Shown here: positions 1-64,000 of the stretch, piece by piece
Layout of the letters: the number at the start of each line of letters is the position of its first letter
How positions within the stretch are numbered: the first letter of the stretch is position 1
The notes under the pieces: model-generated
Databases searched by the model: none
Told to the model about the DNA's origin: nothing
The model's input: the letters and a program-made list of their open reading frames with translations, nothing else
Assembly: GCA_900088475.1 (NCBI GenBank)
Contig: FLMG01004374.1
Coordinates: 62,001 to 126,000 of the forward strand
Reading direction: 5' to 3'
Origin: Hyphochytrium catenoides
Lineage: Eukaryota > Protista > Hyphochytriomycota
Length of the DNA: 64,000 bases
Made by a program: the position numbers and the translations under genes

Positions 1-1050
1 AGGAGATGATGACGGTGGTGAGGCAGTCATGAAAGAACGACGACTGTTAGTCATCTCAGGTCTCAGTCAAGACTTGAAGGCACTGGTTCCTAGTGCTTCT
101 CCAATCATCAACCCACCAAGTCGTTGGTGCCCGGGTCGGAACCACAATAGACAAGATCGGTCACCGTATAGAACTGGGCCAACTATAGAACTAAAGGACT
201 ACTTTCGAGGCGCTTGGTTGGTGGATACTGGCCGCCAACTTTTTTTGCTGATTTCTTGATAAATAGAAGCTGGTTCGCAAACCCCGAATTGGACGCATTA
301 CTTTATTCATAGTAGTCCACATCCGTGGGAAACCATTGAGAATGGCGAACTATTAATAGTCTTGAATGCTAAGAAAGAAGCACCAATCACAGGAAGACGG
401 AGCTATATACAGTTATACCGGAGGTATTATCTACAGGCCGTTGGCAACAAGTGAGCCTCATATCGTCGCTTTATGGTTAATTGCTGTTTTGGATATGGGC
501 ACGATTGGTCAGAATATTGTTGACTATGCTCAGCCAAGGAAGAGAATGCTTGACAGTATTATGACCTCGCCTGCCTAGGGATAAAGGCCCAATTACATAT
601 TGCTGTTCCGCGCACTACTACGAGAGAGGTATGGCGGCCACCGCACGGGTTGTGGGTGACAAGAGGTCAGCGCCAACCTTATAATAATCAGTGTGAAGAG
701 GGCCAGCTGCTGCCTGCTGATGATTGATCCCTGCCGTCCTTCCCTGCTGGGAAGAGTTTCGCCTTTGCCATTGAGACTGAGGGGGAAAGACGAAGGACAG
801 AGACCTTTCCCAGAGCTTGTTTCAGTTAAGTGAGAGGAGGCACTAGGAACCTCACTTTCCGGTGTAGCTTGTCGCGTCCGTGGGCAGTGCAGGGGCGGTG
901 CAATAGCATATCAAAACGTTCCGTCGCTGTCGAGTTGTTGAGCGCAAGACAGCCCTCCTCATGGAAGTTGAGACCCGATAAACTGACCGTAACGGACAAT
1001 CCTGATCCTCACTTAGAGTACTCGTGAGTGTCGCTACCTAGAGGGGAAGG

Positions 1051-4000
1051 ATGTGGTGGTGGCTGTGGCTCGGCCTCAAGACTGCGGTCATATGCAGTGT
1101 GATCGGTTCGGTCCTGGTCTTCTTTGCAGGACCGTTGCTGTCCTTAGCGCTGAGGTATTCCTTCTTGCTTTATCTGTGAGGCGTCGATACAGCAGGAAAC
1201 TAACAGCTGTACCATCTCAGCTTTGTGCCGAAGCAGTATTTGAAATCAAGACTGAAGATTCGCGTGGCGTGGAATAAAGGTCAGTTCTTCATAGCAAGCT
1301 CGGTGCTTCGTGACCAGCGACCTCGCTCACATCTTCTCCCCTGGTGCAGTATATTTCGCTCTCGAGGATCTCGATCTAGGGAAGGCAGTCCTCGGGATCA
1401 TCTCCCCCTTCGTGCCACTTCCTTTCTCCATTACAAGGCTGCGCCTTAAGCATGCGTCTATCTTGATACCTCTCGACGTGCTAAAAGGTGGCAGCATTAA
1501 GCTGAATGCCTCCGGTCTATCCGTGGACCTGGTATCTCATACCGAAGCCTATTGGAATCCTTCTCTGCTTCAGGTCTGAACTATGGTGGACTTTCAGCTC
1601 AGCGGGGTAAGCTAATTGACGCTTCACCTGCCATGATAGAACAAGGATCGCTTAGCGAAGGCTGTGGAGGCTGCAAGAGCAGCGAGAATCGCTGAGGCCA
1701 ATACCTGGTGGATGACCATTCTCCAGAAGTTAGATGGCATCGTAAGGATCTACCCACTTCTACCTTTCTATGGATTTAGTCCCACTCGTTTTATCTTCTA
1801 TATTTCTGTTATCTTACAAGCTTGATATTGTTAGGCGAAGAGCAACGATGTAATCAAAAAGTTTGAAAGTGAGCGGGCTGCGCAATTGAAGGCGGAGAAT
1901 CCAATCGCTGCTTGGAAGCGCACTCTGGACAGCATCATTGACAATCTCATGATTGAGAGTTCTGACATCAATATTAGATTGCTGGTAGCGAAGCAGTGCA
2001 CTCTGGGCATAGAACTAAACGGGTTCAGGTTCAATCAAGCGGAACTGAAGGAAGAGGTAACAACCAAAGGCCAAAGCCCTCTCTCGTTTTTGATACGCCT
2101 TATTGCTGACGCGATCCCCATCCAGACAACTGTACGCAAGCGGGAGATTGAGATAGACGGTTTCTCTATGTACGTAGACGTTGATGCGGTGGTCCTAGAA
2201 AACGTGGAGCCGGAAAGTACGACGGTAGGAATGTCATCAGCTCTGCTCATTCCGCGTATCATTGTTAAGCCCATCTCTGTTCTCTTGTCGTTACATTAAC
2301 AGCAAGAGTTGGATCTTGGTCTGTACACCTCAAACAACGAAAAAGTCAATGCAGCCGAACTCCGTCACGATCATGTCATCGACAACCTTACCTTTTCTCT
2401 CGTTTTGGAGCTTCCGCCAGTGATGCAGGGCATTCTGCTTCCCCAATATCTGGTTGGCGGTCTTTCCCCTCCGGTGCTAAAGCTTGTGAAGGTTCTTATC
2501 GTATTTGAGAATGCCTGTTTGGGCATCAGTCCCGACATAGTGAGAGGTCTGTTCGGCCTGTTGGATAGACTCAATGGCTATTATAAGTGGACTGGACATG
2601 CTAAGGTCAAGGATGAGGCCGGTATCCTCTCCCTGACAGAGGATGAGAAGAAACAGTATAGACAAAGGTCTGTGTCCAGCTTTTACTCTGTGCGGTAGAT
2701 GTGCTTTGGGTGTCGAAGCGCTGACAATCACTCTACTCTACTGTCCGTCAGCTATGCCACGCTTGATGATAAGAAGGCTTCAAAGTCGAGGAAAGCGGAA
2801 AGTAAGAAAATTGTGGATGAACTGGAAGCGAGGATGGAACCTAAAGAGATTCTGAGACTGAGAGTGGCGGCAAAAGCGCTACAGATCCCGTCTGGTGGAG
2901 AGAAGGTGGAGTCGATCCCTGAGCAGCGAAAGCTTGACGCGGATCTATCAGAGCTCATTGCCAAGCCCATCTCGTACGGTGACTACCGCTTAGTCGTCTT
3001 CCTCAACCCCCGATCCAAACACACACACACACACCAACACACACACACACAATTCACCCACCGCTCTTTGGCATCGGTGTTGCACATTCTTCTTACAAAG
3101 GCCGAAGCGGCAGATCTTCAGACTGGCTTTTCGTTTAGAGCTGTACAATGTTGTTTACCTACTTGGTTCTGTTGACGTAGCTACGTCAGCTAGCACGTTA
3201 TTCTATCTTCTTCCCGCGATCAGTGACAATGGCTAACATCCATCTGCAGATTCTATGCCCCATCATTGAAGCCCGTTGATGATGAGAATCTGCCTGTCAG
3301 GACAGTCTCGGTGCACATCTCAGTCAAGAGATTTCTTTTCAAGTTGAGAGGACATCATCAAACCTCGTTGGTGAACATGGGTGCAAAGGATCTAGAGCTA
3401 TCCCTTGCTGCGGCACTTTATGAGGTCAAGGGCGATACTCCCTCGATTATCCTAAGCCTGTCACTTTATCGCTTTTACATTGTCGACAGGTAAGAAAGAT
3501 GATGCACTACTATCTTATGTCTTCTGCGCTGGTCCCGTACGACTTTCATCAAGAACCATATCTGTTACTAAATACCCTTCCAGCAGCCTAAACTACTACT
3601 ACAGTTTCCGTCACTGCGCTTTTCCACTGCCTTAGCATCTATATTCCCTTGCTTCGAAGCCATAATGTACCGTTTCTTTCTCAGTCTCTCTGATTAAGTG
3701 TGGCTTGTGCTAATGTCTCGTTTGCCTACAGCCGGGAGCCAGCTCAGAACGCAATAACTAGCATATTTGACATTAATCCGGGGTGCAAGCAAATGCTGAA
3801 TGTGGACCTTAAGATACTCGGTGACGGCTTCATCGAAGGCAATGTAGACGCGCAGGATTTTTCCATTGTGGGTAACGTGGAACCCCTTATCGTCCTATCA
3901 AAAATCTATATGGCCGCGATGATATCGGCAGAGGACGAGCAGTCCATAGCAGCACCCACTGAGACCGTTGTGGCAAAGAAACCTGTCATTGTCTTCGTAA

Positions 4001-7000
4001 AGGACCTACCACAGGACTATTCTCCACTTTTCCTTGGCTCGGTACCGATGGATTTCACGTTAACAGTAAGAGATGTTGAGCTCATTAGCGCTGTTGATTA
4101 CACGTAAGTGTCCGGCGTTGCCTTCCTCATCTGCAGATCCTCCTTCAGCTCTACTAGAGCCTCCCTTCCTGCCGCTTGTTCGAACATTCGACACGGAGGG
4201 TCCACAAAGATGCCTCCAGGACCTTCAAAGATAACCTATCGTCTGCTCTCTATCCCAACGATGCTAACTTGAAACCTTCCGCATGGTGTCTTTGCCCAAC
4301 GCCTTTCAGGGTGAAGCGGAGCCATACTATATCAATATCTTCCAACCTTTACATAGAGATCGAAAGTAGCAAGAATAAGGAAAAGATCTCTTTGCAGCTG
4401 GACGAGGTGGCGGTAGAACCGTGCAGCGTGGACGTAACTGACGAAGGCATCAGCCTGACAAGGCCAGAAATAAACCGAAGTCTTATTGAGATTACCGGAG
4501 CAGGTAAGGAGTGGTTGTTTCTCGGTATACAAAGGACGTCGGGAATATGAAGTTTCGCCAATTTTGAGAGATTATGATAAAGAATGCAGAATCGTGCAGG
4601 AAGGGCTTGGTTTGGGACCAGGGTTGATAGCGGATCGACGCCCGGCATAGTATGTTACCACAAGCATACCGCAATGGACGGAACAGCGGAATCCTTTGTA
4701 AGATGAAGCTTGGGAGTGAAGAATGACTTTTAAGAGGACAGCAAAGAGACTGCCAGACTGCCCTCTTACAGTGGAATCCACTTTCCAACATCCACAGGCA
4801 GCGGGCCAGACGTAGACATTGTGTACGAGTCACAGTTACTGGAGCCTTCCGAAGATCGCCCTAGCCTCCTCATCACCCGCAAGATCCCGGACAAGAGTCA
4901 AATGTCTCTCCACTCCCAAGGGCCGTCCGTAACAAACAGTCCCCAGTACTCCCGGTTGAGGCAAGGTTCTACCGCTGAATCGGATATTCCACCCAGCCCC
5001 GCACATAGCGCTATCTCTGAAAGGTTTGGCTCTGAATCTGGCTCTTTCATGGATGATGGACAAGGAGGCAGACAGAGTCTCGATTATATTATTGAGCCGC
5101 CAGGAGCGCAACGCTGCGTCTACCTGAAAGTCAAACTTTGTGCAATCAACCTCAGCAAGGACGATATTGCCCTCCTGCTTGCCATCTCCAACCGACTTTC
5201 GGCCTCCATAAGCGAGGACGAGAAAAGTCAACACGATGTGCAAGAGAAAGAGAAAGCCCGCGTTGCAGCGCAGAAGGAGAGAGAGATTAAGGCCAACCTT
5301 AAGAAGCTAGAGGACTCGTTCCGCTCTATCGATACGGACGGAATGGGCACCATCTCTGCTGACGAAGTACATGAGCTGCTCAAGGAGGTCATCAAACGAA
5401 GGCTGACACGATCTGAGATGGAGGAAACAATCAAAGAGTTCATGAGCCTTGTGGATGCCGATAACAGCGGAGACGTAACTCTTGAGGAGTTCATCTCTAA
5501 ATTGAACCCCGAAAAGACTGTCTTTCGACAGAAGCATGCAGGGCATATCCGTCTCACAGCGCAAGAGTATAAGGACCCTTTCTATACCAAGGACTTGGCG
5601 GTAAAGTTCAAGAGAGTGATGGAAGAGTATTCCTATGAAGAAATAGGTATCCAGAGTGATCCTAGCAAGTTCCTATGGCGACCAGATCTTCCTGTTCCCC
5701 AAGAAGTCAGTGGAACGACGAGCCCCTCTGCTATCTCTAGCGTAGCTTCTGGTGTCTCAAACGTGACGCGATCCGCGGTTACTACGATTGGTGGCCTTGG
5801 CAGTAGAGCCGGTGGAGCTTTGGGCTCTGCGGCGAATGCGGTCGGAAGTGTACGAGGTCTTTCTACGGTGACTGGAGTGGTGGGGTCCGTGGGTTCAGTA
5901 GCTGGTGCCGCTGTTGGAACTGTGGGGTCTGCTGTTGGCTCAGGTGTTGGAGCTGTTGGAGCCAAAGTCGCTGATGCAGCCTCGACGGTTGGCTCAGCCG
6001 CTGCTTCCCAGGCTACAGCTTTCAACGGTATGTTGATGGGAGGGTTATCAAACATCCAGACAGCGTTGGGGGAATTACCTGCCGCGCGCTCTAAAGCAGA
6101 AATCGACCAGAAGCTGAAGGAAGAACTACGACGCTTTTGGGAAATGTACATGACAGAGTGTGACACCTCTCTGGACTCTTTGAAAGGCCAGAAGCCGCAC
6201 ATTGTGCAGCAAAAGCTCATTCGCGTGTTCAGATCGAAGGACTTCGCTAAAGAGGCGTGGCAGTCCATCATAGCTCCCAACCTTCGGTCGAAGAAAGAAA
6301 GAGCTTCGTGGGTGATTAGGGACTCTGCCGTGGTACAAGGGGTGACAGATATTCAAACGTTGCTAGAGAGGGTGACGGCGACAACTGGTACGGTTTTGGA
6401 AGCCGAGGAGGAGGGCAACTACCCTGATCCTGCACCGATGATTGTTCGCACGGACATAGAAACCGACCTGGGTGGTCTGCACCTCTGTTTGATTGACCCT
6501 CGGCTGCCTGCTGGCAAACCGGGTATTCGATTCTCCGCAACTGACATCAACGGACTCATATCATTCGCACTTTGGGAAGGCGGCACTCCTCTTGGGACCA
6601 AAGTCAAAGCCGCCGACCAGCTCTTCTATCCTCAGGATATTATCTCCTCCGACGTCTCGTTCTCCGTGCAGGGCGAATATTACAACTCTGGCGTAAAGGA
6701 GATGGAGCCTTTCCTAGAGCCCTACGCTGGTAAGAGTGCCTAATAGTGTTCTAGAGTTGACTCGAAGAGAGAGTTCGTTCGGTGATCACAGGAACTTCAA
6801 CTCGTGTCACTCCTCTGATATTGTTTTGCGCTCTCTGAAGGCGGGCGGGTCATGCTCCTGCTAGTCACTCCTTTCTTTGAGGATCTGTTGCCCGTCTTAC
6901 CTCATACTTCCACTACTAATCAGCCTTTGTGGGTGCCTCTCAGGTGAGCTATCAGTCTACAAGGAGCCACAGATGCCTCTCCATGTGGAGTTCCTNNNNN

Positions 7001-10000
7001 NNNNNNNNNNNNNNNNNNNNNNNNNNNNNNNNNNNNNNNNNNNNNNNNNNNNNCTTGAGTCTTTCGGGAAGCTGGATGCAAAGAAGAAGGAGAGGGAACA
7101 CATTACGGACTTAGGTGGACTTTTTTGGATAAACAACCAGTCTGGGAGTCCCGTTGAGTGCAGCATCACTTCCTTACAAGCTGACACCGGTTCATCTCTT
7201 CAAGCTCCCATAAGGGTCCCAGATATGAGTTGGGAACCTTGCATAGTCCACGATGAGGCGCTCATACTGCAGCAGCTGCAACAAGAACAAAGCAGAAGAA
7301 AGGATCTGGCCGAAGCATTTCATAGCGCAGATGAAGATGGTAGTGGAATCCTGGATTCGGAGGAGATCCGCGCTCTTATTATTGATGTCTTTAAGAAGAA
7401 AGGCGTCACGCAGGATCAGTTAGAGAAGGAGGCAAGTGAGTTTATGAAGATTGCCGACACGGATGATAGCGGAACTGTCACATTAGAAGAGTTTCTGGTA
7501 GCCATTGAGAAAAGTGGCAAACAAGCTCGAAGGACTCTGACGTTAAACGTGGAGGGTTATGAGCCTGTCACGAGCATCCCAATCGATACGCTTGACGTGA
7601 AGGTCTACGAGCTTGTCCCGAAACTTCCCTTCAGGCTTACTGGAGCGGAGAGTGCAGTTGATCTCTACGAAATGGCTAAGGAGCTGTATACAAGGCAGCC
7701 ACCATCTGCTGCCGCTCTGGCGCAGGCCTATGGCCTATTCCGCATGTCCGAGGCCAAAGATTCTCAGAGCTATGGACGAATCAAGGGCTATCTTGAGCGT
7801 TGCCTGGAGAATCATATTCCCGTGCGTATGGCTATCCACATTGATTCAGACTCTATGTTTGGTCTCACTGTCCATATCCGGTCTAACTATCGGCTGAGGA
7901 ACTCAACTTCCAGGACGACGGAAGTGATGTTCTATGATAACGATAGGCAGGCGGTGGTAGCCCACACTGCTAACGGGGGAGAGCCTCTACGTTTCATATC
8001 CCTTAAGAGAAACGAGGAAATAGCCGTACCTATCCCTCTCGTGAACCGCGGCTACTTTGCTGTAAGGCAAGTGGGGGAAACAGACTGGAGCAACCAATTA
8101 GAAATAACCACTGCAATGGTCGAGGAAAAGGAGGCACTCGCAAAGCTGGGAAAGAAAAGAACAGCAAAGGCCCGTGTGGAGGAGATCCTCACCTTCCCGT
8201 TGAAAGCGCGCATTGATGATCAACCTCTTAAGGTGGTACGGGAGCGTGTGTCGAACCAAGATCACTGCTTTGACTATCAGCTGAACCTCCTGCCTCAATT
8301 TCTCTTCCAAAACTCCTTACCATGTACGATCGAGTACAAGATTGTCCAGCCTAATGATAACTTCGAGACTGAATCCGGCGGCTCAGGTAGGGGTTCTCCC
8401 GGTCGGAGCCATATCCAAAGGCTCTTCGACACTGTAACAGAGGTGAATGCACGCCGTGGGTTTATAGAATCAGGCCATACAGCTCAGATTTCAGGCCTGG
8501 ACATGAATGAGGATGCCATGCTCAGAGTCCGGCTCATCAGTAACTTTTCCGCCGGCGATTCTTCTACAACGGCAGAAGCTCAGCGAAATAACCCTGCTAC
8601 TGCCTGGTCAGACAACATCGTAGTGCCACTGCTGAAGCACGCCAAGAAGTTTACCAGCGAGAACTTGACGGTGAAGCTGAATCATGGAGTAGACTTTGAG
8701 CTAGTCCCAAGTTGGTACCAGGACCACNNNNNNNNNNNNNNNNNNNNNNNNNNNNNNNNNNNNNNNNNNNNNNNNNNNNNNNNNNNNNNNNNNNNNNNNN
8801 NNNNNNNNCCCGAGTCCCGGTACTTCAGCACCTGACCGTTCAGAGCGTAATGGCAGCAACCCACCTGGTGTGACAGTAGACTGGCTCTCCACGCTAAGTC
8901 CCCGATGTGAGACTAGCATCACAGAACCTAAGCCCGGTTGGTCACACGGGCTGGATATTATGACGTGAGTTCGACCTTGCTCTATTACAATCCTGCGCGA
9001 TACCACTGAACGTGTTTGAGGCGATCCCTGCCTTCGTTATCCTTTTTGCGTCTTCTATATCCCGCAAATTCCCTTCTGCGACATTTCTCACTCTCTTTAG
9101 TAATCTTCCTTACCTCGTCCGCTCGTCCCCCGACTTACTTCACTACCTTTCAACAGGATTGGACGCCCAGGGATAATAGAAGAGGTAGGGTTCTACAACC
9201 TTGCCTATGAGGTTGACGTTGCAGCCTCCCAGTATTTCCGGACAAAGGTCATCACCATACAGCCACGATATGTACTCCACAACCATACAAAACGAACCCT
9301 GGAGCTACTTCCTCTGAACATAGACAAGAAGGGTGAAGGGTTGGACTTTGAGGACCCCAAGGTCCAAAAGAAGTACAAGATAAAGCAATGTCTAGTCAAG
9401 GAACAAGAGAGTGCTGTGATCTACCAGTTTTATGGACACAACTGTGACAAGGGCAAGGCGATCAAGATTAGGGATATAGAGGAAAACGGCGGTACGTGAA
9501 TTATCTGTCCGCTCAAATGGTCTCCATCATGCTTCTCCGTCAGTGGAATGTTCTAACCTCTGGGCTCTCTTAAAAATAGCTTGAATTTCTCTTCTAGCCC
9601 ATAGCTCTCAGCTTACATTGGTCTAACTGCCCTTCGATGACTTTCTTCCTTATCAGATGCGAGTGGTTGGTCTCAGATGCTGTCTGTGGACAGTGACCGT
9701 GACTACTTCATATGGAGTCGGGGCATCCAGGGCGAGGGGCCACTCCTCTCTGTCGGCATCACTCAGCGAGGGCCTTCTACCTTCATCACCATCACGGACG
9801 CCACGGCCACTCCACCGTTCCGCATAGACAATAGGTAGGAGGAGGTTACATCTCCATCTCTGTCTTGTTTCTGTCAAGTTTGGCTCATTAGGTCGAGACA
9901 CATATATGATTTGGTAGAGTTCAGCTTTCTCTCATTGTGCCGGTCAGCCTGCATTGTGGATTCTATCTTCTTTAGGTTCATCGAACTCATATCACCCCAT

Positions 10001-13000
10001 TATGAAACTTCTTCACCATCCCTCTTTCGTCTGTAAGGTCCACGAAGCACACGATTCGGTTCCGTCAAGCTGACCTTCCTGACGCGACTGAGTGCACTCT
10101 GGGCCCGGTGCGGTGGAGCTCCTTTACTTGGGAGAGGTTCACTCGTAGTTCTGATGATCAGATGGAGCTGGAGGTGACCATCGGAACAGCACCTTCCTTC
10201 AGGGTGAAGCTCAGCCAAGTTCAAAACCTCAAGCCGTTGTCGCCAGATGGTGAGCCGTCAAACATTGGGTTTAGGCGAGGATAGTTGCCTATTAAGGGCA
10301 TTGTATCTGCCATTAGACTAGTCGGCGCAGGCTAGAGAAGGGCCAAGGAGGCGGCTATCTTATGCCTCGTTTGTGCGCTCCCTTTTTCACCTCTTCAGAG
10401 GCCCACTTCTCTCATTAGAGTACCTTCCCGTTTTAACCCTTTACCTCCGTCTCTCAATTATTTCTCCTCCCTTCCAACTTGTCCTGTCCAGGAGGTCAAA
10501 CCCGCGTCTTTGGAGAGGTCTACGTACAAAATAGCACCCGCGTGCTCTCCTTCTCGGATGCCGAGCTCAATCATTCAGACATTGCGAAGTTTAGAAAAGG
10601 GTACGCCCCCGTCATTGGCGATTGCAATCGGTCTATCATCCAAATATGCCCAAAGCCGCACCTTTGCTTCACCTCTCTTGCTCTTCGGTGGCAAGGAGAG
10701 CACTTACCCTCCTGCTTTCCTGAATCTCAACTTAAGGTTGCATATACTAATCAACTTGCCTTCAATTTCTACCTCCTTCGGCAGATTTCTCTCTTCGATT
10801 GTCTTTGACTTTCGTCTGCTGGGCTCCACCATTACGCTCATCGATTCCTCGCCTCGCGAGCTTATGGCAATCTACGTGGAGGACGTGGCCTTGTGTTCTC
10901 CTGAGCGCTCTCGGGAGATAAGTTTCAAAATCCATCACGTGGAGATCAGTAAGTACCATCTTTGATGCAAACGACATTCATGAAGGGCCATGGACTAAAT
11001 GAACATGGCAAAGAGGGTTCAGGAGGTGTGAAAGGAATATAGGGTATCTGAGGAGGGATGCAGGGCTAAGTAGCATCTCTGACCTGTCCTCGCTGGCTCC
11101 AAGTTGTCTTCATTATTCTCCCTTGCTTTGCTGTCTGATGTGTGTTGAGGTCCCATGCCTAAACCGAGTAATCGGACTGGCAATGTGAAGAGCTTTTTAG
11201 TTTTAAGTTCCACGTTTTCCTTCATGTTCTAATTGCTCTGACTAACTAACTCTCCTATGTCTCCTTCTCCAGATGACATGACTGTATCGAGCGAGTATCC
11301 TGTCGTCTTCGTCCCGACCGACACTGGATATCGCAGTGACAGGCACGAGGACTGGAAACCTGAAAAAGGAGAGAAGCCTTTCTTCATCTTTTTGCTGGAT
11401 ACTGAGCCAAGCGAAGGTCCGCCGTCTCCTTCCTTTATCTCCCTCCTCCCATCTCTAGGTGTTAGCTCGTCCTTTCCACCTCAACGCCGTTCATTCAGTA
11501 CTCTGACTTATCGGGCTAAACAACTTCTACTCGTCCTCCTCGATTAGGCATTATGATTATCAAACAGTGCGCCCTGGGAATGGGCAACATGCTGTGCCAA
11601 ATCAATGCGGATTATTTGCTCGTCGTCGCGTTTATGTTCATGAGGATGATTCCTGAGTCGGACCCTGAGCAAGACATTATCAACGGTAGGAGGACTTGTG
11701 ATGGCAGGGGAAGAGAAGGATAGAGTCCCATTAGTTAGCTCAAACTCTCGCCGTCCCTGACATTCACCCCTAGCTCTCTACCCGATTATTAACCGCCCTC
11801 CTTCCCGTCTCCCTCTCTCTCTCTTGATTGTTGCATCAACGCTGAGAAATGGCTCGTGCTGATCACTGTCTCTTGGTTGACATCGGTTCCTTCTCTGCAG
11901 GGCAACTGGCCTGCCGCACCTCAGTGCTCAAGAAGATAGAGAAGATGCCTCCGCAAGGAAGTGGCGGATTGATCTTCCTGAGCCACATGATGGTCCAGCC
12001 CTTCGACTTCGACTTTGTCTTCGTCTCAGATCCAGAAAACAATCAATCTGGTATACTCACACTCCTCTTATTCTGCAGTCGGAAGGCTATCTCCATCCTT
12101 CACAAACCTTGTGCTGAACCTGACCAAGGCTTCTAGTCGACTGGACTCCGCGCATTGTAATGCTTCGTTACCAGTGTGCTTCGCCTTATTGTCCTATGCC
12201 CTCTCGCATTGACCCCTATGGAGTCACTCTAGCCTAACCGTTTTGCTGCTAACTATATAAACCTCAGGTCTTAAGCAAGTTCTGCCTGCTACACTGGCGA
12301 ACATGGTGGGAGGCATAGCACACATCACGCCTCGGTTCCACTTCCGTCCGATTGCCTACAAAAATCGCTTCTTCACGCCTGGAGAGCTGGCTTACGACGT
12401 CGTGATGACCATCGTCTACGAGGTGGTGGGGCAGTGGTACAAGGTGGTAGGCTCAGTCGAGATGCTTGGAGATCCTGTCGGCTTTGTCCAAGATGTGAGT
12501 CGTTTCGCGCTGTCCTTCCCTCCCAATCTCATCTTCTTAGTTGAGCTGTGTGTTCGGCATGAGTACTGTATGTCTAGTGGAGATTTCCCTTCTGGGATAA
12601 GAAAGGAAGGATGCCGATGTAGTACGAAGTTCCGCGGCACGCTGCCATGACCCACGATGTCATATACTATTATCGTTGACAAAGGCGGCCTCACCACTCC
12701 TCTGACGATGCCACACAGGTTGGACAAGGCTTGAGGCTTTTTGTACGGAAAACTGGGAAAGAACTGAAAGGGGAGAGCGAGAAGAAGGGCGAAGGGGCAA
12801 AGATCCTGATGCAGACTTTAGTTGGTGCCCCGTCTGTGATGATTGGGAAAGCGTCAAATGGCATGGGTAACATGCTCAAGCGCATGACTTTCTTTGAAAG
12901 CCAAGAGGCAGACATTAACCCCAAGCACCTTGGCCACGGACTCCTGCAAGGTGGAGAGGTAGGTGAAACTCAAGAGGCTCTGTTTTTTCCGACAGAGTGG

Positions 13001-14617
13001 AAGGTAGAGCGACGTTGGCGTTCTACCTGTACCTGCTTGGGCCGTGCATTGCAGCCCTAATTAATCCATCTTTCTCTCTCTATTGTGCCGCCAGATTTTT
13101 GTTAGATCTCTTGGCTATGGCGCTGCGTCACTTGTCCGCCATCCTATGGAAGGAGCGAAAGAGGATGGCGCTAAAGGAGCTTTCCTAGGCATCGGGAAAG
13201 GGGTAGTGACGCTCGTTGCCAGTCCTGTGGTCGGTATTCTAGGAGCTAGTGAGAAGGTCGCCCTTTCCATTGATAAGACGGTGCATCTGATGGATGAGCA
13301 GTTCTACGAGGTAAGACAACGAAGGAGCATTCCTACTGCTGCTTCTTGTCCTTCTATACTTCTGGCGGTTTAGTCTTTGGGCTTGAAGAGTGACTCGGGT
13401 TAATGCCTTTTTGTTGCTTTCTGTCTTCCTCCAAAGCTTTGTCAAGTCATGAGACCGATTATCTTTTTTGTTTCTCCAGGGTACCCGTCGGCCTGCCCGC
13501 CTTCTTCACGGCGATGCGAAGGCGGTGAAAGCGCTGGTGCAGACCAACATTATCACCAAGCTGGAAGTGTTTGTGTGGAAGGCTATTAAGATCAGCACTT
13601 CGACGGCCTGCAACCCTCGTGTCCGAATCTATCTTAAAGAGATTGTCGCTGGAGAAAAAGGCGAGGCGACAGAGAAAGGAAGCCTGATCGAGCGATATAA
13701 GACCCGCAAACTACGTCATACGACTAATCCAGAGTGGAATGAGGCCGTTACCTTTGACATTGTAAGCACGAATGTCGTGGTGGAGATCAAGGTCTTCGAT
13801 GAGCATCGCCTCCAACCCAAGGTATGAGCCGCTGTCCTTCGCTGTCATGAATGTCAGCTCCTTTATCGACTGAGGATCTTTGTGTTCACCATGGCCCCTT
13901 GCTGACCTCGCATTCGAATAACTCTGATCCTTGCTCGTATTTCTTCTCTGCGGTCAATAAACTAAGGTCTATCTATCGCTCTATCTCTACGCCTTTGAAT
14001 GTAATGCCTTTCAGTCTAAGTATCGCGCTACTTCTTATCTACGTCGCTGTCCACAGATTCTCCTAGGACAGATCTCCAAGCCTCTGAATGAGATCTACAA
14101 GGAAAATCAAGAGGGAGCCATCAGCGCTCTCAGCGAAGAAGAGAAGAACAGGGCTGTAGCTCTTGCCGTCAGCAAGGTTCACACGACCAAGAAAGAGAGG
14201 AAGAAGAGGACAGATTTCGCCACTCAGGTGCAAATCCGCAACTTTGTGGATAATTTGACCCACAAGAAACGTGAAGATGCGATGCCTCCCGTGACACCAG
14301 GAAGAATGGCGACGTCGGGCACTGACCTAAATACGCCACCCGCACCTACCCCTAGCAGCACGCGGACAACGCCAGTGTATGGGGGTCCAGGGTTCAGCTC
14401 TAACTCGCGGCGCGTGACTCAGAATAGCATCGCCACCCCTTCGATCGCTGACACCATTGGTTCAGACGAGGGCACTCTCTCAGGAGAAGTAGTGCAGGAA
14501 GTGCTATTGAACCACACCAATAGGGCACGACGGTACAGATTGGAGGATGAGAGAGGAGAAGCGGTGGAAGGCGAGCTGTTCGTGGCCTTTAGATACTTGA
14601 ACGACCTCAGGCGGTAG
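1051..14617 (+). CDS. VPS13: VPS13-family (bridge-like lipid transfer) protein, multi-exon, with N-terminal TM helix, two EF-hand pairs and a C-terminal C2 domain
   Basis: ATG 1051. Exons 1051-1154, 1221-1279 and 1350-1573 splice in frame to MWWWLWLGLKTAVICSVIGSVLVFFAGPLLSLALSFVPKQYLKSRLKIRVAWNKVYFALEDLDLGKAVL...LPFSITRLRLKHASILIPL (chorein-N-like). Later VPS13 signatures are EPFLEPY (~6710), QFLFQNSLPCTIEY, YFRTKVITIQPRYVLHNHT, PPPFRIDN, SPRELMAIYV, YPVVFVP, VGSVEMLGDPVGFV and HPMEGAKEDGAKGAFLGIGKGVVTLVASPVVG (ATG2_C-like). Stop at 14615-14617. Two N gaps and some internal exon borders are unresolved. Confidence 0.9.
3019..3051. repeat. Imperfect (CA)n microsatellite in a VPS13 intron
   Basis: acacacacacacaccaacacacacacacac seen directly. 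Confidence 0.9.
6996..7053. other. Assembly gap (N run) inside VPS13
   Basis: Run of n characters. Confidence 1.
8728..8808. other. Assembly gap (N run) inside VPS13
   Basis: Run of n characters. Confidence 1.
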
Positions 14618-15946
14618 GCTGGGCAGACCCGGGCGGCATAGTGCACCAAAGGCAGACCCGACAAAGGAGTGACGAAGTTGAATCCTCTAAAAGCATCTAT
14701 ATATCTTTATAACGTCGATCGATGTGGGAATAGAAACTTAATCAAATATATGTTATAGATTTTGTTGCTCTCGTGGCTAGCTCTCCTAGTACCTTTATGG
14801 CGCCCCGGCAGGAGAATGATGACAGAGCCGGAAGTGACGGAGCTTGCGGCACTGACACCTTGATGGATTTGCATTCCCACTGCGGCATGGCCGGGAGCTG
14901 CTTTTAGTCACGATTCCTCTTCAGTAAGGCAAGTTATCAGGGACTGGTAGCCTTATCCAGTTGAACGCTGGGACACAATCATATCTCCCGGTAATCTGCC
15001 GATCGCTGTCTACTCTATGCGAAGCAAGTGCCGTCATCTGTGCCAGGAGTCTAAGAGGACGTTGCCATGAGCAAGGAACTATCTTGCCCATCTGGCCACC
15101 ACCGCTCATCCACTACTCTACGCCCTCGTACACAGACTGTCACAGACTGCTGGATGCTGCTACCGGCGGCCCATGGTCCTCAGCCCTGCTGAGATCGAGC
15201 TGAACTGATCGTCTTCTTTAGCCTCTGTCTATAGATCATCGGCCATGAGGAGCCAAACCGCAAGCCGATCTAACCTGCGAGACAGGCAGAGGAACAGATG
15301 TCTTCCGATTGTTCAAGATAGCCGCTAACGTGTATTAAGGGTTTACGATAGGGGAGTAGTGTCTGTGAAGCCCTTTGTTCAGGGTCTCAGGCGGAGAAGG
15401 ATCAGGTCTTTCCAAGAAATTTATGAGGTTCTGTCTGTTTTGATCTCCCCCAATTTTCCTCTTTCTTGACCTGCGCACGCGGCGTCGCTCGACCTGAGCT
15501 GAAGCTCCTCAGAACGTGCAGAACAGGGCGAGAGAAACTGAGTGAGACAGCGAGAGAGACAAAGCAGCATGAGACGGATGAGAAGAGCGATTGTTGATGA
15601 GTTCCTTTGAAATCGCTGTCTGCTGAAGGTGATGTGAACGTGGCATTCTGTCATAAGTTAACTCGTGCCCCAGCTTCTGGGGCCACCCTCCTTTCTCACT
15701 CAAACACAGAGGAGGGCAAAAACCTCTAATATTTTAAGCATCCTCCTTTACCGAGACCGAGTAGTCCATACAGCACTACGCATTCACCATTATCCGGTTA
15801 ACAGCCAGGGAGGTGGAGAGTTTAGCGCTGGTACGCGAAGATAGGCTCTTCGAAGAAGAAGTCTTTGGCTCTCTGTGCTGTTTTATAGACAGTCCGGAAC
15901 TTTTCCTCTCAGCCTAAGTCTGCAAGGGGCGTGGAACGCTGAGGCT

Positions 15947-18900
15947 ATGGAGAGCCAGCAAGTGACAAGGCGAGGACCGGTGGACACTTCGGTGACGGAC
16001 TATTCATCGCCCTCGCCACCGAGAGGGCAAAGTGGTGCAAAGATTGTTGAACACCAACTGGTATGAGATCTTTGGTTTTTGTTTCTAAGTAGTATCTTAT
16101 CTCATCGTTTTATCTTTGGGCTCCGATATTTTTGGGACTGCTGCAGTCTGGAGAGGAAGGCTATCTAGACCAGCTCTCGGTTTACCTTCCAAGTGTTCAA
16201 GGGATTGCTAGTTACGTCAGGAAAGGCCTGCAGGAGGTTGCTCCCATGAAAATTGGTGCGTTCCTTTGGCCTCTTCTGCCATCTACCCGCGTGCCTCCTT
16301 CCCACCTCCCTGTCCGCCCGCTCGCCCACGTGCCGCTTCGCTTACGTGCCCCTTCGCTTTAGCCCCAGCTGGTCGCCACTCTGGCCCCCAACTTTCCAAA
16401 CCGGTCTTCCCTACGGAGTATCTTCCTCTACTTCGCTCTACTGTCATCCGCACGTCTGTCAACGCCTCTCCTCTTCTTGGTCCTAACAGAACGCATCTCT
16501 CTGCCGACAGAGTCTCCAGGGCAGACTAGAGATACTGTGCTCTCGGTCCACCTCCAAAGAATCATTGACCCTCTTTCAAAGAGGGAAGAAGTCTTCTTGC
16601 ACATCTGCTATGCAGACGGGCTTCAAGTCTGGAACACGACGGATGTGGATCACATCAAAGAAGTCCTCTCTCTCCGCCAAGAGGCAGTGAAGATAGCCAA
16701 GTTTTTGCCTTATCCTACGCAAAGAGCAAAAACTTCGGAACAGCTGCATGACATCTGGAAAGCAGCACCTCTTCTCCTTTCAGTCGCTGCAGCCGAAAGT
16801 CGTACGGGGTCCGCTAAGGCCATCAGTGTATATTCTCTACCTGAGAACAGGTCTTAACATCTCTCCACTACATTATACTACCACTGCATGAGCTACCTCC
16901 TGGTTTACTCTACCTTGCCCCAAACAGATTTACCGGTCTCCTTATGCCTCAGTGTTGGATTGGTCACTTTGCCCGCCACCTCTCCATGGGATCTCTCTTC
17001 TCTTGCATTGTGATTCTCTCTCTTCCTTTGCTTTATACCGTGCTCAGAGTTTTGTGCATCTTCCAAGTACTTACCTCCTGTCGAATGGCCGCCACTCATC
17101 GCCCTATTTTCAAGGTACATTCATGAGCTACGGTTGCCCAGTGAGGTCCTAGGGCTTGAGGTAAACGGGTCAGCCCTCGTGGCGGTCCTGCGAGATCATA
17201 TCTATGTCTTTCGCTCTTGCAACCTAGAGATGGTAAACAAGCTTGATTGCGCTGCAAACAGTCGTAAGAACGTCATTGCGTCTCTAGGAAGCCGGTGGCT
17301 GGCCTATGCGACGGTCAAGGAACCGTTTCCAGCCGAAAATGGAGGCGACGGATTCCATCTTGAGGGGATGGCGCCTTCCTCTTCCTCTTCACCAACTAAT
17401 GGTGAAGAGAATGGGTTGAGCATCAAGGAGATGGCGCAGGGTGTAGCGAACTCCCTTTATTACCTAGGAAAGCTTGGCAAACAGCAGCTGGGAGGAGGGA
17501 AATCTAACCCCGTTCTTGGGGCAAAGGGACTCGTCGGAGTTGTCGACCCTATAAAAGGGAAGTGTATCTTCCACTTCGAGGCGCATGCTGCGCCTCTCTC
17601 TTCCCTTGCTTTCGACTCCTCTGGAGTTCTTGTAGCGGCGGCTCCCATAGAGGGTCAGACTATACACGTCTACCGTCTTCTCCCGCAGCCAGATAAGCAA
17701 TCCCAGCCCCGTCTCATTTATAGGCTCATTCGGGGCATAACGCACGCAAATATTCGTGTCCTTTCCTTCAGCGCCGACAGCAAGTGGTTGGCAGCACTAA
17801 CCTCAAACGGCACCGCCCACTTGTTTGCCATCAACCCCGCAGGAGGCCAGGTGGACGCTACATCGCATGTACCAGGCCTTGATGGACATGGTGGCTCGGC
17901 CGTACAGAAAGGTTTTTTTACCTCCATAGCATGGGATGCATGCCTCTTTTCCTTCTTCTGAGTATTTTCTCTAACTCTTGTCCCCTGGCCAAGCACTGGG
18001 GATTCGACCTAACAACACGCCCGATGTTTCTTTCCGTAGATCCAACGTTAAAAAGCATTATCGGCGAAAGGAAGAAAGAGATGGCTCTTCGCCTCTCTGC
18101 AGTTGGGAGATTCAGACATCAAGCAGTGTCATCGTGCATTGGACTTGATGCCATGACATCACCAGGGACCAGCCAAGCTGACGAAGCTATTGCTCCCACT
18201 CTCCCGTTGGCGCTATCCGGCATCTTCTGTGGGCGAGCTGTACTGGTTGCCAACCAAGCTGGCTCTATGTCTCTGTTCCAAGTGCGTCCGGCTGCAAGAA
18301 GGCAGGGAGACTCGACTTCATCCACCTCTGGAAAGGATGATTCCTCGGCTCATAAACTGGAACTTTTGAACTCCAAGAGACGTTTGTGGGATATGTGCCG
18401 TAGGCGCTCTTGGGGCGAAGTCAGATGCCGACAAAAGCTCATGCCAGGACTTACGTCCCCAGCCGTCGTCGGGGGTTTGTCTGAGAGCAAGGAATGGCTC
18501 CCAGTGGGAGAGATGACGCTCCACCCACCAGTTGTAGTCCCGCTTTGGATGCAGCCTCGCACTGCGTTTAGAGTCTACCGCCCGGCAGGTGGATATCTCC
18601 GTAATAGATCGAAGAGCTGTAACATTATCCCCCTCTATCTGGACGATGTGGCTACGGAGCCACTGAGGATCATGCGGACACTCACTGGGACTCCCCTGGG
18701 CATCACCGGTGCCGATGCCGACACCTCCGAGGCTCCTGTAGGAGGGCTGAATGCTTCTGGTCGCTTGATCTCACCCATGCTGCTAGCAATGAGCGAGAAA
18801 GAGGTTGAGATGCAAGCGCTACAACTCAGTCGTAAGTCCCCACATTCTCGCCCTTTGTTGCATCTTCTGAGTATCCCTCGAGTGGCGCTCTTGACCAAAA

Positions 18901-19447
18901 TTTAGTGTTCCTACATAACCATCTTCTCACTGTCATCTGACATGGCGTCTCTCATATATAGAAAGCATCTCCCTAGCCGTGTCTTCACCTCTCCAGTCAC
19001 GACGGACGGACATCAAGGAGATTCGTTGCGAGACACCCGAGGAGCAAAGCACAGAATGGCATCTTGGTGCCGCCAGTGGTAGGTTAATAGAAAGATCGGG
19101 GCAATTTTGCAACGCTAATACCTTTCTGCTTTGACGGCGATGCCTCCGCACTTCTCTCTTCCGCATCCTTTCACTCCGGCCACTACTACTACTCTTCCGC
19201 TTTTATGGCAGTGATAGCAGCAATGAAACAAGAGTACTTCTCCGTGGAGGGATCACAGGAGGAGTCCAGTCAATTGCAAGAAAGGGTAGAAGAGTCCTGC
19301 TTGGAGTCCGTGTGCTCCCCGTCGGCCCATCAGCCAGTAGAGTTAGATGCTACGGACATGATGTCTTCATCAGACGGTGCTGATGACTCCTTCCCAAGCT
19401 TCGAAGAGGGCTGCAACCGCTTATTCGTAGGAGAGGAAATCGTGTGA
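15947..19447 (+). CDS. BCAS3: BCAS3-like (ATG18/PROPPIN-related) WD40 beta-propeller protein, multi-exon
   Basis: ATG 15947 (MESQQVTRR). Motifs LHICYADGLQVWN, SLGSRWLAYA, HFEAHAAPLSSLAFDSSGVLV, YRLIRGITHANIRVLSFSADSKWLAALTSNGTAHLFAINPAGG and EWLPVGEMTLHPPVVVPLWMQP are typical of BCAS3 and plant ATG18f-h. The acidic tail ends at the stop at 19447. Confidence 0.85.
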
Positions 19448-20143
19448 TCTTTGACTGCTGTAGGTCACATGCCGTGCAAGGAGCAACCAAGGGGCAATCA
19501 TAGATAAACAGAAGACAGGGACCTAGAAGATAGCTTGAATAGAAAGACTACTAGGTGCCGCGCTTCCTTAAGGGGTACCCAGAAGAGAGACTTGAGGATG
19601 CAAAGGTGGCAAGGTCACCGTGAGCGAAGTGGCTCAGCTCACATTTAGGGTTAGTTTGGAGCGCGTTTCTAATAGTTCCTTTAGCTTTATGTCCAATAGC
19701 TCTGGAACTGAGGGACAGAAGAGATCAACAATTTGATGCCGGCAAAGCACACCGGCCTCATTCTTGGGTAAGGGGCCTGTCCATAGCTTTATCAGTCTCC
19801 TTTGACCAATTTGTTTGCAATATAGATGGGGCTCATATTTCCCTAGCAATGATCCCCTCGGGCAAACCCTTTATCTCTTCTTCTGTCTGCATCATGCAAT
19901 GTGTCCTTATCATTGTGCTCTTTGGCAATGTCGCGTATAGATAGACAGAAGGCGCGGTGCTTCGCCTGGCTCTATTTTAACTATGATTTTCCCACAATGC
20001 CTCATAAAACGCTGTGTAATCACAGACTTCAGAAGGCATCAACTCTGGAGTGTCATCCATAGCTTCTCACTCCTTCACTCCAATATCTTGAATTCCTCTA
20101 TCTTAGTCCAAGCATAAGTCAAAGGTACCTCGTGAGTCAAGCC

Positions 20144-23054
20144 TCACAGCAAAGTGCAAGCACACCCCTGCTTCACTGATTCAACCTGGGGTTGTTGACG
20201 ACCCCCAGGTGCCGCCAGAGATGGGTCAAATGAAGAGATGACGCTTTCTGTCCAGATGTGACTTACAGCCACTGCCGGAACCTCTCCTGCTTTCACAAGT
20301 GAGATCCCTTTCGGCAGTGTAGATGGACCTGGAACCTAGAGAATCAACGAAGACGGTGAGAGGAGCGGAGGTGCCTCCGATCATACTGCAGCCTGTTCGC
20401 CTACCACCGTATTTAGAATGAAATAGACAACTAAGAGGTAAGGGACTGCAAGCACACTGGCCAACTATACGGCACCAGTATAGAAGTCAGAGATAATAAG
20501 TCCATATCGAGCCGCTAGAGTACTCAGGTGCGTACCGGTTCATAGTAGACTGCGTTATTCCTGGTCGTAGCCAAATCCACGTCGCGGTCGAGTATCTGTT
20601 TGGCCCGCAGAACAGCAGCTTGAAGCTTCCCTTCCCGTGCAGCTTTCTCGGGCTTGGTCAAATTATCTTTGTAGTGGGTCAGTTCGTCCATCGTCTACAC
20701 AATTAGACCATAGTCAGCATGAATGCCGACATTTATGATGTCAACAACAAGCGGTGACAGCTGCAACGTTAAGTAAGAGTCCAGGCTCATGTTCTCCTTG
20801 CCTTCATATATAATGAGAGGGCCTGTTGGTAGTTGGCAATAGCTTTAACACATCCTGCGGCCGTTTCCTCTTTCCAGTGATCTTCACCCTATGTGAAGAT
20901 AATGTTAGCGAATAAAGACATTGAGCCTATGGAGGATTGTAGCAAGAGATTCATGAGTGATAAGGGAAGCCCGGTGGAGCAAAGAGCAAAGAGGGAACTG
21001 GCAATCTAGACAGAATGGAAAAATATGATTCAAGGGATGCGAAACTCAGAAGAGGAACACCTCCCCGTACCACGTAATAGGAGGCAAGTGTCTGGCAGTA
21101 AAACCGCTTCATTCGACAGTATGACGCTGCCTTTGCAAGCAACTCTGACTGGGCTGGCTGCATTATCTTAAGAGCACACAAGCAATCTGCCCCCACAGTA
21201 TAGCAGCGCGAAGGGCAGGGATAGTAAATTAAGCTGGCTAGGAGAGCTCATATTGACGCGAGGCAGGGGACATACGGATCACTGGAGCGGAACTCAAACA
21301 GACAAACGCATATTTTTTGCGGATTGGATGCAGGATCTTTGTGCCTTACTGCATCTTAGTATTACCTTGATAGCGCTCGGAGCAATCCACTGCTAGTTTA
21401 GCTATGGTGAGAGCTTTCTGATTTCCCAAGACAGCGCGAAGAATAGTGAGCTCTTGTGCTTGGACAAGAGCCAACCAGCTAAGGAATTGGATGAAAATTC
21501 CACCAGAAAGATCAGCGTACTGTTCCGACCCAGGAAGGTTTGTTGTAGCGTCAATAACGCGAACTGCGGACTCCAAGTGACCCCGCTGCAGTCCTTTCAA
21601 GATGGCAGTCACCTCTTACCTTTGGCCTGTGCAGCAGCAGTAGCCTTCAACCGAGCTGTTTCTTGCTCTTTTCTCCATTTCTAGGTGCAGTCTGGCTGAG
21701 TAAGTGTATGCTCAACAGGGACTCTATAACTTTTCTAAGGCTTACCTCTAACTGGTCTTCCGAGAGCAGGCCATCCTCAGGAGGTGCGGCCGAACTATTA
21801 CCGACGGAAAGATCGACGTAGCCCGATCCAGATTCCTGGGGGCGGCCACCCTGAAAGGAACTAGTTTAGTTTGGGCGGCGAGGAGCTGCCAACATCCTCT
21901 CTGTCATACCATATATACGAGGGCCTTGTCGAGCAGACCTGACGCTTGAAGGAAGCATTGATACGCCTCCTTCAGCACCTTTTCGTCTTTTTGGTCAGCT
22001 CCTAAGTATATAAAAGATATCATTGAGAAAGAAAGTGCCATAGTAACGATTGCTGATGTCAGTTGACAGGTAACGATCAGGTCCTTGCTTGAGCATCCAC
22101 CATACCGAGAAGTGCTTCCCCCAGTTCTTGCCCACGGTTTATGAGCATTACAGCACCACACAGAAGACTTTGCGTGACTTCTATCTGTGCAGTCTCCGCC
22201 CGCTTCAACTGTTAGGCCAGGAGCAGCGTCAGGAAAAACCAAATCCTTGCACTCCAATAGTGTGGGACTGACCTGCTTGGTGAGCAGTTCAGGCCATTCG
22301 CAGAAACCTATCACTTTATTCCTTGCTGACACGCTTCCAGGAACAACTTGCTGCGTTGGAGGTCCTGGTTCTTGTCCAGGTTTCTGTCCTTGAACTGTGC
22401 CCGGCGCGGGGTCTTGGACGAAGCCCTGCATTAGCTTTGCGTACTCCAAAAGGCTCTACGCCATCGCCGATGAATAGAGGCGGACGAGGACAAGGAGGAT
22501 ATTATAAATTCAGGGTGAAGCGAGTGTTAGAAAGGAAATGCGTGAGATCAAAGATGGCGGTAAAGAAAGAGGAGAAACATCCCTATTATTATTCTTTGCA
22601 GTGAGCCTGTCTTCCACAGAAAGGAGCTTTGAAGAAAACGATAAGAGTAAGCGGACGAGAGGTATCGGGAATTGGCGGAGGCCAACGTTGGCCTCAGAAT
22701 GGGCTGGATTTCACCTGGACATAGAACTCTACTGTCTGGCCATTGGGCCATGATGGCTTTCCTCGCTGTTGAGTGACGATCTCTCTTCTGGTGTTTAGCT
22801 CATTCAGGATGTACTCAACTTCGCTATGCTTTCCTGGAAGAATCGTAGCCCGAAGCCTGTCGGCAAAGTTGACCTAAGGAGTAAACGTGGTGTTAGGAAC
22901 TTCCTAGTACTTTGCAAAGCATGGCCGCCAGAGCTAGCCCATCATTCCTGTGAAACTCAAACAGCTGATGGCCTACCTTCGGAGAGCGCTTGTCCTCAAA
23001 CTGCAAATAGTGCAGCAGCGGAGGCAAAAGTTCCCTTTCGAAGGAGCTGGGCAT
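20144..23054 (-). CDS. BROX: BRO1-domain and CaaX-motif protein (BROX homolog), multi-exon
   Basis: Spliced model MPSSFERELLPPLLHYLQFEDKRSPK|VNFADRLR...NELNTRRE...|SLLEYAKLMQGFV...AYQCFLQASGLL...LALVQAQELTILRAV...IAKLAVD...RNNAVYYEP|VPGPSTLPKGISLVKAGEVPAVA|VESVKQGCACTLL*. The last exon (20144-20185) ends in a CaaX box. Confidence 0.85.
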
Positions 23055-24481
23055 CGCTTCCTTTTAACGTAAAGACAGTCCTAAGGGAGCTCGTGGCTCA
23101 GCGAAGGAGTGGCAGAAAACGAATCAGCTCCCTCTGACCAGGACGAATTTCCTTCGTGGTGCAATGGAGTGGAACGCGAAGTGCCTTTTCAGTTCCCCCT
23201 CTGTGTCGTCCTCAAGCTCCCTTCTTCTGCAGCCCTGTCACGCTCTGATGATGAGGGAACTTTCTCAGTCTGCTTCTCACTCTTGGGCTTCACGCCGCTG
23301 TTTGTCTGGATCGCCATCATCTTCTGAACCGCTTCCTCCTCCCTGCCGTCAAGGATGAGAGAGCCGATGATACGCGATACCATTGTGATTCTGATGATAG
23401 GAAAGAACGTACACCAGTACTCCTGGGGGAGTCCTGTCACTGTAAGTCCAAGACAAACACTGTGGTACTGTACGATGGAAGGGACAGCAGCAGACAGAGA
23501 ACCCGGCTCATCTTCGTGGGACCTTTTGCCACTCTTGTTGGCCACTTGTGACCATGCTCGCTTCGTCAGGAATGAGATGTCTTGAAGACTTGTGGGGTGA
23601 AGACCTTGACGTGGCCAGGGCTTGGCTAGCCAGTCAAGCTCTCCCGCACTTTCCATTTGGTTCCTTGCAAGGAGGAGGTCCTAGTCTTTGTTTGTCGGTG
23701 TTGGTAGATTCTTCGCGCGGTGGTGGGAGTGCCTTTGATCTGTAAGGCAGAGCTCGACTGAAGATTCCTGTGAGCTCAGCTGATGTCTTTGGGTCATGCA
23801 GTCTAACAAAGTTGCTCTGCAATGGTATCATCATGACTACGCATCATACAATGAAGGGTGAAGGGAGAACGGAAGTGATAATGAGATACGCTGTTCGGAT
23901 AGCCCTGCTTCTGCAATTTATAAAAGATCACTGGTGATATATAGTTGCACCTGAAGGGAACTATCTTGCCTGACGCACCAGACCGACGACACATTTCAAG
24001 TACTTAACTCGCACAGTGAGCTAAGCAGAAGGTCCGGAGGTTCGTTGGAAATATAATGGGTGATATACCGAGGCTGGCCAGACCGCGAAACCATAGCTTT
24101 AGGAAACATTGCCATAGAGAGACTAGGGAAGGGGAAGGACCGTGCTTGGATAACTTTGTGAAGGAGAATCCCCTTGGAGCAGGTAAAGAGTGGCGGTTTC
24201 GCCTCCAGCTCCAGTGGGTGCTAGATAGGAACTTGGGCTATTTTTTCCCACAGTCAGAGACGTCATAGGGTTGGGGGCTTCCTTAGGCGCTCTTACTTGG
24301 CGCCTATCCTCCACAATCCCTATAAGCATGAAAGCAGCCCGCCACCCTGGACGTCAACAGTAATGGCTAGAGAACAAAGGGCCTGTCCTCTTCTTTCACC
24401 CTTCCCTCTCTTGGTTGTCCCTGTATGTGCCGGGATTAAGCAGTTGTTAACGCTGCAACCGTAGAGATACGGGTAATTCTG

Positions 24482-25556
24482 CTAGGAGTCGATGTCCAAA
24501 TTCTGAAGAAGTTCATGAACCCAGCGCCCCACAAGACTTTCGCTCGAAGAGCCCAGAAAGTGGGCATAGTGTGCGTGTAAGCACTTTACGCCGTGAGGGG
24601 ACGACATTCCGGCCACGCCTATTGTGGCCATCCTCTCGTAGAGGCCCCGAGTCTTCAGAAGCTCGAGATCTGACTCCTGGTACGCAAGTGTGAGAGAGAG
24701 TTCTCTAGAAAGCGCATGGGCAAACCATGAAGAAGAATGGCTTACCCTTAACAGCTCAATGCGTTGCCTCGCATAGGCACGGTGGTTCTCTTCGAGCTCC
24801 TGCATGGAAGGAGGTCACAAATTATTGATTCAACATGCCACAGTTCTCTCTTTTTTTGAGGTAGGATACACTCAGCTCACAGAACGAGCACAAATTGAGA
24901 GGGAGGCCAGGGGGAAACGCGGAGAAGGTGAGACGTCTAGAAGGGCAGGACAAAAAATAAAGGGGCGCTAGCAGATCTAGACACTGCGAGGGGACCCACA
25001 AAAGTAAAGCAAAGGCAGAGATAAGAGTCTGCAAAAGAGAAAATGAACGCGCGTGTATAGAAGTGATGACCGACATGGAGGAGGCAGGGTATTATGAGTT
25101 ACATGGAGAAGCGCAAAGCGGGAAGATGCAAGAGGAGATTATCGGCAGTTACCCGGAGCAGTGTTGGATTGGCTTCCAGTCTTTTCTGGAAGGCATTGAT
25201 ATACCCTTCTGCTTCCAACCTGGAGATTTTCTCCTTCAGAGTAGGGGAGCAGAGCCAGTATATGGTGGGAAAGGGTTCCATTGTCTGCCTCTGATTTGCT
25301 TTGTACTTGCCTAACGCATTGTTCAAGGGGTACAGCAGCAGCACCGCAGGCTTTCCTACAAAATGTGGAGCTTGAGGCAGCTCATTCGTCGCGTTGCCTG
25401 GCTAAAAGAGCTGCTAAACTTACCTGAGTCCTCTTCTCTTGCCACAATGCGCAGGAGGTTCTGGGGAACATAACCTAGCTGCGCCTGAACATCTTCCAGG
25501 TCAGTAGGTGAGAGAGATTCTGCGGGTGAAGGAGGGTTCCAGTCCGCGGTAGACAT
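24482..25556 (-). CDS. DUF501-family protein (about 4 exons)
   Basis: DLEDVQAQLGYVP..., EPFPTIYWLCSPTLKEKISRLEAEG, HRAYARQR, GVAG...VKCLHAHYAHFL...VGRW match the characteristic DUF501 motifs (PFPTxYWL, SRLE, VKCLHAH). Confidence 0.85.
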
Positions 25557-26700
25557 GGCCAGAGTAACCTACGGTCGGCCCTCTTACTGCTGGACCTTGC
25601 CCCTGCTTATAAGGTCTTGCTTCTCCAATGCACGATCATCTCTCTTCGACCAAGTTGCAAGTGTGAGAATGCTCCTAAGGAGCGTCCCTTCTTCCCTTCG
25701 TTATATATATACAGAGCTGGCCCGATGCGGCATGGGCTCATTGGCGCCGCCACTATAGGAAACTCGTTCTCATCGAGTAGTAGTAATATCTTCTAACCCC
25801 CAGAATTATCCTGTAAGGGGACGGATCCGTTCTTAATAATAGGCCGCGAGTTGGTGATGGCTCACTGTGAAGTTTATTGGCAAGTGTCAAGCGGCGAGAA
25901 GCTGCTGAATGAGATGTCTATGGACACAGCAGCAACAGTGCCACATGATGTTTGCCTCTTAATGAAATAGAGTCAGAAAGGTGTGTCTCACTTTCTCTAT
26001 GTCCGCTATGATATTATTTGGCATGCTCTTGGGACCGCTTTTGTCTATGAGTGAGTCTCAAACAGAAGGCACAATCGGGAACCTTCAGTAGAAGGAAAGA
26101 GCCCTGGGGTTGCCCAGTTAGCAATGTTAAATGCCAGTACAATGGGTAGGCCAAGATTGGTCATTAGATACTTCTCGCAAGTAGAGCCACTCAGCCACAA
26201 TGTTCAGGGCCACATTGGCTCGCTCGAATCTTGCTGAGCGTTTGCTAACTAGCATGTACGTCATGATATCTCTGATGGATCTAACCCCGAAGAGCCTTGT
26301 ATAAGGAAGTGGGTAAGAAGAACCGGGACAGCAGACAGGAACTGTTTGTAAAAGGCGGCATTACGGAAGAGCCCTTATGGAGGAAGGTTGAGGCTTGGCC
26401 CCTGTCGTTAAAGGTATTATGCCACTGAGTCAATCGCTAGTCATGTACAAAGAGGTGTCACTTGCAGAAGCAAGGCCACGGAGGGTCCTCAGCTCTCCCG
26501 TTGTGATAACAGTGAAGGGTGTAATGCTGGCAAAGAGCCGATAGTGCCGCCATATGAAATATCCCGAAGACATGTAAACAATGGCTTCTAAGCTGGCAGA
26601 AAGAAGGCTATGAAGCAGTTAGTAACCCGAGCATCGCAGCTTATGATGCAGGCTTCTGCTCTATGCAAGGCGCAGTAACGCCATTGCTTGATAGTGCCGT

Positions 26701-27176
26701 CTAGCCTTCAACTACGTGGTAGCGGTCACGCGTGTCTGCAAATTTTGGCAAAATCTCCCTCAGAGACAGAGCAAAAGTTGCACCTCACACCGCAACTTAC
26801 CTCTAGGTTTCGGTCGGCCCCCAGTCATGCTTCTGTACGAACCGTAAGCTAGTGCAGCCAGCGTCACTCCTTGGGCAAGGACTCTGGCCCTCATAAACTT
26901 GTTTTGCTTCTTCGAATCCCCTCGGATAAAAGAAACAAGGCCGCCGCTTAGGATAAGTATGGTCGCCGCCGCACCTATGCCCAGAGAGCGTAAACGATTG
27001 AAGGGGCTGGGTTACAATCTAGCCATTAAGTTGGCACCTATGGGAATGATCGGATCCTGTTTCGCCTTAGCCCAGAAACGGTCCATCCCTGTCATCGGGG
27101 GATGGCGGTGATCACTAAAGTCAGAAAGGTTGGCTTCAGGCACCGACTGGCCACGTGCATCTTCTGGATATGGCAT
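26701..27176 (-). CDS. HIG1-domain (Rcf1/HIGD-like) mitochondrial inner-membrane protein, 3 exons
   Basis: Spliced MPYPEDARG...DRFWAKAKQDPIIPI|GAAATILILSGGLVSFIRGDSKKQNKFMRARVLAQGVTLAALAYG...PR|DTRDRYHVVEG*. It contains the HIG1 (Q)xxMRxRVxAQ motif and two TM segments. Confidence 0.88.
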
Positions 27177-27563
27177 TGCTACTCGCTCAGAAAAGCCGGA
27201 CCAGCGGCGCAATCTGCCCTTCTCACGGCCAGCGTTTGTCTCCAACAATATCCGGAAGCAAAGCACTCGGCACCTAACGAGCAGCTCTGCAGTTCACTGC
27301 TGGCGCTGCGAATCGACCAAGCAAGTTACAGACTGAATGATGCGTACCAAGCTAGAAGGAAGAAGTGTTTGGGACAAGTAAGTAACTAGAACAGCCCAGT
27401 TAGTCGGTAACGACAATGAGTGACGCACACAAAGACTCAAAAAGTCTTCTTCTTCTCTTGCTTCTTGTCGAAGGTTGACAAAGTCATCAACAGCCTTTCA
27501 CCAGCTGGTGATCATCACGACTTTCCTCAGCTCACAGCTGTATTACCAAGTTTCCTAAGGTCC

Positions 27564-28121
27564 ATGTCAAGGTGTACCTGGAGCGCTTCTTTTGCTCTTT
27601 GTAACTCTTAGTAGTATCGTAGGACGTAGGGATAGGCACTGGTATCCCATTAATCCGGTTGCTCACGCGAGGCTCAAACACAGGTGTGGTGTGCACCCTT
27701 ATCTTGGTTCAGAGTTCTTGAGAAGACTTGGTTCGAGAGGAGCGGACGCAAGATGTTTTTACCCTTTCGCAACATCACCAGTCGCCAGAGGTGCTGTTCA
27801 AGACTTACTGTTATTACTTTCCCGTCATACGGACTGAGACTTCACCTTTGTTCTTCCTGCAATCCCTTTGGCAGTATGATGGCATGGGGTGCCTGCGCGG
27901 TCCTCACTGGAATTTGGTACATGCTGGACGACTATGAGAAGAAACATCCTAGAGTAAATCCAGAGCGACGGGTAAGACCAGTCTCCGCTGGTGAATGCCA
28001 GGCTTTATTATTGACTTGGAGTATCATCGTTTCACAGGCCTGGTCAGAGGTTGACAAGTACTATAATAAAGGCAGGGGCCAGCAAGAGCTGGGGGACAAG
28101 GGGAGAGATGCTACTACTTAG
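27564..28121 (+). CDS. Small (~88 aa) single-TM hypothetical protein, 4 exons
   Basis: In-frame GT-AG splicing gives MSRVLEKTWFERSGRKMFLPFRNITSRQSMMAWGACAVLTGIWYMLDDYEKKHPRVNPERRAWSEVDKYYNKGRGQQELGDKGRDATT*. No family recognised. Confidence 0.6.
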
Positions 28122-28314
28122 ACGTAAGAGCTCTATCAGTGGTGGTTGGCTTGCCGATCACTCATCGCGAGATGCTACCACTTAGACGTAAGAGCTCTAT
28201 CAGTGGTGGTTGGCTGGCCGATCACTCATCGCGAGATGCTATTACGTAGACGTAAGAGCTCTATCAGTGGTGGTTGGCTGGCCGATCACTCATCGCGAGA
28301 TGCAACTACTTAGA
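28105..28314. repeat. 64-bp tandem repeat, about 3.3 copies, starting across the stop codon of the upstream small gene
   Basis: Units start at 28105, 28169, 28233 and 28297 (partial). Unit sequence gagatgctactacttagacgtaagagctctatcagtggtggttggc(t/g)gccgatcactcatcgc-like, with a few substitutions between copies. Confidence 0.97.
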
Positions 28315-28733
28315 TGAAAGGGGCATATGGTAGACAACGTTTGCCAAGTACAGGCGACGAAGTGCTTTATTAAAGGGGATAGATGCCGGACGTTTGAACG
28401 TCAAGCAATAGAGAAGGAGAAGCAATCTGCTGCGCATGTCACAGGAGCTGCAGAAACAGAGGCAGGGCCATGGTGCTCACACTCATTGTGTGGGGAATGA
28501 GAGCCACTTTTTGGTAAAGTATTTTCTCTATTATACGCTCAACATTAGCTATTTATGCTGTTTCGATTGTAACACCCAAGCCCTTCGAGGAGCCCAATAA
28601 ATTATAAGAGACAGACGGGCACATCATCACATCCCACGCGGCACACTCCGCTTGACTAGATCTAGTAGATTTTCATCCAATGACTGCACGGATACAGGTT
28701 GGAAGACTTTCTCCTGGTCAAGTGGAATAAAGA

Positions 28734-29833
28734 TTATCGCGCAGCAGCGGGAATGCGAGAGAAGCCATTGATACGACAAAAAGGGTGCTGCATGTGAATA
28801 TCAGTGGGTTTCCTGCCATTCGTGGCGCCGTGCATGGCTTCAGAGTTGGCTAGGGACCCAAGTATAAAGGCCGTCAGCGCTTCATCACGACTAATGCCAC
28901 GGTCCATTTGAGGGACGAATGGCTCTTTCGCTGCACTCGGGGCGGCAAAGAAAGCTGACTCCGCCATAGCACCGATTGACTGGGTAATTTGTTGCTGCAG
29001 GAGAGTCAAATGCTTTACTGTGGGCAAGGTGACCATTTTCTTGTGTGAAACCTCTATCACTGGTTTCCCAGTGTCACGCCCAGAAAGCAGAGACGCACAT
29101 CGACCTGAACCAAACGCTGGCGGAAGTGGCGGTCCTTCCGCCTTCTCCATGATCATTGCAATGGGAGAGTCACTTCGATCGCTGTCATCCGTAGATTGGG
29201 AGGAAAGCGAAGAGTTGCGGCTAAGCCCTGGCTTGCATCTAGCTCCAGGAATCTGTCTTGGCAGCTCTTGGCTGGAACCCTCACTAGCTTTCTTGTTTGC
29301 GTCCTTTCCGACATTTCTTTTCTTGATGAGGCGAACTCTGTCTTTGTCACCACGAGTAAAGTTTTCACTGTAGTAGGTCGCGGGTTTGGACCCTGGGCGC
29401 TGAGCAAGGAAGCCATGATAGTTCAATTGCCTGGTGAAGCTGTGATACTTGCTGTCTGTTAGGATGTAAGGGAAACAGACGCGTCAGAAATGACCGAATG
29501 TGCTATTCCACGCACATGGCAGCACTCTTACGTTTGAAGTACTTGGGAAGGACCTCATTCTCCAGCCGAACACGGTCATGAATTTGAAATGCTCGCCCAT
29601 CTGAGTGGAGGTCAATAAAACGAGAGGTTAGGCCTTATGATGAGCTTATCTCAGAGGTCTACCGATACATCCTTACCTGCGGTCCATGAAAGAACGGAGC
29701 TATCCTCTGTATCTAGCATCTGGATTAAGCAACCCACGAAAGACCGTGGGGACGACATCCATAGCGCCCGGCCTTCTTTTGCCGTGCCGTCCTTTGAGAC
29801 GGCTGAGCGCTTATCTGGGAAGACGGAGGGCAT
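28734..29833 (-). CDS. HSF-type DNA-binding transcription factor (paralog A), 3 exons
   Basis: SFVGCLIQMLDTEDSSVLSWTA|DGRAFQIHDRVRLENEVLPKYFK|HSKYHSFTRQLNYHGF...ENFTRGDKDRVRLIKKR is an HSF DBD. Introns 29601-29676 and 29456-29531. Confidence 0.92.
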
Positions 29834-32800
29834 CGTGACTAACTAATGGGGACTAGGGACAGCCGAACGCCGCTTAGTAAAGGAGTTTAGCCCGTGGGGT
29901 TGACTGACTGCAACTTCAAAGTTTGGACGCTTTTGAAGACTGAGCTTCTTGAACACGGTGTTGAAGAAGGAAGACTGGTCCGACAGGAAGTGGTGGTGCC
30001 CCTTCAGACGAAGACCAAAAGCTTTTGTTCCCCTTTCTTTCTGAGCCTGGCCTTCTTATGTGCGGCAGAGCGTTCACAAGGAGGAAGGATGAGGGGCAAG
30101 AGGAGAAACAAAGAAAGAGGAAGATTTTGCTAGCCACGCCCTGCAGGAAAGACTTTCTTGCCCTACCATATCCTACTACTCGTCCTTCACTTCCTCCCTC
30201 CTTCCTTCTCTGTCTTTTACCCCTTCGGGAACAGCAAGAGCAGTAAACGGAAGGTTGAGCTTTGTTCTGAGCCGGCGCGGTGCCCCTTTTCAGGCAGAAG
30301 GGGCGAAAGATGAGAGAGACGAGCAGAGAAGGTAAATGTTAAGGAAGGCTGGAAGAGACAGAGTAGGAGTGAAAGGAGGGAGAAGACAAAGAGGTGGCAG
30401 GTTTGGCAGAGAAGGTTCTTACAGTCCAAGAAAGAAGTCACAGTCACCGACTGTGAAAGGTCTACTAACCCTTTCTCATTGCCACAATCCCTAACTTTGA
30501 CGCTACTCTGTCTCGTATAAACGGAGGTGGAACTTCTCAATAGCGATCTGTCTGCTCTATCTCGCCAGCTCTTCACCTCTCTTGACCTCGAAGAGCTAAT
30601 TAACTTGCATCTAACTCTCTCTGTCTCTCGTCTTTGTGCTTTCCATTCTCTCTCGCGCTTGAGAATTCTCTCTTGTGATCGGTGGAAACGGGCAAGAAAA
30701 AGCAAAATCTCCCAAGCGAACGAAAAGAAAGAAACCCCTAAGATTTTGTTCTGATTCTTGGATATCCTACGATTACAAATGGTCGTAGGACCCACTTACA
30801 GCTCCCGCCAAGTGTTCTTGCCCAGAACCGTTGGGACACCACATTAGGCCCTACTACTACAAGGTAAGATGAGGCTCTTGCATAGATCACTAAAGACTCG
30901 ACAGTATTACCACTTCCACTGGACATTTAAATCTCAGAACTTTCTGACGAAACATTCCCACGATAATTGCGAATGTTTCCCTGCACACCTTGTGATTACT
31001 CAGCAATAAATTGCAGATGAATGTTTCAATTAGTTCAGAAGGACTCCATCAGTTGTTCCTGTGCTCCCAGTAACGGAACTTCTGATCGAAAAGGCAAGAA
31101 CAGGGAGATCTGGAGGTTTGAGGAGGAGCTGCCTATGTCAGGAACTGGTCAGGAATCAGGAATCTACTGCGTCCCATCTTTTATCGCCTATTTGATCAGC
31201 AGACTCTTCGTCCTCGGTAGATCATAGCTTACCTCGAGCCAGACGAAGGGCTACTGTTTGTTGCAATACTTGGCTGGCTTCGGCTCTGGAAAACAGTATG
31301 AGCGACAATCGCAATCGCAGCCACCCTCTTCAATACCCAGAAAGCCTCGCATCGCTGAATAGGAAGGCCGGTAATAGCATAGCTAACAAAAAGAGAGAAA
31401 TATTGTTGTTATCTGTTTCAGTTCAAGCTAGCCACATGAGGAAATGGACCTCGCGACCGCGCGAGCCTGATCATGTATATTCAGTCATTTGTTGGACTGA
31501 ACGTGATGACGGCTTGCTAGTATGGTTTGGTTCGCATGATTACTGCTCGTATCGTTCTAGAGAATTTCGCGTGTAAACCTTATTGGGCCTTAAAAAAGAC
31601 AGTGAAATTTCGGTGCATATGCGCAGCCTGGCTAGATACTTAGTAGGGGGGGATGCAGTGGCCATGATGTAAGATGATGTGAAGGCTACTACAGAAGGCA
31701 TGTTGGAGTGATGACCTTTGGCACAGGAATGTGCGTCCATGATCACGAATAAGGCGTCGTCCCACCGCAAAGTGTTGCCCGATGCTTAACTATTCATTGG
31801 ATTTAACTGCTGCAACTTATCACCACGAGCACAGTGGTGGTGTTTAGGATCTGAAAGCCTGAAGTGTTCATTTTCTGTCTGACAAATCTACGAAGAAGCA
31901 GCTCTTCATCCAAGAGCTCTGAGGAATCTTTCGATGGAGCACTACTTCTTATTGAGCCTTGACGTTGGCGCCGCTGCACAATGATTCTCGGCGTCTGCTG
32001 GGTTGCCGCCACGAGGAAAGAAAGCCTTCTTGTTGCAGTTTTGTTGCTATTGATGGATTTCTGGTTCTTTGCAACACTACCCTAGAATAAAAAAAGACAA
32101 TTGAGCACTTCCGTTGGTGCTTGTTAAGGCCTCCTTAGTTGTTGTTGAAGGTACAAAGTGATAGAAAGGGGGGGTCAACTTTGATGACTGCCGAAGAACC
32201 ATTATTTGTGGCATATGGATTGTCGGTCTATGATTGCTGTTTTGAATAACGTTTAGATCGGTTAGACAGAGGCAGGAATAACAACAAGGAGGGGTAAATC
32301 GGCCATTATAAAGATAGGCACTTTCTAAAAGGCAAGTCTCCGTCAATCTTTGAAGGTTGTATTACATGTGTTGTAAATCATCAACACCGTCAGACGACGA
32401 CAGCGATAGATACCTAGAGCATCCTCACTGGCCCGGCAGCTTATTGTGTCTCACTTTGAGTCAACAATTGAAAGGAAGAATGACCAGCACCAAATGATGC
32501 TCCGCCACTGCCCTCTAACCGACACTATGCACTGTTATGACTGTTGCTTTCTGTATAATGCATTTATTTCCTCATGGCTATGTAAATCGCAGACTCGCGA
32601 TCACGTCAGACAAGATGAGAGGTGTCATAGCTGTGTAGAGCGCCGACTCGTGATCAAGTCAGCCGTAAGAATGCTGCTGCCGCGCAGCACTTTTTTTCGT
32701 GACTTATCCTCTTCCCCAAAAATTTTACAACACAAATTCGAAGCAGCGCGCAGCAGCACCAGCAGCATTGTAGCAATAATTTTAGGTGTGCATCACCTAC

Positions 32801-34456
32801 ACAAGATGAAGAACGAGGAATAAATGCTCACCGCCGACTGCAGCAGCATACAATCATAACAGGTGGTGTTCGTGGCGGTACAAAAGAAGAGGTGTTCCTG
32901 GCTATCTGTAAAGTACACTGTTCATGAGACCTTCCTACGGTAATAGAATAGCGGTGCTAGTAGGAGGAAGGACCGGGTTTGCTACAAGAACAAGGACGAC
33001 CGGGTTTGATGCACTTTAAATGTGTTCCACCATTTGAAGGCAGGTCAGCTCTAAGTAGTCCCATCATGGTAATCTCTTGTAGAACTATCAACTATGTGAG
33101 AATAAATGCAAGAACATTATTCATGCCTTGCCCCACATGCGATGGCTAGAAGACTAGGAGTGTACCTTGGCCCTGTGTTTTGTTCTTCTCTGCATCATCA
33201 TTAGTTCTCCCTCCTTACTCATCAACCCCCGCTATGAATAAGGTCGTTACTAGCCCCCTCCATCTATAGACCTGCCATAGTGGCAGGAAGCCGTGTGATT
33301 GATCATAAACCCCAACAGTCGCTGAATGATTCGACATCGTTGAAAAAATCCTAGCCTTTGGAGCTGTCCTATAGATCCATCGAGCTTTTGCTACAGTGAA
33401 GCTTTCATGTCATTCAATAATATTCATTTCTCTGACCTGGCCTTGCCGTTTGCAGCCCCTGAGCTTTTCAAAATCTAAAAGTGTTGCTGTAGTAGTAGGG
33501 CCGCATCAATTCACGCTTTTACGGTTAGATAAGTGCCATAGTAATATCTCAAGTCACACAGTTAGGGCGGGAGAAAACACTCAAGAACAAGAAAAGGGTC
33601 CACAAAAGAACCAGTTTCACCGTCTGACTGCTGTCTAAAGTTAGACTTGTTAGCGATTATGTGGGAAGCAGGGGGTGACCTCGCTCTGCCTTGCATACAC
33701 GGGTACCCCGCCTTCTGAAGTTCTTTCCTTCGTCAGAACCCAATACTAAACTCTCAGACTTTCTCAAGGAAGCCATGTAACCAACGGGCAGTATCGTCAC
33801 AACATCCACCTTAGCTGGAAGCCTCTCCCCTGTTTGCTGCTAGAGGGCAGTCCCCTACAAGAGAGACGAGAATCTGCGAAGAAGAATGTCAGTGAGATAT
33901 AGAAAGGCTAAACAGAGACATAACAATATGCCCACAAATGCCGAGGGGCACAGCGAGAAAGAGTCTGGCAGAATGGGCCCTAGGAGGAAGTGAGAGTAGG
34001 GAGCACTTCTGTAGAGAATCCAAAACCAAACCCAAAAAACAAACACTTGCGAAACTCAGAATCACACCTTAGCAGCTTGAGTAAGATGGCCACGGCATTA
34101 CTACGTCCACAGGCTAACACTAAAAGCTAAGGGCTTTTGCCCATTCTTGGGGAGCCTATTACCGCGACTGTGGGTAGGCGCTACGTGAGGTGTTCATGAA
34201 CCTCAGAATCCATCCGCCCAGTTCCGTTCCGGCCGCTGATGAAGCTTCTTACCGGCTGCTCGGCACAACAAGAATTACGCAGCGCTGACACCGCCAGCTC
34301 AACAGGACAAGTAGAGGCAGCTTGGTGCAGCTCAACGAACCCCTTTTGAAGCCATATAGGCTTCGTAAAGAGCTACGCTTTACCTGTAATCATTAGCTTC
34401 AGAAGGGTCGCCTTATCTGCACAACCATCCGGAAAGGGGTTCAAGGAGTTGCAGTC

Positions 34457-35397
34457 ATGGCGAATACATCCATCCCTTACGTCGCAGTCATGCCAGCGAA
34501 GGCCACCTCAGAAAATGAGAGCCAGGAGAGTTCTAGCAAGGAGATGTCTCGGTCATTCATTGATATATTGGTTGAGATGCTTGAGAAGGAAGACCCACGA
34601 ATCATTTCTTGGAATGCCGGTAGGATGCAGTAACTGTTGGTCTCGTTTCCATAGCGGTCTAACCCCATCCCTTATATAGCTGGTACAGAGGTGCAGATTC
34701 ATGACAAGGGTAGGCTGGAGAAAGAGGTGTTGCCCAAGTTCTTTAAGCGTAAGTAGAGCCATAGTTTCGATCCCACTCCAACTTGAGCTGATGACGGCTT
34801 ATTCTTGCAGATAGCAGATATCACAGTTTCACAAGGCAGCTGAATTACCATGGGTTCCTGATTGTTCGATTTGGGCTAAAGGGTTCTGCTATATACGCCT
34901 GTGAACTGTTCTCTCGAGATAACCTTGAGAAGGCCAAACTGATCAAGCGTCGGGTCACGCGGCGGCGAGACTGTCCCACTAGAAATCAGACTAGGTCTGC
35001 CGAAACTCCCGAGGACGTCAGGAAGGGAGGCAGGAAGCTCTTTGATCTTGAGGCGGATGTGAGCGATGACACCACGTCTGAGGACGTCGAAAGTCCAAAG
35101 CAGTTTGAGTCCGTCGTCCCGGTTTCGAAGAGACTCAAGGCCAACACTCTCTCGCCGATTGAAAATAAGAACTGCATGTCGGGTACACGAAAAATCACGG
35201 CACCCAGGCGGCGGCCTGAACTCAAGGAGAAAGGAATAGGTGAAGGTGGCAAGTTTGTTTCCTATGAGGAGGCCATGACAGCTATGATCCTGGGTTCACT
35301 TGCTAAATCGGCTGAGGTGAAAGTGGAGACCAGACCCTGTGGCCAGCATCCGTTCTTCAGTGTCAACGGATTTATCCCTGTCGGTCACTGCTCGTAG
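34457..35397 (+). CDS. HSF-type DNA-binding transcription factor (paralog B), 3 exons
   Basis: SFIDILVEMLEKEDPRIISWNA|AGTEVQIHDKGRLEKEVLPKFFK|HSRYHSFTRQLNYHGF...ELFSRDNLEKAKLIKRR. Introns 34620-34678 and 34749-34810 lie at the same positions as in paralog A. Confidence 0.92.
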
Positions 35398-36161
35398 CTC
35401 CTTGTCTGTGTATCCTAGCCAACTCGACCGCTGCGTGTTGGCTCTAGCGCTATGGCGCGGATGTTACCGTGGAGGTATATATCTATTTAGCTGTTCGTTG
35501 ACAGAAAGATTAGTGGCCAGACTTCTGGTCTTCCGACGCGGTCGGATAATTATTGCTGGCAAACTGTGTAAAGGAGCTGGCGTTGTACAAAGCCTAGTGG
35601 CATCATTCTATAAAGCTTTATACCCATGAGTCCTCTTCAGCTTTCTTTGTTTGAAGTATCATGCAAGAACGCCTTCAAGCAGTATCGTTTCACTAGCGGT
35701 TAGGGCTAGCGACAAAGTGACAAGCAGAGTACGGTCGAGCTGACCGAGGAATGCTTCTCTTCCTCCTCCGCAGCACTGCACCGCCAGCGGGTCAGCATCG
35801 CAGGAGAATATGAAGTCTGTGTGCGTAAGACGATGTGATGAAGATGTGTAGTCCTCTTGGCACAGTTAGTACATTACTGCTGTCCAACAGAGTTTGAAGC
35901 TCGCCGTTACCTCCTCTCTATAAGCCTCAATAATCTCATTGCATTTGTGCTGGTTGTGCTGATTGATGAGACAATAAGCCATGTCTTTTTGAGACCTCAA
36001 GCTTCTGAAAGCTTCTTCTCTTTCCGACAGGGGTAAGGCCAATATGAGCAAAGCAGCACCTGCAGAACTCCATTCTTCAAAAGCCCTTCTCGATAATTCT
36101 TTGTGTATAAGGTAGGGTGGTCACTGAGAACGAGGACCCCGCTGGGGCTAAAGACAGAGCA

Positions 36162-38172
36162 ATGGTGACCAGCATCAAGGGCGTATTGCTTGACATGGAC
36201 GGCGTACTCGCTGAAGTGTCAGGTTCTTACAGAAGAAGCATAATAGAGACTGCAAAGAGCTTTGGCGTCGAGGTATGTCTAGAGGCATAAGGGGTTTTGC
36301 CAAGCTTTGGAATTTAACCTTGTAGTAGGTCACACATTCCCAGATTGAAATTGCAAAGGCCAATGGCAACGCTAACAATGATTGGGTAAGCCAATGGTGG
36401 AGATTCATCTCTGCCTTAGAACTAACGTTTGACTTCGACGCGGGTAGGTCCTTACTCAGCGCCTTCTGCACCAAGCCGGGCTAAAAGTTTCTCTTGAGGA
36501 CGTGACTCAGACTTTCGAAGACATCTATCAAGGTTTCGTCGCTGTACTGAATACCAAATATGCAGAGCTTGAGTGCTCTCTTGTCCACGCTTCGAGCTCA
36601 CCGGTAAATTTGCGATAGGAACCCCTTCCACTCCCGGTCTCTGGGCAACGGAGACTCTGATTCCGGCTTTTGGGCTACTTGAAGAGGTCGCCCGGCGGGT
36701 CAATGGAAATGTCGCTGTTGTGACCGGAAGGCCCAGAAAGGATTGTCAGAAGTTTCTTGAGCATTTCGGGTAAGAGTGTACGCCAGGCGGCATCGTAGGT
36801 ACCATGCACTTGTCCTAACATGCCCTACATGTACATAGGCTGGAAAAGATCATTAAAGTAGCTACGTGTATGGAGGATGGGCTTCCCAAACCCCATCCAG
36901 ATATAGTTCTGCTGGCTTGCAAGAAGTTAGGGTTGGATCCTTCTGAAACCGTAAGCTAGACAAAAGTACGTTGCCCTCCAGTGTGTTATTCGTTAACATG
37001 ATTAGCCATTCAGATTCTGGTGGGCGACACGGTCGATGATATCGCTGCTGCCATTGCTGCTGGATCTGTACCGGTCGCAGTGACCACTGTCGACGCAGAG
37101 GCCAAGGCCTTTCTGAGTGGTACGTCATACCTTCAATGGAGAGTGAGGCTTCACAACTCTTATTGGCTTGCTTAGGTACTTCTAGCGCTCTAGGTCAGGT
37201 TCTAATGTCCGCTGGAGCTTCTAGGCTTATTAAGGCCGGACTTGGCGAACTTTTAGGTTGGTAGACCCGTTCCTCGCTTCATTTTTACGATTCACTTACG
37301 TTTCAATGGTCCGTACAGATATCATTCCTTCCCCAGCTGCCTCATCAGCTCCATCGTTACGAAGTATCCATAACCCCAATGAAAGTCAAAGCAAGCACGG
37401 CAGAAGGGCATCTGTAAGCAGGGCGACAGCAGAGACATCCATAGCTGTAGACTTGAACCTTGACGGCAGCGGCACTTCGAAGGTTATCTATTCTTTAGTG
37501 AGCTTCATTGTAATGGGACTGACAATCGTATCTACAGATATCAACCGGCATCGGTTTCTTAGATCATATGTTGACGGCACTGGCCAAGCATAGCCGCATG
37601 GACCTTCAGCTCACCTGCAAGGGCGATCTACATATTGATGATCACCATACCGCAGAAGATTGCGGCATAGCACTGGGAGAAGCGTTTGACAAGGCAAGAA
37701 GCCAGGTTCTTCTTCCTAACGCAATAATCTAATCCTAACATAGGCTCTCGGGACAAGAAAGAGCATTGCAAGATGGGGTTCGGCGCTTTGTCCGCTGGAT
37801 GAGGCATTGTCTAGAGCTGTTGTCGACATCTCAAGCCGTCCGTGGTGCGAGGTAGAGCTAAGCCTTAAGCGGGAGAGAGTAGGGGACATATCTTCCGAGA
37901 TGCTTTCCCATGTGATACACTCCTTCGTAACAGCGGCACGGATCACAGTTCATGTGGACGTGCTACGTGGCAAGAATGACCACCACAAGGTCTAGTCCTT
38001 ACGCTGCTCGCTTACTCATAGTCCGTTCCATTGCTGACGCCCCGCTTTGGCTCATCTGTGCACTTTATCACAGGCAGAAAGTGCTTTTAAAGCTCTCGCA
38101 GTGGCGATCCGAGAGGCGATTGCTTTGGACTCCAGCGCAGGCATACCAAGTACTAAGGGCGTTCTAGCATAA
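36162..38172 (+). CDS. HIS3: Bifunctional HAD-superfamily phosphatase + imidazoleglycerol-phosphate dehydratase (histidine biosynthesis), multi-exon
   Basis: HAD motifs [19 protein letters not shown] and [12 protein letters not shown] motifs [54 protein letters not shown]|AESAFKA and PSTKGVLA*. Confidence 0.96.
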
Positions 38173-38210
38173 ATAATTTATATTGCTTAGTGAAGCACTG
38201 TAAAAAGATA

Positions 38211-39190
38211 TCACTTGGGCTTAAAGTGGGTGCGAAAAGGCCCATACTTTCCCGTTGTCTGCACAGCCATGTTAAGCTCGCTAAAGTGAGAAGATAGACT
38301 GCCAGAGCGCACTCTTACCTCCTCGCGAAACTCGTGCTCCTTAATGGTCTTCCCACCATCCCACAAACCATGTTGGTCACGGGTAGCTTTAATCCTGGCA
38401 TTGATCACTCCAGCGGGGTTGCACGACGAGGGTACATGTGTGACGAAATCCTAGGTACTAAATATGAGCCAGACTAGCAAAATCATTTGCCTCATTGCTG
38501 CTTCATACCGGCTTCCCATCTTTTTTGGGATCGTAGTTATGCACTGAGAAGTCTGTGGGGACGACATCTTGATGAAATCCGCCCTGGTAAAAATCACGTA
38601 AGTTTCTCTCGGTTGAAGTACCCCTTAAGGACTGCTGGGTACCTGCGCTCTTGCCGCCCCAATTCGCAGCTGCTGATTGTTTGGTAAGTGAAGGTTCGTT
38701 GTGAACTCTTCGTCAACTTCGCGACTTTCATCTCGAGACCGAAACTCATACTCGCTGGTGCATAGTGGTTACGAGAAGTTCTCAATTTCCCAACTGCTTC
38801 ACTTACCTCGGAGGTGCGTAAGGTTGTTTCAGCTGCGGACTCTCCCTTGCTGCCTGCATTTTCATATCAATAACTGTCGACTGCCGGAAGTAAGTATGGA
38901 AATAGGCAGGGTCTTCAGTGTTAGGTTGGAGGATCCGATTTCGCTCTTCGTTGTGTTGCCCTACATACATCTAGAAGCCGAGAGCTGTAACTAATTATCA
39001 TACAGTTAGTAAGCCGCGTCCACTGACTGACCTCATGAGTGAAATTCGAGACACTTTCAAGCTCTTTTTGAAAGTTATTGAACTTGGACTGAGCCGCAAA
39101 GCCAAATCTTGGTGGGCCCTGGTCATGGTGGGTTCCCACTTCATCGGCTAGGGTGTGCGAGTTAATCTCATACTCTGCACGAGTGGACAT
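38211..39190 (-). CDS. Hypothetical ~200-aa protein with three short [HY]x[FY]...FxT repeats (possible ciliary microtubule-inner protein), about 7 exons
   Basis: A continuous frame across GT-AG introns gives MSTRAEYEINSH...PYAPPSEYEFRSRDESREVDEEFTTN...FSVHNYDPKKDGKPDFVTH...IKEHEFREE|TTGKYGPFRTHFKPK*. One donor choice (near 38963) was picked to keep the frame open. Confidence 0.6.
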
Positions 39191-40343
39191 CGCTTTCGCC
39201 AAAACGCCTCCGATGAAACAGATCTTGAGCTTTGCATGCACATGCAACGTGCGTGGTTCCTCGAGGTTACCAAGAAATAGCGTCTTTGCAGCTATGCGGT
39301 TCCAGAGGAGACAATGGTAGGTAGGCAAGCTCAAGAAGAAGCGTGATGAGTTCTCAGTGCCGCTGCAGACCGGCGGACGAACAACAAGAGATTTGGCGTT
39401 ACATCCCGTCAATCATCCTATCATCCTATGTTGAACCAGCCACATGACCCCCTGGAGTAAACCTACAGAAAGCCCCCAGGTTTTTTTACCTCATGCTCTT
39501 CCTCCGCAGGTTATCCGCTAACGCCAGTCCCAGCCTTCGTTAAAAGTTTGCGCGTAGCTGAACAGACATCGGAACATCATCGCACAAACCTCTTCTGACA
39601 CACATAGAACTCCTTATATTTCAAGTTCTACTCCATTGCTGTACGGGCTTTCGAATCTGATCCCTCTCCTGCTCTTGCCTTTCACCACCACCTAGAGGCC
39701 TTTTACAGGGAATTTTCTGCTATCGGCGAATGGTGTTCAAGATTCATCCAAAGAAGTTTTGTGTCGGAGTAATAATAATAATATCGAATGAGACAAAGCT
39801 ACGTAGGACTTTAGCTAGAAGACTACTCCGTAGTAGTATTCGACCATAGCCCAAGGTGCATTCTACCTCTGTGTTCTGTGAGATTCTTTGTAGAGAAGCT
39901 ACGCTGATGCAGTAGTACTCGTAGTTGTTGCCCTTGGAACGATCTCTGTACGTGTTGTACGGACAGTACCGGGCACAGACATCAGACATCAGCAGCATCA
40001 CAACTCGAGCATCATCGGTCGCTGCTGGGGAGATCGATGACAATGCGGCTGACGACACTGCTGCACCAACACTATCCTCCTCCTGCATTTGACACGACTC
40101 GGCCAACCGTCTGGTGCTCATGGAAGGTTGGAGCAAAGGTGTATAAGTCTTAGGCTGGCTATCGAAGAAGGCTTTCTGTTACCTCTACGAAGCGTATAAG
40201 GCAGCCGTCAGGCGCAAAAGCTTGATTGAAGGCTGTCTCACTCCGATAGTTTCCCCTTGCACGCAGATTAGCACTTCTCGACAGAAGTAGTTCACCGAGA
40301 CCCTTGCTACGAGGAGGGACCCTTCCGCAATTGGGGCTTCGTC

Positions 40344-43300
40344 ATGAAGCCGCCTCGCGTCCACCGGCGGACCGAGGGTAAGTGCGGAGAATAAGAACAG
40401 AGTATATACTCGCAAATTACTAATTTAGATCGTGCCTCATCCGTTATCAAGATCGGACGGCGGACGTATGGACAGCTGCTCAAAAGAATGATGTTGACGG
40501 TCTGGAGTACCTGCTTACGGACGGAGAAGTCGATGCTAATGAGAGGAACAGCGTCGGGCTTACTCCATTGCACTTTGCTGGTACTGGACTCTGTCTTAGG
40601 GCTCACTTCATCCGCCTGCTTGTACTCACTAGCGTCGTACTCCCTCCAGCAAGCCGGGCCCATGCTGAGGCGTGTGAGGTGCTTATTGCTCATGGCGCTG
40701 ACGTCAATGCCAAGGATTGGGTGCGTAGAACGTTTACGATTATCCCTCACAGGTACTGATGAGTGCATGCATCTTGGTTTACAGGAGTCATGCTGGACCC
40801 CTCTGCATATGGCACTTTACCATGGGCACTTAAAAGGTTAGCCATAATGCCGAGGTGCACTATTCTGCAGCCTATTCTTATGCTTCCTTTAGTCTCCCTA
40901 TTGCTCATTCGGCACGGCTCTGTGTTGGACAACAATCATGACAGAAGCGGACAGCCTAAGAGAAACGCTGCTGATGTCCGGGATAAAGAAGGGCTCAGTC
41001 CGCTGGACCTCGTATCAGTGAAGCTTCGACATTGGTTGGCCCAATCGCGCCTTTGCGATGAGGGTGGAGATGTATTCACTTTTGGGAAGGTGGACTATCA
41101 GGTATAACCCTGGACTGTGAACCTATTATGATAGCGGGTGTTAACCCACAGCTTCTTTGCAGCTAGGCTACTTCTTGCCCAAAGCCGACGTCCAGTCTGT
41201 CCCCAAGCGGGTAAAGGCGCTAGCAGATGTGGATATTATCAAGATTAGCGCTGGAAGGTACCATTCTATGGCCCTGAGCAAGACTGGTAAGGAACAAGAG
41301 GAGGAAAAGAATTACGACACCTGGCAGTTTTCTCTCACCATTGGCCACGTCAGGTCAAGTCTACGCCTGGGGGTTTGGGCGAGGCGGTAGGCTTGGTCTT
41401 GGTTCAGAGCTAAAGTAAGTATATAAGGACATAGACAAGGTTTTTGATTTCTCGCTGACTTAGACTCGTCGCTATTGCCAGTGTGCTGGAACCACGTTTG
41501 GTGGGAGCGCTTGTTAGTAAGCGAGTGGTAGATGTGTCAGCAGGAGAGAACCATACTTTGGCGGTGACTGGCGAAGGAGAGCTGTACTCATGGGGTTCAG
41601 ACCGCCATGGCCAGGTGGGTTTGAAGCGTCGAGGTTTTAACCGTCTGGGCTCTCGCAACTGACCCTACCGTCTAGCTCGGCACAGGAAATTCCGGCCTGA
41701 ATGCGAGGTCCGTGCCAAGAAGGATAGATAACCTGCTTCGGATTCCAATAGCAACAGCAGTTGCCGCCTCGACTCACTCGGTCGCTATTACCGTGGGCGG
41801 AGATGTCTACACTTGGGGCTCTAACAAGAGTGGTCAGCTAGGGCATAAGGTGAAGACAGTCGCCTGAGATAGTGGCAAATTGTCTTTTGGAGGGAGGGAA
41901 GAGCTGGCAAGTAGAAAGTCAGGAGCGATAGGGCGTGAGTTAGGGGCAGCTGTAATCTTGACAGGTAATGGTTTGACCAAGCTAAATGCTTTCTTGTTAT
42001 AGGAAGGTGTCGGCAGCAATCACCTTTTTCCTGTGCCTAGAAAGCTGGAATCTCTGCACAGCGGGAGAAGGGACTCTGCCCTGACAGCGTTTAGAGTGGC
42101 ACTCAGAGCAGCAGCGGGGCCTTTCCATACTTGCGTTATTGTAACTGCTGTCGACCGCTGGGGCCCTCAGGATTCAGTGGATGCTGGCGACGTGTTCCAG
42201 TGGGGCCATGGCTCACCTGTACCGTCCAAAGTGTTGTTTCAGAAACCTTCGGAGCTAACTGCTCCATCCGCTGTCTGGCAATCAAAGAAGTCACCGAATG
42301 TGTTGATATCAAGGGTAAGACAATAAACAAGTACGTTTTGATTAGGTGTCCTCCGTGTGACTTGCTAACAAATTATCGGGTAGGTTGCTTGTGCGAAGCA
42401 TCATTCCATGGCTCTGTCAGCTGATGGGAGCGTCTTTACTTGGGGAGCTGGTGGTGACGTGTTGGGGTTAGGAAGCGGTCAGGAGACACATACCGGAACT
42501 CCCCAGCTAGTTCACTCTCTCCTTCCGCACGGAAAGGTAGTCTCCATTGCTGCAGCGCAGAACCACTGCGCTGTGGTGACTGAAAACGGCGATCTGTAAG
42601 TTCACTAGCCATCCTCAATGAGACATTTCGCAAGTGGTGACTCGTCTTAATTGCAAATAGAGTTGGCAAACGGTGTGGGGAAGTGGGAATGACATTGGTA
42701 GAGTGTCATGACTTGACAGCTTTTCTGCTTATCTTCAAAGAGATTCTCAGGACAACGTATTTCTGTCATTTGCTAAGGTTTACATGGGGTGCCGGGGATC
42801 ATGGGATGCTTGGTCATGGAAGCAAGAAGTGGCTACCAACTCCAAGGTGATTATAAGTCATCGTGCTTTACCAGCTCACTCTCTTTCCTACAACTAACAT
42901 TTTATTCGGCAACAATCCTCATCGACCATTGCCACACCAGGAAAGTGCATGCTATTAAACGGGCAGTGGACGTGGCCGCTGCTGTGGACCACACCATCGT
43001 TCTTCTCTCTTCGTCAAGGCCACCTCTTCCGCCCATCTTTCCTACTACTGAGTTGGTGCAGGGCAATGATGACATGAGGCCTACTAGTCTCTCGGGCCTT
43101 GAACGCAACGAGCAAGCGAATGAGTTAGGAGGAACCGAGGCACGAGTTCCCACTCTTAAGGCTCTTGCGGTTCTGGAGGCCGCTAGGGCTGCAGATCTTC
43201 GGTGCATCATCTACACCCTGGCATACGCGAATGCCTTTTACGCAATGGACTTGGTGAAGTATTGCGTGGTAAGGGATAGTAAGAGTGAAAGCGAAGCACC

Positions 43301-45202
43301 TGTGTTGCTCTCTGTATCTCCTAGTCTTTAGCCTCATTTCTACGTGTTCCCTTTTCTTTGAGTCTAGTTCTATACACAGTTCTAGTGTCTGACTTTGACC
43401 CGCTCGCCTTGCAGGAGTTCCTGCTAAGGAACCTAGATGCCGTATTGGTGATGAGCGGAGAGAAGGACTTGGCGCTGCTGGAAGAGCTTTCAGAAGAGGT
43501 GGAGGAGTTGGCGGTACATTCTGCATTACCGATAGACGGAGCAGGATGGGACGGCCCGGAGGAAGATACTGAGGCACCTATAGTGGACGATCGGTATCTT
43601 AGGGAGCTAAGCAAGAGCCTGAGGTCATCAAGGAAAAAACTACGACAGATTGAGCAGATTGAGGTAAGTAATTATTTAGACCGCATCGCTTATGTGGCCT
43701 CCTGTTCGTCAATTCCTCTTCCTCGCTGTATTAGGCGATTTGTGAGCGTATGATGACCCACTGACTTCTATTGTAGGCTGAGGCAAGGCATGCCATTGTG
43801 TTGACGGAAGAACAGAAGGAAAAGCTAAGTCGCCGTCAACATATTGAGGTAAATCATCTTGATAGCTGGCCTCAGCTAATTATCTGAAACAGATACCTTT
43901 TGCTTACAGGGGGAGATTGATAGCCTAGAGAAGCAGATGAGGGAACTATTTGCATCCTCTCTTGACGCTTTTTCAGACGGGGCTGTGACGTCCGCAAAAG
44001 AGCTTCTCGAACAAAAAAACAAGGGGAAACTGCAAACCCCTCAGCCGCGACGAAGGCGAACAAGCTCAATTTCTGACATGAAAAATTCTGAGGTCAGTTA
44101 CACACCAAAAGCCGTTCCTGACGGTAAGCCTCCGCTGGGGGCTGTGCGAGCTGAATCCCACGAAAACGATGTATTACCACCTGGTGATACTGAAGCTAAG
44201 GCCTCTGGCCATCCAAGGCGGCGGAGCAGTGGCTTCGAAGAAAGGACCAGGGCAGCGACCGAGTATACGAAGGCAGAAAAGACCTCGAGCAAAGAAAGTA
44301 ATGGTCCGCCTCTGAGCTCCGAGACTTTAATACAAACGCCCTGGAAAAGCGTTCAGCGTGACACCCCTCGACGCTATTCAGAACGCTTAGAGCGGGAACT
44401 GGAGGCCTCCAGGCCTCCACCTGTTGACTTTAGCACGGTCATGGCCAAAGAGGCAGAGAAGGTAAACAGGCATTCTCTCAGCCAACTGAGGCGCCCACAG
44501 GAAGTGGATCCCACTTCGGCGCCCGTGAATGAGTTATCAATGAGCCCAATGAAGGTGGACCTCGCCGCTTTGATCAATCCGAAGTTCAATAAGAAGTCTA
44601 AGCCTCCAGCTTGGACGAGCCCAGCTAAGCCTCCCGCTGCTTCAACAAGTTGCCTCCTTTCGATTCAGGTGGAGCAGGCACATTCCCAGAATAGAAGCTC
44701 TTACTCCCAGTCCAGTTGGGGTTACTACGAGCGGCGTAGTATGCCATTGAGTCTGCTACAGCAACAAGAGCAAGAGCGAGCGGACTACCTTCTCGCCCTC
44801 AAACTGGCAGAGGAAGAAGAGAGGATGGCAGCTGCGGCCACCATCCCAACCAGTCGATCTAGAGGACGAACGCGAGAATCCAAGAGAAAGACGAAGATAG
44901 ACGAGTCTAAACAGCTTCACGTAGAGTCGTCAGCTCCTTCAGCGATTCGTGCTGGTGAGGGAGAGTTAATCAAGTCCCGTCCCTCACGTGAGGGTGAAGG
45001 ACCGCGACGAAGGGAGAAGGGCGAAAGAAAAGATAGGAGGCAGGAGAGAAGAGGAGAGAACGTGGACAAACGAAGAGAGAGGCGAGAGCGCAAAGGTGAG
45101 AAGGTGCACGCGGAATCGGGACCTAGTGACAAAGGGAGCAAGTCTGCCAAATGGGTAAAAGCAGAGCGGACAGTAGAAGCGTCCCCTCCTGACATAGCTT
45201 AG
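40344..45202 (+). CDS. Ankyrin-repeat + RCC1-repeat protein (IBTK-like), multi-exon
   Basis: Ankyrin repeats (GLTPLHFA, HGADVNAKDW|ESCWTPLHMALYHGH, DKEGLSPLDL). RCC1 repeats (ISAGRYHSMALSKTG, VSAGENHTLAVTGEGELYSWGSDRHGQ, AAAGPFHTC, AAAQNHCAVVTENGDL). These are followed by a BACK-like segment, LRSSRKKLRQIEQIE and a long charged tail. The start at 40344 requires an AAG acceptor at 40451 and is less certain. Confidence 0.82.
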
Positions 45203-45286
45203 TCAAATCTTAAGAAGTAGGGTGCTATCCAAACATACAAAGACGGAGGACACTGTTCCTCTCTTTCGTTAGGGTCGCTAGCGGAT

Positions 45287-46633
45287 CTACCCCTGCCCAA
45301 AGAGACTGCGGGAGTCCTTCCCACTCCTGCCTGGTTGTTTTGGCAGTTCTGACGTAGTAGCTGGCCGTGAAGAGCTGGTTTTAGCCCCAGCAGCACTATT
45401 AGATTTCTGGGGTAGCATCATTGGCGTATTGATGACTGTATGCGAAGGATCCTTGGAAGCAGAAGTCCACGTTGGGGTTGCTCCAGGTTGCGCAGGAGGT
45501 GTCTGGATGGGGGTCTGCAGGACGAGTGTTGAGCGCCTCGAGTGATTCTTGGTCTTCGTTGGGAGCTTGTATCTATTTTCTGTCCTCCTTCGTGCGACAC
45601 GAATCGTCACTGCCACTACGCCAGCCACAAATATCAAAATCGCGGCAGCGCCAAGAACAAGGAGGTATAGAGGCATGTTTAAGTAGGGGACGTTCGTATT
45701 GGCAACCTCCTCAATCTTAGAGCCGGCGTTGGAACCCAAAGCCCCAGAGAATGTGGGGCTGGTGGTTGGGCTAGCGGTCGGACTTGCGGGACCGTTGACG
45801 TCAGACATTCCATACAGAGAGCGGATCGCCTGAACATCCTTTGCACTGAGTCCCTTCCTCTGCCCAATAACGCTTTGCTTGCTCTTATCTAGGGTGGTGA
45901 TGGAGTTCTTCTTTGTATCAATTGCGAAGGCCGTAGACCCATAGTGCATGACGGAGCCATAATCATAGTCGCCATAATAGTACGCGCCAGAGTTAACCTG
46001 GAAGTTGCTATAATAGTTGTCTTGAATATTCGACCGCTCCACGACGATGTAGTTGTCCCTGTCTGGCCGCGTGTGCTCGTGCCACAGGCCGAGAGCATGA
46101 CTAATCTCGTGGATCATGTTGCCTTCAGAGCACGTTGCATCTACACTGACAGGTTGGCCAGGGCCCAATCCCACACCGGCAGGGTCGTTGACGTACCAGC
46201 CGGCCTTGTAACCTATGTAGGACCAGCAGCCACTTTGCTTCTGGAAGTGCAAAAAGTCGACCTTCTTGGCTGGTCCGCAGTCCGCGCACTCAATAAACTT
46301 GACGTCAGTCATAAACGACACGTGGGCGATGGCAGAGCGGACAAGATTTCCGTTTACTTCTGGAGAAATTTTGTAGGGAACTGTAGCATTGGGCCACGTT
46401 GCCTGGGCAAGGCCAGCCCCTGCATTCATCCTGAGACCAGCTTGCTGGGTATAAGCAATATCACCCTCAATAAGCGTGACGGTACCCTTGCTTTCCTCTG
46501 TCTGGGATCCCTCACTCTCTGTCTGTGGGGAGGCAAAGAATCCATTGAATCGACGAAGATTAAGCTCAGCATCAGCTTCATCATCTTGGAGCTGACGATA
46601 CCAGCCGCGTAATCTCCGCATCCTTGCGTCCAA
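45287..46633 (-). CDS. Astacin-family (M12A) zinc metalloprotease with a C-terminal TM anchor; 5' end uncertain (may extend to ~46930)
   Basis: Prodomain IEGDI; WPNATVPY; GCWSYIG; HEISHALGLWHEHTRPDRD zinc motif (HExxHxxGxxH at 46079-46111); YDYGSVMHY Met-turn; IGQRKGLSAKDV; Ser/Thr/Pro stalk; TM LYLLVLGAAAILIFVAGVVAVTI; basic cytosolic tail. Confidence 0.93.
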   Translation of the reverse strand: MDARMRRLRGWYRQLQDDEADAELNLRRFNGFFASPQTESEGSQTEESKGTVTLIEGDIAYTQQAGLRMNAGAGLAQATWPNATVPYKISPEVNGNLVRSAIAHVSFMTDVKFIECADCGPAKKVDFLHFQKQSGCWSYIGYKAGWYVNDPAGVGLGPGQPVSVDATCSEGNMIHEISHALGLWHEHTRPDRDNYIVVERSNIQDNYYSNFQVNSGAYYYGDYDYGSVMHYGSTAFAIDTKKNSITTLDKSKQSVIGQRKGLSAKDVQAIRSLYGMSDVNGPASPTASPTTSPTFSGALGSNAGSKIEEVANTNVPYLNMPLYLLVLGAAAILIFVAGVVAVTIRVARRRTENRYKLPTKTKNHSRRSTLVLQTPIQTPPAQPGATPTWTSASKDPSHTVINTPMMLPQKSNSAAGAKTSSSRPATTSELPKQPGRSGKDSRSLFGQG

Positions 46634-47759
46634 GCACCAGAGTAACAGCGGAAACCGAGCTGCCTAGAATTTAGAGGGACATCCCAATACTGCTTCAATT
46701 CTCTTATATTGCTGAGCTGGGCAGCTTGAGCGCCGTTTTGGCACTGGAACTGAACGAGAGAGCTACAGTGGTCGCCATCAGCCGTGAGAGACTTGATACT
46801 CGGGTGCAGCTCTTCTTTCATTGTTCACGAGCTAGACCTCGACACAAGCACGCCCACCAGTCTGTACCGAGAGAGAAAGGCTTAGCTCTAGTTAGCCGTG
46901 TTATAGGCAGGCAACCTGTAGAGGGCCATCCTCCGCCAAAAAGGGCGAGATCAAAAGGGACAGAGGATAAGATGTCCTTCAAGAGCGGTAAGGAGGAGGA
47001 AAGAGGGACGATGGGCATCGTACAGCTTGGCCCCGGTGCACCATCCCTTTCCCCCTGTGTCGCATCTTCACAGCCCCTGGATCTTTAGGCTTTCTGCTGT
47101 CTTGTCCTCTCTCTTTCGCTTCTCAATGCGTTTTCTCCTGTCCTTACTTTCCTCTTCCTAGCTCACCTGTCAGCTCTCCGTGTACGAGTGGTTTCCACTG
47201 CCGCCTCCTCTCTGACTTTTCTCTGTCTCCCTGCATTCTGTCTCTGTCCTTAAGCCCTCCGACCCCTATCAGTCGTCTGGACTCTTCCTCTCTCTTCTTT
47301 CCAGTCCAAGGGCCGTTACATGCTTCTGACTTCTGATGATTCACTTCAACTCTGGCCCCCCTATTACTACAATCTAACAACATAGAAACGCTGTAAAGAA
47401 AACGTTATTACTACGTCATGTGGAGATCAGAAACTAGTAACCACTAGCTAGATCTCTTTTTCCTTGATTCTTGGTTTGATGCAGTTTGGAATAGCAGTTC
47501 CCGCGCCGCTGTTCCCGCCACCTTGCCGTTCTGTTATTATGCAGATTATTGCCTGTGACTACTGCGGTGATCTGAGTCTGTGCGCCGGGGATGACTGCTG
47601 AGAGGAGGGATTCATTGTGCTAATGATAGCAGTATACAAGCGCGCATGTAAGCTGCTGTAACGGGCTGGGTGAGCTATTAGATATGAAGATCTCAGTGGA
47701 GCCTAATGTCAATATCACCTCAATGGTACTAACAGTCTCGGATAGAAAGAGAGGGAGAA

Positions 47760-50700
47760 ATGAGAGGATCTAGAACTTTCCCTGGTGAGATCCCTACGAA
47801 CCGCAAATGGCTTGCCTCCTCGCTCCAGCGTGAGGACTCGATCGCTCTTCCCCCGGTCGTGCGAAGGGCAGAGTCACTGAAGCCCACAGGAGGCGACAGG
47901 GGTGATGCTTGCCATGACCTGCCACCGCAAATCAGCAAGGAGGAAGGTACAATAACTTCCATCAGCAAGCCTGCAAGCGAAGGATACGGTGAAGAAGGAG
48001 ATGCAGCAAGTGATGTTCAAAAGCCTAAGGAGAAGGCCACCCCTGCGTCCTCCTCCGCCGATATTCTTTTGAGCAGTTCGGCAAGAAGCCGCTCAGCCAT
48101 GGGGTCCGAAAGTGGGGTGGATGAGTCATTAGGTTCTAGCTCAATACCGGGACCCAAGAGCGCCACAGTCTCCACGGGGCTAGGGCCTCCAGAAGAGTCT
48201 ATAGGAGAAACACAGCCGTTAGTAGTGGAGGCTGCCCCCGAAGAAGGAGATATTCAAAGTGAAGACTGCGCCAGACGTGACAGTCAGGGCCAGCCTAGTG
48301 AATATAAGGCTATTGAGCCAGCTGTAGCCCAAGCGAGAACCACCAGCGCCCGTGACGGTGGAGTAATAGAAGGAAACGGAGAAGATGTGATGTCCGTTCG
48401 ATCGGAGCCATTACTCCAGAAGCAGAGCCGCGAAGCCCCCTCCATGTCCCCGGCAGATGAGGCCATGGTCATAAAGGCAACCCAAGACCCTACTCATGCC
48501 AGCACGATAGAAGACGAGATGGAGGATAAGTGTGAGAAGTTTAATCATCGCTGCGGCGTTGTCAAGAAGGGCGATATTGTGGAGGTAGACGCCAGAACGT
48601 GGCCAGGCATAAACAAGCACGGCGGCGTAGCTCGAGTGCGAAAAGTTCACGAAGGTTACTGTCTGCGTCCTGTCGGAAGCTCTATTCTTTTCTCGCACCT
48701 CTGATCTTCTACTGTCCTTTAGGCGAAAGTGGCGCTTCGTATGACGTTGCCTACCTTTTGGGTGGTACTGAGAAGATGCTAGAGAGGAAGTACCTGCACA
48801 GAGTGGCATTTAGAAACGAGATCCGTCAGCGTCGTTCTAGAACCTTTTTTCATGGTAAGGAAGCCATTATCGTTCCTCCTGGATGTTACTACTTTTTAAC
48901 AGTCCTTGTACAGACGAGTTCGCTGCCGAATACATTCCCAAAGCTAGGGAAGCAGATTATATACCTTGTGAAGACGGCACACCCTCAGGGTCTTCGCGTG
49001 TGTCGAGCGCCTCAACGTCACTAAACGCAGGCGATAAAAGCAGGCCTGCACCCGATCACGAGCCTGATGAATACGATATGCCGCTTAGCTCCTTGTTCTC
49101 TTTGAAAAACAGTACGAAAAGTGTCGAGAACCTTAACACATCAAAAACATCCAGACGGAAAAGAGCTAGGCCCAATCCTGCGGATGATGGTCAGTTCATA
49201 TTCGAACTCCCCTTCCCTGGTCGCTAAAACATCAGGCTAATCACTGTATGCTTCCCGAGTAGGTGTACCAGGTGTAGCGAAAAGTATCTCAGAGGAAATT
49301 GTTCGAGACAATCCAAGCACCTATGGTCGGCAGTCATTGGAGCCAGAAGAAACCCTTTCCATTTCGGAGAGTGATCCAGAGAGCATGGATGACAACTACG
49401 AGATCCCCAAGACGCTGAACAGTCCCAGTATTACTTCCTCTCGCAGCAGCATCACACAAGGCTCAGATGTTAGTGACGGCGAAGCGAGTCCTAAAGAAGT
49501 CAACGAGACATCTGCTAGCGAAAGCTCCTCTAGAGAGTGGGAGCTTTCCGATGCAGATGCGGAGTTCATACAGCCGGAAGATGACGCGATGGCGCTGCCG
49601 AAGGATGTGCAACATGTGCTAGCCAGAATCCGCGGATTCACAAAGCCTGAGCTACTTCGCACTCTTAAGGAGCAACAACGGGAACTGAGAGAGAAGCAGC
49701 AGAAAATTACAGAGGAACGCAACCAGCTGACAGTAGAATGGGACAGTATTAGCAGTCAGCAGGACAGGGAGAGGGTGTACAGAAAGGTAGGTTGCCACTT
49801 TTGCGGACAGAACTTGACATTGGAAGTCACTAATGGCGGTTCGTTAGCTCCAGAAGCTGGTCAACTACCATCTGAATGAGCTTGTTCGAGGCGGGATCGA
49901 CGTCATCCAGTTTATTGTCCGTCAGCTAGAGTCACGCTTCCACTGGCAAGATGAAAGGTTTGAAATACTGCATGATGCTGATGCTCTCAAGGTGACGGAA
50001 GACGGTCAATGGCTTACCGGTAAACTGCGAGAGTGGAAGATAAAGATGCGAATGACCAGAAAGCTGTCAACCTGGCAAGACCTTGATGAAGACGCGGCTG
50101 CTGACAACTCACAGAGTTCGTCCGAGGACTCTGTTACAGAAGAAATAGGGACAACGACGCTATCCGAGGTTGACAGCCTCCCTCGTCCTGTGCCTCACCA
50201 AGACCCTACTATCAGTAGGGGGAGGGAAGCCAGGTCACGAGCAGGCGATAGGGAAAGATACGGATCAACTAGGGCAAGGCGTAAGAGCCCAATCTCCACA
50301 AACACTGCTAAGGCGACACATACCGCAAGTGCCAGAGCACCCAAGTTACAACGGGAAAAGCGAAGAGAGCGAGGAAAGAAGAGAGAGCGAAACTTTTTTG
50401 GTGCTTGGAAAGAGGTCAGTCAAATCTCAACGCCATTGTTCATGAATTGTCGCTGCTAATAGATGAGTCCTCAGACTCAGAGGGCTGAGAGGAAGAGGCA
50501 GAGACGGTTTGGAGACACAGAACAGCCCACCAGATTGAGAAGATATGGGCAAGAGCCCGGAAGGAGCCATAAAGACAACTCACAAAGGGAAGCCCATCAG
50601 GGGGACGAAGTAGAGGACAATGTGTCTATGGAAGATAGAGATCACAGCGTCCGTGATGTATGGAACGGTGGCGTTGAACAACCAGAAGCCCCTGCCGCAG

Positions 50701-53700
50701 CTCCTCCAAGGTCTCGAGGGAGGTCAGAAAGTATCTTCTTCTTGAACGGACTCGGTAGACCGTTGGGTGTACAAGCCGAAGAGCTTCCAACATCAAGTCC
50801 ACTGTCAGTCGCACCATCCTCGAGTTGCATAGGTAGAGATGGCGAACTTGAAGGCGATGTATCCTCTCTCAAGAACGAGTCGTTCCGGCTATTTAACAGC
50901 GTCCGCCTAGAAATGGCGAAGGCTTGGAGCAAGAGTGAGAATGGTGAGTACTCATACCACCCAGGGACAGCGTCCATAGAGCTGCAGATGGTGACAGCGC
51001 AGCTGAAGGACGCTAATCACTCTCTTTCTGGAGAGTCAGTGCAAGAGTTTCTTGGTTATCTAATGGTGGAGTGGGCCGCCACTGTGTCGTACCTCCCACT
51101 TGGGGCTCGACTCCGTTCTCTGTGGACAGACTGTCGGTGCCGGTGTAGATCTATGTCGCGAAAAGACAATTTTAAGGAGCTCGTCTCTCTCTACTTGGCG
51201 GTCTTGAAGCTTGCGATTGATTTCTGTCTCTTTGTGTGGCAAAATTTGGCAGCGGCACATCACCATGGACTACCCGAACTGTCGGCTTCCATACTCTCAT
51301 CCCTAATAACTCTGCTGGCCCTCGGGTTGGAGTTCGACGAGGCAACCGTCGTGAATAAGACCATCATCCTGTCCCGTCAATTTCTTGGCATCCCTTCCCA
51401 CGAAGCGGGCTGGAGTCGCTTCTCGCAAGCAATAGCAGACCTTGATCACAACCTTCAATGCCTCTGGGAGGAAGCTGCAGACAGGCCTGGATGGTACTTC
51501 TTTGGCTCGTCCTCATGCCAATATTGCCATCAGCTAGTTCTCCTGCGAACAGATGTTCCCATAGGGCAAGCTTCGACCCCTGGCGCTCATCTATCGGCTG
51601 AAGTCCTGTGGCATTTGGTCCTCTTAACCTTAGATAGTGGCGAAAAAGGGGCCGAGGCAGAGAAGTGGAGAGTGGTCAATCGGATTCTTCACCTCTCACC
51701 ATATACTAAGGTTATTCAAGAGCCGCCGGCGGGAGGGTGCGAGAAAGAGAATAACGATGTGCTTCCTACAGGGCGATTCTTTTACAATATTCTCCTCCAA
51801 CGCCTTCTATTTTGCTGTACATATATTGACACCATCGAGAGTGGGCTCGTGCTAGGAGTGTGGGCGTACTATCATGCACACTCGCAGCTACTGGAATCAG
51901 AAAGCGACGTCAAGGGCTTGCAGCACCAAGTAGGTAGGCCGTGCGAAGTAGACGCTCTTGTGCCTACAAAGGAGAGGAGTGCCCAGGACGTAAGAAAGAG
52001 AAATGCTCCAGCTTCCTGCGCATGTTTCTCATCGACGCCCACTTTCTTTACCAGTCAAGAGAAGAGCCAGTGCAGCTGTTCTCAACCAATCCTCTGTGCT
52101 TGCAGACTACCTGCCTTTCTACTACTGCCACTTGGGGACCAGCGGGCGGCCGCTTCCCAGCCCATCGAAGCCTCTTTAAGTGGCCATTTCCGCTTCAAGC
52201 AAAGGGACCCCGTGGAGGTACTCTCACTAATGGCTTTGCATACACTTCGCTCAGTCAGAAAGCCGGTTCAGCGGAATAAGCTAACAGCCAAATTCTTAGA
52301 GCTCCTGCCAGACGGCTACATGGCAACACCGTCCACCCTGGCAGCTCAGCAATTAGGTGCTCTTTCTTCCGTTGTACTGAAAGGTAGCAACTTAGACCCA
52401 CCCGTTTGGTCAGATCGCCAATTGGAGAACGCCATCTCATTGGTGCTAACACTCGCCACGGCGGCTGTTGATTCTTTGGCAATGGATGTTGGGTCCAAGT
52501 CTTGCCCCAAGGCCGTCCAAATATCACGGTCCCTAGGCAGCTATTTGAGGACTTTACTCAAGCTCTCGATTTCCGCTGCAGATGGCGCCCTACCACTTAC
52601 GGTTAAGGTAACAACGCCGCCACCGGTGACAATCCAAGCGATTTGTGTCCTTGCGGGGCTTACCCTGGGCGCCGGTGGTCCAATAGAAGAGCACCTGAGC
52701 CTCCTCTCTACCTATTTGCACGCTTCCAAGGACACTAACTCCTTTGTGACGAGTCTGGATAGTTCTGCGAGTCGAAGTGTTTTTGTTGAGAAGCTTGTCC
52801 TCAGTGGACTCTTGCGGCTGATGCTGAGGATCAAGAGAGATCTCTATCAGAAATCTGACGCGGCCGCACTCTCTTCCGCCTGCTCAAGTTATCTCAGCTT
52901 CTTACCGATTGTGACGAAAGGCATCGCCGCAGCTTTCACGGCTGCTGCTGGAGGTCGATCGCCACAGGGTACCCTTCGGATAGCTTTCACAATTGTTGCC
53001 ACCTTCCTCTCTGAGGAACAAACAGTCGTCTATCCCCCTCTCTTCCGCTTTGCGAACCACCAAATTCAAGAAGTGCAGGCTTTGCCTAGAGTTGGCTCCG
53101 CCTTAGCAGAGCCCTCCGGTGGCAACTCCCTCTCACCCCGGCACAAGGTGCCAAGTGCTGACGAGTACGGTTGTGATGACGATTTTCTGGAAGCACTGGG
53201 TGCCTACGATCTGGAGGCAGAAATGGCGGCTCATATGACACGAGCCAATACAGGCAACGCCCGCGGCGCAAATGAGGAGAGAGTGCAGCAGCTATCCAAG
53301 GACGTTTCTGTCGCCCTGGATAAGGGGCTGAAGTTACCCCTTCAGAAGCTTCTTGCCTCCTTTTACGAACCGTGGGGCTCAGGTGGCCAGACTACTCCCG
53401 AGCTCCCGTCTGAGCTTACCTCTTATGCACTGCAGGAGGAATTGGTGCTCTTCACCTTGGCCCAGATAGTCACCGCCAATTGTCAAGCGTCTCCATCCCA
53501 GGGTTCGGCATGGCGTCAGGCGCTGGAACAGTATGGACTGGGCCCCACAGCCATGTGGTTTTCCTTCCAGAGAACAAGTGTTGGAAAATTGCTTCCTGCT
53601 AGACTCTTTGTTCTGTTTGTCGCTCTAGGTGACGAGAGCATGTACCAACAGGTGTTCGGGCAATCCATCATTTCTCGCCGTTCACTTAGAGAAATCGTCC

Positions 53701-56239
53701 AGGGACCGGGTCATACTGGTCTGGCTTATGCTCTGCGCCTTTGGGTTCACGCGGGTTTTGATGTGGAAACAGAGTTATTGGTGAGACTTACTGAGAGCAC
53801 ATTCTTCCATAATCTCTCTTCAATGCTCTCTACTGGCATTCAAGGCTGTCCAGCTCTCAGCTGCGAAGGTTTGGGCCCATTGGATGGTGTGCTTTCCATG
53901 CTTCAGGGATTTCTCTTGAGCGAGATCGCAAGGGCCTGGGCTGAAGCTTCAAAGACCAAGAATCGGCAGCTACTCAACAGCTTCAGGACAAACCTCTTTG
54001 ACAAGAAGATGGGCCTCTTTGCCAACGTATCACGGTAAGGTTTGATGTCTGTTGGGCTCTTCACTCTGCCAAGGCTAGGCCATCTAAATCTCACGTCACG
54101 TCAATTTAGCGTATGCCTCGACTTTCTTCCAGGCGTATGAACTCTAAAGTAGTGTCACTCTCCAGGCTCATTGAACATAGTCTGTCACGCTTGGTAGCAT
54201 GCGTTGTGGAGCATGTTCGCCTGCAGGACAAAGGAGGAGCAAGAGGGCTTCAGATATCTTTCAAGAAAAGACTCGTGAATGAAAGCATGATAGAGGCCGC
54301 CATCTCTGCCAACGTCCTAAAGACTGGCACCGGCTACATACTTCTTGGAAAATATATTTCCGCAATAGGCATATTTATAGGTAACTGCCTGCGCACACTA
54401 GGGCACATCGGACATCTTTTGGGCCCAGAATGCTTCTTTCCGGAACTCCTCCGTGCATTCTGTCCTCTAGCCTTCCCTGCCGCGGGACAGTCTACACGGC
54501 GTGAACCTTCCAGACCCACAGCAGGTGTAGCACTGTGTTGTTCGCTTTTCTAGAGAGTTCTTCTGCACTTACCCCTGATCTTATGCTCTTTCTTCCTAAT
54601 GTCCTCAGCGACCGTTGCGTATTCTATCGAGGGCGGGCGACTTTCTTCCCAAAATGAGGGAATAGTGTCGACGGAACAGCTAATCTTGAATCAGCTCCGC
54701 GAGTATGTGGGCATCTGTCTCTATGGGGACTTGGTGCGCTACTTAGCACAGGTAATTACTCCCCTTGGCTTTTCTTGCTCTAAAGTTGAGCCTTAGCAAG
54801 TGACACTGTGTTCACTTCTGATCTTCGTTTCTCTCATGTTCTCCGATCTTACTGCGCCTGTTGCGGCATTTATCAGACGGCAGAATACTTTCAAGTCTAT
54901 GGAGCTGGATGGCGCACCTCTGCTGTCCATGGCCTCCTTATGAACCTGCTAGTTAGAGAAGGAGCCTTGAGCTTGATGTCCTACAAATTTCATGGTATTC
55001 GACAGTATTCTTCCGCCGCCTTTAGGGCGAGTCAACTTCCAGTTGACAAGGGAACCATTCTACTTAGCTCCCTTGCATGCGGCCTCTTATGTTCGAGGGC
55101 CTGTGAATGTGTCTTGGACATTATGCAGCGGTTGAGAACCTGGAGAAGTGAGGTTGATATTGACTTAGATGCGATTGTTGGCTTTTGCTCGAACTCTGCT
55201 TCCTCTGTACTTTATGGGATGGAGGACTTACTTCACCAGGAAGCCCTCAGGAAACTTAGGGAGTTCATCCTTTTGAGGGGTGTTCCTGCTGTGTTAAAGT
55301 CTTCGGAAACAGAGGAGACGCTGCTGTCGAGTTTACGCCTCATGAACGTCCTGGTCTCTCATAGACCAGATGTACTTTCCAGCAGGGAGACACTCTACCC
55401 GTTAACCGTATTCGTCCTCAGTCCAGCCGGATTGCCGAGTCCGTCTGCAGCAGATAGATTGTCAACCAACGTCACTCAAGCTTGCACTCTCACAAGGTAT
55501 GAACGGGCAGCTCAGAAAGACGCTGGAAGTGAGGTGGGGGCAACAAGAGCCAGGTGAAGCTCGTAGATTTTTAAGGCAAAGAAGGAGATACACAAGGGAA
55601 AGAACGTAAAGGATGTTAAGTAACTAACTCAATCTTTTACCAGGAGTGCAATCGTTGTGGAGCTCTGCAAGCTTTCCCTCTCACTGAGCGAGCTTTTCGG
55701 AGGGGTGTCAACGACTGAGAGCCCAGTCGAAGAGGAGTACTTTGAGACCCTCCTCACTCTCCTCTCGCTGAAGCTATCTCTTTTCTGCGAACATTTGGCA
55801 GCTGCTTACCATGGTCGCCAAGATAGCCTCGCTCAAGACGACGGGGGCATCGTAACAAGAAGGAGTGAGGTCTTCCTCCACTCCTTAACTGTTTTGGCCT
55901 GCAAATCCAGCGACAAGGGCAGAACCTCTGAACTGATATCCAATGCCTTGGCCTGTCTAGAAAAGTCTCCCACACCGTTAATCGTCTCGAGTTTCAGAAT
56001 GCAGAGCTATGTGCAGGTCAGTTTGAAGTAGCCACAGACGGTAATCTTGGTTTGTCGGTTGGCTTAATCGTTGGGCCTTTCACCTCCCTCACCAGGAACA
56101 CAAGGTGACCATATCTGTCATTACTCAGTGTGCTGCGCAGCTCCAAGGACATAGTGAAGCCCTACGCGTGGTGTGCTCATCCTTCTTGGACCCATCGCTA
56201 ACCTCCGCCAGAGCGGCTTTGGCCGGTGAGAGGTTGTGA
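47760..56239 (+). CDS. Large MMS22L/Mus7-like helical-repeat protein with an N-terminal disordered region and Tudor-like module, about 11 exons
   Basis: All ORF pieces join in frame through GT-AG introns (donors ~48655, 48855, 49190, 49787, 50414, 54034, 54525, 54752, 55497, 56017) to the stop at 56237-56239. Segments KWRVVNRILH...LLQRLLFCC...LVLGVWAYY, WSDRQLENAISLVLTLATA and AWRQALEQYG...MWFSFQRT resemble MMS22L/Mus7 blocks as I remember them. The gene structure is solid; the family call is moderate. Confidence 0.6.
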
Positions 56240-57776
56240 CCTGTACAAGATAAGACCCAGAGAGCCAGCTGCCATCTTCACAGCGTGTAGCTGGCAAAGT
56301 GTACTTTAGATATATATTGCATACAACTGGCCAAGCACTGTATAAAGGGCCAGAGTGTTGTTTGTTATTAAATCGCCGTGGCAGTGACAGTGACATGGAA
56401 CACTGACAGCGGAAATAGCATAGGATAATCCTAGTAAATTAGCCATCGATCAATCCTTTTCTTTTTGCACCTCCATCAGAGCAGACTCTATCATCAGTAC
56501 TTTTGAGGCAGAACGATTGCAAAAGCCCGTAGGTCGCGTTAAGGTGCTTAGGGTCTAACACAGGTTGGACTTGATCTTCAGACGATGGATTCATCACAGA
56601 AGGGTATGTGACCAAAGTGTAGATATCTTATCGGCCGCTGGCCATACCATTCAGAAGAAGAGAACAGCTTCCGCCCAGCCGCCTCATCCTATTGATGGCT
56701 CATACCATCTATGATCCTTTCCCAATGCAAAGTTTATTGTGATCACGTTACATAGTGCTGCCCGCTTCTAAAAAGGGTCTCTCGTCATCCACCTTGCCCG
56801 CAGGGCTCTTGTCGTTGTTCCTTAGTAGCTCCTTTCATTAAGGTGCTCAAGTCTAATAGAGGTGAACTCAAGTGAACTCTACACAGTAGTACATCCTCAG
56901 CAGCATGCCCAATGAAGAAGAGAATAGCCCTGCTGCCTGGCTGTCCTGCCTCATCACCTCTGTGCCTCATACCGCGCCAGTTCCTAGTTCTCACTCACCG
57001 CGCCGATCGATGCTGCGTGCTGCGGCGATGCGACTGACATCTTGAAACTTCAACCTGTCATCATCAGGGATACAGTAATCGGAATGAGATCAAAGAATGA
57101 TTCTTGCGAATGAAGGAAGAAGTTTCTTTATCATCTTGAAGGTCAAGAACCTGGTATCTCTCAGCAACTCTGTCTCTCTGCAGAACACACTCATCTGTGC
57201 GTTGGAGGCAGCTTATTGTTAGAGTCAATTAGAGGTTGCCTGGCCAAACGCAGTCACTAGAATCCGTCTCGTTGACATCTCTATCCTGCTCTTCCTTAGC
57301 CAGGAGTGACGGATGCTGCCTCTTAGCGCTGCTTGAGGCACAAAGACGACGAAGGCGTAGCGCGGATCCAAAGCAGCCGAGTCCTTTGCCGCTGTGAAAG
57401 ACGATGTGGGGCAGCTGCACCATTCAGAGTCAGACAGTTAACATTAAGCAGCCTGGAGGACAAAGGCGGCTTGGCTACACAGCTCCTATTGCCAAGCGGT
57501 GAAGCTGTGACTCATCTGATGTGCCCTTGCCGCGCAAAGGCACGGCCTCTAGAAGGAGCACTGGGCTAGAGCTAGTGTCAGCGGCACTGGGGCGCACAAC
57601 CTAAACATCTTCAATTCGTCAATGCCCTTTAAGGAGACTTACGAGACTTCTCCTACCATGAGATGCCCTAGTGGAAGGCGTGCCCTCGCTTGATGGTAGC
57701 TGCGGAAGTTTGTGGCCTGCGACACTGTCCTTCAAACTGTGAACATAACCTGGAAAGCTTCCCATCGTTCCGCACA

Positions 57777-60700
57777 ATGATGAGTAGTGGGAGTTCAAGA
57801 CAGGCGAACTTGCAGCGAATCGTCCTGAGAAGAGAGTTGACCGGAGAATCAAGCGCTCATCATCAGATTATCCTCGGCCATGGGGCCTTAATGCGGCGCC
57901 TAGAATGCGTAAAGGAGCTGGAGGGCCACAGTGGCTGCGTCAATCGTATGAGTTGGAATGAAGACGGTGGGATTCTGGCCAGTGTCAGTGATGATCTACA
58001 CCTTTGCCTTTGGGAGCACGGCTCCTGGAGGCTGAGGTCGAAGATCAACACTGGTCATAGCAGGAACATCTTTGGTGTGCGCTTTCTGCCTGATCGGAAC
58101 AGCGAAGTCATCGTGACAGGTATATAGATTAGCGCACTCTCCTTCACGGACGCGGGAGCTCATGTGTGGCTCCCGAGCACATGAGAGTGACGCTGGCATC
58201 CTAACTCTATTTCCTTTCTGAATCTGCCGATCACGACCATGACGGCGACGACAAGTTGCTTACTGACCTCTCACGTCCTCAGAATCAGTTCCCTACCTAA
58301 TTTCCTCTTCATTCTCGTCCATATCTCTCGGATGCGGTATCTTTACTCTTTTAACCATGCTCCTGTTCTTCTCCTTCGCCCTATTGACGCTTGCTACTAG
58401 TCATTCATAACGTCCTTTTCTCATAAGTTCTCTTTGACGTGGCTCAGGTGCAATGGACTGCGAAGTCCGTCTTCATTGCCTCAACTCCTCCACGCCCAGG
58501 TCTGTCTTCCGCGGACATGAGGGACGAGTCAAGGACGTGGCGGTTGCGCCTGACGATAGGAATCTGTTTTGGAGCGCTAGTGAAGACGGAACAGTTAGGC
58601 AATACGATGTAAGAGCCATGAGTGCGGGCAGGAGTCGGACGACATACAACGGAGATCCTGTTTACACAGGCGACATCCTTATAGATTGCGGCTACCTCAC
58701 CTTTAAAAGTGGAGGGATCTCAAGAGTGGCTAAAGCTATGTCCTTGGACATAAACCCGGTAGACACTACGAAGGTAGTGGTCGGCTCTGTGGACAATGCT
58801 GTCCGTGTATATGACAGGAGAATGCTCACGCCGCAGGTACGCTATTGGAGTATTCGGGGCCTCTCACTCCTGCGGACGCCAAATCCGTTCCTGTCCGCGT
58901 CGCCTCTATGTTCTCCGTGCTTGTCTCTAAGACATACGTCGCTCTCTCTTCCCTCCATCTTCAGTTGGTCTACGCGGTCTTTCCTTTATCCGTCTTACGA
59001 AGTACTCTCTTAGGGAGGTGCACTTGGAAATCAGGACGGCCGCCAAGAAACTTTGCCGGTTATCAAGCTCCGTCCTGGCCATGTACCCGAGCAGATCCGG
59101 CGGTACAGCGCCTCATACATTACGTCTGTACAATATAACAGGCAAGGAACCGAAGTACTAGCCAGTTACCATGACGACAATATCTATCTATTCTCCCTTG
59201 GCCGGGAGGATGACAGGCTTGAGATAGAGAAGGAGTTTTGGGCACAAAACAAGTCAAGAAGAGACGACAGAGGGGACCTAGCGGGAAATGAAAGAGTCGG
59301 AGAGAGATCTGGATATGGACAGTCCTCCTCTTCCGTCCCCCCTTTGAGTAGAAAAAGCGACCTACGATGGGTCTACCTTGCATTAGAAAAGGCGGAGAGG
59401 CTGCAATGCGATGGTAAACACATAGCAGCTATACGCTGCTTGTCGCAGCCGATTGGACTCTTAGGACAGAACTGCCCGTCCGCGCTCTATCTCGCTCGCG
59501 CCCACTCTTTCCTAAACCGCAAGTGGAAAGGTGATGCTTACCAGGCCCAGTTGGACTGCGTTCAGGCTCTACAATTGGAGAATAACCGGAGTCCAGGGCT
59601 GAAAGAAAGTGATAGACGGCGGTGCTTGGAGGTCCTGCTAAAGGTATGTCCGTCGCATACCATCTAATGCCCTCAGTATTGGATCTCCTGCGCTACATGT
59701 CTTCCGTAATGTCTAACATCGCCTTGGCGTGTTCTCAAAGGCATACAAGAAACAGAAGAAGCATCAATCTGCAGAGAAGCTCCGGAAGTATCTCAAGGAA
59801 AGTTATCAAGATTTCGAAGACGAGGAAGACAAAGGTAGCGAAGAAGCCACCAATTTTGTTCCTAACTTGGCTGTCCACCTTCTTCTTCTGTACCTGCACT
59901 TTCTGGAGAACAGGCAGCGGCTTACTGAGCTCTTGTCCCTGCAGAGAGCTCTGGCGCGGAAGACTCAAACTCAGATTCTGACGGAATGGGTGATGATGAA
60001 GGTGAGCTTTTGGACATTCACTGATGAAAGTATAAAAAGAGGATTGAAGAAATCGGTGAGATAATATAATAAGCTGAGAGAGGCAGGCTGGGAAGAACTA
60101 GATAGAGACAACATCTTTACTGGATGAATGTCAGGGGAGAGTTTAGGACCCAGAGTCATTGTGGCTGGGGGCTGGTGCTTCGAAGGCTGGCAGGATGAGC
60201 CAAGCAACTGACCTCGTGTGCGCGCAGTGTGCACTCCGCCTGTTGCGGACGGGGGCGGCACTGCGTCAGTTTATCCTCGGTGGGTGACTCGGCACATCCA
60301 GCGATATGTAGGGCATAGTAACTACAGGGTAAGTAAGCTCTACCGACCTGTTTCCCAAGCTAATGGCTTCACTCGACCACACTTGCATCTGTTCCATACC
60401 TATACCCCTCACTCCCCTCCCACGAGTCCTTGACATATTCTGATAAAGTTTCGTCGATGCCTCCTTCAAGACGGATATCAAGGAAGCCAAATTCTTTGGC
60501 CAGGACGGCGAGCACATAGTAGGTGGCAGCGATGATGGACGAATCTTTGTCTGGGACAAAAGAACAGGAAATCTGGTCCAGTCCATGCATGGCGATGCCG
60601 ACGTCGTAAACTGCGTGCAGTCTCATCCTTTCGAGACCTTGCTGGCATCGTCGGGCATAGAGGACGTGGTCAGGATATGGTCGCCCGTGGGGGAGAGCAA

Positions 60701-60848
60701 GATGACCGAGGACCTCGAGGCTTGGGATGAGGTGATGGAAAGCAACCAGCGCCGGTTGATCCATCTGTCTCTCTCTCATTTCGCGCTGCATGAGTATCTT
60801 TTTAGGCACACAAGGGAGTTCTCGACAGAACGGTGCGCACAGAGCTAG
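57777..60848 (+). CDS. WDTC1: WD40 + TPR protein, WDTC1/DCAF9 (adipose) homolog, CRL4 substrate receptor family
   Basis: ELEGHSGCVNRMSWNEDG..LASVSDD, TGHSRNIFGVRF, HEGRVKDV..FWSASEDGTVRQYDVR, VRVYDRRML, EVLASYHDDNIYLF, TPR segment LYLARAHSFLNRKWKGDAYQAQLDC, RYVGHSNY..TDIKEAKFFG..GGSDDGRIFVWD, GDADVVNCVQSHP..LASSGIE. Ends CAQS*. Confidence 0.9.
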
Positions 60849-60972
60849 TGTAAACTGTCAACTTAGTTTCTTTGGCAACAACTTCTTGTTCATACAATCT
60901 GTAGAGGTCTAAGTAGGGAATGCCAAAGAACGGTGAAAATAGGGAAGAGTCATTGGACTTCAAGGGACTGTT

Positions 60973-63877
60973 CTAAACCGATCCCTGCTGTAGCATTGCC
61001 GTGGCGACACGGTTAAAGCCCAAAATATTGGCACCTATAGCAGAAAAGGTTATAGAGCGTAAGTAGGAATCAAGACGACGAAAGTACAACTGCTGTGAAA
61101 TAGTGAGGTGAGATGGTTGTGAGGCACGGAGTGGGCGACAATGATAAACGAGGAAAAAGCAAACAAAGCGTTAGATAAGGCTGAGGTGATTACGAGAGAG
61201 AACATATCTGCATAGAGGGAACTAGGGTGTACGCCACTTGCCAAAGCGCAGACTCTCTTTCACCAACCTGCGTAAAGGTCTCCTCTCTTGTTATATTCTT
61301 GAGCTGTTAAAGCAGCGCTGTGGTGGACATCCTGCATCAGCTCTTTCACTCGTTCGTCTAGCTCTTCGTGGCTTCGTCCCATGGAGAGAGGCACATCCTG
61401 CACCGCCAGCTGGCCACAGTTGGCAGCCTTACCCGGACCGAACAGAACACCTCTCTTCTTTAGCACTGCCATAGCCTGTTACCATCAAACAGACAGATAA
61501 TAGTATGTTTGCATGAGCACCCACGCATGTTTCTAAGCAGCTATTGAGGAGGAGAGGGAAAAGAAAGAACACGACTAGAAAACAGCTTGAATAGAGCAAC
61601 GGAGGCGAGCATCAGGTGGTAAGGAATATGATCTGCGTCCAACCTCGGGGGTGGTTGCATTGTAGGCGCCCTCTACTACGGCCTTTACGCCACTGGCACA
61701 CACTTTCTCCGCAATTTTGTCTGTTTATACAAGGGATACGGAGATGATAATGAGACAGAAGATCAAATAAGCGTAAAGTCATGTAGGCACTGCCAAGAGG
61801 AATGACAGAGCACTACACCAGATACCATACATATAACGATAATGGGCGGTCGAAGGGGCAATCACAAGTCCTGAGACGTGGATGCTAATAAAGGCAAGAG
61901 CATGCTGATCAGAAACTACAGCTCAAACATACCTGTTATCTGGTACTGCGAAGCACAGGGGAACAGAAGGTCACAGGGTACTTCCCAGCAAGAAGCTTCC
62001 CCAGTCGGGTGGTACTTGGCAGTAGTAGAGCTCATAATATAAGCGCCCACACGTGCGGCTCGGTCTTTCTTGATTTTCTTTAATGTTCTCAGCTTGTCCT
62101 CATCAAAGCCTACAAGACACAGCGCCACAAATGCAGTTTTATGAAGGTATCACATATCATATATAAGGTGTAAAGTGGTGAGCCCACGCCAACCATGATC
62201 CCAGACTTTATAGACGTTCTAACCTTCTGGTTCATAGATCCAACCCGAAGTGTCACAGAGCGTAAGGACCACAGCGCCTAATTCCTGCAGCTTGTGTGCC
62301 AGGCTAAGGGCAACGTTGCCACTACCAGTGATGACACATCTGCAGGCATCGGAAAGAGGAAAGGGTCGCACCATAGAAAGCGTGACTAGAAGGTTTGGAC
62401 CGCCATGGGGTTAAACGGAGAATTACCTCTTGCCCTCCAGTGACTCTCCTCTTGCGTTGAGCATCTCTTGAGCAAAGTAAGCGACACCAAACCCGGTGGC
62501 CTCTGGGAAGGTGATAACACCGTTCCCAATCATCCCAGACTCGCTCTACCATTGACAGTACGAGAGATTTGCTCAGATAGACTAGCATAGCGCAATTGGT
62601 GTATAGCAACAAGCAGAAGGACGCGTTGGCGTCCAAAGCACTAGATATATCAAACGGAAGCGCGATGAGAGCAAAAAGGAAACGAAAGTGCTACCGTTTA
62701 TGTCAAAATTGCGGCTGTTTGACATAAGCCCTTTGTGAGGTCTTTCGACCAAAGGAGGTGCATCCATAATTCGTCTGCATGGTAGCTGACAGAAGAGAGG
62801 CAGAGTGCGGCCCACCTTTCCATACTTCTGCTTGATACGCTTGTACTGGCCGTACAAGAAGCCAGTCTCCTTCATGCCACACCCCATGTCTGGCGTAGGA
62901 ATGTCTACATTAGGCCCAATGTAGTTCACAAGCTCAGTCATGAAAGACTGGCAGAAACGCTGGATCTCGGCCTCACTCTTCCCAACAGGATTGAAATCGG
63001 CGCCACTAAACGCAACATGAGACGGAACCAGGAGAGGGAGGGCGGAAGGGGGGCGAATCCATGAGAGCGTTGCCAGCAGCTAGGTAAGATAGTAGTAGTA
63101 GGGCACCATAGGGAAAAATCATATCTAAACAGTAGCTGCAACACTTTGGTTTTGATAAAACGAGAGCGAAGTGGGTGAGGTATTGATACTCCGTATACCA
63201 TACCCTGCAGCAGCTCCGATCTCGATGTCTGACGCAATTGCATGCCTGAAGACGTTCTCGAAAGCGATAGACTTTACGGTGCCTAGAGGATGAAGAGGAT
63301 GACAGGTAAATGAGGCAGCACAGTGTCAAAGAGCGTCAGAAATGGTTCGACGGATCTGAAACAGCTATTAAAAGACGCAGAAAACCCTCACCCAGTCCGG
63401 TGCCCTTATAGAAGCGTATGCCGCCCTCATAGAGCCCCAACGCCGAGGAATACTGGACACGATATCCTCTATTCACACGAGCGTTCCCCGTATCGTCTAG
63501 CCACGGGACTCGGAACTGTAGGGTCAAGTTAGGAAGGAAGAGATGGAATGTTCAGGCAACGGATCTATCTACGGGTTTTACCCCGTCTTTCTCTTCTCGC
63601 TCCCCGTTTCTCGCAGATCTCAGCACAGCAATGGAGCCGCTTCATTGACGTCCCCCACTCAAACATCTCTCCCAAATCCTCGCTCGTGATTGGGCCTCTG
63701 CCGCCTTAAGGGAGACGGAGGAGCCTTTGCCCAAGTTCATACATTGCTGGAACTTCTCTGCGCACCTGAATGACTCTCTCAGGCTCCATCAACTGCTTCA
63801 TCACCCAAGCGTAACGTGGGTACCGGTCAAAGACAGGGGCAAGTGAGAGAGTCAACGACTCCATTGCTTGCAGATAT
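60973..63877 (-). CDS. NADP-glutamate dehydrogenase (GdhA-type)-like protein with substituted active-site lysines; 5' part lies beyond the window
   Basis: In-frame spliced exons: YLQAMESL...MEPERVIQ|FRVPWLDDTGNARVNRGYRVQYSSALGLYEGGIRF...|..AFENVFRHAIASDIEIGAAAG|GADFNPVGKSEAEIQRFCQSFMTEL...GQYKRI...|PEATGFGVAYF...|CVITGSGNVA...|..FPCASQ..|EGAYN..|FGPGKAANCG...|GANILGFNRVATAMLQQGSV* (stop 60973-60975). Confidence 0.92.
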
Positions 63878-64000
63878 CTGAGTTTCAAAGCAGCATTAAG
63901 CGCTGCTAATGGCAAATCTAAAGGAGGGGAATATGGGAGATGCTATGCAGATGTGCAGCATACTTCCCGTAAAGGAAAGGACAAGACAGCATCTATAGAT

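What the first reader, a model, noticed from the sequence alone, without database searches (positions are those of the whole stretch)
1051..1573. VPS13 that begins with a transmembrane/signal-anchor helix
Seen: the first exon, missed by the ORF track, encodes MWWWLWLGLKTAVICSVIGSVLVFFAGPLLSLALS and splices in frame into a chorein-N-like region. Established: characterised VPS13 and ATG2 proteins are peripheral and use adaptors such as FFAT-VAP, whereas an N-terminal TM anchor is typical of BLTP1/Csf1 and BLTP2/Hobbit. Inference: this is a hybrid architecture, a VPS13 with VAB and ATG2_C-like modules hard-wired into the donor (ER or plastid-ER) membrane.
Basis: partly seen in the sequence, partly recalled or inferred. 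Interest (0 to 1): 0.7.

Follow-up and report, generated by a model that had tools for sequence, protein, structure and literature searches.

The report
Membrane-anchored VPS13 lipid bridge
This protist gene encodes a giant VPS13-type lipid-transfer bridge that, unlike the studied yeast and animal ones, starts with a hydrophobic helix able to span a membrane; about 45 relatives whose starts I read (mostly water moulds) and two sister genes in the same genome start the same way, so it is a real, though not unprecedented, design.

Summary
ATG 1051 follows an in-frame TAG at 1039-1041. Exon 1 (1051-1154) encodes the quoted hydrophobic peptide and joins in frame, through 1221-1279 and 1350-1573 (not 1349), to a chorein-N region. 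No RNA run was listed, so support comes from comparison.

- **One gene:** a profile of oomycete orthologues matches the window collinearly from 1346 to the stop at 14615-14617.
- **Conserved start:** every orthologue start that I read begins with Met plus a hydrophobic segment just before the chorein-N helix. Two of these are single uninterrupted ORFs.
- **Paralogues:** two paralogues in this genome (contigs C2241 and C2997) have the same first exon, ending at the same AG|GT phase.
- **VPS13 membership:** the N-terminal profile hits the Vps13 crystal fragment 6cbc (E 3e-7; Foldseek 4e-15). VAB is found by Pfam. The C-terminal profile hits human VPS13C (E 3e-34). A C2 domain replaces the PH domain.

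Whether the helix truly spans a membrane, and which membrane, is untested. A cleaved signal peptide is the main rival.

It is not unprecedented: green-algal VPS13Y has a predicted N-terminal TM helix (PMC10683392). The scan had already noted this design on another piece of this genome (s1-338280, s1-338301).

The parts
1039..1041 (+). In-frame TAG four codons upstream of the start codon
   Evidence: Read directly from the sequence. It makes ATG 1051 the first possible start in this frame unless an unseen upstream exon splices in.
1051..1154 (+). Exon 1: Met, W-rich hydrophobic helix (predicted signal-anchor TM), and the first turn of the chorein-N helix (GPLLSLAL)
   Evidence: KD19 is 2.36; Eisenberg <H> is 0.75 with muH 0.21. 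It aligns from its Met to position 1 of the orthologue profile (weak, E 0.08, composition bias). Paralogue first exons end at the same AG|GT.
1155..1220 (+). Intron 1 (66 nt, GT..AG, CTAAC branch-like site)
   Evidence: The phase is conserved in paralogues L009 and L010.
1221..1279 (+). Exon 2: (S)FVPKQYLKSRLKIRVAWNK, the basic flank after the helix and the chorein-N 'WN.G' turn
   Evidence: Compare VWNGKVRLDNLEL of Vps13 6cbc. Paralogue L010 reads through the exon 2/3 junction without an intron.
1350..1573 (+). Exon 3: chorein-N beta strands (YFALEDLDLGKAVLG...AYWNPSLLQ)
   Evidence: Orthologue N-terminal profile E 5.8e-9, positions 58-132.
1640..2694 (+). Exons 4-6 (1640-1741, 1835-2224, 2303-2694): the rest of RBG1-2
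   Evidence: Orthologue profile E 2.7e-9, 1.5e-8 and 2e-15.
5301..5495 (+). First EF-hand pair
   Evidence: Pfam EF-hand_7 E 1e-9.
7300..7512 (+). Second EF-hand pair
   Evidence: Pfam EF-hand_7 E 5.3e-10.
7867..9443 (+). VAB (VPS13 adaptor-binding) domain, across at least two exons
   Evidence: Pfam PF25036 E 1.7e-7 and 7.9e-8, both above the curated cut-off.
12264..13322 (+). Last RBG and ATG_C-type region (three exons)
   Evidence: Orthologue profile E 8.5e-36, 9.3e-31 and 2.1e-26. The same profile region hits human VPS13C 3188-3573 at E 3.2e-34.
13558..13812 (+). C2 domain where VPS13A/C have a PH domain
   Evidence: Pfam C2 E 1.8e-9. The same placement is seen in orthologues.
1051..14617 (+). 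Whole gene, provisional 25-exon model of about 3,200 codons. It contains N runs at 6996-7053 and 8728-8808.
   Evidence: Collinear with the orthologue profile at positions 61-2674 of 2818. The C-terminal ...FRYLNDLRR plus stop aligns with the orthologue end.

Best explanation
The gene at 1051-14617 encodes a VPS13-family bridge-like lipid transfer protein. Its order of parts is: N-terminal hydrophobic helix, chorein-N/RBG groove, EF-hand pair, more groove, EF-hand pair, VAB, last RBG plus ATG_C-type helices, C2.

The first 22-28 residues most likely act as an uncleaved reverse signal-anchor. The very short uncharged N-terminus would face the lumen, and the basic flank and everything after it would face the cytosol. 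This would fix the lipid-entry mouth of the groove permanently on one membrane, most plausibly the ER, as in BLTP1/Csf1 and BLTP2/Hobbit, rather than recruiting it through FFAT-VAP.

The far end would dock on the partner membrane through the ATG_C helices, the C2 domain and VAB adaptors. The EF-hands offer a possible Ca2+ input.

Shown: the reading frame, its conservation, VPS13 membership, the hydrophobicity and the charge asymmetry. Inferred: actual membrane insertion, topology, which membrane, direction of lipid flow, and Ca2+ control.
For: Reading frame and conservation:
- The frame and splice sites were read directly.
- The gene is collinear with orthologues over the whole length.
- Orthologues from Saprolegnia, Aphanomyces, Albugo, Globisporangium, Phytophthora, Peronospora, Bremia, Plasmopara and others all begin Met + hydrophobic run + (F/Y)GD + chorein helix.
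- P0002 and P0003 are single uninterrupted ORFs with in-frame stops just upstream, so the start is not a splicing artefact.
- Two in-genome paralogues have homologous first exons (MTVVGALSQTALVTGLAGVGSFLFLMGPILSLLA...AITIALLLVMHGLLILFALMLSALV) that end at the same intron phase.
- Canonical VPS13 paralogues in the same genome start MLQQYL... and MVPYNILKK... without such a helix.

VPS13 membership:
- The N-terminal profile hits 6cbc at E 3.2e-7. Profile position 38 corresponds to Vps13 residue 6, so the hydrophobic run is an add-on in front of a normal VPS13 start.
- The AlphaFold2 model of orthologue residues 1-420 (pLDDT 78) has one helix over residues 2-34, then a beta groove.
- Its best Foldseek matches are Vps13 6cbc (4e-15), LPD-3/BLTP1 and Atg2.
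- VAB is found by Pfam, and the C-terminal profile matches VPS13C and VPS13A.

Helix properties:
- KD19 is 1.7-2.4, and Eisenberg <H> is 0.59-0.86 with a low hydrophobic moment. This is TM-like, not amphipathic.
- There are few or no basic residues before the helix and 2-5 after it.
- No FFAT-like core was found by a loose pattern in 12 orthologues or in the window (weak evidence).
Against: - There is no transcript evidence: no RNA run was listed.
- No dedicated TM or signal-peptide predictor was available.
- In some orthologues the run before GD is only about 13-19 residues (Bremia, Peronospora). That is signal-peptide length unless the following helix is counted.
- The window's helix carries Lys10 and has Pro where orthologues have Asp.
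- Pfam VPS13_N does not hit the window's N-terminal exons.
- The exon 1 match to the orthologue profile is not significant by itself (E 0.08).
- The structure model is of an orthologue, not of this protein.
- The identity of the anchoring membrane is a guess by analogy.
Confidence: 0.7

Rival explanations
1. The hydrophobic start is a cleaved ER signal peptide, so the mature protein would be lumenal or secreted rather than membrane-anchored with a cytosolic groove.
For: Several orthologues have short runs such as MLLLGSLVVFAAFGD or MWTLLLVLLLVLATAFIAYGD, with small residues (A.A) before the GD motif. These could score as signal peptides. No SignalP or DeepTMHMM run was possible.
Against: - There is no basic n-region, and the positive charges lie after the helix.
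- The hydrophobic run continues into the chorein helix: the model has a single helix over residues 2-34.
- Cleavage would put a 3,000-residue VPS13 with VAB, C2 and ATG_C modules, all known as cytosolic membrane-contact parts, inside the lumen. I know of no such case among BLTPs (own knowledge).
- In the window, in P0002 and in P0003 the run is 24-30 residues.
Confidence: 0.12
2. The helix is a true anchor but sits in another membrane (mitochondrial outer membrane signal-anchor, plasma membrane, or an endomembrane) rather than the ER.
For: A moderately hydrophobic N-terminal helix with a basic C-flank and almost no N-terminal extension is also the signature of mitochondrial outer-membrane signal-anchored proteins (own knowledge). 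Nothing here identifies the membrane.
Against: By analogy, the chorein-N end of VPS13 proteins and the TM helices of Hobbit and Tweek sit in the ER (PMC7613979). High hydrophobicity (<H> up to 0.86) favours the ER route. This is analogy only.
Confidence: 0.13
3. Exon 1 is a gene-model artefact. The real protein would start elsewhere, or the helix would be internal because an upstream exon exists.
For: There is no RNA evidence. An AG at 1040-1041 could in principle serve as an acceptor in frame. A few database models of orthologues carry N-terminal extensions (P0151, P0173, P0009, P0001).
Against: - An in-frame stop lies 12 nt upstream.
- There is no in-frame ATG in exons 2-3.
- The chorein helix itself begins inside exon 1.
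- Most of the orthologue models I read start exactly at the hydrophobic Met.
- Two intronless genes have upstream in-frame stops.
- Two paralogues have the same exon and in-frame stops within 20 codons upstream.
Confidence: 0.04

Closest known systems
VPS13A/C and yeast Vps13 (canonical VPS13)
   Same: Chorein-N start of the groove (6cbc E 3.2e-7, Foldseek 4e-15), a VAB domain, and a last-RBG/ATG_C region (VPS13C E 3.2e-34)..
   Different: A hydrophobic TM-length helix sits in front of the normal start. No FFAT-like core was found. Two EF-hand pairs are inserted. A C2 domain replaces the C-terminal PH domain. Pfam VPS13_N and VPS13_C models do not reach it.
VPS13Y of green algae (Leterme et al. 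2023, PMC10683392)
   Same: A VPS13 with a predicted N-terminal TM helix followed by chorein-N, with C2 domains added. It is the only published TM-bearing VPS13 class that I found.
   Different: VPS13Y is described as TM-Chorein-VAB-C2-C2-ATG2_C-PH and as restricted to Viridiplantae. Here there is a single C2 after the ATG_C region, no PH, two EF-hand pairs, and a stramenopile distribution. Sequence relatedness to VPS13Y was not tested.
BLTP1 (Csf1/Tweek/LPD-3) and BLTP2 (Hobbit/Fmp27)
   Same: An N-terminal TM helix runs straight into RBG1 and anchors the bridge in the ER (PMC7613979). LPD-3 (9cap) is the third-best structural match of the N-terminal model.
   Different: Those families lack VAB. 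No Fmp27, Apt1 or Csf1 Pfam model hits this protein or its orthologues. The N-terminal and C-terminal profiles match VPS13, not BLTP1 or BLTP2.
Extended synaptotagmins / tricalbins
   Same: The same logic only: an ER membrane anchor at the N-terminus, a lipid-transfer module, and a C-terminal C2 domain that could bind the partner membrane in a Ca2+-dependent way.
   Different: A different lipid-transfer fold (SMP against RBG groove) and no homology. The comparison is from my own knowledge and from the discussion in PMC10683392.

Membership tests
VPS13 | Chorein-N / RBG1 at the N-terminal end of the groove | tested here: met
   The orthologue N-terminal profile (A1) hits Vps13 fragment 6cbc at E 3.2e-7. 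The AF2 model's best Foldseek hit is 6cbc at 4e-15. Window exons 3-6 match the orthologue profile at E 2e-15 to 1.5e-8. Pfam VPS13_N itself gives no hit on the window's exons.
VPS13 | VAB (adaptor-binding) repeats, which separate VPS13 from ATG2 and other BLTPs (PMC7613979) | tested here: met
   Pfam PF25036 on window:6865-8832 (E 1.7e-7) and window:9104-9496 (E 7.9e-8), both above the curated cut-off. Orthologues reach E 2.6e-23.
VPS13 | ATG_C-type region after the last RBG domains | tested here: met
   The orthologue C-terminal profile (A2) matches human VPS13C 3188-3573 at E 3.2e-34 and VPS13A at E 9.1e-26. Window exons 12264-13322 match that profile at E 3.5e-26 to 4.6e-36. A single window exon alone gives no PDB hit.
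VPS13 | C-terminal PH domain | tested here: not met
   No PH hit was found. A C2 domain occupies the C-terminal position in the window and in orthologues. Known VPS13 subfamilies also vary here (VPS13X lacks the PH domain, PMC7613979), so this does not exclude membership.
VPS13 | Peripheral N-terminus: an amphipathic first helix without a TM helix | tested here: not met
   Hydrophobic 21-mers have <H> 0.59-0.86 and muH 0.03-0.22, against <H> 0.20-0.39 for canonical paralogues. KD19 is 1.7-2.4 against 0.1-0.9.
BLTP1 (Csf1/Tweek) / BLTP2 (Hobbit/Fmp27) | N-terminal TM helix leading directly into RBG1 | tested here: met
   Met as a prediction only. The AF2 model has one helix over residues 2-34 followed by beta strands, with supporting hydrophobicity and flank charges.
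BLTP1 (Csf1/Tweek) / BLTP2 (Hobbit/Fmp27) | Family-specific sequence domains and absence of VAB | tested here: not met
   No Fmp27, Apt1 or Csf1 Pfam hits on window exons or full orthologues. VAB is present.
VPS13Y (Viridiplantae) | Predicted N-terminal TM helix before chorein-N | tested here: met
   As in the BLTP1/BLTP2 row. The feature is defined in PMC10683392.
VPS13Y (Viridiplantae) | Two tandem C2 domains between VAB and ATG2_C, and a C-terminal PH domain | tested here: not met
   Only one C2 is found, after the ATG_C-type region, and there is no PH.
VPS13Y (Viridiplantae) | Falls in the same clade as VPS13Y sequences in a phylogeny | not tested

The most novel reading that the evidence does not exclude
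Oomycetes and their relatives share an undescribed class of VPS13 that is an integral ER membrane protein and works as a Ca2+-controlled ER-to-plasma-membrane (or other organelle) lipid conduit. It would combine a BLTP1/2-style anchor, built-in EF-hand sensors and an E-Syt-style terminal C2 on a VPS13 chassis. It would have arisen independently of green-algal VPS13Y, making N-terminal TM anchoring a recurrent solution in bridge-like lipid transfer proteins.
Probability: 0.35. Interest if true: 0.7.

Novelty: new variant of a known kind. Interest (0 to 1): 0.55.

Why it matters
How the ends of bridge-like lipid transfer proteins are held on membranes decides the direction and place of bulk lipid flow. 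The studied VPS13 proteins are recruited reversibly, through FFAT-VAP and adaptors, whereas Hobbit and Tweek are fixed by a TM helix.

A VPS13 that is fixed in this way, and that also carries EF-hands and a terminal C2, would be a natural experiment on what permanent anchoring and Ca2+ sensing add to a VPS13. The family is present in every oomycete group that my searches returned, including transformable Phytophthora and Aphanomyces species, so the idea can be tested at the bench. It also warns annotators that these genes are currently labelled 'EF-hand domain-containing' or 'hypothetical'.

Tried and rejected
- **RNA evidence:** The look-up of sequencing runs listed no run, so read laying was not used and no 5' end or splice junction could be checked.
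- **Pfam on N-terminal exons:** nothing, even at E<=10. The six-frame VPS13_N search of the genome found at least seven other loci but not this gene.
- **Single window exons against PDB sequences:** no hits. Homology to solved VPS13 structures is seen only through orthologue profiles.
- **My crude exon-chaining model:** it chose donors 1176 and 1532 and ran on into the neighbouring BCAS3-like gene. Orthologue and paralogue comparison rejected those choices in favour of 1155, 1574 and the stop at 14615.
- **The joined (spliced) protein:** it was never given to any search, family scan or fold tool. All searches were exon by exon or on database orthologues. Exons were joined only inside a local script, to count length and frame.
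- **FFAT scan:** a loose pattern found nothing. I treat this as weak evidence.
- **Plastid-ER reading:** rejected as unsupported, because all named relatives are from oomycetes.
- **Literature searches:** four searches found no description of this stramenopile family, but did find VPS13Y.

Full report
**What is in the sequence**

The window is eukaryotic, with 50% G+C and short GT..AG introns. It is G000:C3141:62001-126000 of a 61-Mb assembly.

ATG 1051 has A at -3 and is preceded by an in-frame TAG at 1039-1041. Codons 1051-1152 read MWWWLWLGLKTAVICSVIGSVLVFFAGPLLSLAL. Without splicing the frame stops at 1177, which is why the ORF list lacks it.

Splicing 1154|1155...1220|1221 gives ...LALS-FVPKQYLKSRLKIRVAWNK. 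Exon 2 ends at 1279 and exon 3 runs 1350-1573.

**Is the gene model right?**

No RNA run was listed, so I relied on comparison.

A search of 1.8 billion representative proteins with the exon piece window:7054-8709 found a small family of 2,800-3,000-residue proteins at 33-36% identity. The named members come from Saprolegnia, Aphanomyces, Albugo and Globisporangium. Word searches added Phytophthora, Peronospora, Bremia, Plasmopara, Pythium, Lagenidium and others.

A profile of six full-length members matches stop-free stretches of the window in strict order, from 1346 to 13821 (profile positions 61-2674 of 2818). The last exon ends ...FRYLNDLRR-stop at 14615-14617, aligned end-to-end with the orthologue C-terminus. 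This is therefore one gene, 1051-14617. My provisional model has 25 exons and about 3,200 codons. Several long 'introns' may still hide small exons, and two N runs (6996-7053, 8728-8808) lie inside the gene.

I joined exons only in a local script, to count the frame. The joined protein was not searched or folded anywhere.

An N-terminal orthologue profile supports exons 3-6 (E 2e-15 to 1.5e-8) and places the exon 3/4 junction at 1573/1640. Spacing to the conserved Trp favours donor 1155 over the alternative at 1176.

**Is the hydrophobic start real?**

Every orthologue start that I read begins with Met, a hydrophobic and often Trp-rich run, then (F/Y)GD and the chorein helix. An example is MWWLLLWLWAIGVGAAVAFAAFGDVVLTALLR. 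Four database models carry extra N-terminal residues and look mis-started.

Two members (P0002, P0003) are single uninterrupted ORFs with in-frame stops a few codons upstream, so the arrangement does not depend on splice prediction.

The genome itself holds two paralogues of this subfamily, on C2241 and C2997. Their first exons encode MTVVGALSQTALVTGLAGVGSFLFLMGPILSLLA and MTLNTCVLRLARGGLYSFLDAITIALLLVMHGLLILFALMLSALV. Both end at AG|GT in the same phase as 1154|1155. The C2997 copy reads through the window's exon 2/3 junction without an intron.

By contrast, canonical VPS13 genes of the same genome start MLQQYLFSYLKHYLGAYV... and MVPYNILKKLLLGVLQEYLGAYV....

**Is it a VPS13?**

Pfam finds VAB on two window exons, above its cut-off. 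It also finds C2 near the end and two EF-hand pairs.

Pfam does not see the N-terminus. However, the orthologue N-terminal profile hits the Vps13 crystal fragment 6cbc at E 3.2e-7. Profile position 38 aligns to Vps13 residue 6, so the hydrophobic run is an extension in front of a normal VPS13 start.

An AlphaFold2 model of orthologue residues 1-420 (pLDDT 78) shows one helix over residues 2-34 followed by a beta groove. Its best structural matches are Vps13 6cbc (4e-15), LPD-3/BLTP1 and Atg2.

The C-terminal profile matches human VPS13C 3188-3573 (E 3.2e-34) and VPS13A. This region includes the ATG_C-type helices. The window matches that profile at E 3.5e-26 to 4.6e-36.

No PH domain is found; C2 takes its place.

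**Is the helix a membrane anchor?**

Kyte-Doolittle 19-residue means are 1.7-2.4. Eisenberg <H> is 0.59-0.86 with a low hydrophobic moment. The canonical paralogue starts give 0.1-0.9 and 0.20-0.39.

Basic residues are rare before the helix and frequent after it. In the window the counts are one Lys before and five Lys/Arg in the next 15 residues. By the positive-inside rule (established knowledge) this predicts N-out/C-in, a reverse signal-anchor with the groove in the cytosol.

I could not run a TM or signal-peptide predictor. Some orthologues have runs short enough to be called signal peptides, so cleavage remains the main rival.

Which membrane holds the anchor is unknown. The ER is proposed by analogy with the N-terminal ends of VPS13, Hobbit and Tweek (PMC7613979). 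No FFAT-like core was found (weak evidence).

**Comparison with what is known**

Levine (2022) lists TM helices only for Hobbit and Tweek, and takes VAB as the mark of VPS13. Leterme et al. (2023) described VPS13Y of green algae as TM-Chorein-VAB-C2-C2-ATG2_C-PH, with the TM helix predicted by TMHMM. A TM-bearing VPS13 is therefore already in the literature, as a prediction.

The family here differs in domain order (a single C2 after ATG_C, no PH), in its EF-hand pairs, and in its distribution. Four literature searches found no description of it. Databases label its members 'hypothetical', 'EF-hand domain-containing' or 'VPS13 C-terminal'.

The scan had already noted the same design on another piece of this genome (s1-338280, s1-338301). 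These are presumably the paralogues that I found independently. That note's mention of a diatom member was not checked here.

**Verdict**

The 'plastid-ER' option has no support. I class it as a new variant of a known kind.

Noticed in passing
window 5301-5495 and 7300-7512: Two EF-hand pairs are inserted in the VPS13-like protein, 41% identical to each other over 66 residues. Orthologues carry both. This is the subject of another note on this window (s1-371235).
   Followed up: partly
G000:C2241:32500-36500 (L009) and G000:C2997:199000-203000 (L010): Two paralogues of the same TM-start VPS13 subfamily lie in this genome. The C2997 copy has a 20-residue charged segment before its helix and lacks the window's intron 2.
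   Followed up: partly
window 6996-7053 and 8728-8808: Two runs of N (58 and 81 bases) lie inside the coding region of the gene. They are either gaps or withheld stretches.
   Followed up: no
window 16363-18902 (+): The next gene downstream encodes a BCAS3-type WD40/PROPPIN-like protein (Pfam BCAS3_WD40 E 9.1e-23). BCAS3 is linked to autophagy membranes, which makes it an interesting neighbour for a lipid bridge, but adjacency alone proves nothing.
   Followed up: no
window 45290-46663 (-): A long open frame encodes an astacin (M12A) metallopeptidase domain, E 3.5e-44.
   Followed up: no
window 50463-54035 (+): An uninterrupted 1,191-codon open frame has no Pfam match at E<=0.001.
   Followed up: no
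window 28737-29483 (-): An HSF-type DNA-binding domain, E 5.3e-6.
   Followed up: no
L011 (ERR4674102 contig) and L012 (SRR27418475 contig): The nearest non-oomycete-named relatives (P0002, P0003) sit on 41% G+C contigs as intronless 8.4-kb ORFs. The source organisms are unknown.
   Followed up: partly

What the first reader, a model, noticed from the sequence alone, without database searches (positions are those of the whole stretch)
60973..63877. Intact but catalytically 'dead' glutamate dehydrogenase: candidate GDH pseudoenzyme or regulatory subunit
Seen: the reading frame is uninterrupted over all exons in the window, with canonical splice sites and a normal GDH C-terminus. Compared with hexameric NADP-GDH (E. 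coli GdhA numbering from memory), YKGG reads YEGG (K92 to E, codon 63426-63428). EQxFKN reads ENVFRH (K116 to R, 63245-63247). The catalytic GGGKGG reads GAAAGG (K128 to A, 63206-63208). The TGK...IRPEAT segment reads SESGMIGNGVITFPEAT, and GGVAxSGLE reads GQLAVQDVP. In contrast the dinucleotide-binding GSGNVA motif, EPERVIQFRV, RFCQSFMTEL and GKAAN are retained. Established: these lysines bind the glutamate carboxylates and form the imine, and Thermus thermophilus uses a non-catalytic GdhA paralog as a regulatory subunit of a hetero-hexamer. Inference: selective loss of only the substrate pocket, including a charge reversal, with an intact fold suggests a maintained regulatory or NADP(H)-sensing subunit, or a new ligand specificity, in eukaryotic nitrogen metabolism.
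Basis: partly seen in the sequence, partly recalled or inferred. Interest (0 to 1): 0.85.

Follow-up and report, generated by a model that had tools for sequence, protein, structure and literature searches.

The report
Ancient catalytically dead glutamate dehydrogenase family
This intact ten-exon gene encodes a glutamate dehydrogenase look-alike that lacks the residues needed for catalysis, and it belongs to an old family kept in oomycetes, diatoms and brown algae, where databases label it an active NADP-dependent enzyme.

Summary
A minus-strand gene (60973-63877, all introns GT-AG, N-terminus beyond the window) encodes a 50-kDa-type GDH homologue. YKGG reads YEGG, FKN reads FRH, GGGKGG reads GAAAGG, IRPEAT reads ITFPEAT and GGVAVSG reads GQLAVQD.

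It is neither a lone oddity nor a decaying pseudogene. It is the orthologue of a large clade, about 140 sequences here. The clade covers oomycetes (including the Phytophthora infestans "NADP-specific GDH, putative"), diatoms, brown algae, Nannochloropsis, chrysophytes and others. All members lack the lysines equivalent to C. symbiosum K89 and K125, and 96% lack the catalytic Asp, which the window protein unusually keeps.

The clade is one branch (SH-aLRT 100) whose topology follows stramenopile phylogeny. The window protein sits beside the oomycetes. The family keeps the domain-I core, the GxGxxA fingerprint and its own signature residues. It also carries a family-specific N-terminal motif (VHG..WRNKPLFRREGD) behind a mitochondrial-type presequence.

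Pocket residues vary between lineages, which argues for loss of the site rather than a new substrate. The "maintained pseudoenzyme" reading is therefore supported. The Thermus-like "regulatory subunit of a hetero-hexamer" reading is untested and has no partner in sight. Ten literature searches found no description of this family.

The parts
63766..63877 (-). First exon inside the window (...YLQAMESLTLSLAPVFDRYPRYAWVMKQLMEPERVIQ). The probable acceptor is ctcag|A at 63877. An alternative in-frame acceptor lies at 63917.
   Evidence: Splice sites. tblastn homology to orthologue P0154 starts at 63876. Residues from 63878-63915 do not align to the family.
63392..63515 (-). Exon with FRVPWLDD...GLYEGGIRF. 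The gamma-carboxyl lysine (C. symbiosum K89, S. pombe K77) is replaced by Glu at codon 63426-63428.
   Evidence: alignment to 5ijz; residue role.
63204..63282 (-). Exon with FENVFRH (Q to N, K to R at 63245-63247, N to H) and IGAAAG. The catalytic Lys of GGGKGG is replaced by Ala at 63206-63208.
62816..63005 (-). Exon with GADFNPVGKSEAEIQRFCQSFMTEL...DIPTPDMGCG...GQYKR. It holds the conserved domain-I core. The catalytic Asp is retained (codon GAC), where 96% of the family has Gly.
62427..62545 (-). Exon SESGMIGNGVITFPEATGFG.... The TGK and Arg (IRPEAT) substrate and nicotinamide contacts are replaced (Arg to Phe).
62224..62339 (-). Exon with the Rossmann fingerprint GSGNVA and beta2 ...LCDTSG (Asp kept; the 2'-phosphate Ser is replaced by Thr).
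61933..62109 (-). Exon with KIKKDRAARVGAYIMSSTTAKY, which carries the family-specific signature (I, A, G, I, S, T) and the conserved 2'-phosphate Lys, and with PCASQYQ in place of PCATQNE.
61644..61720 (-). Exon with EGAYNATTPE. The nicotinamide-contact Asn of GAN is replaced by Tyr.
61268..61475 (-). Exon with GPGKAANCGQLAVQDVP. Gly to Gln, Val to Leu and the gamma-carboxyl Ser to Gln, with a short deletion after it. Also carries the family signature EYN..GD.
60973..61034 (-). Last exon GANILGFNRVATAMLQQGSV and stop codon TAG (60973-60975). This is a normal GDH C-terminal helix.

Best explanation
The gene encodes the orthologue, from a close relative of the oomycetes, of an ancient stramenopile-wide family derived from the hexameric 50-kDa NADP-type glutamate dehydrogenase. 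This family has lost GDH catalysis.

Shown here:
- The gene is intact.
- The K89, K113, K125, R205 and S380 equivalents are replaced.
- The same K89 and K125 losses occur in every member of a single clade whose topology tracks organismal phylogeny.
- The domain-I core, the GxGxxA fingerprint, the beta2 Asp, one 2'-phosphate lysine and a set of family-specific residues are strongly conserved. The former substrate pocket drifts between lineages.
- The family has an extra conserved N-terminal motif behind a basic, acid-free presequence.

Inferred:
- The protein folds like GDH. An orthologue was modelled; the window protein was not.
- It is imported into mitochondria.
- It assembles through the conserved domain-I core, most likely as a homo-hexamer.
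- It acts without turnover, as a nucleotide-binding and/or protein-binding scaffold or regulator. It would use the conserved adenosine-side pocket, the family-specific surface patches and the N-terminal motif, not the glutamate site.

What it regulates is unknown.
For: - Gene model and substitutions.
- Family: oomycete and ochrophyte members were found. In a residue table of 142 dead members against 106 canonical, K89 is E in 58%, K125 is V/A/Y/H, and D165 is G in 96%.
- Single clade with SH-aLRT 100 and branch length 0.37. The window protein is sister to P0151 plus the oomycetes, with support 91.
- Constraint on the window copy: 99 of 109 family-conserved positions; 18 of 20 family-specific signature residues; no indels at exon junctions. 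Against orthologue L001, dN is 0.39 with saturated dS, and codon positions 1+2 differ at 32% against 65% at position 3.
- Core conservation of 0.96 or more for the EPER..FRV.W.DD.G, RFCQSFMTEL and GQYKR blocks.
- N-terminal motif W[RK]N[KQ]P in 109 of 142 dead members and 0 of 106 canonical. The median presequence is 41.5 aa with no acidic residue in its first 25.
- Fold: the AF2 model of orthologue P0154 has pLDDT 89.5, and its best match is C. glutamicum GDH with TM 0.84/0.94.
- Residue roles come from the S. pombe Gdh1 complex structure, PMC12301742.
- Obligate biotrophs (Plasmopara, Hyaloperonospora, Peronospora) keep the gene.
Against: - No biochemical data exist for any member, so residual or different catalysis cannot be excluded.
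- The window protein keeps the catalytic Asp, the Rossmann Asn and a Thr at the 2'-phosphate Ser position. It is therefore less eroded than most of the family.
- Peronosporalean members have His at the catalytic-Lys position.
- Several NADP contacts (the K121, S252, N230 and N340 equivalents) are not conserved in the family, so nucleotide binding is uncertain.
- Mitochondrial targeting and hexamer formation are inferred from sequence only.
- The window lacks the N-terminal exon or exons, so the family motif is not verified for this gene.
- No RNA evidence for this gene was found. An exon-junction search returned nothing, and no matching protein is in the databases.
Confidence: 0.8

Rival explanations
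1. Non-catalytic regulatory subunit that co-assembles with an active 50-kDa GDH into hetero-hexamers, as GdhA does with GdhB in Thermus thermophilus.
For: Thermus offers a precedent for a catalytically inactive regulatory GDH subunit (PMC9570180; PMC12301742). The oligomerisation core of domain I is highly conserved in the dead family. Triparma species have both a canonical and a dead form.
Against: No canonical 50-kDa GDH from any oomycete appeared among the 120 best relatives of the canonical stramenopile enzyme, or in the other searches. This is a weak negative. The canonical Triparma enzyme has a hydrophobic, signal-peptide-like N-terminus, whereas the dead family has a mitochondrial-type presequence. 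Thermus GdhA belongs to the other GDH subclass (22% identity, TM 0.66), so this could only be an analogy.
Confidence: 0.1
2. Neo-functionalised enzyme: the reshaped pocket binds a different substrate and catalysis uses other residues.
For: The fold and Rossmann fingerprint are intact. Asp is retained in the window protein, and Peronosporales have His at the Lys position. K89 and S380 are the known specificity determinants in this superfamily (established knowledge; roles).
Against: The pocket positions are not conserved within the family: K89 is E/A/M/Q/I/V, K113 is S/R/T/A, K125 is V/A/Y/H, R205 is Y/F/H/W and S380 is N/H/T. The strongest new states are Gly and Ala. The nicotinamide contacts are degenerate. 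The catalytic Lys is universal in active Glu/Leu/Phe/Val dehydrogenases (established knowledge).
Confidence: 0.08
3. Recently inactivated, decaying pseudogene, or a gene-model artefact.
For: No transcript or protein evidence for this particular gene was found. The window copy is at the low end of family conservation (0.91 against a median of 0.98).
Against: The frame is open for 433 codons across ten exons with canonical splice sites, and orthologues show no junction indels. The same substitutions occur in orthologues from intron-poor genomes and from transcriptomes. The window's end branch of 0.68 matches the root-to-tip length of its oomycete sisters. 18 of 20 family signature residues are kept.
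Confidence: 0.02

Closest known systems
Hexameric 50-kDa NADP-dependent glutamate dehydrogenase (E. coli GdhA, C. glutamicum, C. symbiosum, P. falciparum GDH1/2; Pfam PF02812 + PF00208)
   Same: Both Pfam domains are present. The window protein is 43-46% identical to canonical enzymes. The orthologue model superposes on 5ijz with TM 0.84/0.94. The domain-I core, GxGxxA and the C-terminal helix are conserved.
   Different: The gamma- and alpha-carboxyl lysines, the catalytic lysine, the Arg of IRPEAT and the Ser of GGVAVSG are all replaced. There is a short deletion after the KAAN segment. The family carries an extra N-terminal motif and its own signature residues.
Thermus thermophilus GdhA, the regulatory subunit of the GdhA/GdhB hetero-hexamer
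   Same: Both are GDH paralogues reported as catalytically inactive and used for regulation (PMC9570180). Both keep the hexamer-forming fold.
   Different: GdhA belongs to a different GDH subclass (22% identity to the orthologue model) and is bacterial. No active partner was identified here. Leucine-site residues were not examined.
Database entries annotated as NADP-GDH in stramenopiles (P. infestans EEY53988.1/D0N8V3, Ectocarpus CBN74525.1 'Glutamate dehydrogenase 1 (NADP-dependent)', Fistulifera GAX26361.1, Nannochloropsis GAB5033502.1, Saprolegnia SPRG_01659)
   Same: These are the true orthologues. They fall in the same clade, show the same losses, and are 50-53% identical to the window protein for the oomycete members.
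   Different: The window protein keeps Asp at the catalytic-Asp position and several other canonical states (R97, E113, N243, N374 in P0246 numbering). Its gene has at least ten exons, whereas the metagenomic relative P0151 is encoded almost without introns.

Membership tests
Glu/Leu/Phe/Val dehydrogenase superfamily (homology) | ELFV_dehydrog_N and ELFV_dehydrog domains in order | tested here: met
   Pfam hits on exons 2 and 4 (N domain) and on exons 5, 6, 7 and 9 (C domain). PDB sequence matches to GDHs.
Glu/Leu/Phe/Val dehydrogenase superfamily (homology) | GDH two-domain fold | tested here: inconclusive
   The fold was modelled only for orthologue P0154 (pLDDT 89.5; TM 0.84/0.94 to 5ijz). 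The spliced window protein has no reference and could not be submitted.
Active glutamate dehydrogenase (EC 1.4.1.2-4) | Catalytic lysine in GGGKGG (C. symbiosum K125, S. pombe K113) | tested here: not met
   Reads GAAAGG, with Ala at 63206-63208.
Active glutamate dehydrogenase (EC 1.4.1.2-4) | Substrate carboxylate ligands (K89, Q110, K113, R205 and S380 equivalents) | tested here: not met
   They read E, N, R, F and Q respectively. Roles are from PMC12301742.
Active glutamate dehydrogenase (EC 1.4.1.2-4) | Catalytic aspartate (D165 equivalent) | tested here: met
   DIPTPDMG keeps Asp, whereas 96% of the dead family has Gly.
Active glutamate dehydrogenase (EC 1.4.1.2-4) | Complete NADP(H) site | tested here: inconclusive
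   Kept: GSGNVA, Asp, the Lys equivalent to K276, and the pyrophosphate Gly. Ser252 equivalent is replaced by Thr. Lost: K121 equivalent (Val), N340 equivalent (Tyr) and R192 equivalent (Phe).
Stramenopile catalytically dead GDH-like family (unnamed; defined here) | Falls inside the clade that lacks K89 and K125 | tested here: met
   Tree: the clade has support 100, and the window protein is sister to P0151 plus the oomycetes with support 91.
Stramenopile catalytically dead GDH-like family (unnamed; defined here) | Family-specific signature residues | tested here: met
   18 of 20 are present, and 99 of 109 conserved positions are kept.
Stramenopile catalytically dead GDH-like family (unnamed; defined here) | N-terminal presequence plus the VHG..WRNKPLFRREGD motif | not testable with these tools
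   This part is encoded beyond coordinate 64000. Homology to orthologues starts at their residue ~81.
Thermus GdhA-type regulatory GDH subunit | Forms a hetero-hexamer with an active paralogue in the same compartment | not testable with these tools
   Only indirect evidence: no oomycete canonical 50-kDa GDH was seen, and the N-termini differ.
Thermus GdhA-type regulatory GDH subunit | Common descent with GdhA | tested here: not met
   The dead family branches from the NADP-type 50-kDa class. Thermus chains are 22% identical with TM 0.66.

The most novel reading that the evidence does not exclude
The dead GDH is an ancient mitochondrial metabolite or nucleotide sensor conserved across stramenopiles. 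It would use the conserved adenosine-side pocket and its basic N-terminal motif to control another enzyme or complex. One candidate is the large NAD-GDH of oomycetes. From my memory of the 1970s work of LeJohn, not verified here, that enzyme was activated by NADP(H), and NADP-GDH activity was not found in these organisms.
Probability: 0.12. Interest if true: 0.85.

Novelty: new variant of a known kind. Interest (0 to 1): 0.66.

Why it matters
Genes of this family are annotated as NADP-specific glutamate dehydrogenase in several important organisms. These include the potato blight agent P. infestans, the brown-alga model Ectocarpus, Nannochloropsis and many diatoms.

Such labels probably enter metabolic reconstructions. 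They also shape how transcriptome studies are read when "GDH" moves with nitrogen status. An Ectocarpus "glutamate dehydrogenase 1" is reported as co-repressed with nitrogen-assimilation genes (PMC4108028). I did not verify that this gene is the family member.

If the family cannot make or break glutamate, a presumed mitochondrial ammonium-assimilation or glutamate-catabolism step is mis-assigned across a major eukaryotic group.

The family has been retained since before ochrophytes and oomycetes diverged, and obligate biotrophs with reduced nitrogen metabolism still keep it. That retention points to an important non-catalytic job. It is a clean, widespread natural example of an enzyme turned pseudoenzyme, and it can be tested in tractable systems (Phaeodactylum, Phytophthora).

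Tried and rejected
- **Looking for this gene's own product.** Neither the representative search with exon 4 nor the word-indexed search returned a protein more than 56% identical over the full model. I therefore obtained no annotated or transcript-derived copy and no N-terminus.
- **RNA evidence.** I searched JGI metagenome and metatranscriptome contigs for the exon 3/4 junction. There were no matches.
- **Alternative exons or a second GDH module in the window.** tblastn found none.
- **dN/dS.** Only one relative had DNA in hand (L001). dS is saturated, so no ratio can be given.
- **Pfam on the N-terminal extension.** No family was hit.
- **Location of the N-terminal motif on the fold.** Model coordinates are not exposed to scripts. 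Only the confidence (pLDDT 80-90) is known.
- **Literature.** Ten searches found no paper describing a catalytically dead GDH family in stramenopiles. The classical oomycete GDH enzymology could not be retrieved.
- **P. infestans proteomics.** The nitroproteome paper lists "Glutamate dehydrogenase PITG_07671". I could not map that identifier to the dead orthologue.
- **Top representative hits with two matched stretches (P0001-P0004).** These are canonical GDH fragments with duplicated segments. I treated them as assembly or gene-call artefacts.
Full report
**1. What is in the sequence**

Reading 60500-64000 on the minus strand and joining ten segments gives one open frame of 433 codons ending at TAG 60973-60975. 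Each segment is bounded by AG upstream and GT downstream. The exons are:
- 63877 (or 63917)-63766
- 63515-63392
- 63282-63204
- 63005-62816
- 62545-62427
- 62339-62224
- 62109-61933
- 61720-61644
- 61475-61268
- 61034-60973

Individual exons hit Pfam ELFV_dehydrog_N and ELFV_dehydrog and solved hexameric NADP-type GDHs. tblastn with a canonical GDH and with an orthologue finds a single GDH-like gene in the 64-kb window. The matches coincide with these exons, homology begins at 63876, and no alternative exon carries canonical motifs. Pairwise alignments to three orthologues and one canonical enzyme place no gap at any exon junction. The splice model is therefore sound.

The in-frame stretch 63878-63915 is open but does not align to relatives. 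The N-terminal exon or exons lie outside the window.

**2. The observation**

- YKGG reads YEGG (63426-63428). This is confirmed by alignment to the C. glutamicum structure sequence.
- FEQxFKN reads FENVFRH (Arg at 63245-63247).
- GGGKGG reads GAAAGG (63206-63208).
- IRPEAT reads ITFPEAT.
- GGVAVSG reads GQLAVQD.

Residue roles come from the S. pombe Gdh1 complex with 2-iminoglutarate and NADP+ (PMC12301742):
- Lys77, Arg192 and Ser377 bind the gamma-carboxylate.
- Gln98, Lys101 and Lys113 bind the alpha-carboxylate.
- Asp153 contacts the imino nitrogen.
- Ser228, Asn230, Ser252, Lys121, Lys276 and Asn340 contact NADP+.

In the window protein the substrate positions read E, F, Q / N, R, A / D. 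Every substrate ligand except the aspartate is gone.

**3. It is a member of a large, old family**

A search of 1.84 billion cluster representatives with exon 4 returned fragments carrying the same defects, such as GGAAGG and YMGG. Using one of them (P0006) as a full-length query found oomycete proteins from Pythium, Globisporangium, Phytophthora, Peronospora, Peronosclerospora, Saprolegnia, Achlya and Aphanomyces.

A profile of 14 divergent members then returned about 120 more. These came from brown algae, diatoms, Triparma, Nannochloropsis, Heterosigma, Ochromonas, Tribonema, Chrysoparadoxa, Octactis and many marine metatranscriptome contigs.

In one alignment, 142 sequences lack both the K89 and K125 equivalents, and 106 are fully canonical. 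In the dead set:
- K89 is E in 58%, otherwise A/M/Q/I/V.
- K113 is S/R/T/A.
- K125 is V/A/Y/H.
- D165 is G in 96%.
- R205 is Y/F/H/W.
- S380 is N/H/T.

The P. infestans entry "NADP-specific glutamate dehydrogenase, putative" (EEY53988.1, D0N8V3) reads YMGG, FRN, GGAHGG and TAGVG. The obligate biotrophs Plasmopara halstedii and Hyaloperonospora brassicae have the same protein.

**4. Phylogeny**

I built a 77-row maximum-likelihood tree (LG+C20, quick search). It separates the dead family from all canonical GDHs by a branch of length 0.37 with SH-aLRT 100.

Inside the family the topology follows organismal relationships:
- diatoms with Triparma;
- brown algae with Tribonema and Chrysoparadoxa;
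- Peronosporales and Pythiales against Saprolegniales.

The window protein is sister to P0151 (a metagenomic eukaryote) plus the oomycetes, with support 91. This fits earlier notes of this scan that the organism is a close relative of oomycetes. Its end branch (0.68) is about as long as the path to its oomycete sisters, so it is not evolving abnormally fast.

A third deep lineage (P0169 and P0170) has lost only K89 and K125 and keeps Q110, K113 and D165. The window protein keeps D165. This pattern fits one early inactivation followed by independent erosion of the rest of the pocket.

**5. Constraint**

The window protein keeps 99 of 109 positions that are at least 90% conserved in the family. 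Two of the ten misses fall in the doubtful 63878-63915 stretch. It also has 18 of the 20 residues that are at least 85% conserved in the family but rare in canonical GDH.

Against the one relative with DNA in hand, dN is 0.39 and dS is saturated. Codon positions 1+2 differ at 32% and position 3 at 65%.

Blocks of domain I (EPER..FRV.W.DD.G..NRG.R, KS..E..RFCQSFMTEL, GQYKR) are at least 96% conserved in both the dead and the canonical sets. The family-specific conserved residues cluster in three places:
- FDR.P.YAW..KQL;
- around the adenosine-side loop (I.K..R.AR.G.YI..ST.A);
- EFN..GD near the C-terminus.

**6. Cofactor site**

The first Gly of GxGxxA is invariant. The second Gly is kept in 85% and the Ala in 97%. 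The beta2 Asp is invariant, and the Lys equivalent to S. pombe K276 is kept in 97%. In contrast, the equivalents of K121, S252, N230 and N340 are variable.

The window protein keeps more of the site than most members: GSGNVA, Thr for S252, and K276. It has Val, Tyr and Phe at the K121, N340 and R192 positions. Binding of some adenine nucleotide is plausible. Productive NADP(H) positioning is doubtful.

**7. N-terminal extension**

Full-length members start with a presequence of about 40 residues. It has no acidic residue in its first 25 positions and is rich in Arg, Ser and Ala. A conserved motif follows, approximately GGVHG(T/S)....W(R/K)N(K/Q)PLF(R/K)R(E/D)GD..F(R/K).G.EA. The motif occurs in 109 of 142 dead members and in none of 106 canonical enzymes. 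The members without it appear to be N-terminally truncated; this was not checked sequence by sequence. It matches no Pfam family.

In the AF2 model of the Globisporangium-type orthologue P0154 (mean pLDDT 89.5), this segment has pLDDT 80-90. It is therefore predicted to pack on the body. The rest of the model superposes on C. glutamicum GDH with TM 0.84/0.94.

**8. Interpretation**

The evidence supports a maintained pseudoenzyme. It does not support a pseudogene, a gene-model artefact, or a re-specified pocket, because pocket residues are not conserved within the family.

The Thermus-like hetero-hexamer model has a documented precedent (PMC9570180). However, a search seeded with the canonical Triparma GDH found no canonical oomycete enzyme among its best 120 relatives. 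The canonical Triparma protein also has a different, signal-peptide-like N-terminus.

I therefore favour a mitochondrial, probably homo-hexameric, non-catalytic protein. It would work through its conserved adenosine-side pocket, its new surface patches and its N-terminal motif. Its target is unknown.

**9. Novelty**

Ten full-text searches found no description of this family. Diatom and brown-alga papers treat genes annotated as GDH as active enzymes; whether those particular genes belong to this family was not checked. The same stretch was flagged independently by another first-stage reader of this scan.

**Limits**
- No biochemical data exist for any member.
- The spliced window protein could not be submitted to the structure or whole-protein tools.
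- The N-terminus lies outside the window.
- No RNA evidence was found for this gene.

Noticed in passing
window 60585-60848 (+): A convergent neighbouring gene ends about 125 bp from the GDH-like stop codon. Its last ORF has a weak WD40 repeat match (E 0.0012, below the Pfam cut-off).
   Followed up: partly
P0240 (Desulfobacterales MAG) and P0194 (metagenome): Two otherwise canonical bacterial GDHs, nested among active enzymes in the tree, have Gln at the catalytic-Lys position (patterns KQKQG and KQKQD). They may be independent inactive variants or sequencing errors.
   Followed up: no
P0169/P0170 (JGI metagenome contigs): A third deep lineage of the dead family, of unknown taxon, has lost only the K89 and K125 equivalents and keeps Q110, K113 and D165. 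It looks like an early stage of pocket erosion.
   Followed up: partly
L001:6001-7344 (ENA metagenome scaffold, P0151): The closest relative outside the named oomycetes is encoded almost without introns. A 56-aa ELFV fragment is called just downstream. The window gene has at least ten exons, so intron density differs strongly between these lineages.
   Followed up: no
P0533, P0539, P0540 (1555 aa) and P0547 (2094 aa): Some Phytophthora and Thraustotheca database entries in the same 90% clusters are very long 'NADP-specific GDH' models. Some cluster members carry protein-kinase names. These are probably merged neighbouring genes, but true fusions were not excluded.
   Followed up: no
P0001-P0004: The top representative-library hits to exon 4 contain two copies of the GGGKGG..GQYKR segment in one short protein. 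They are most likely assembly or gene-call chimeras of canonical GDHs.
   Followed up: partly
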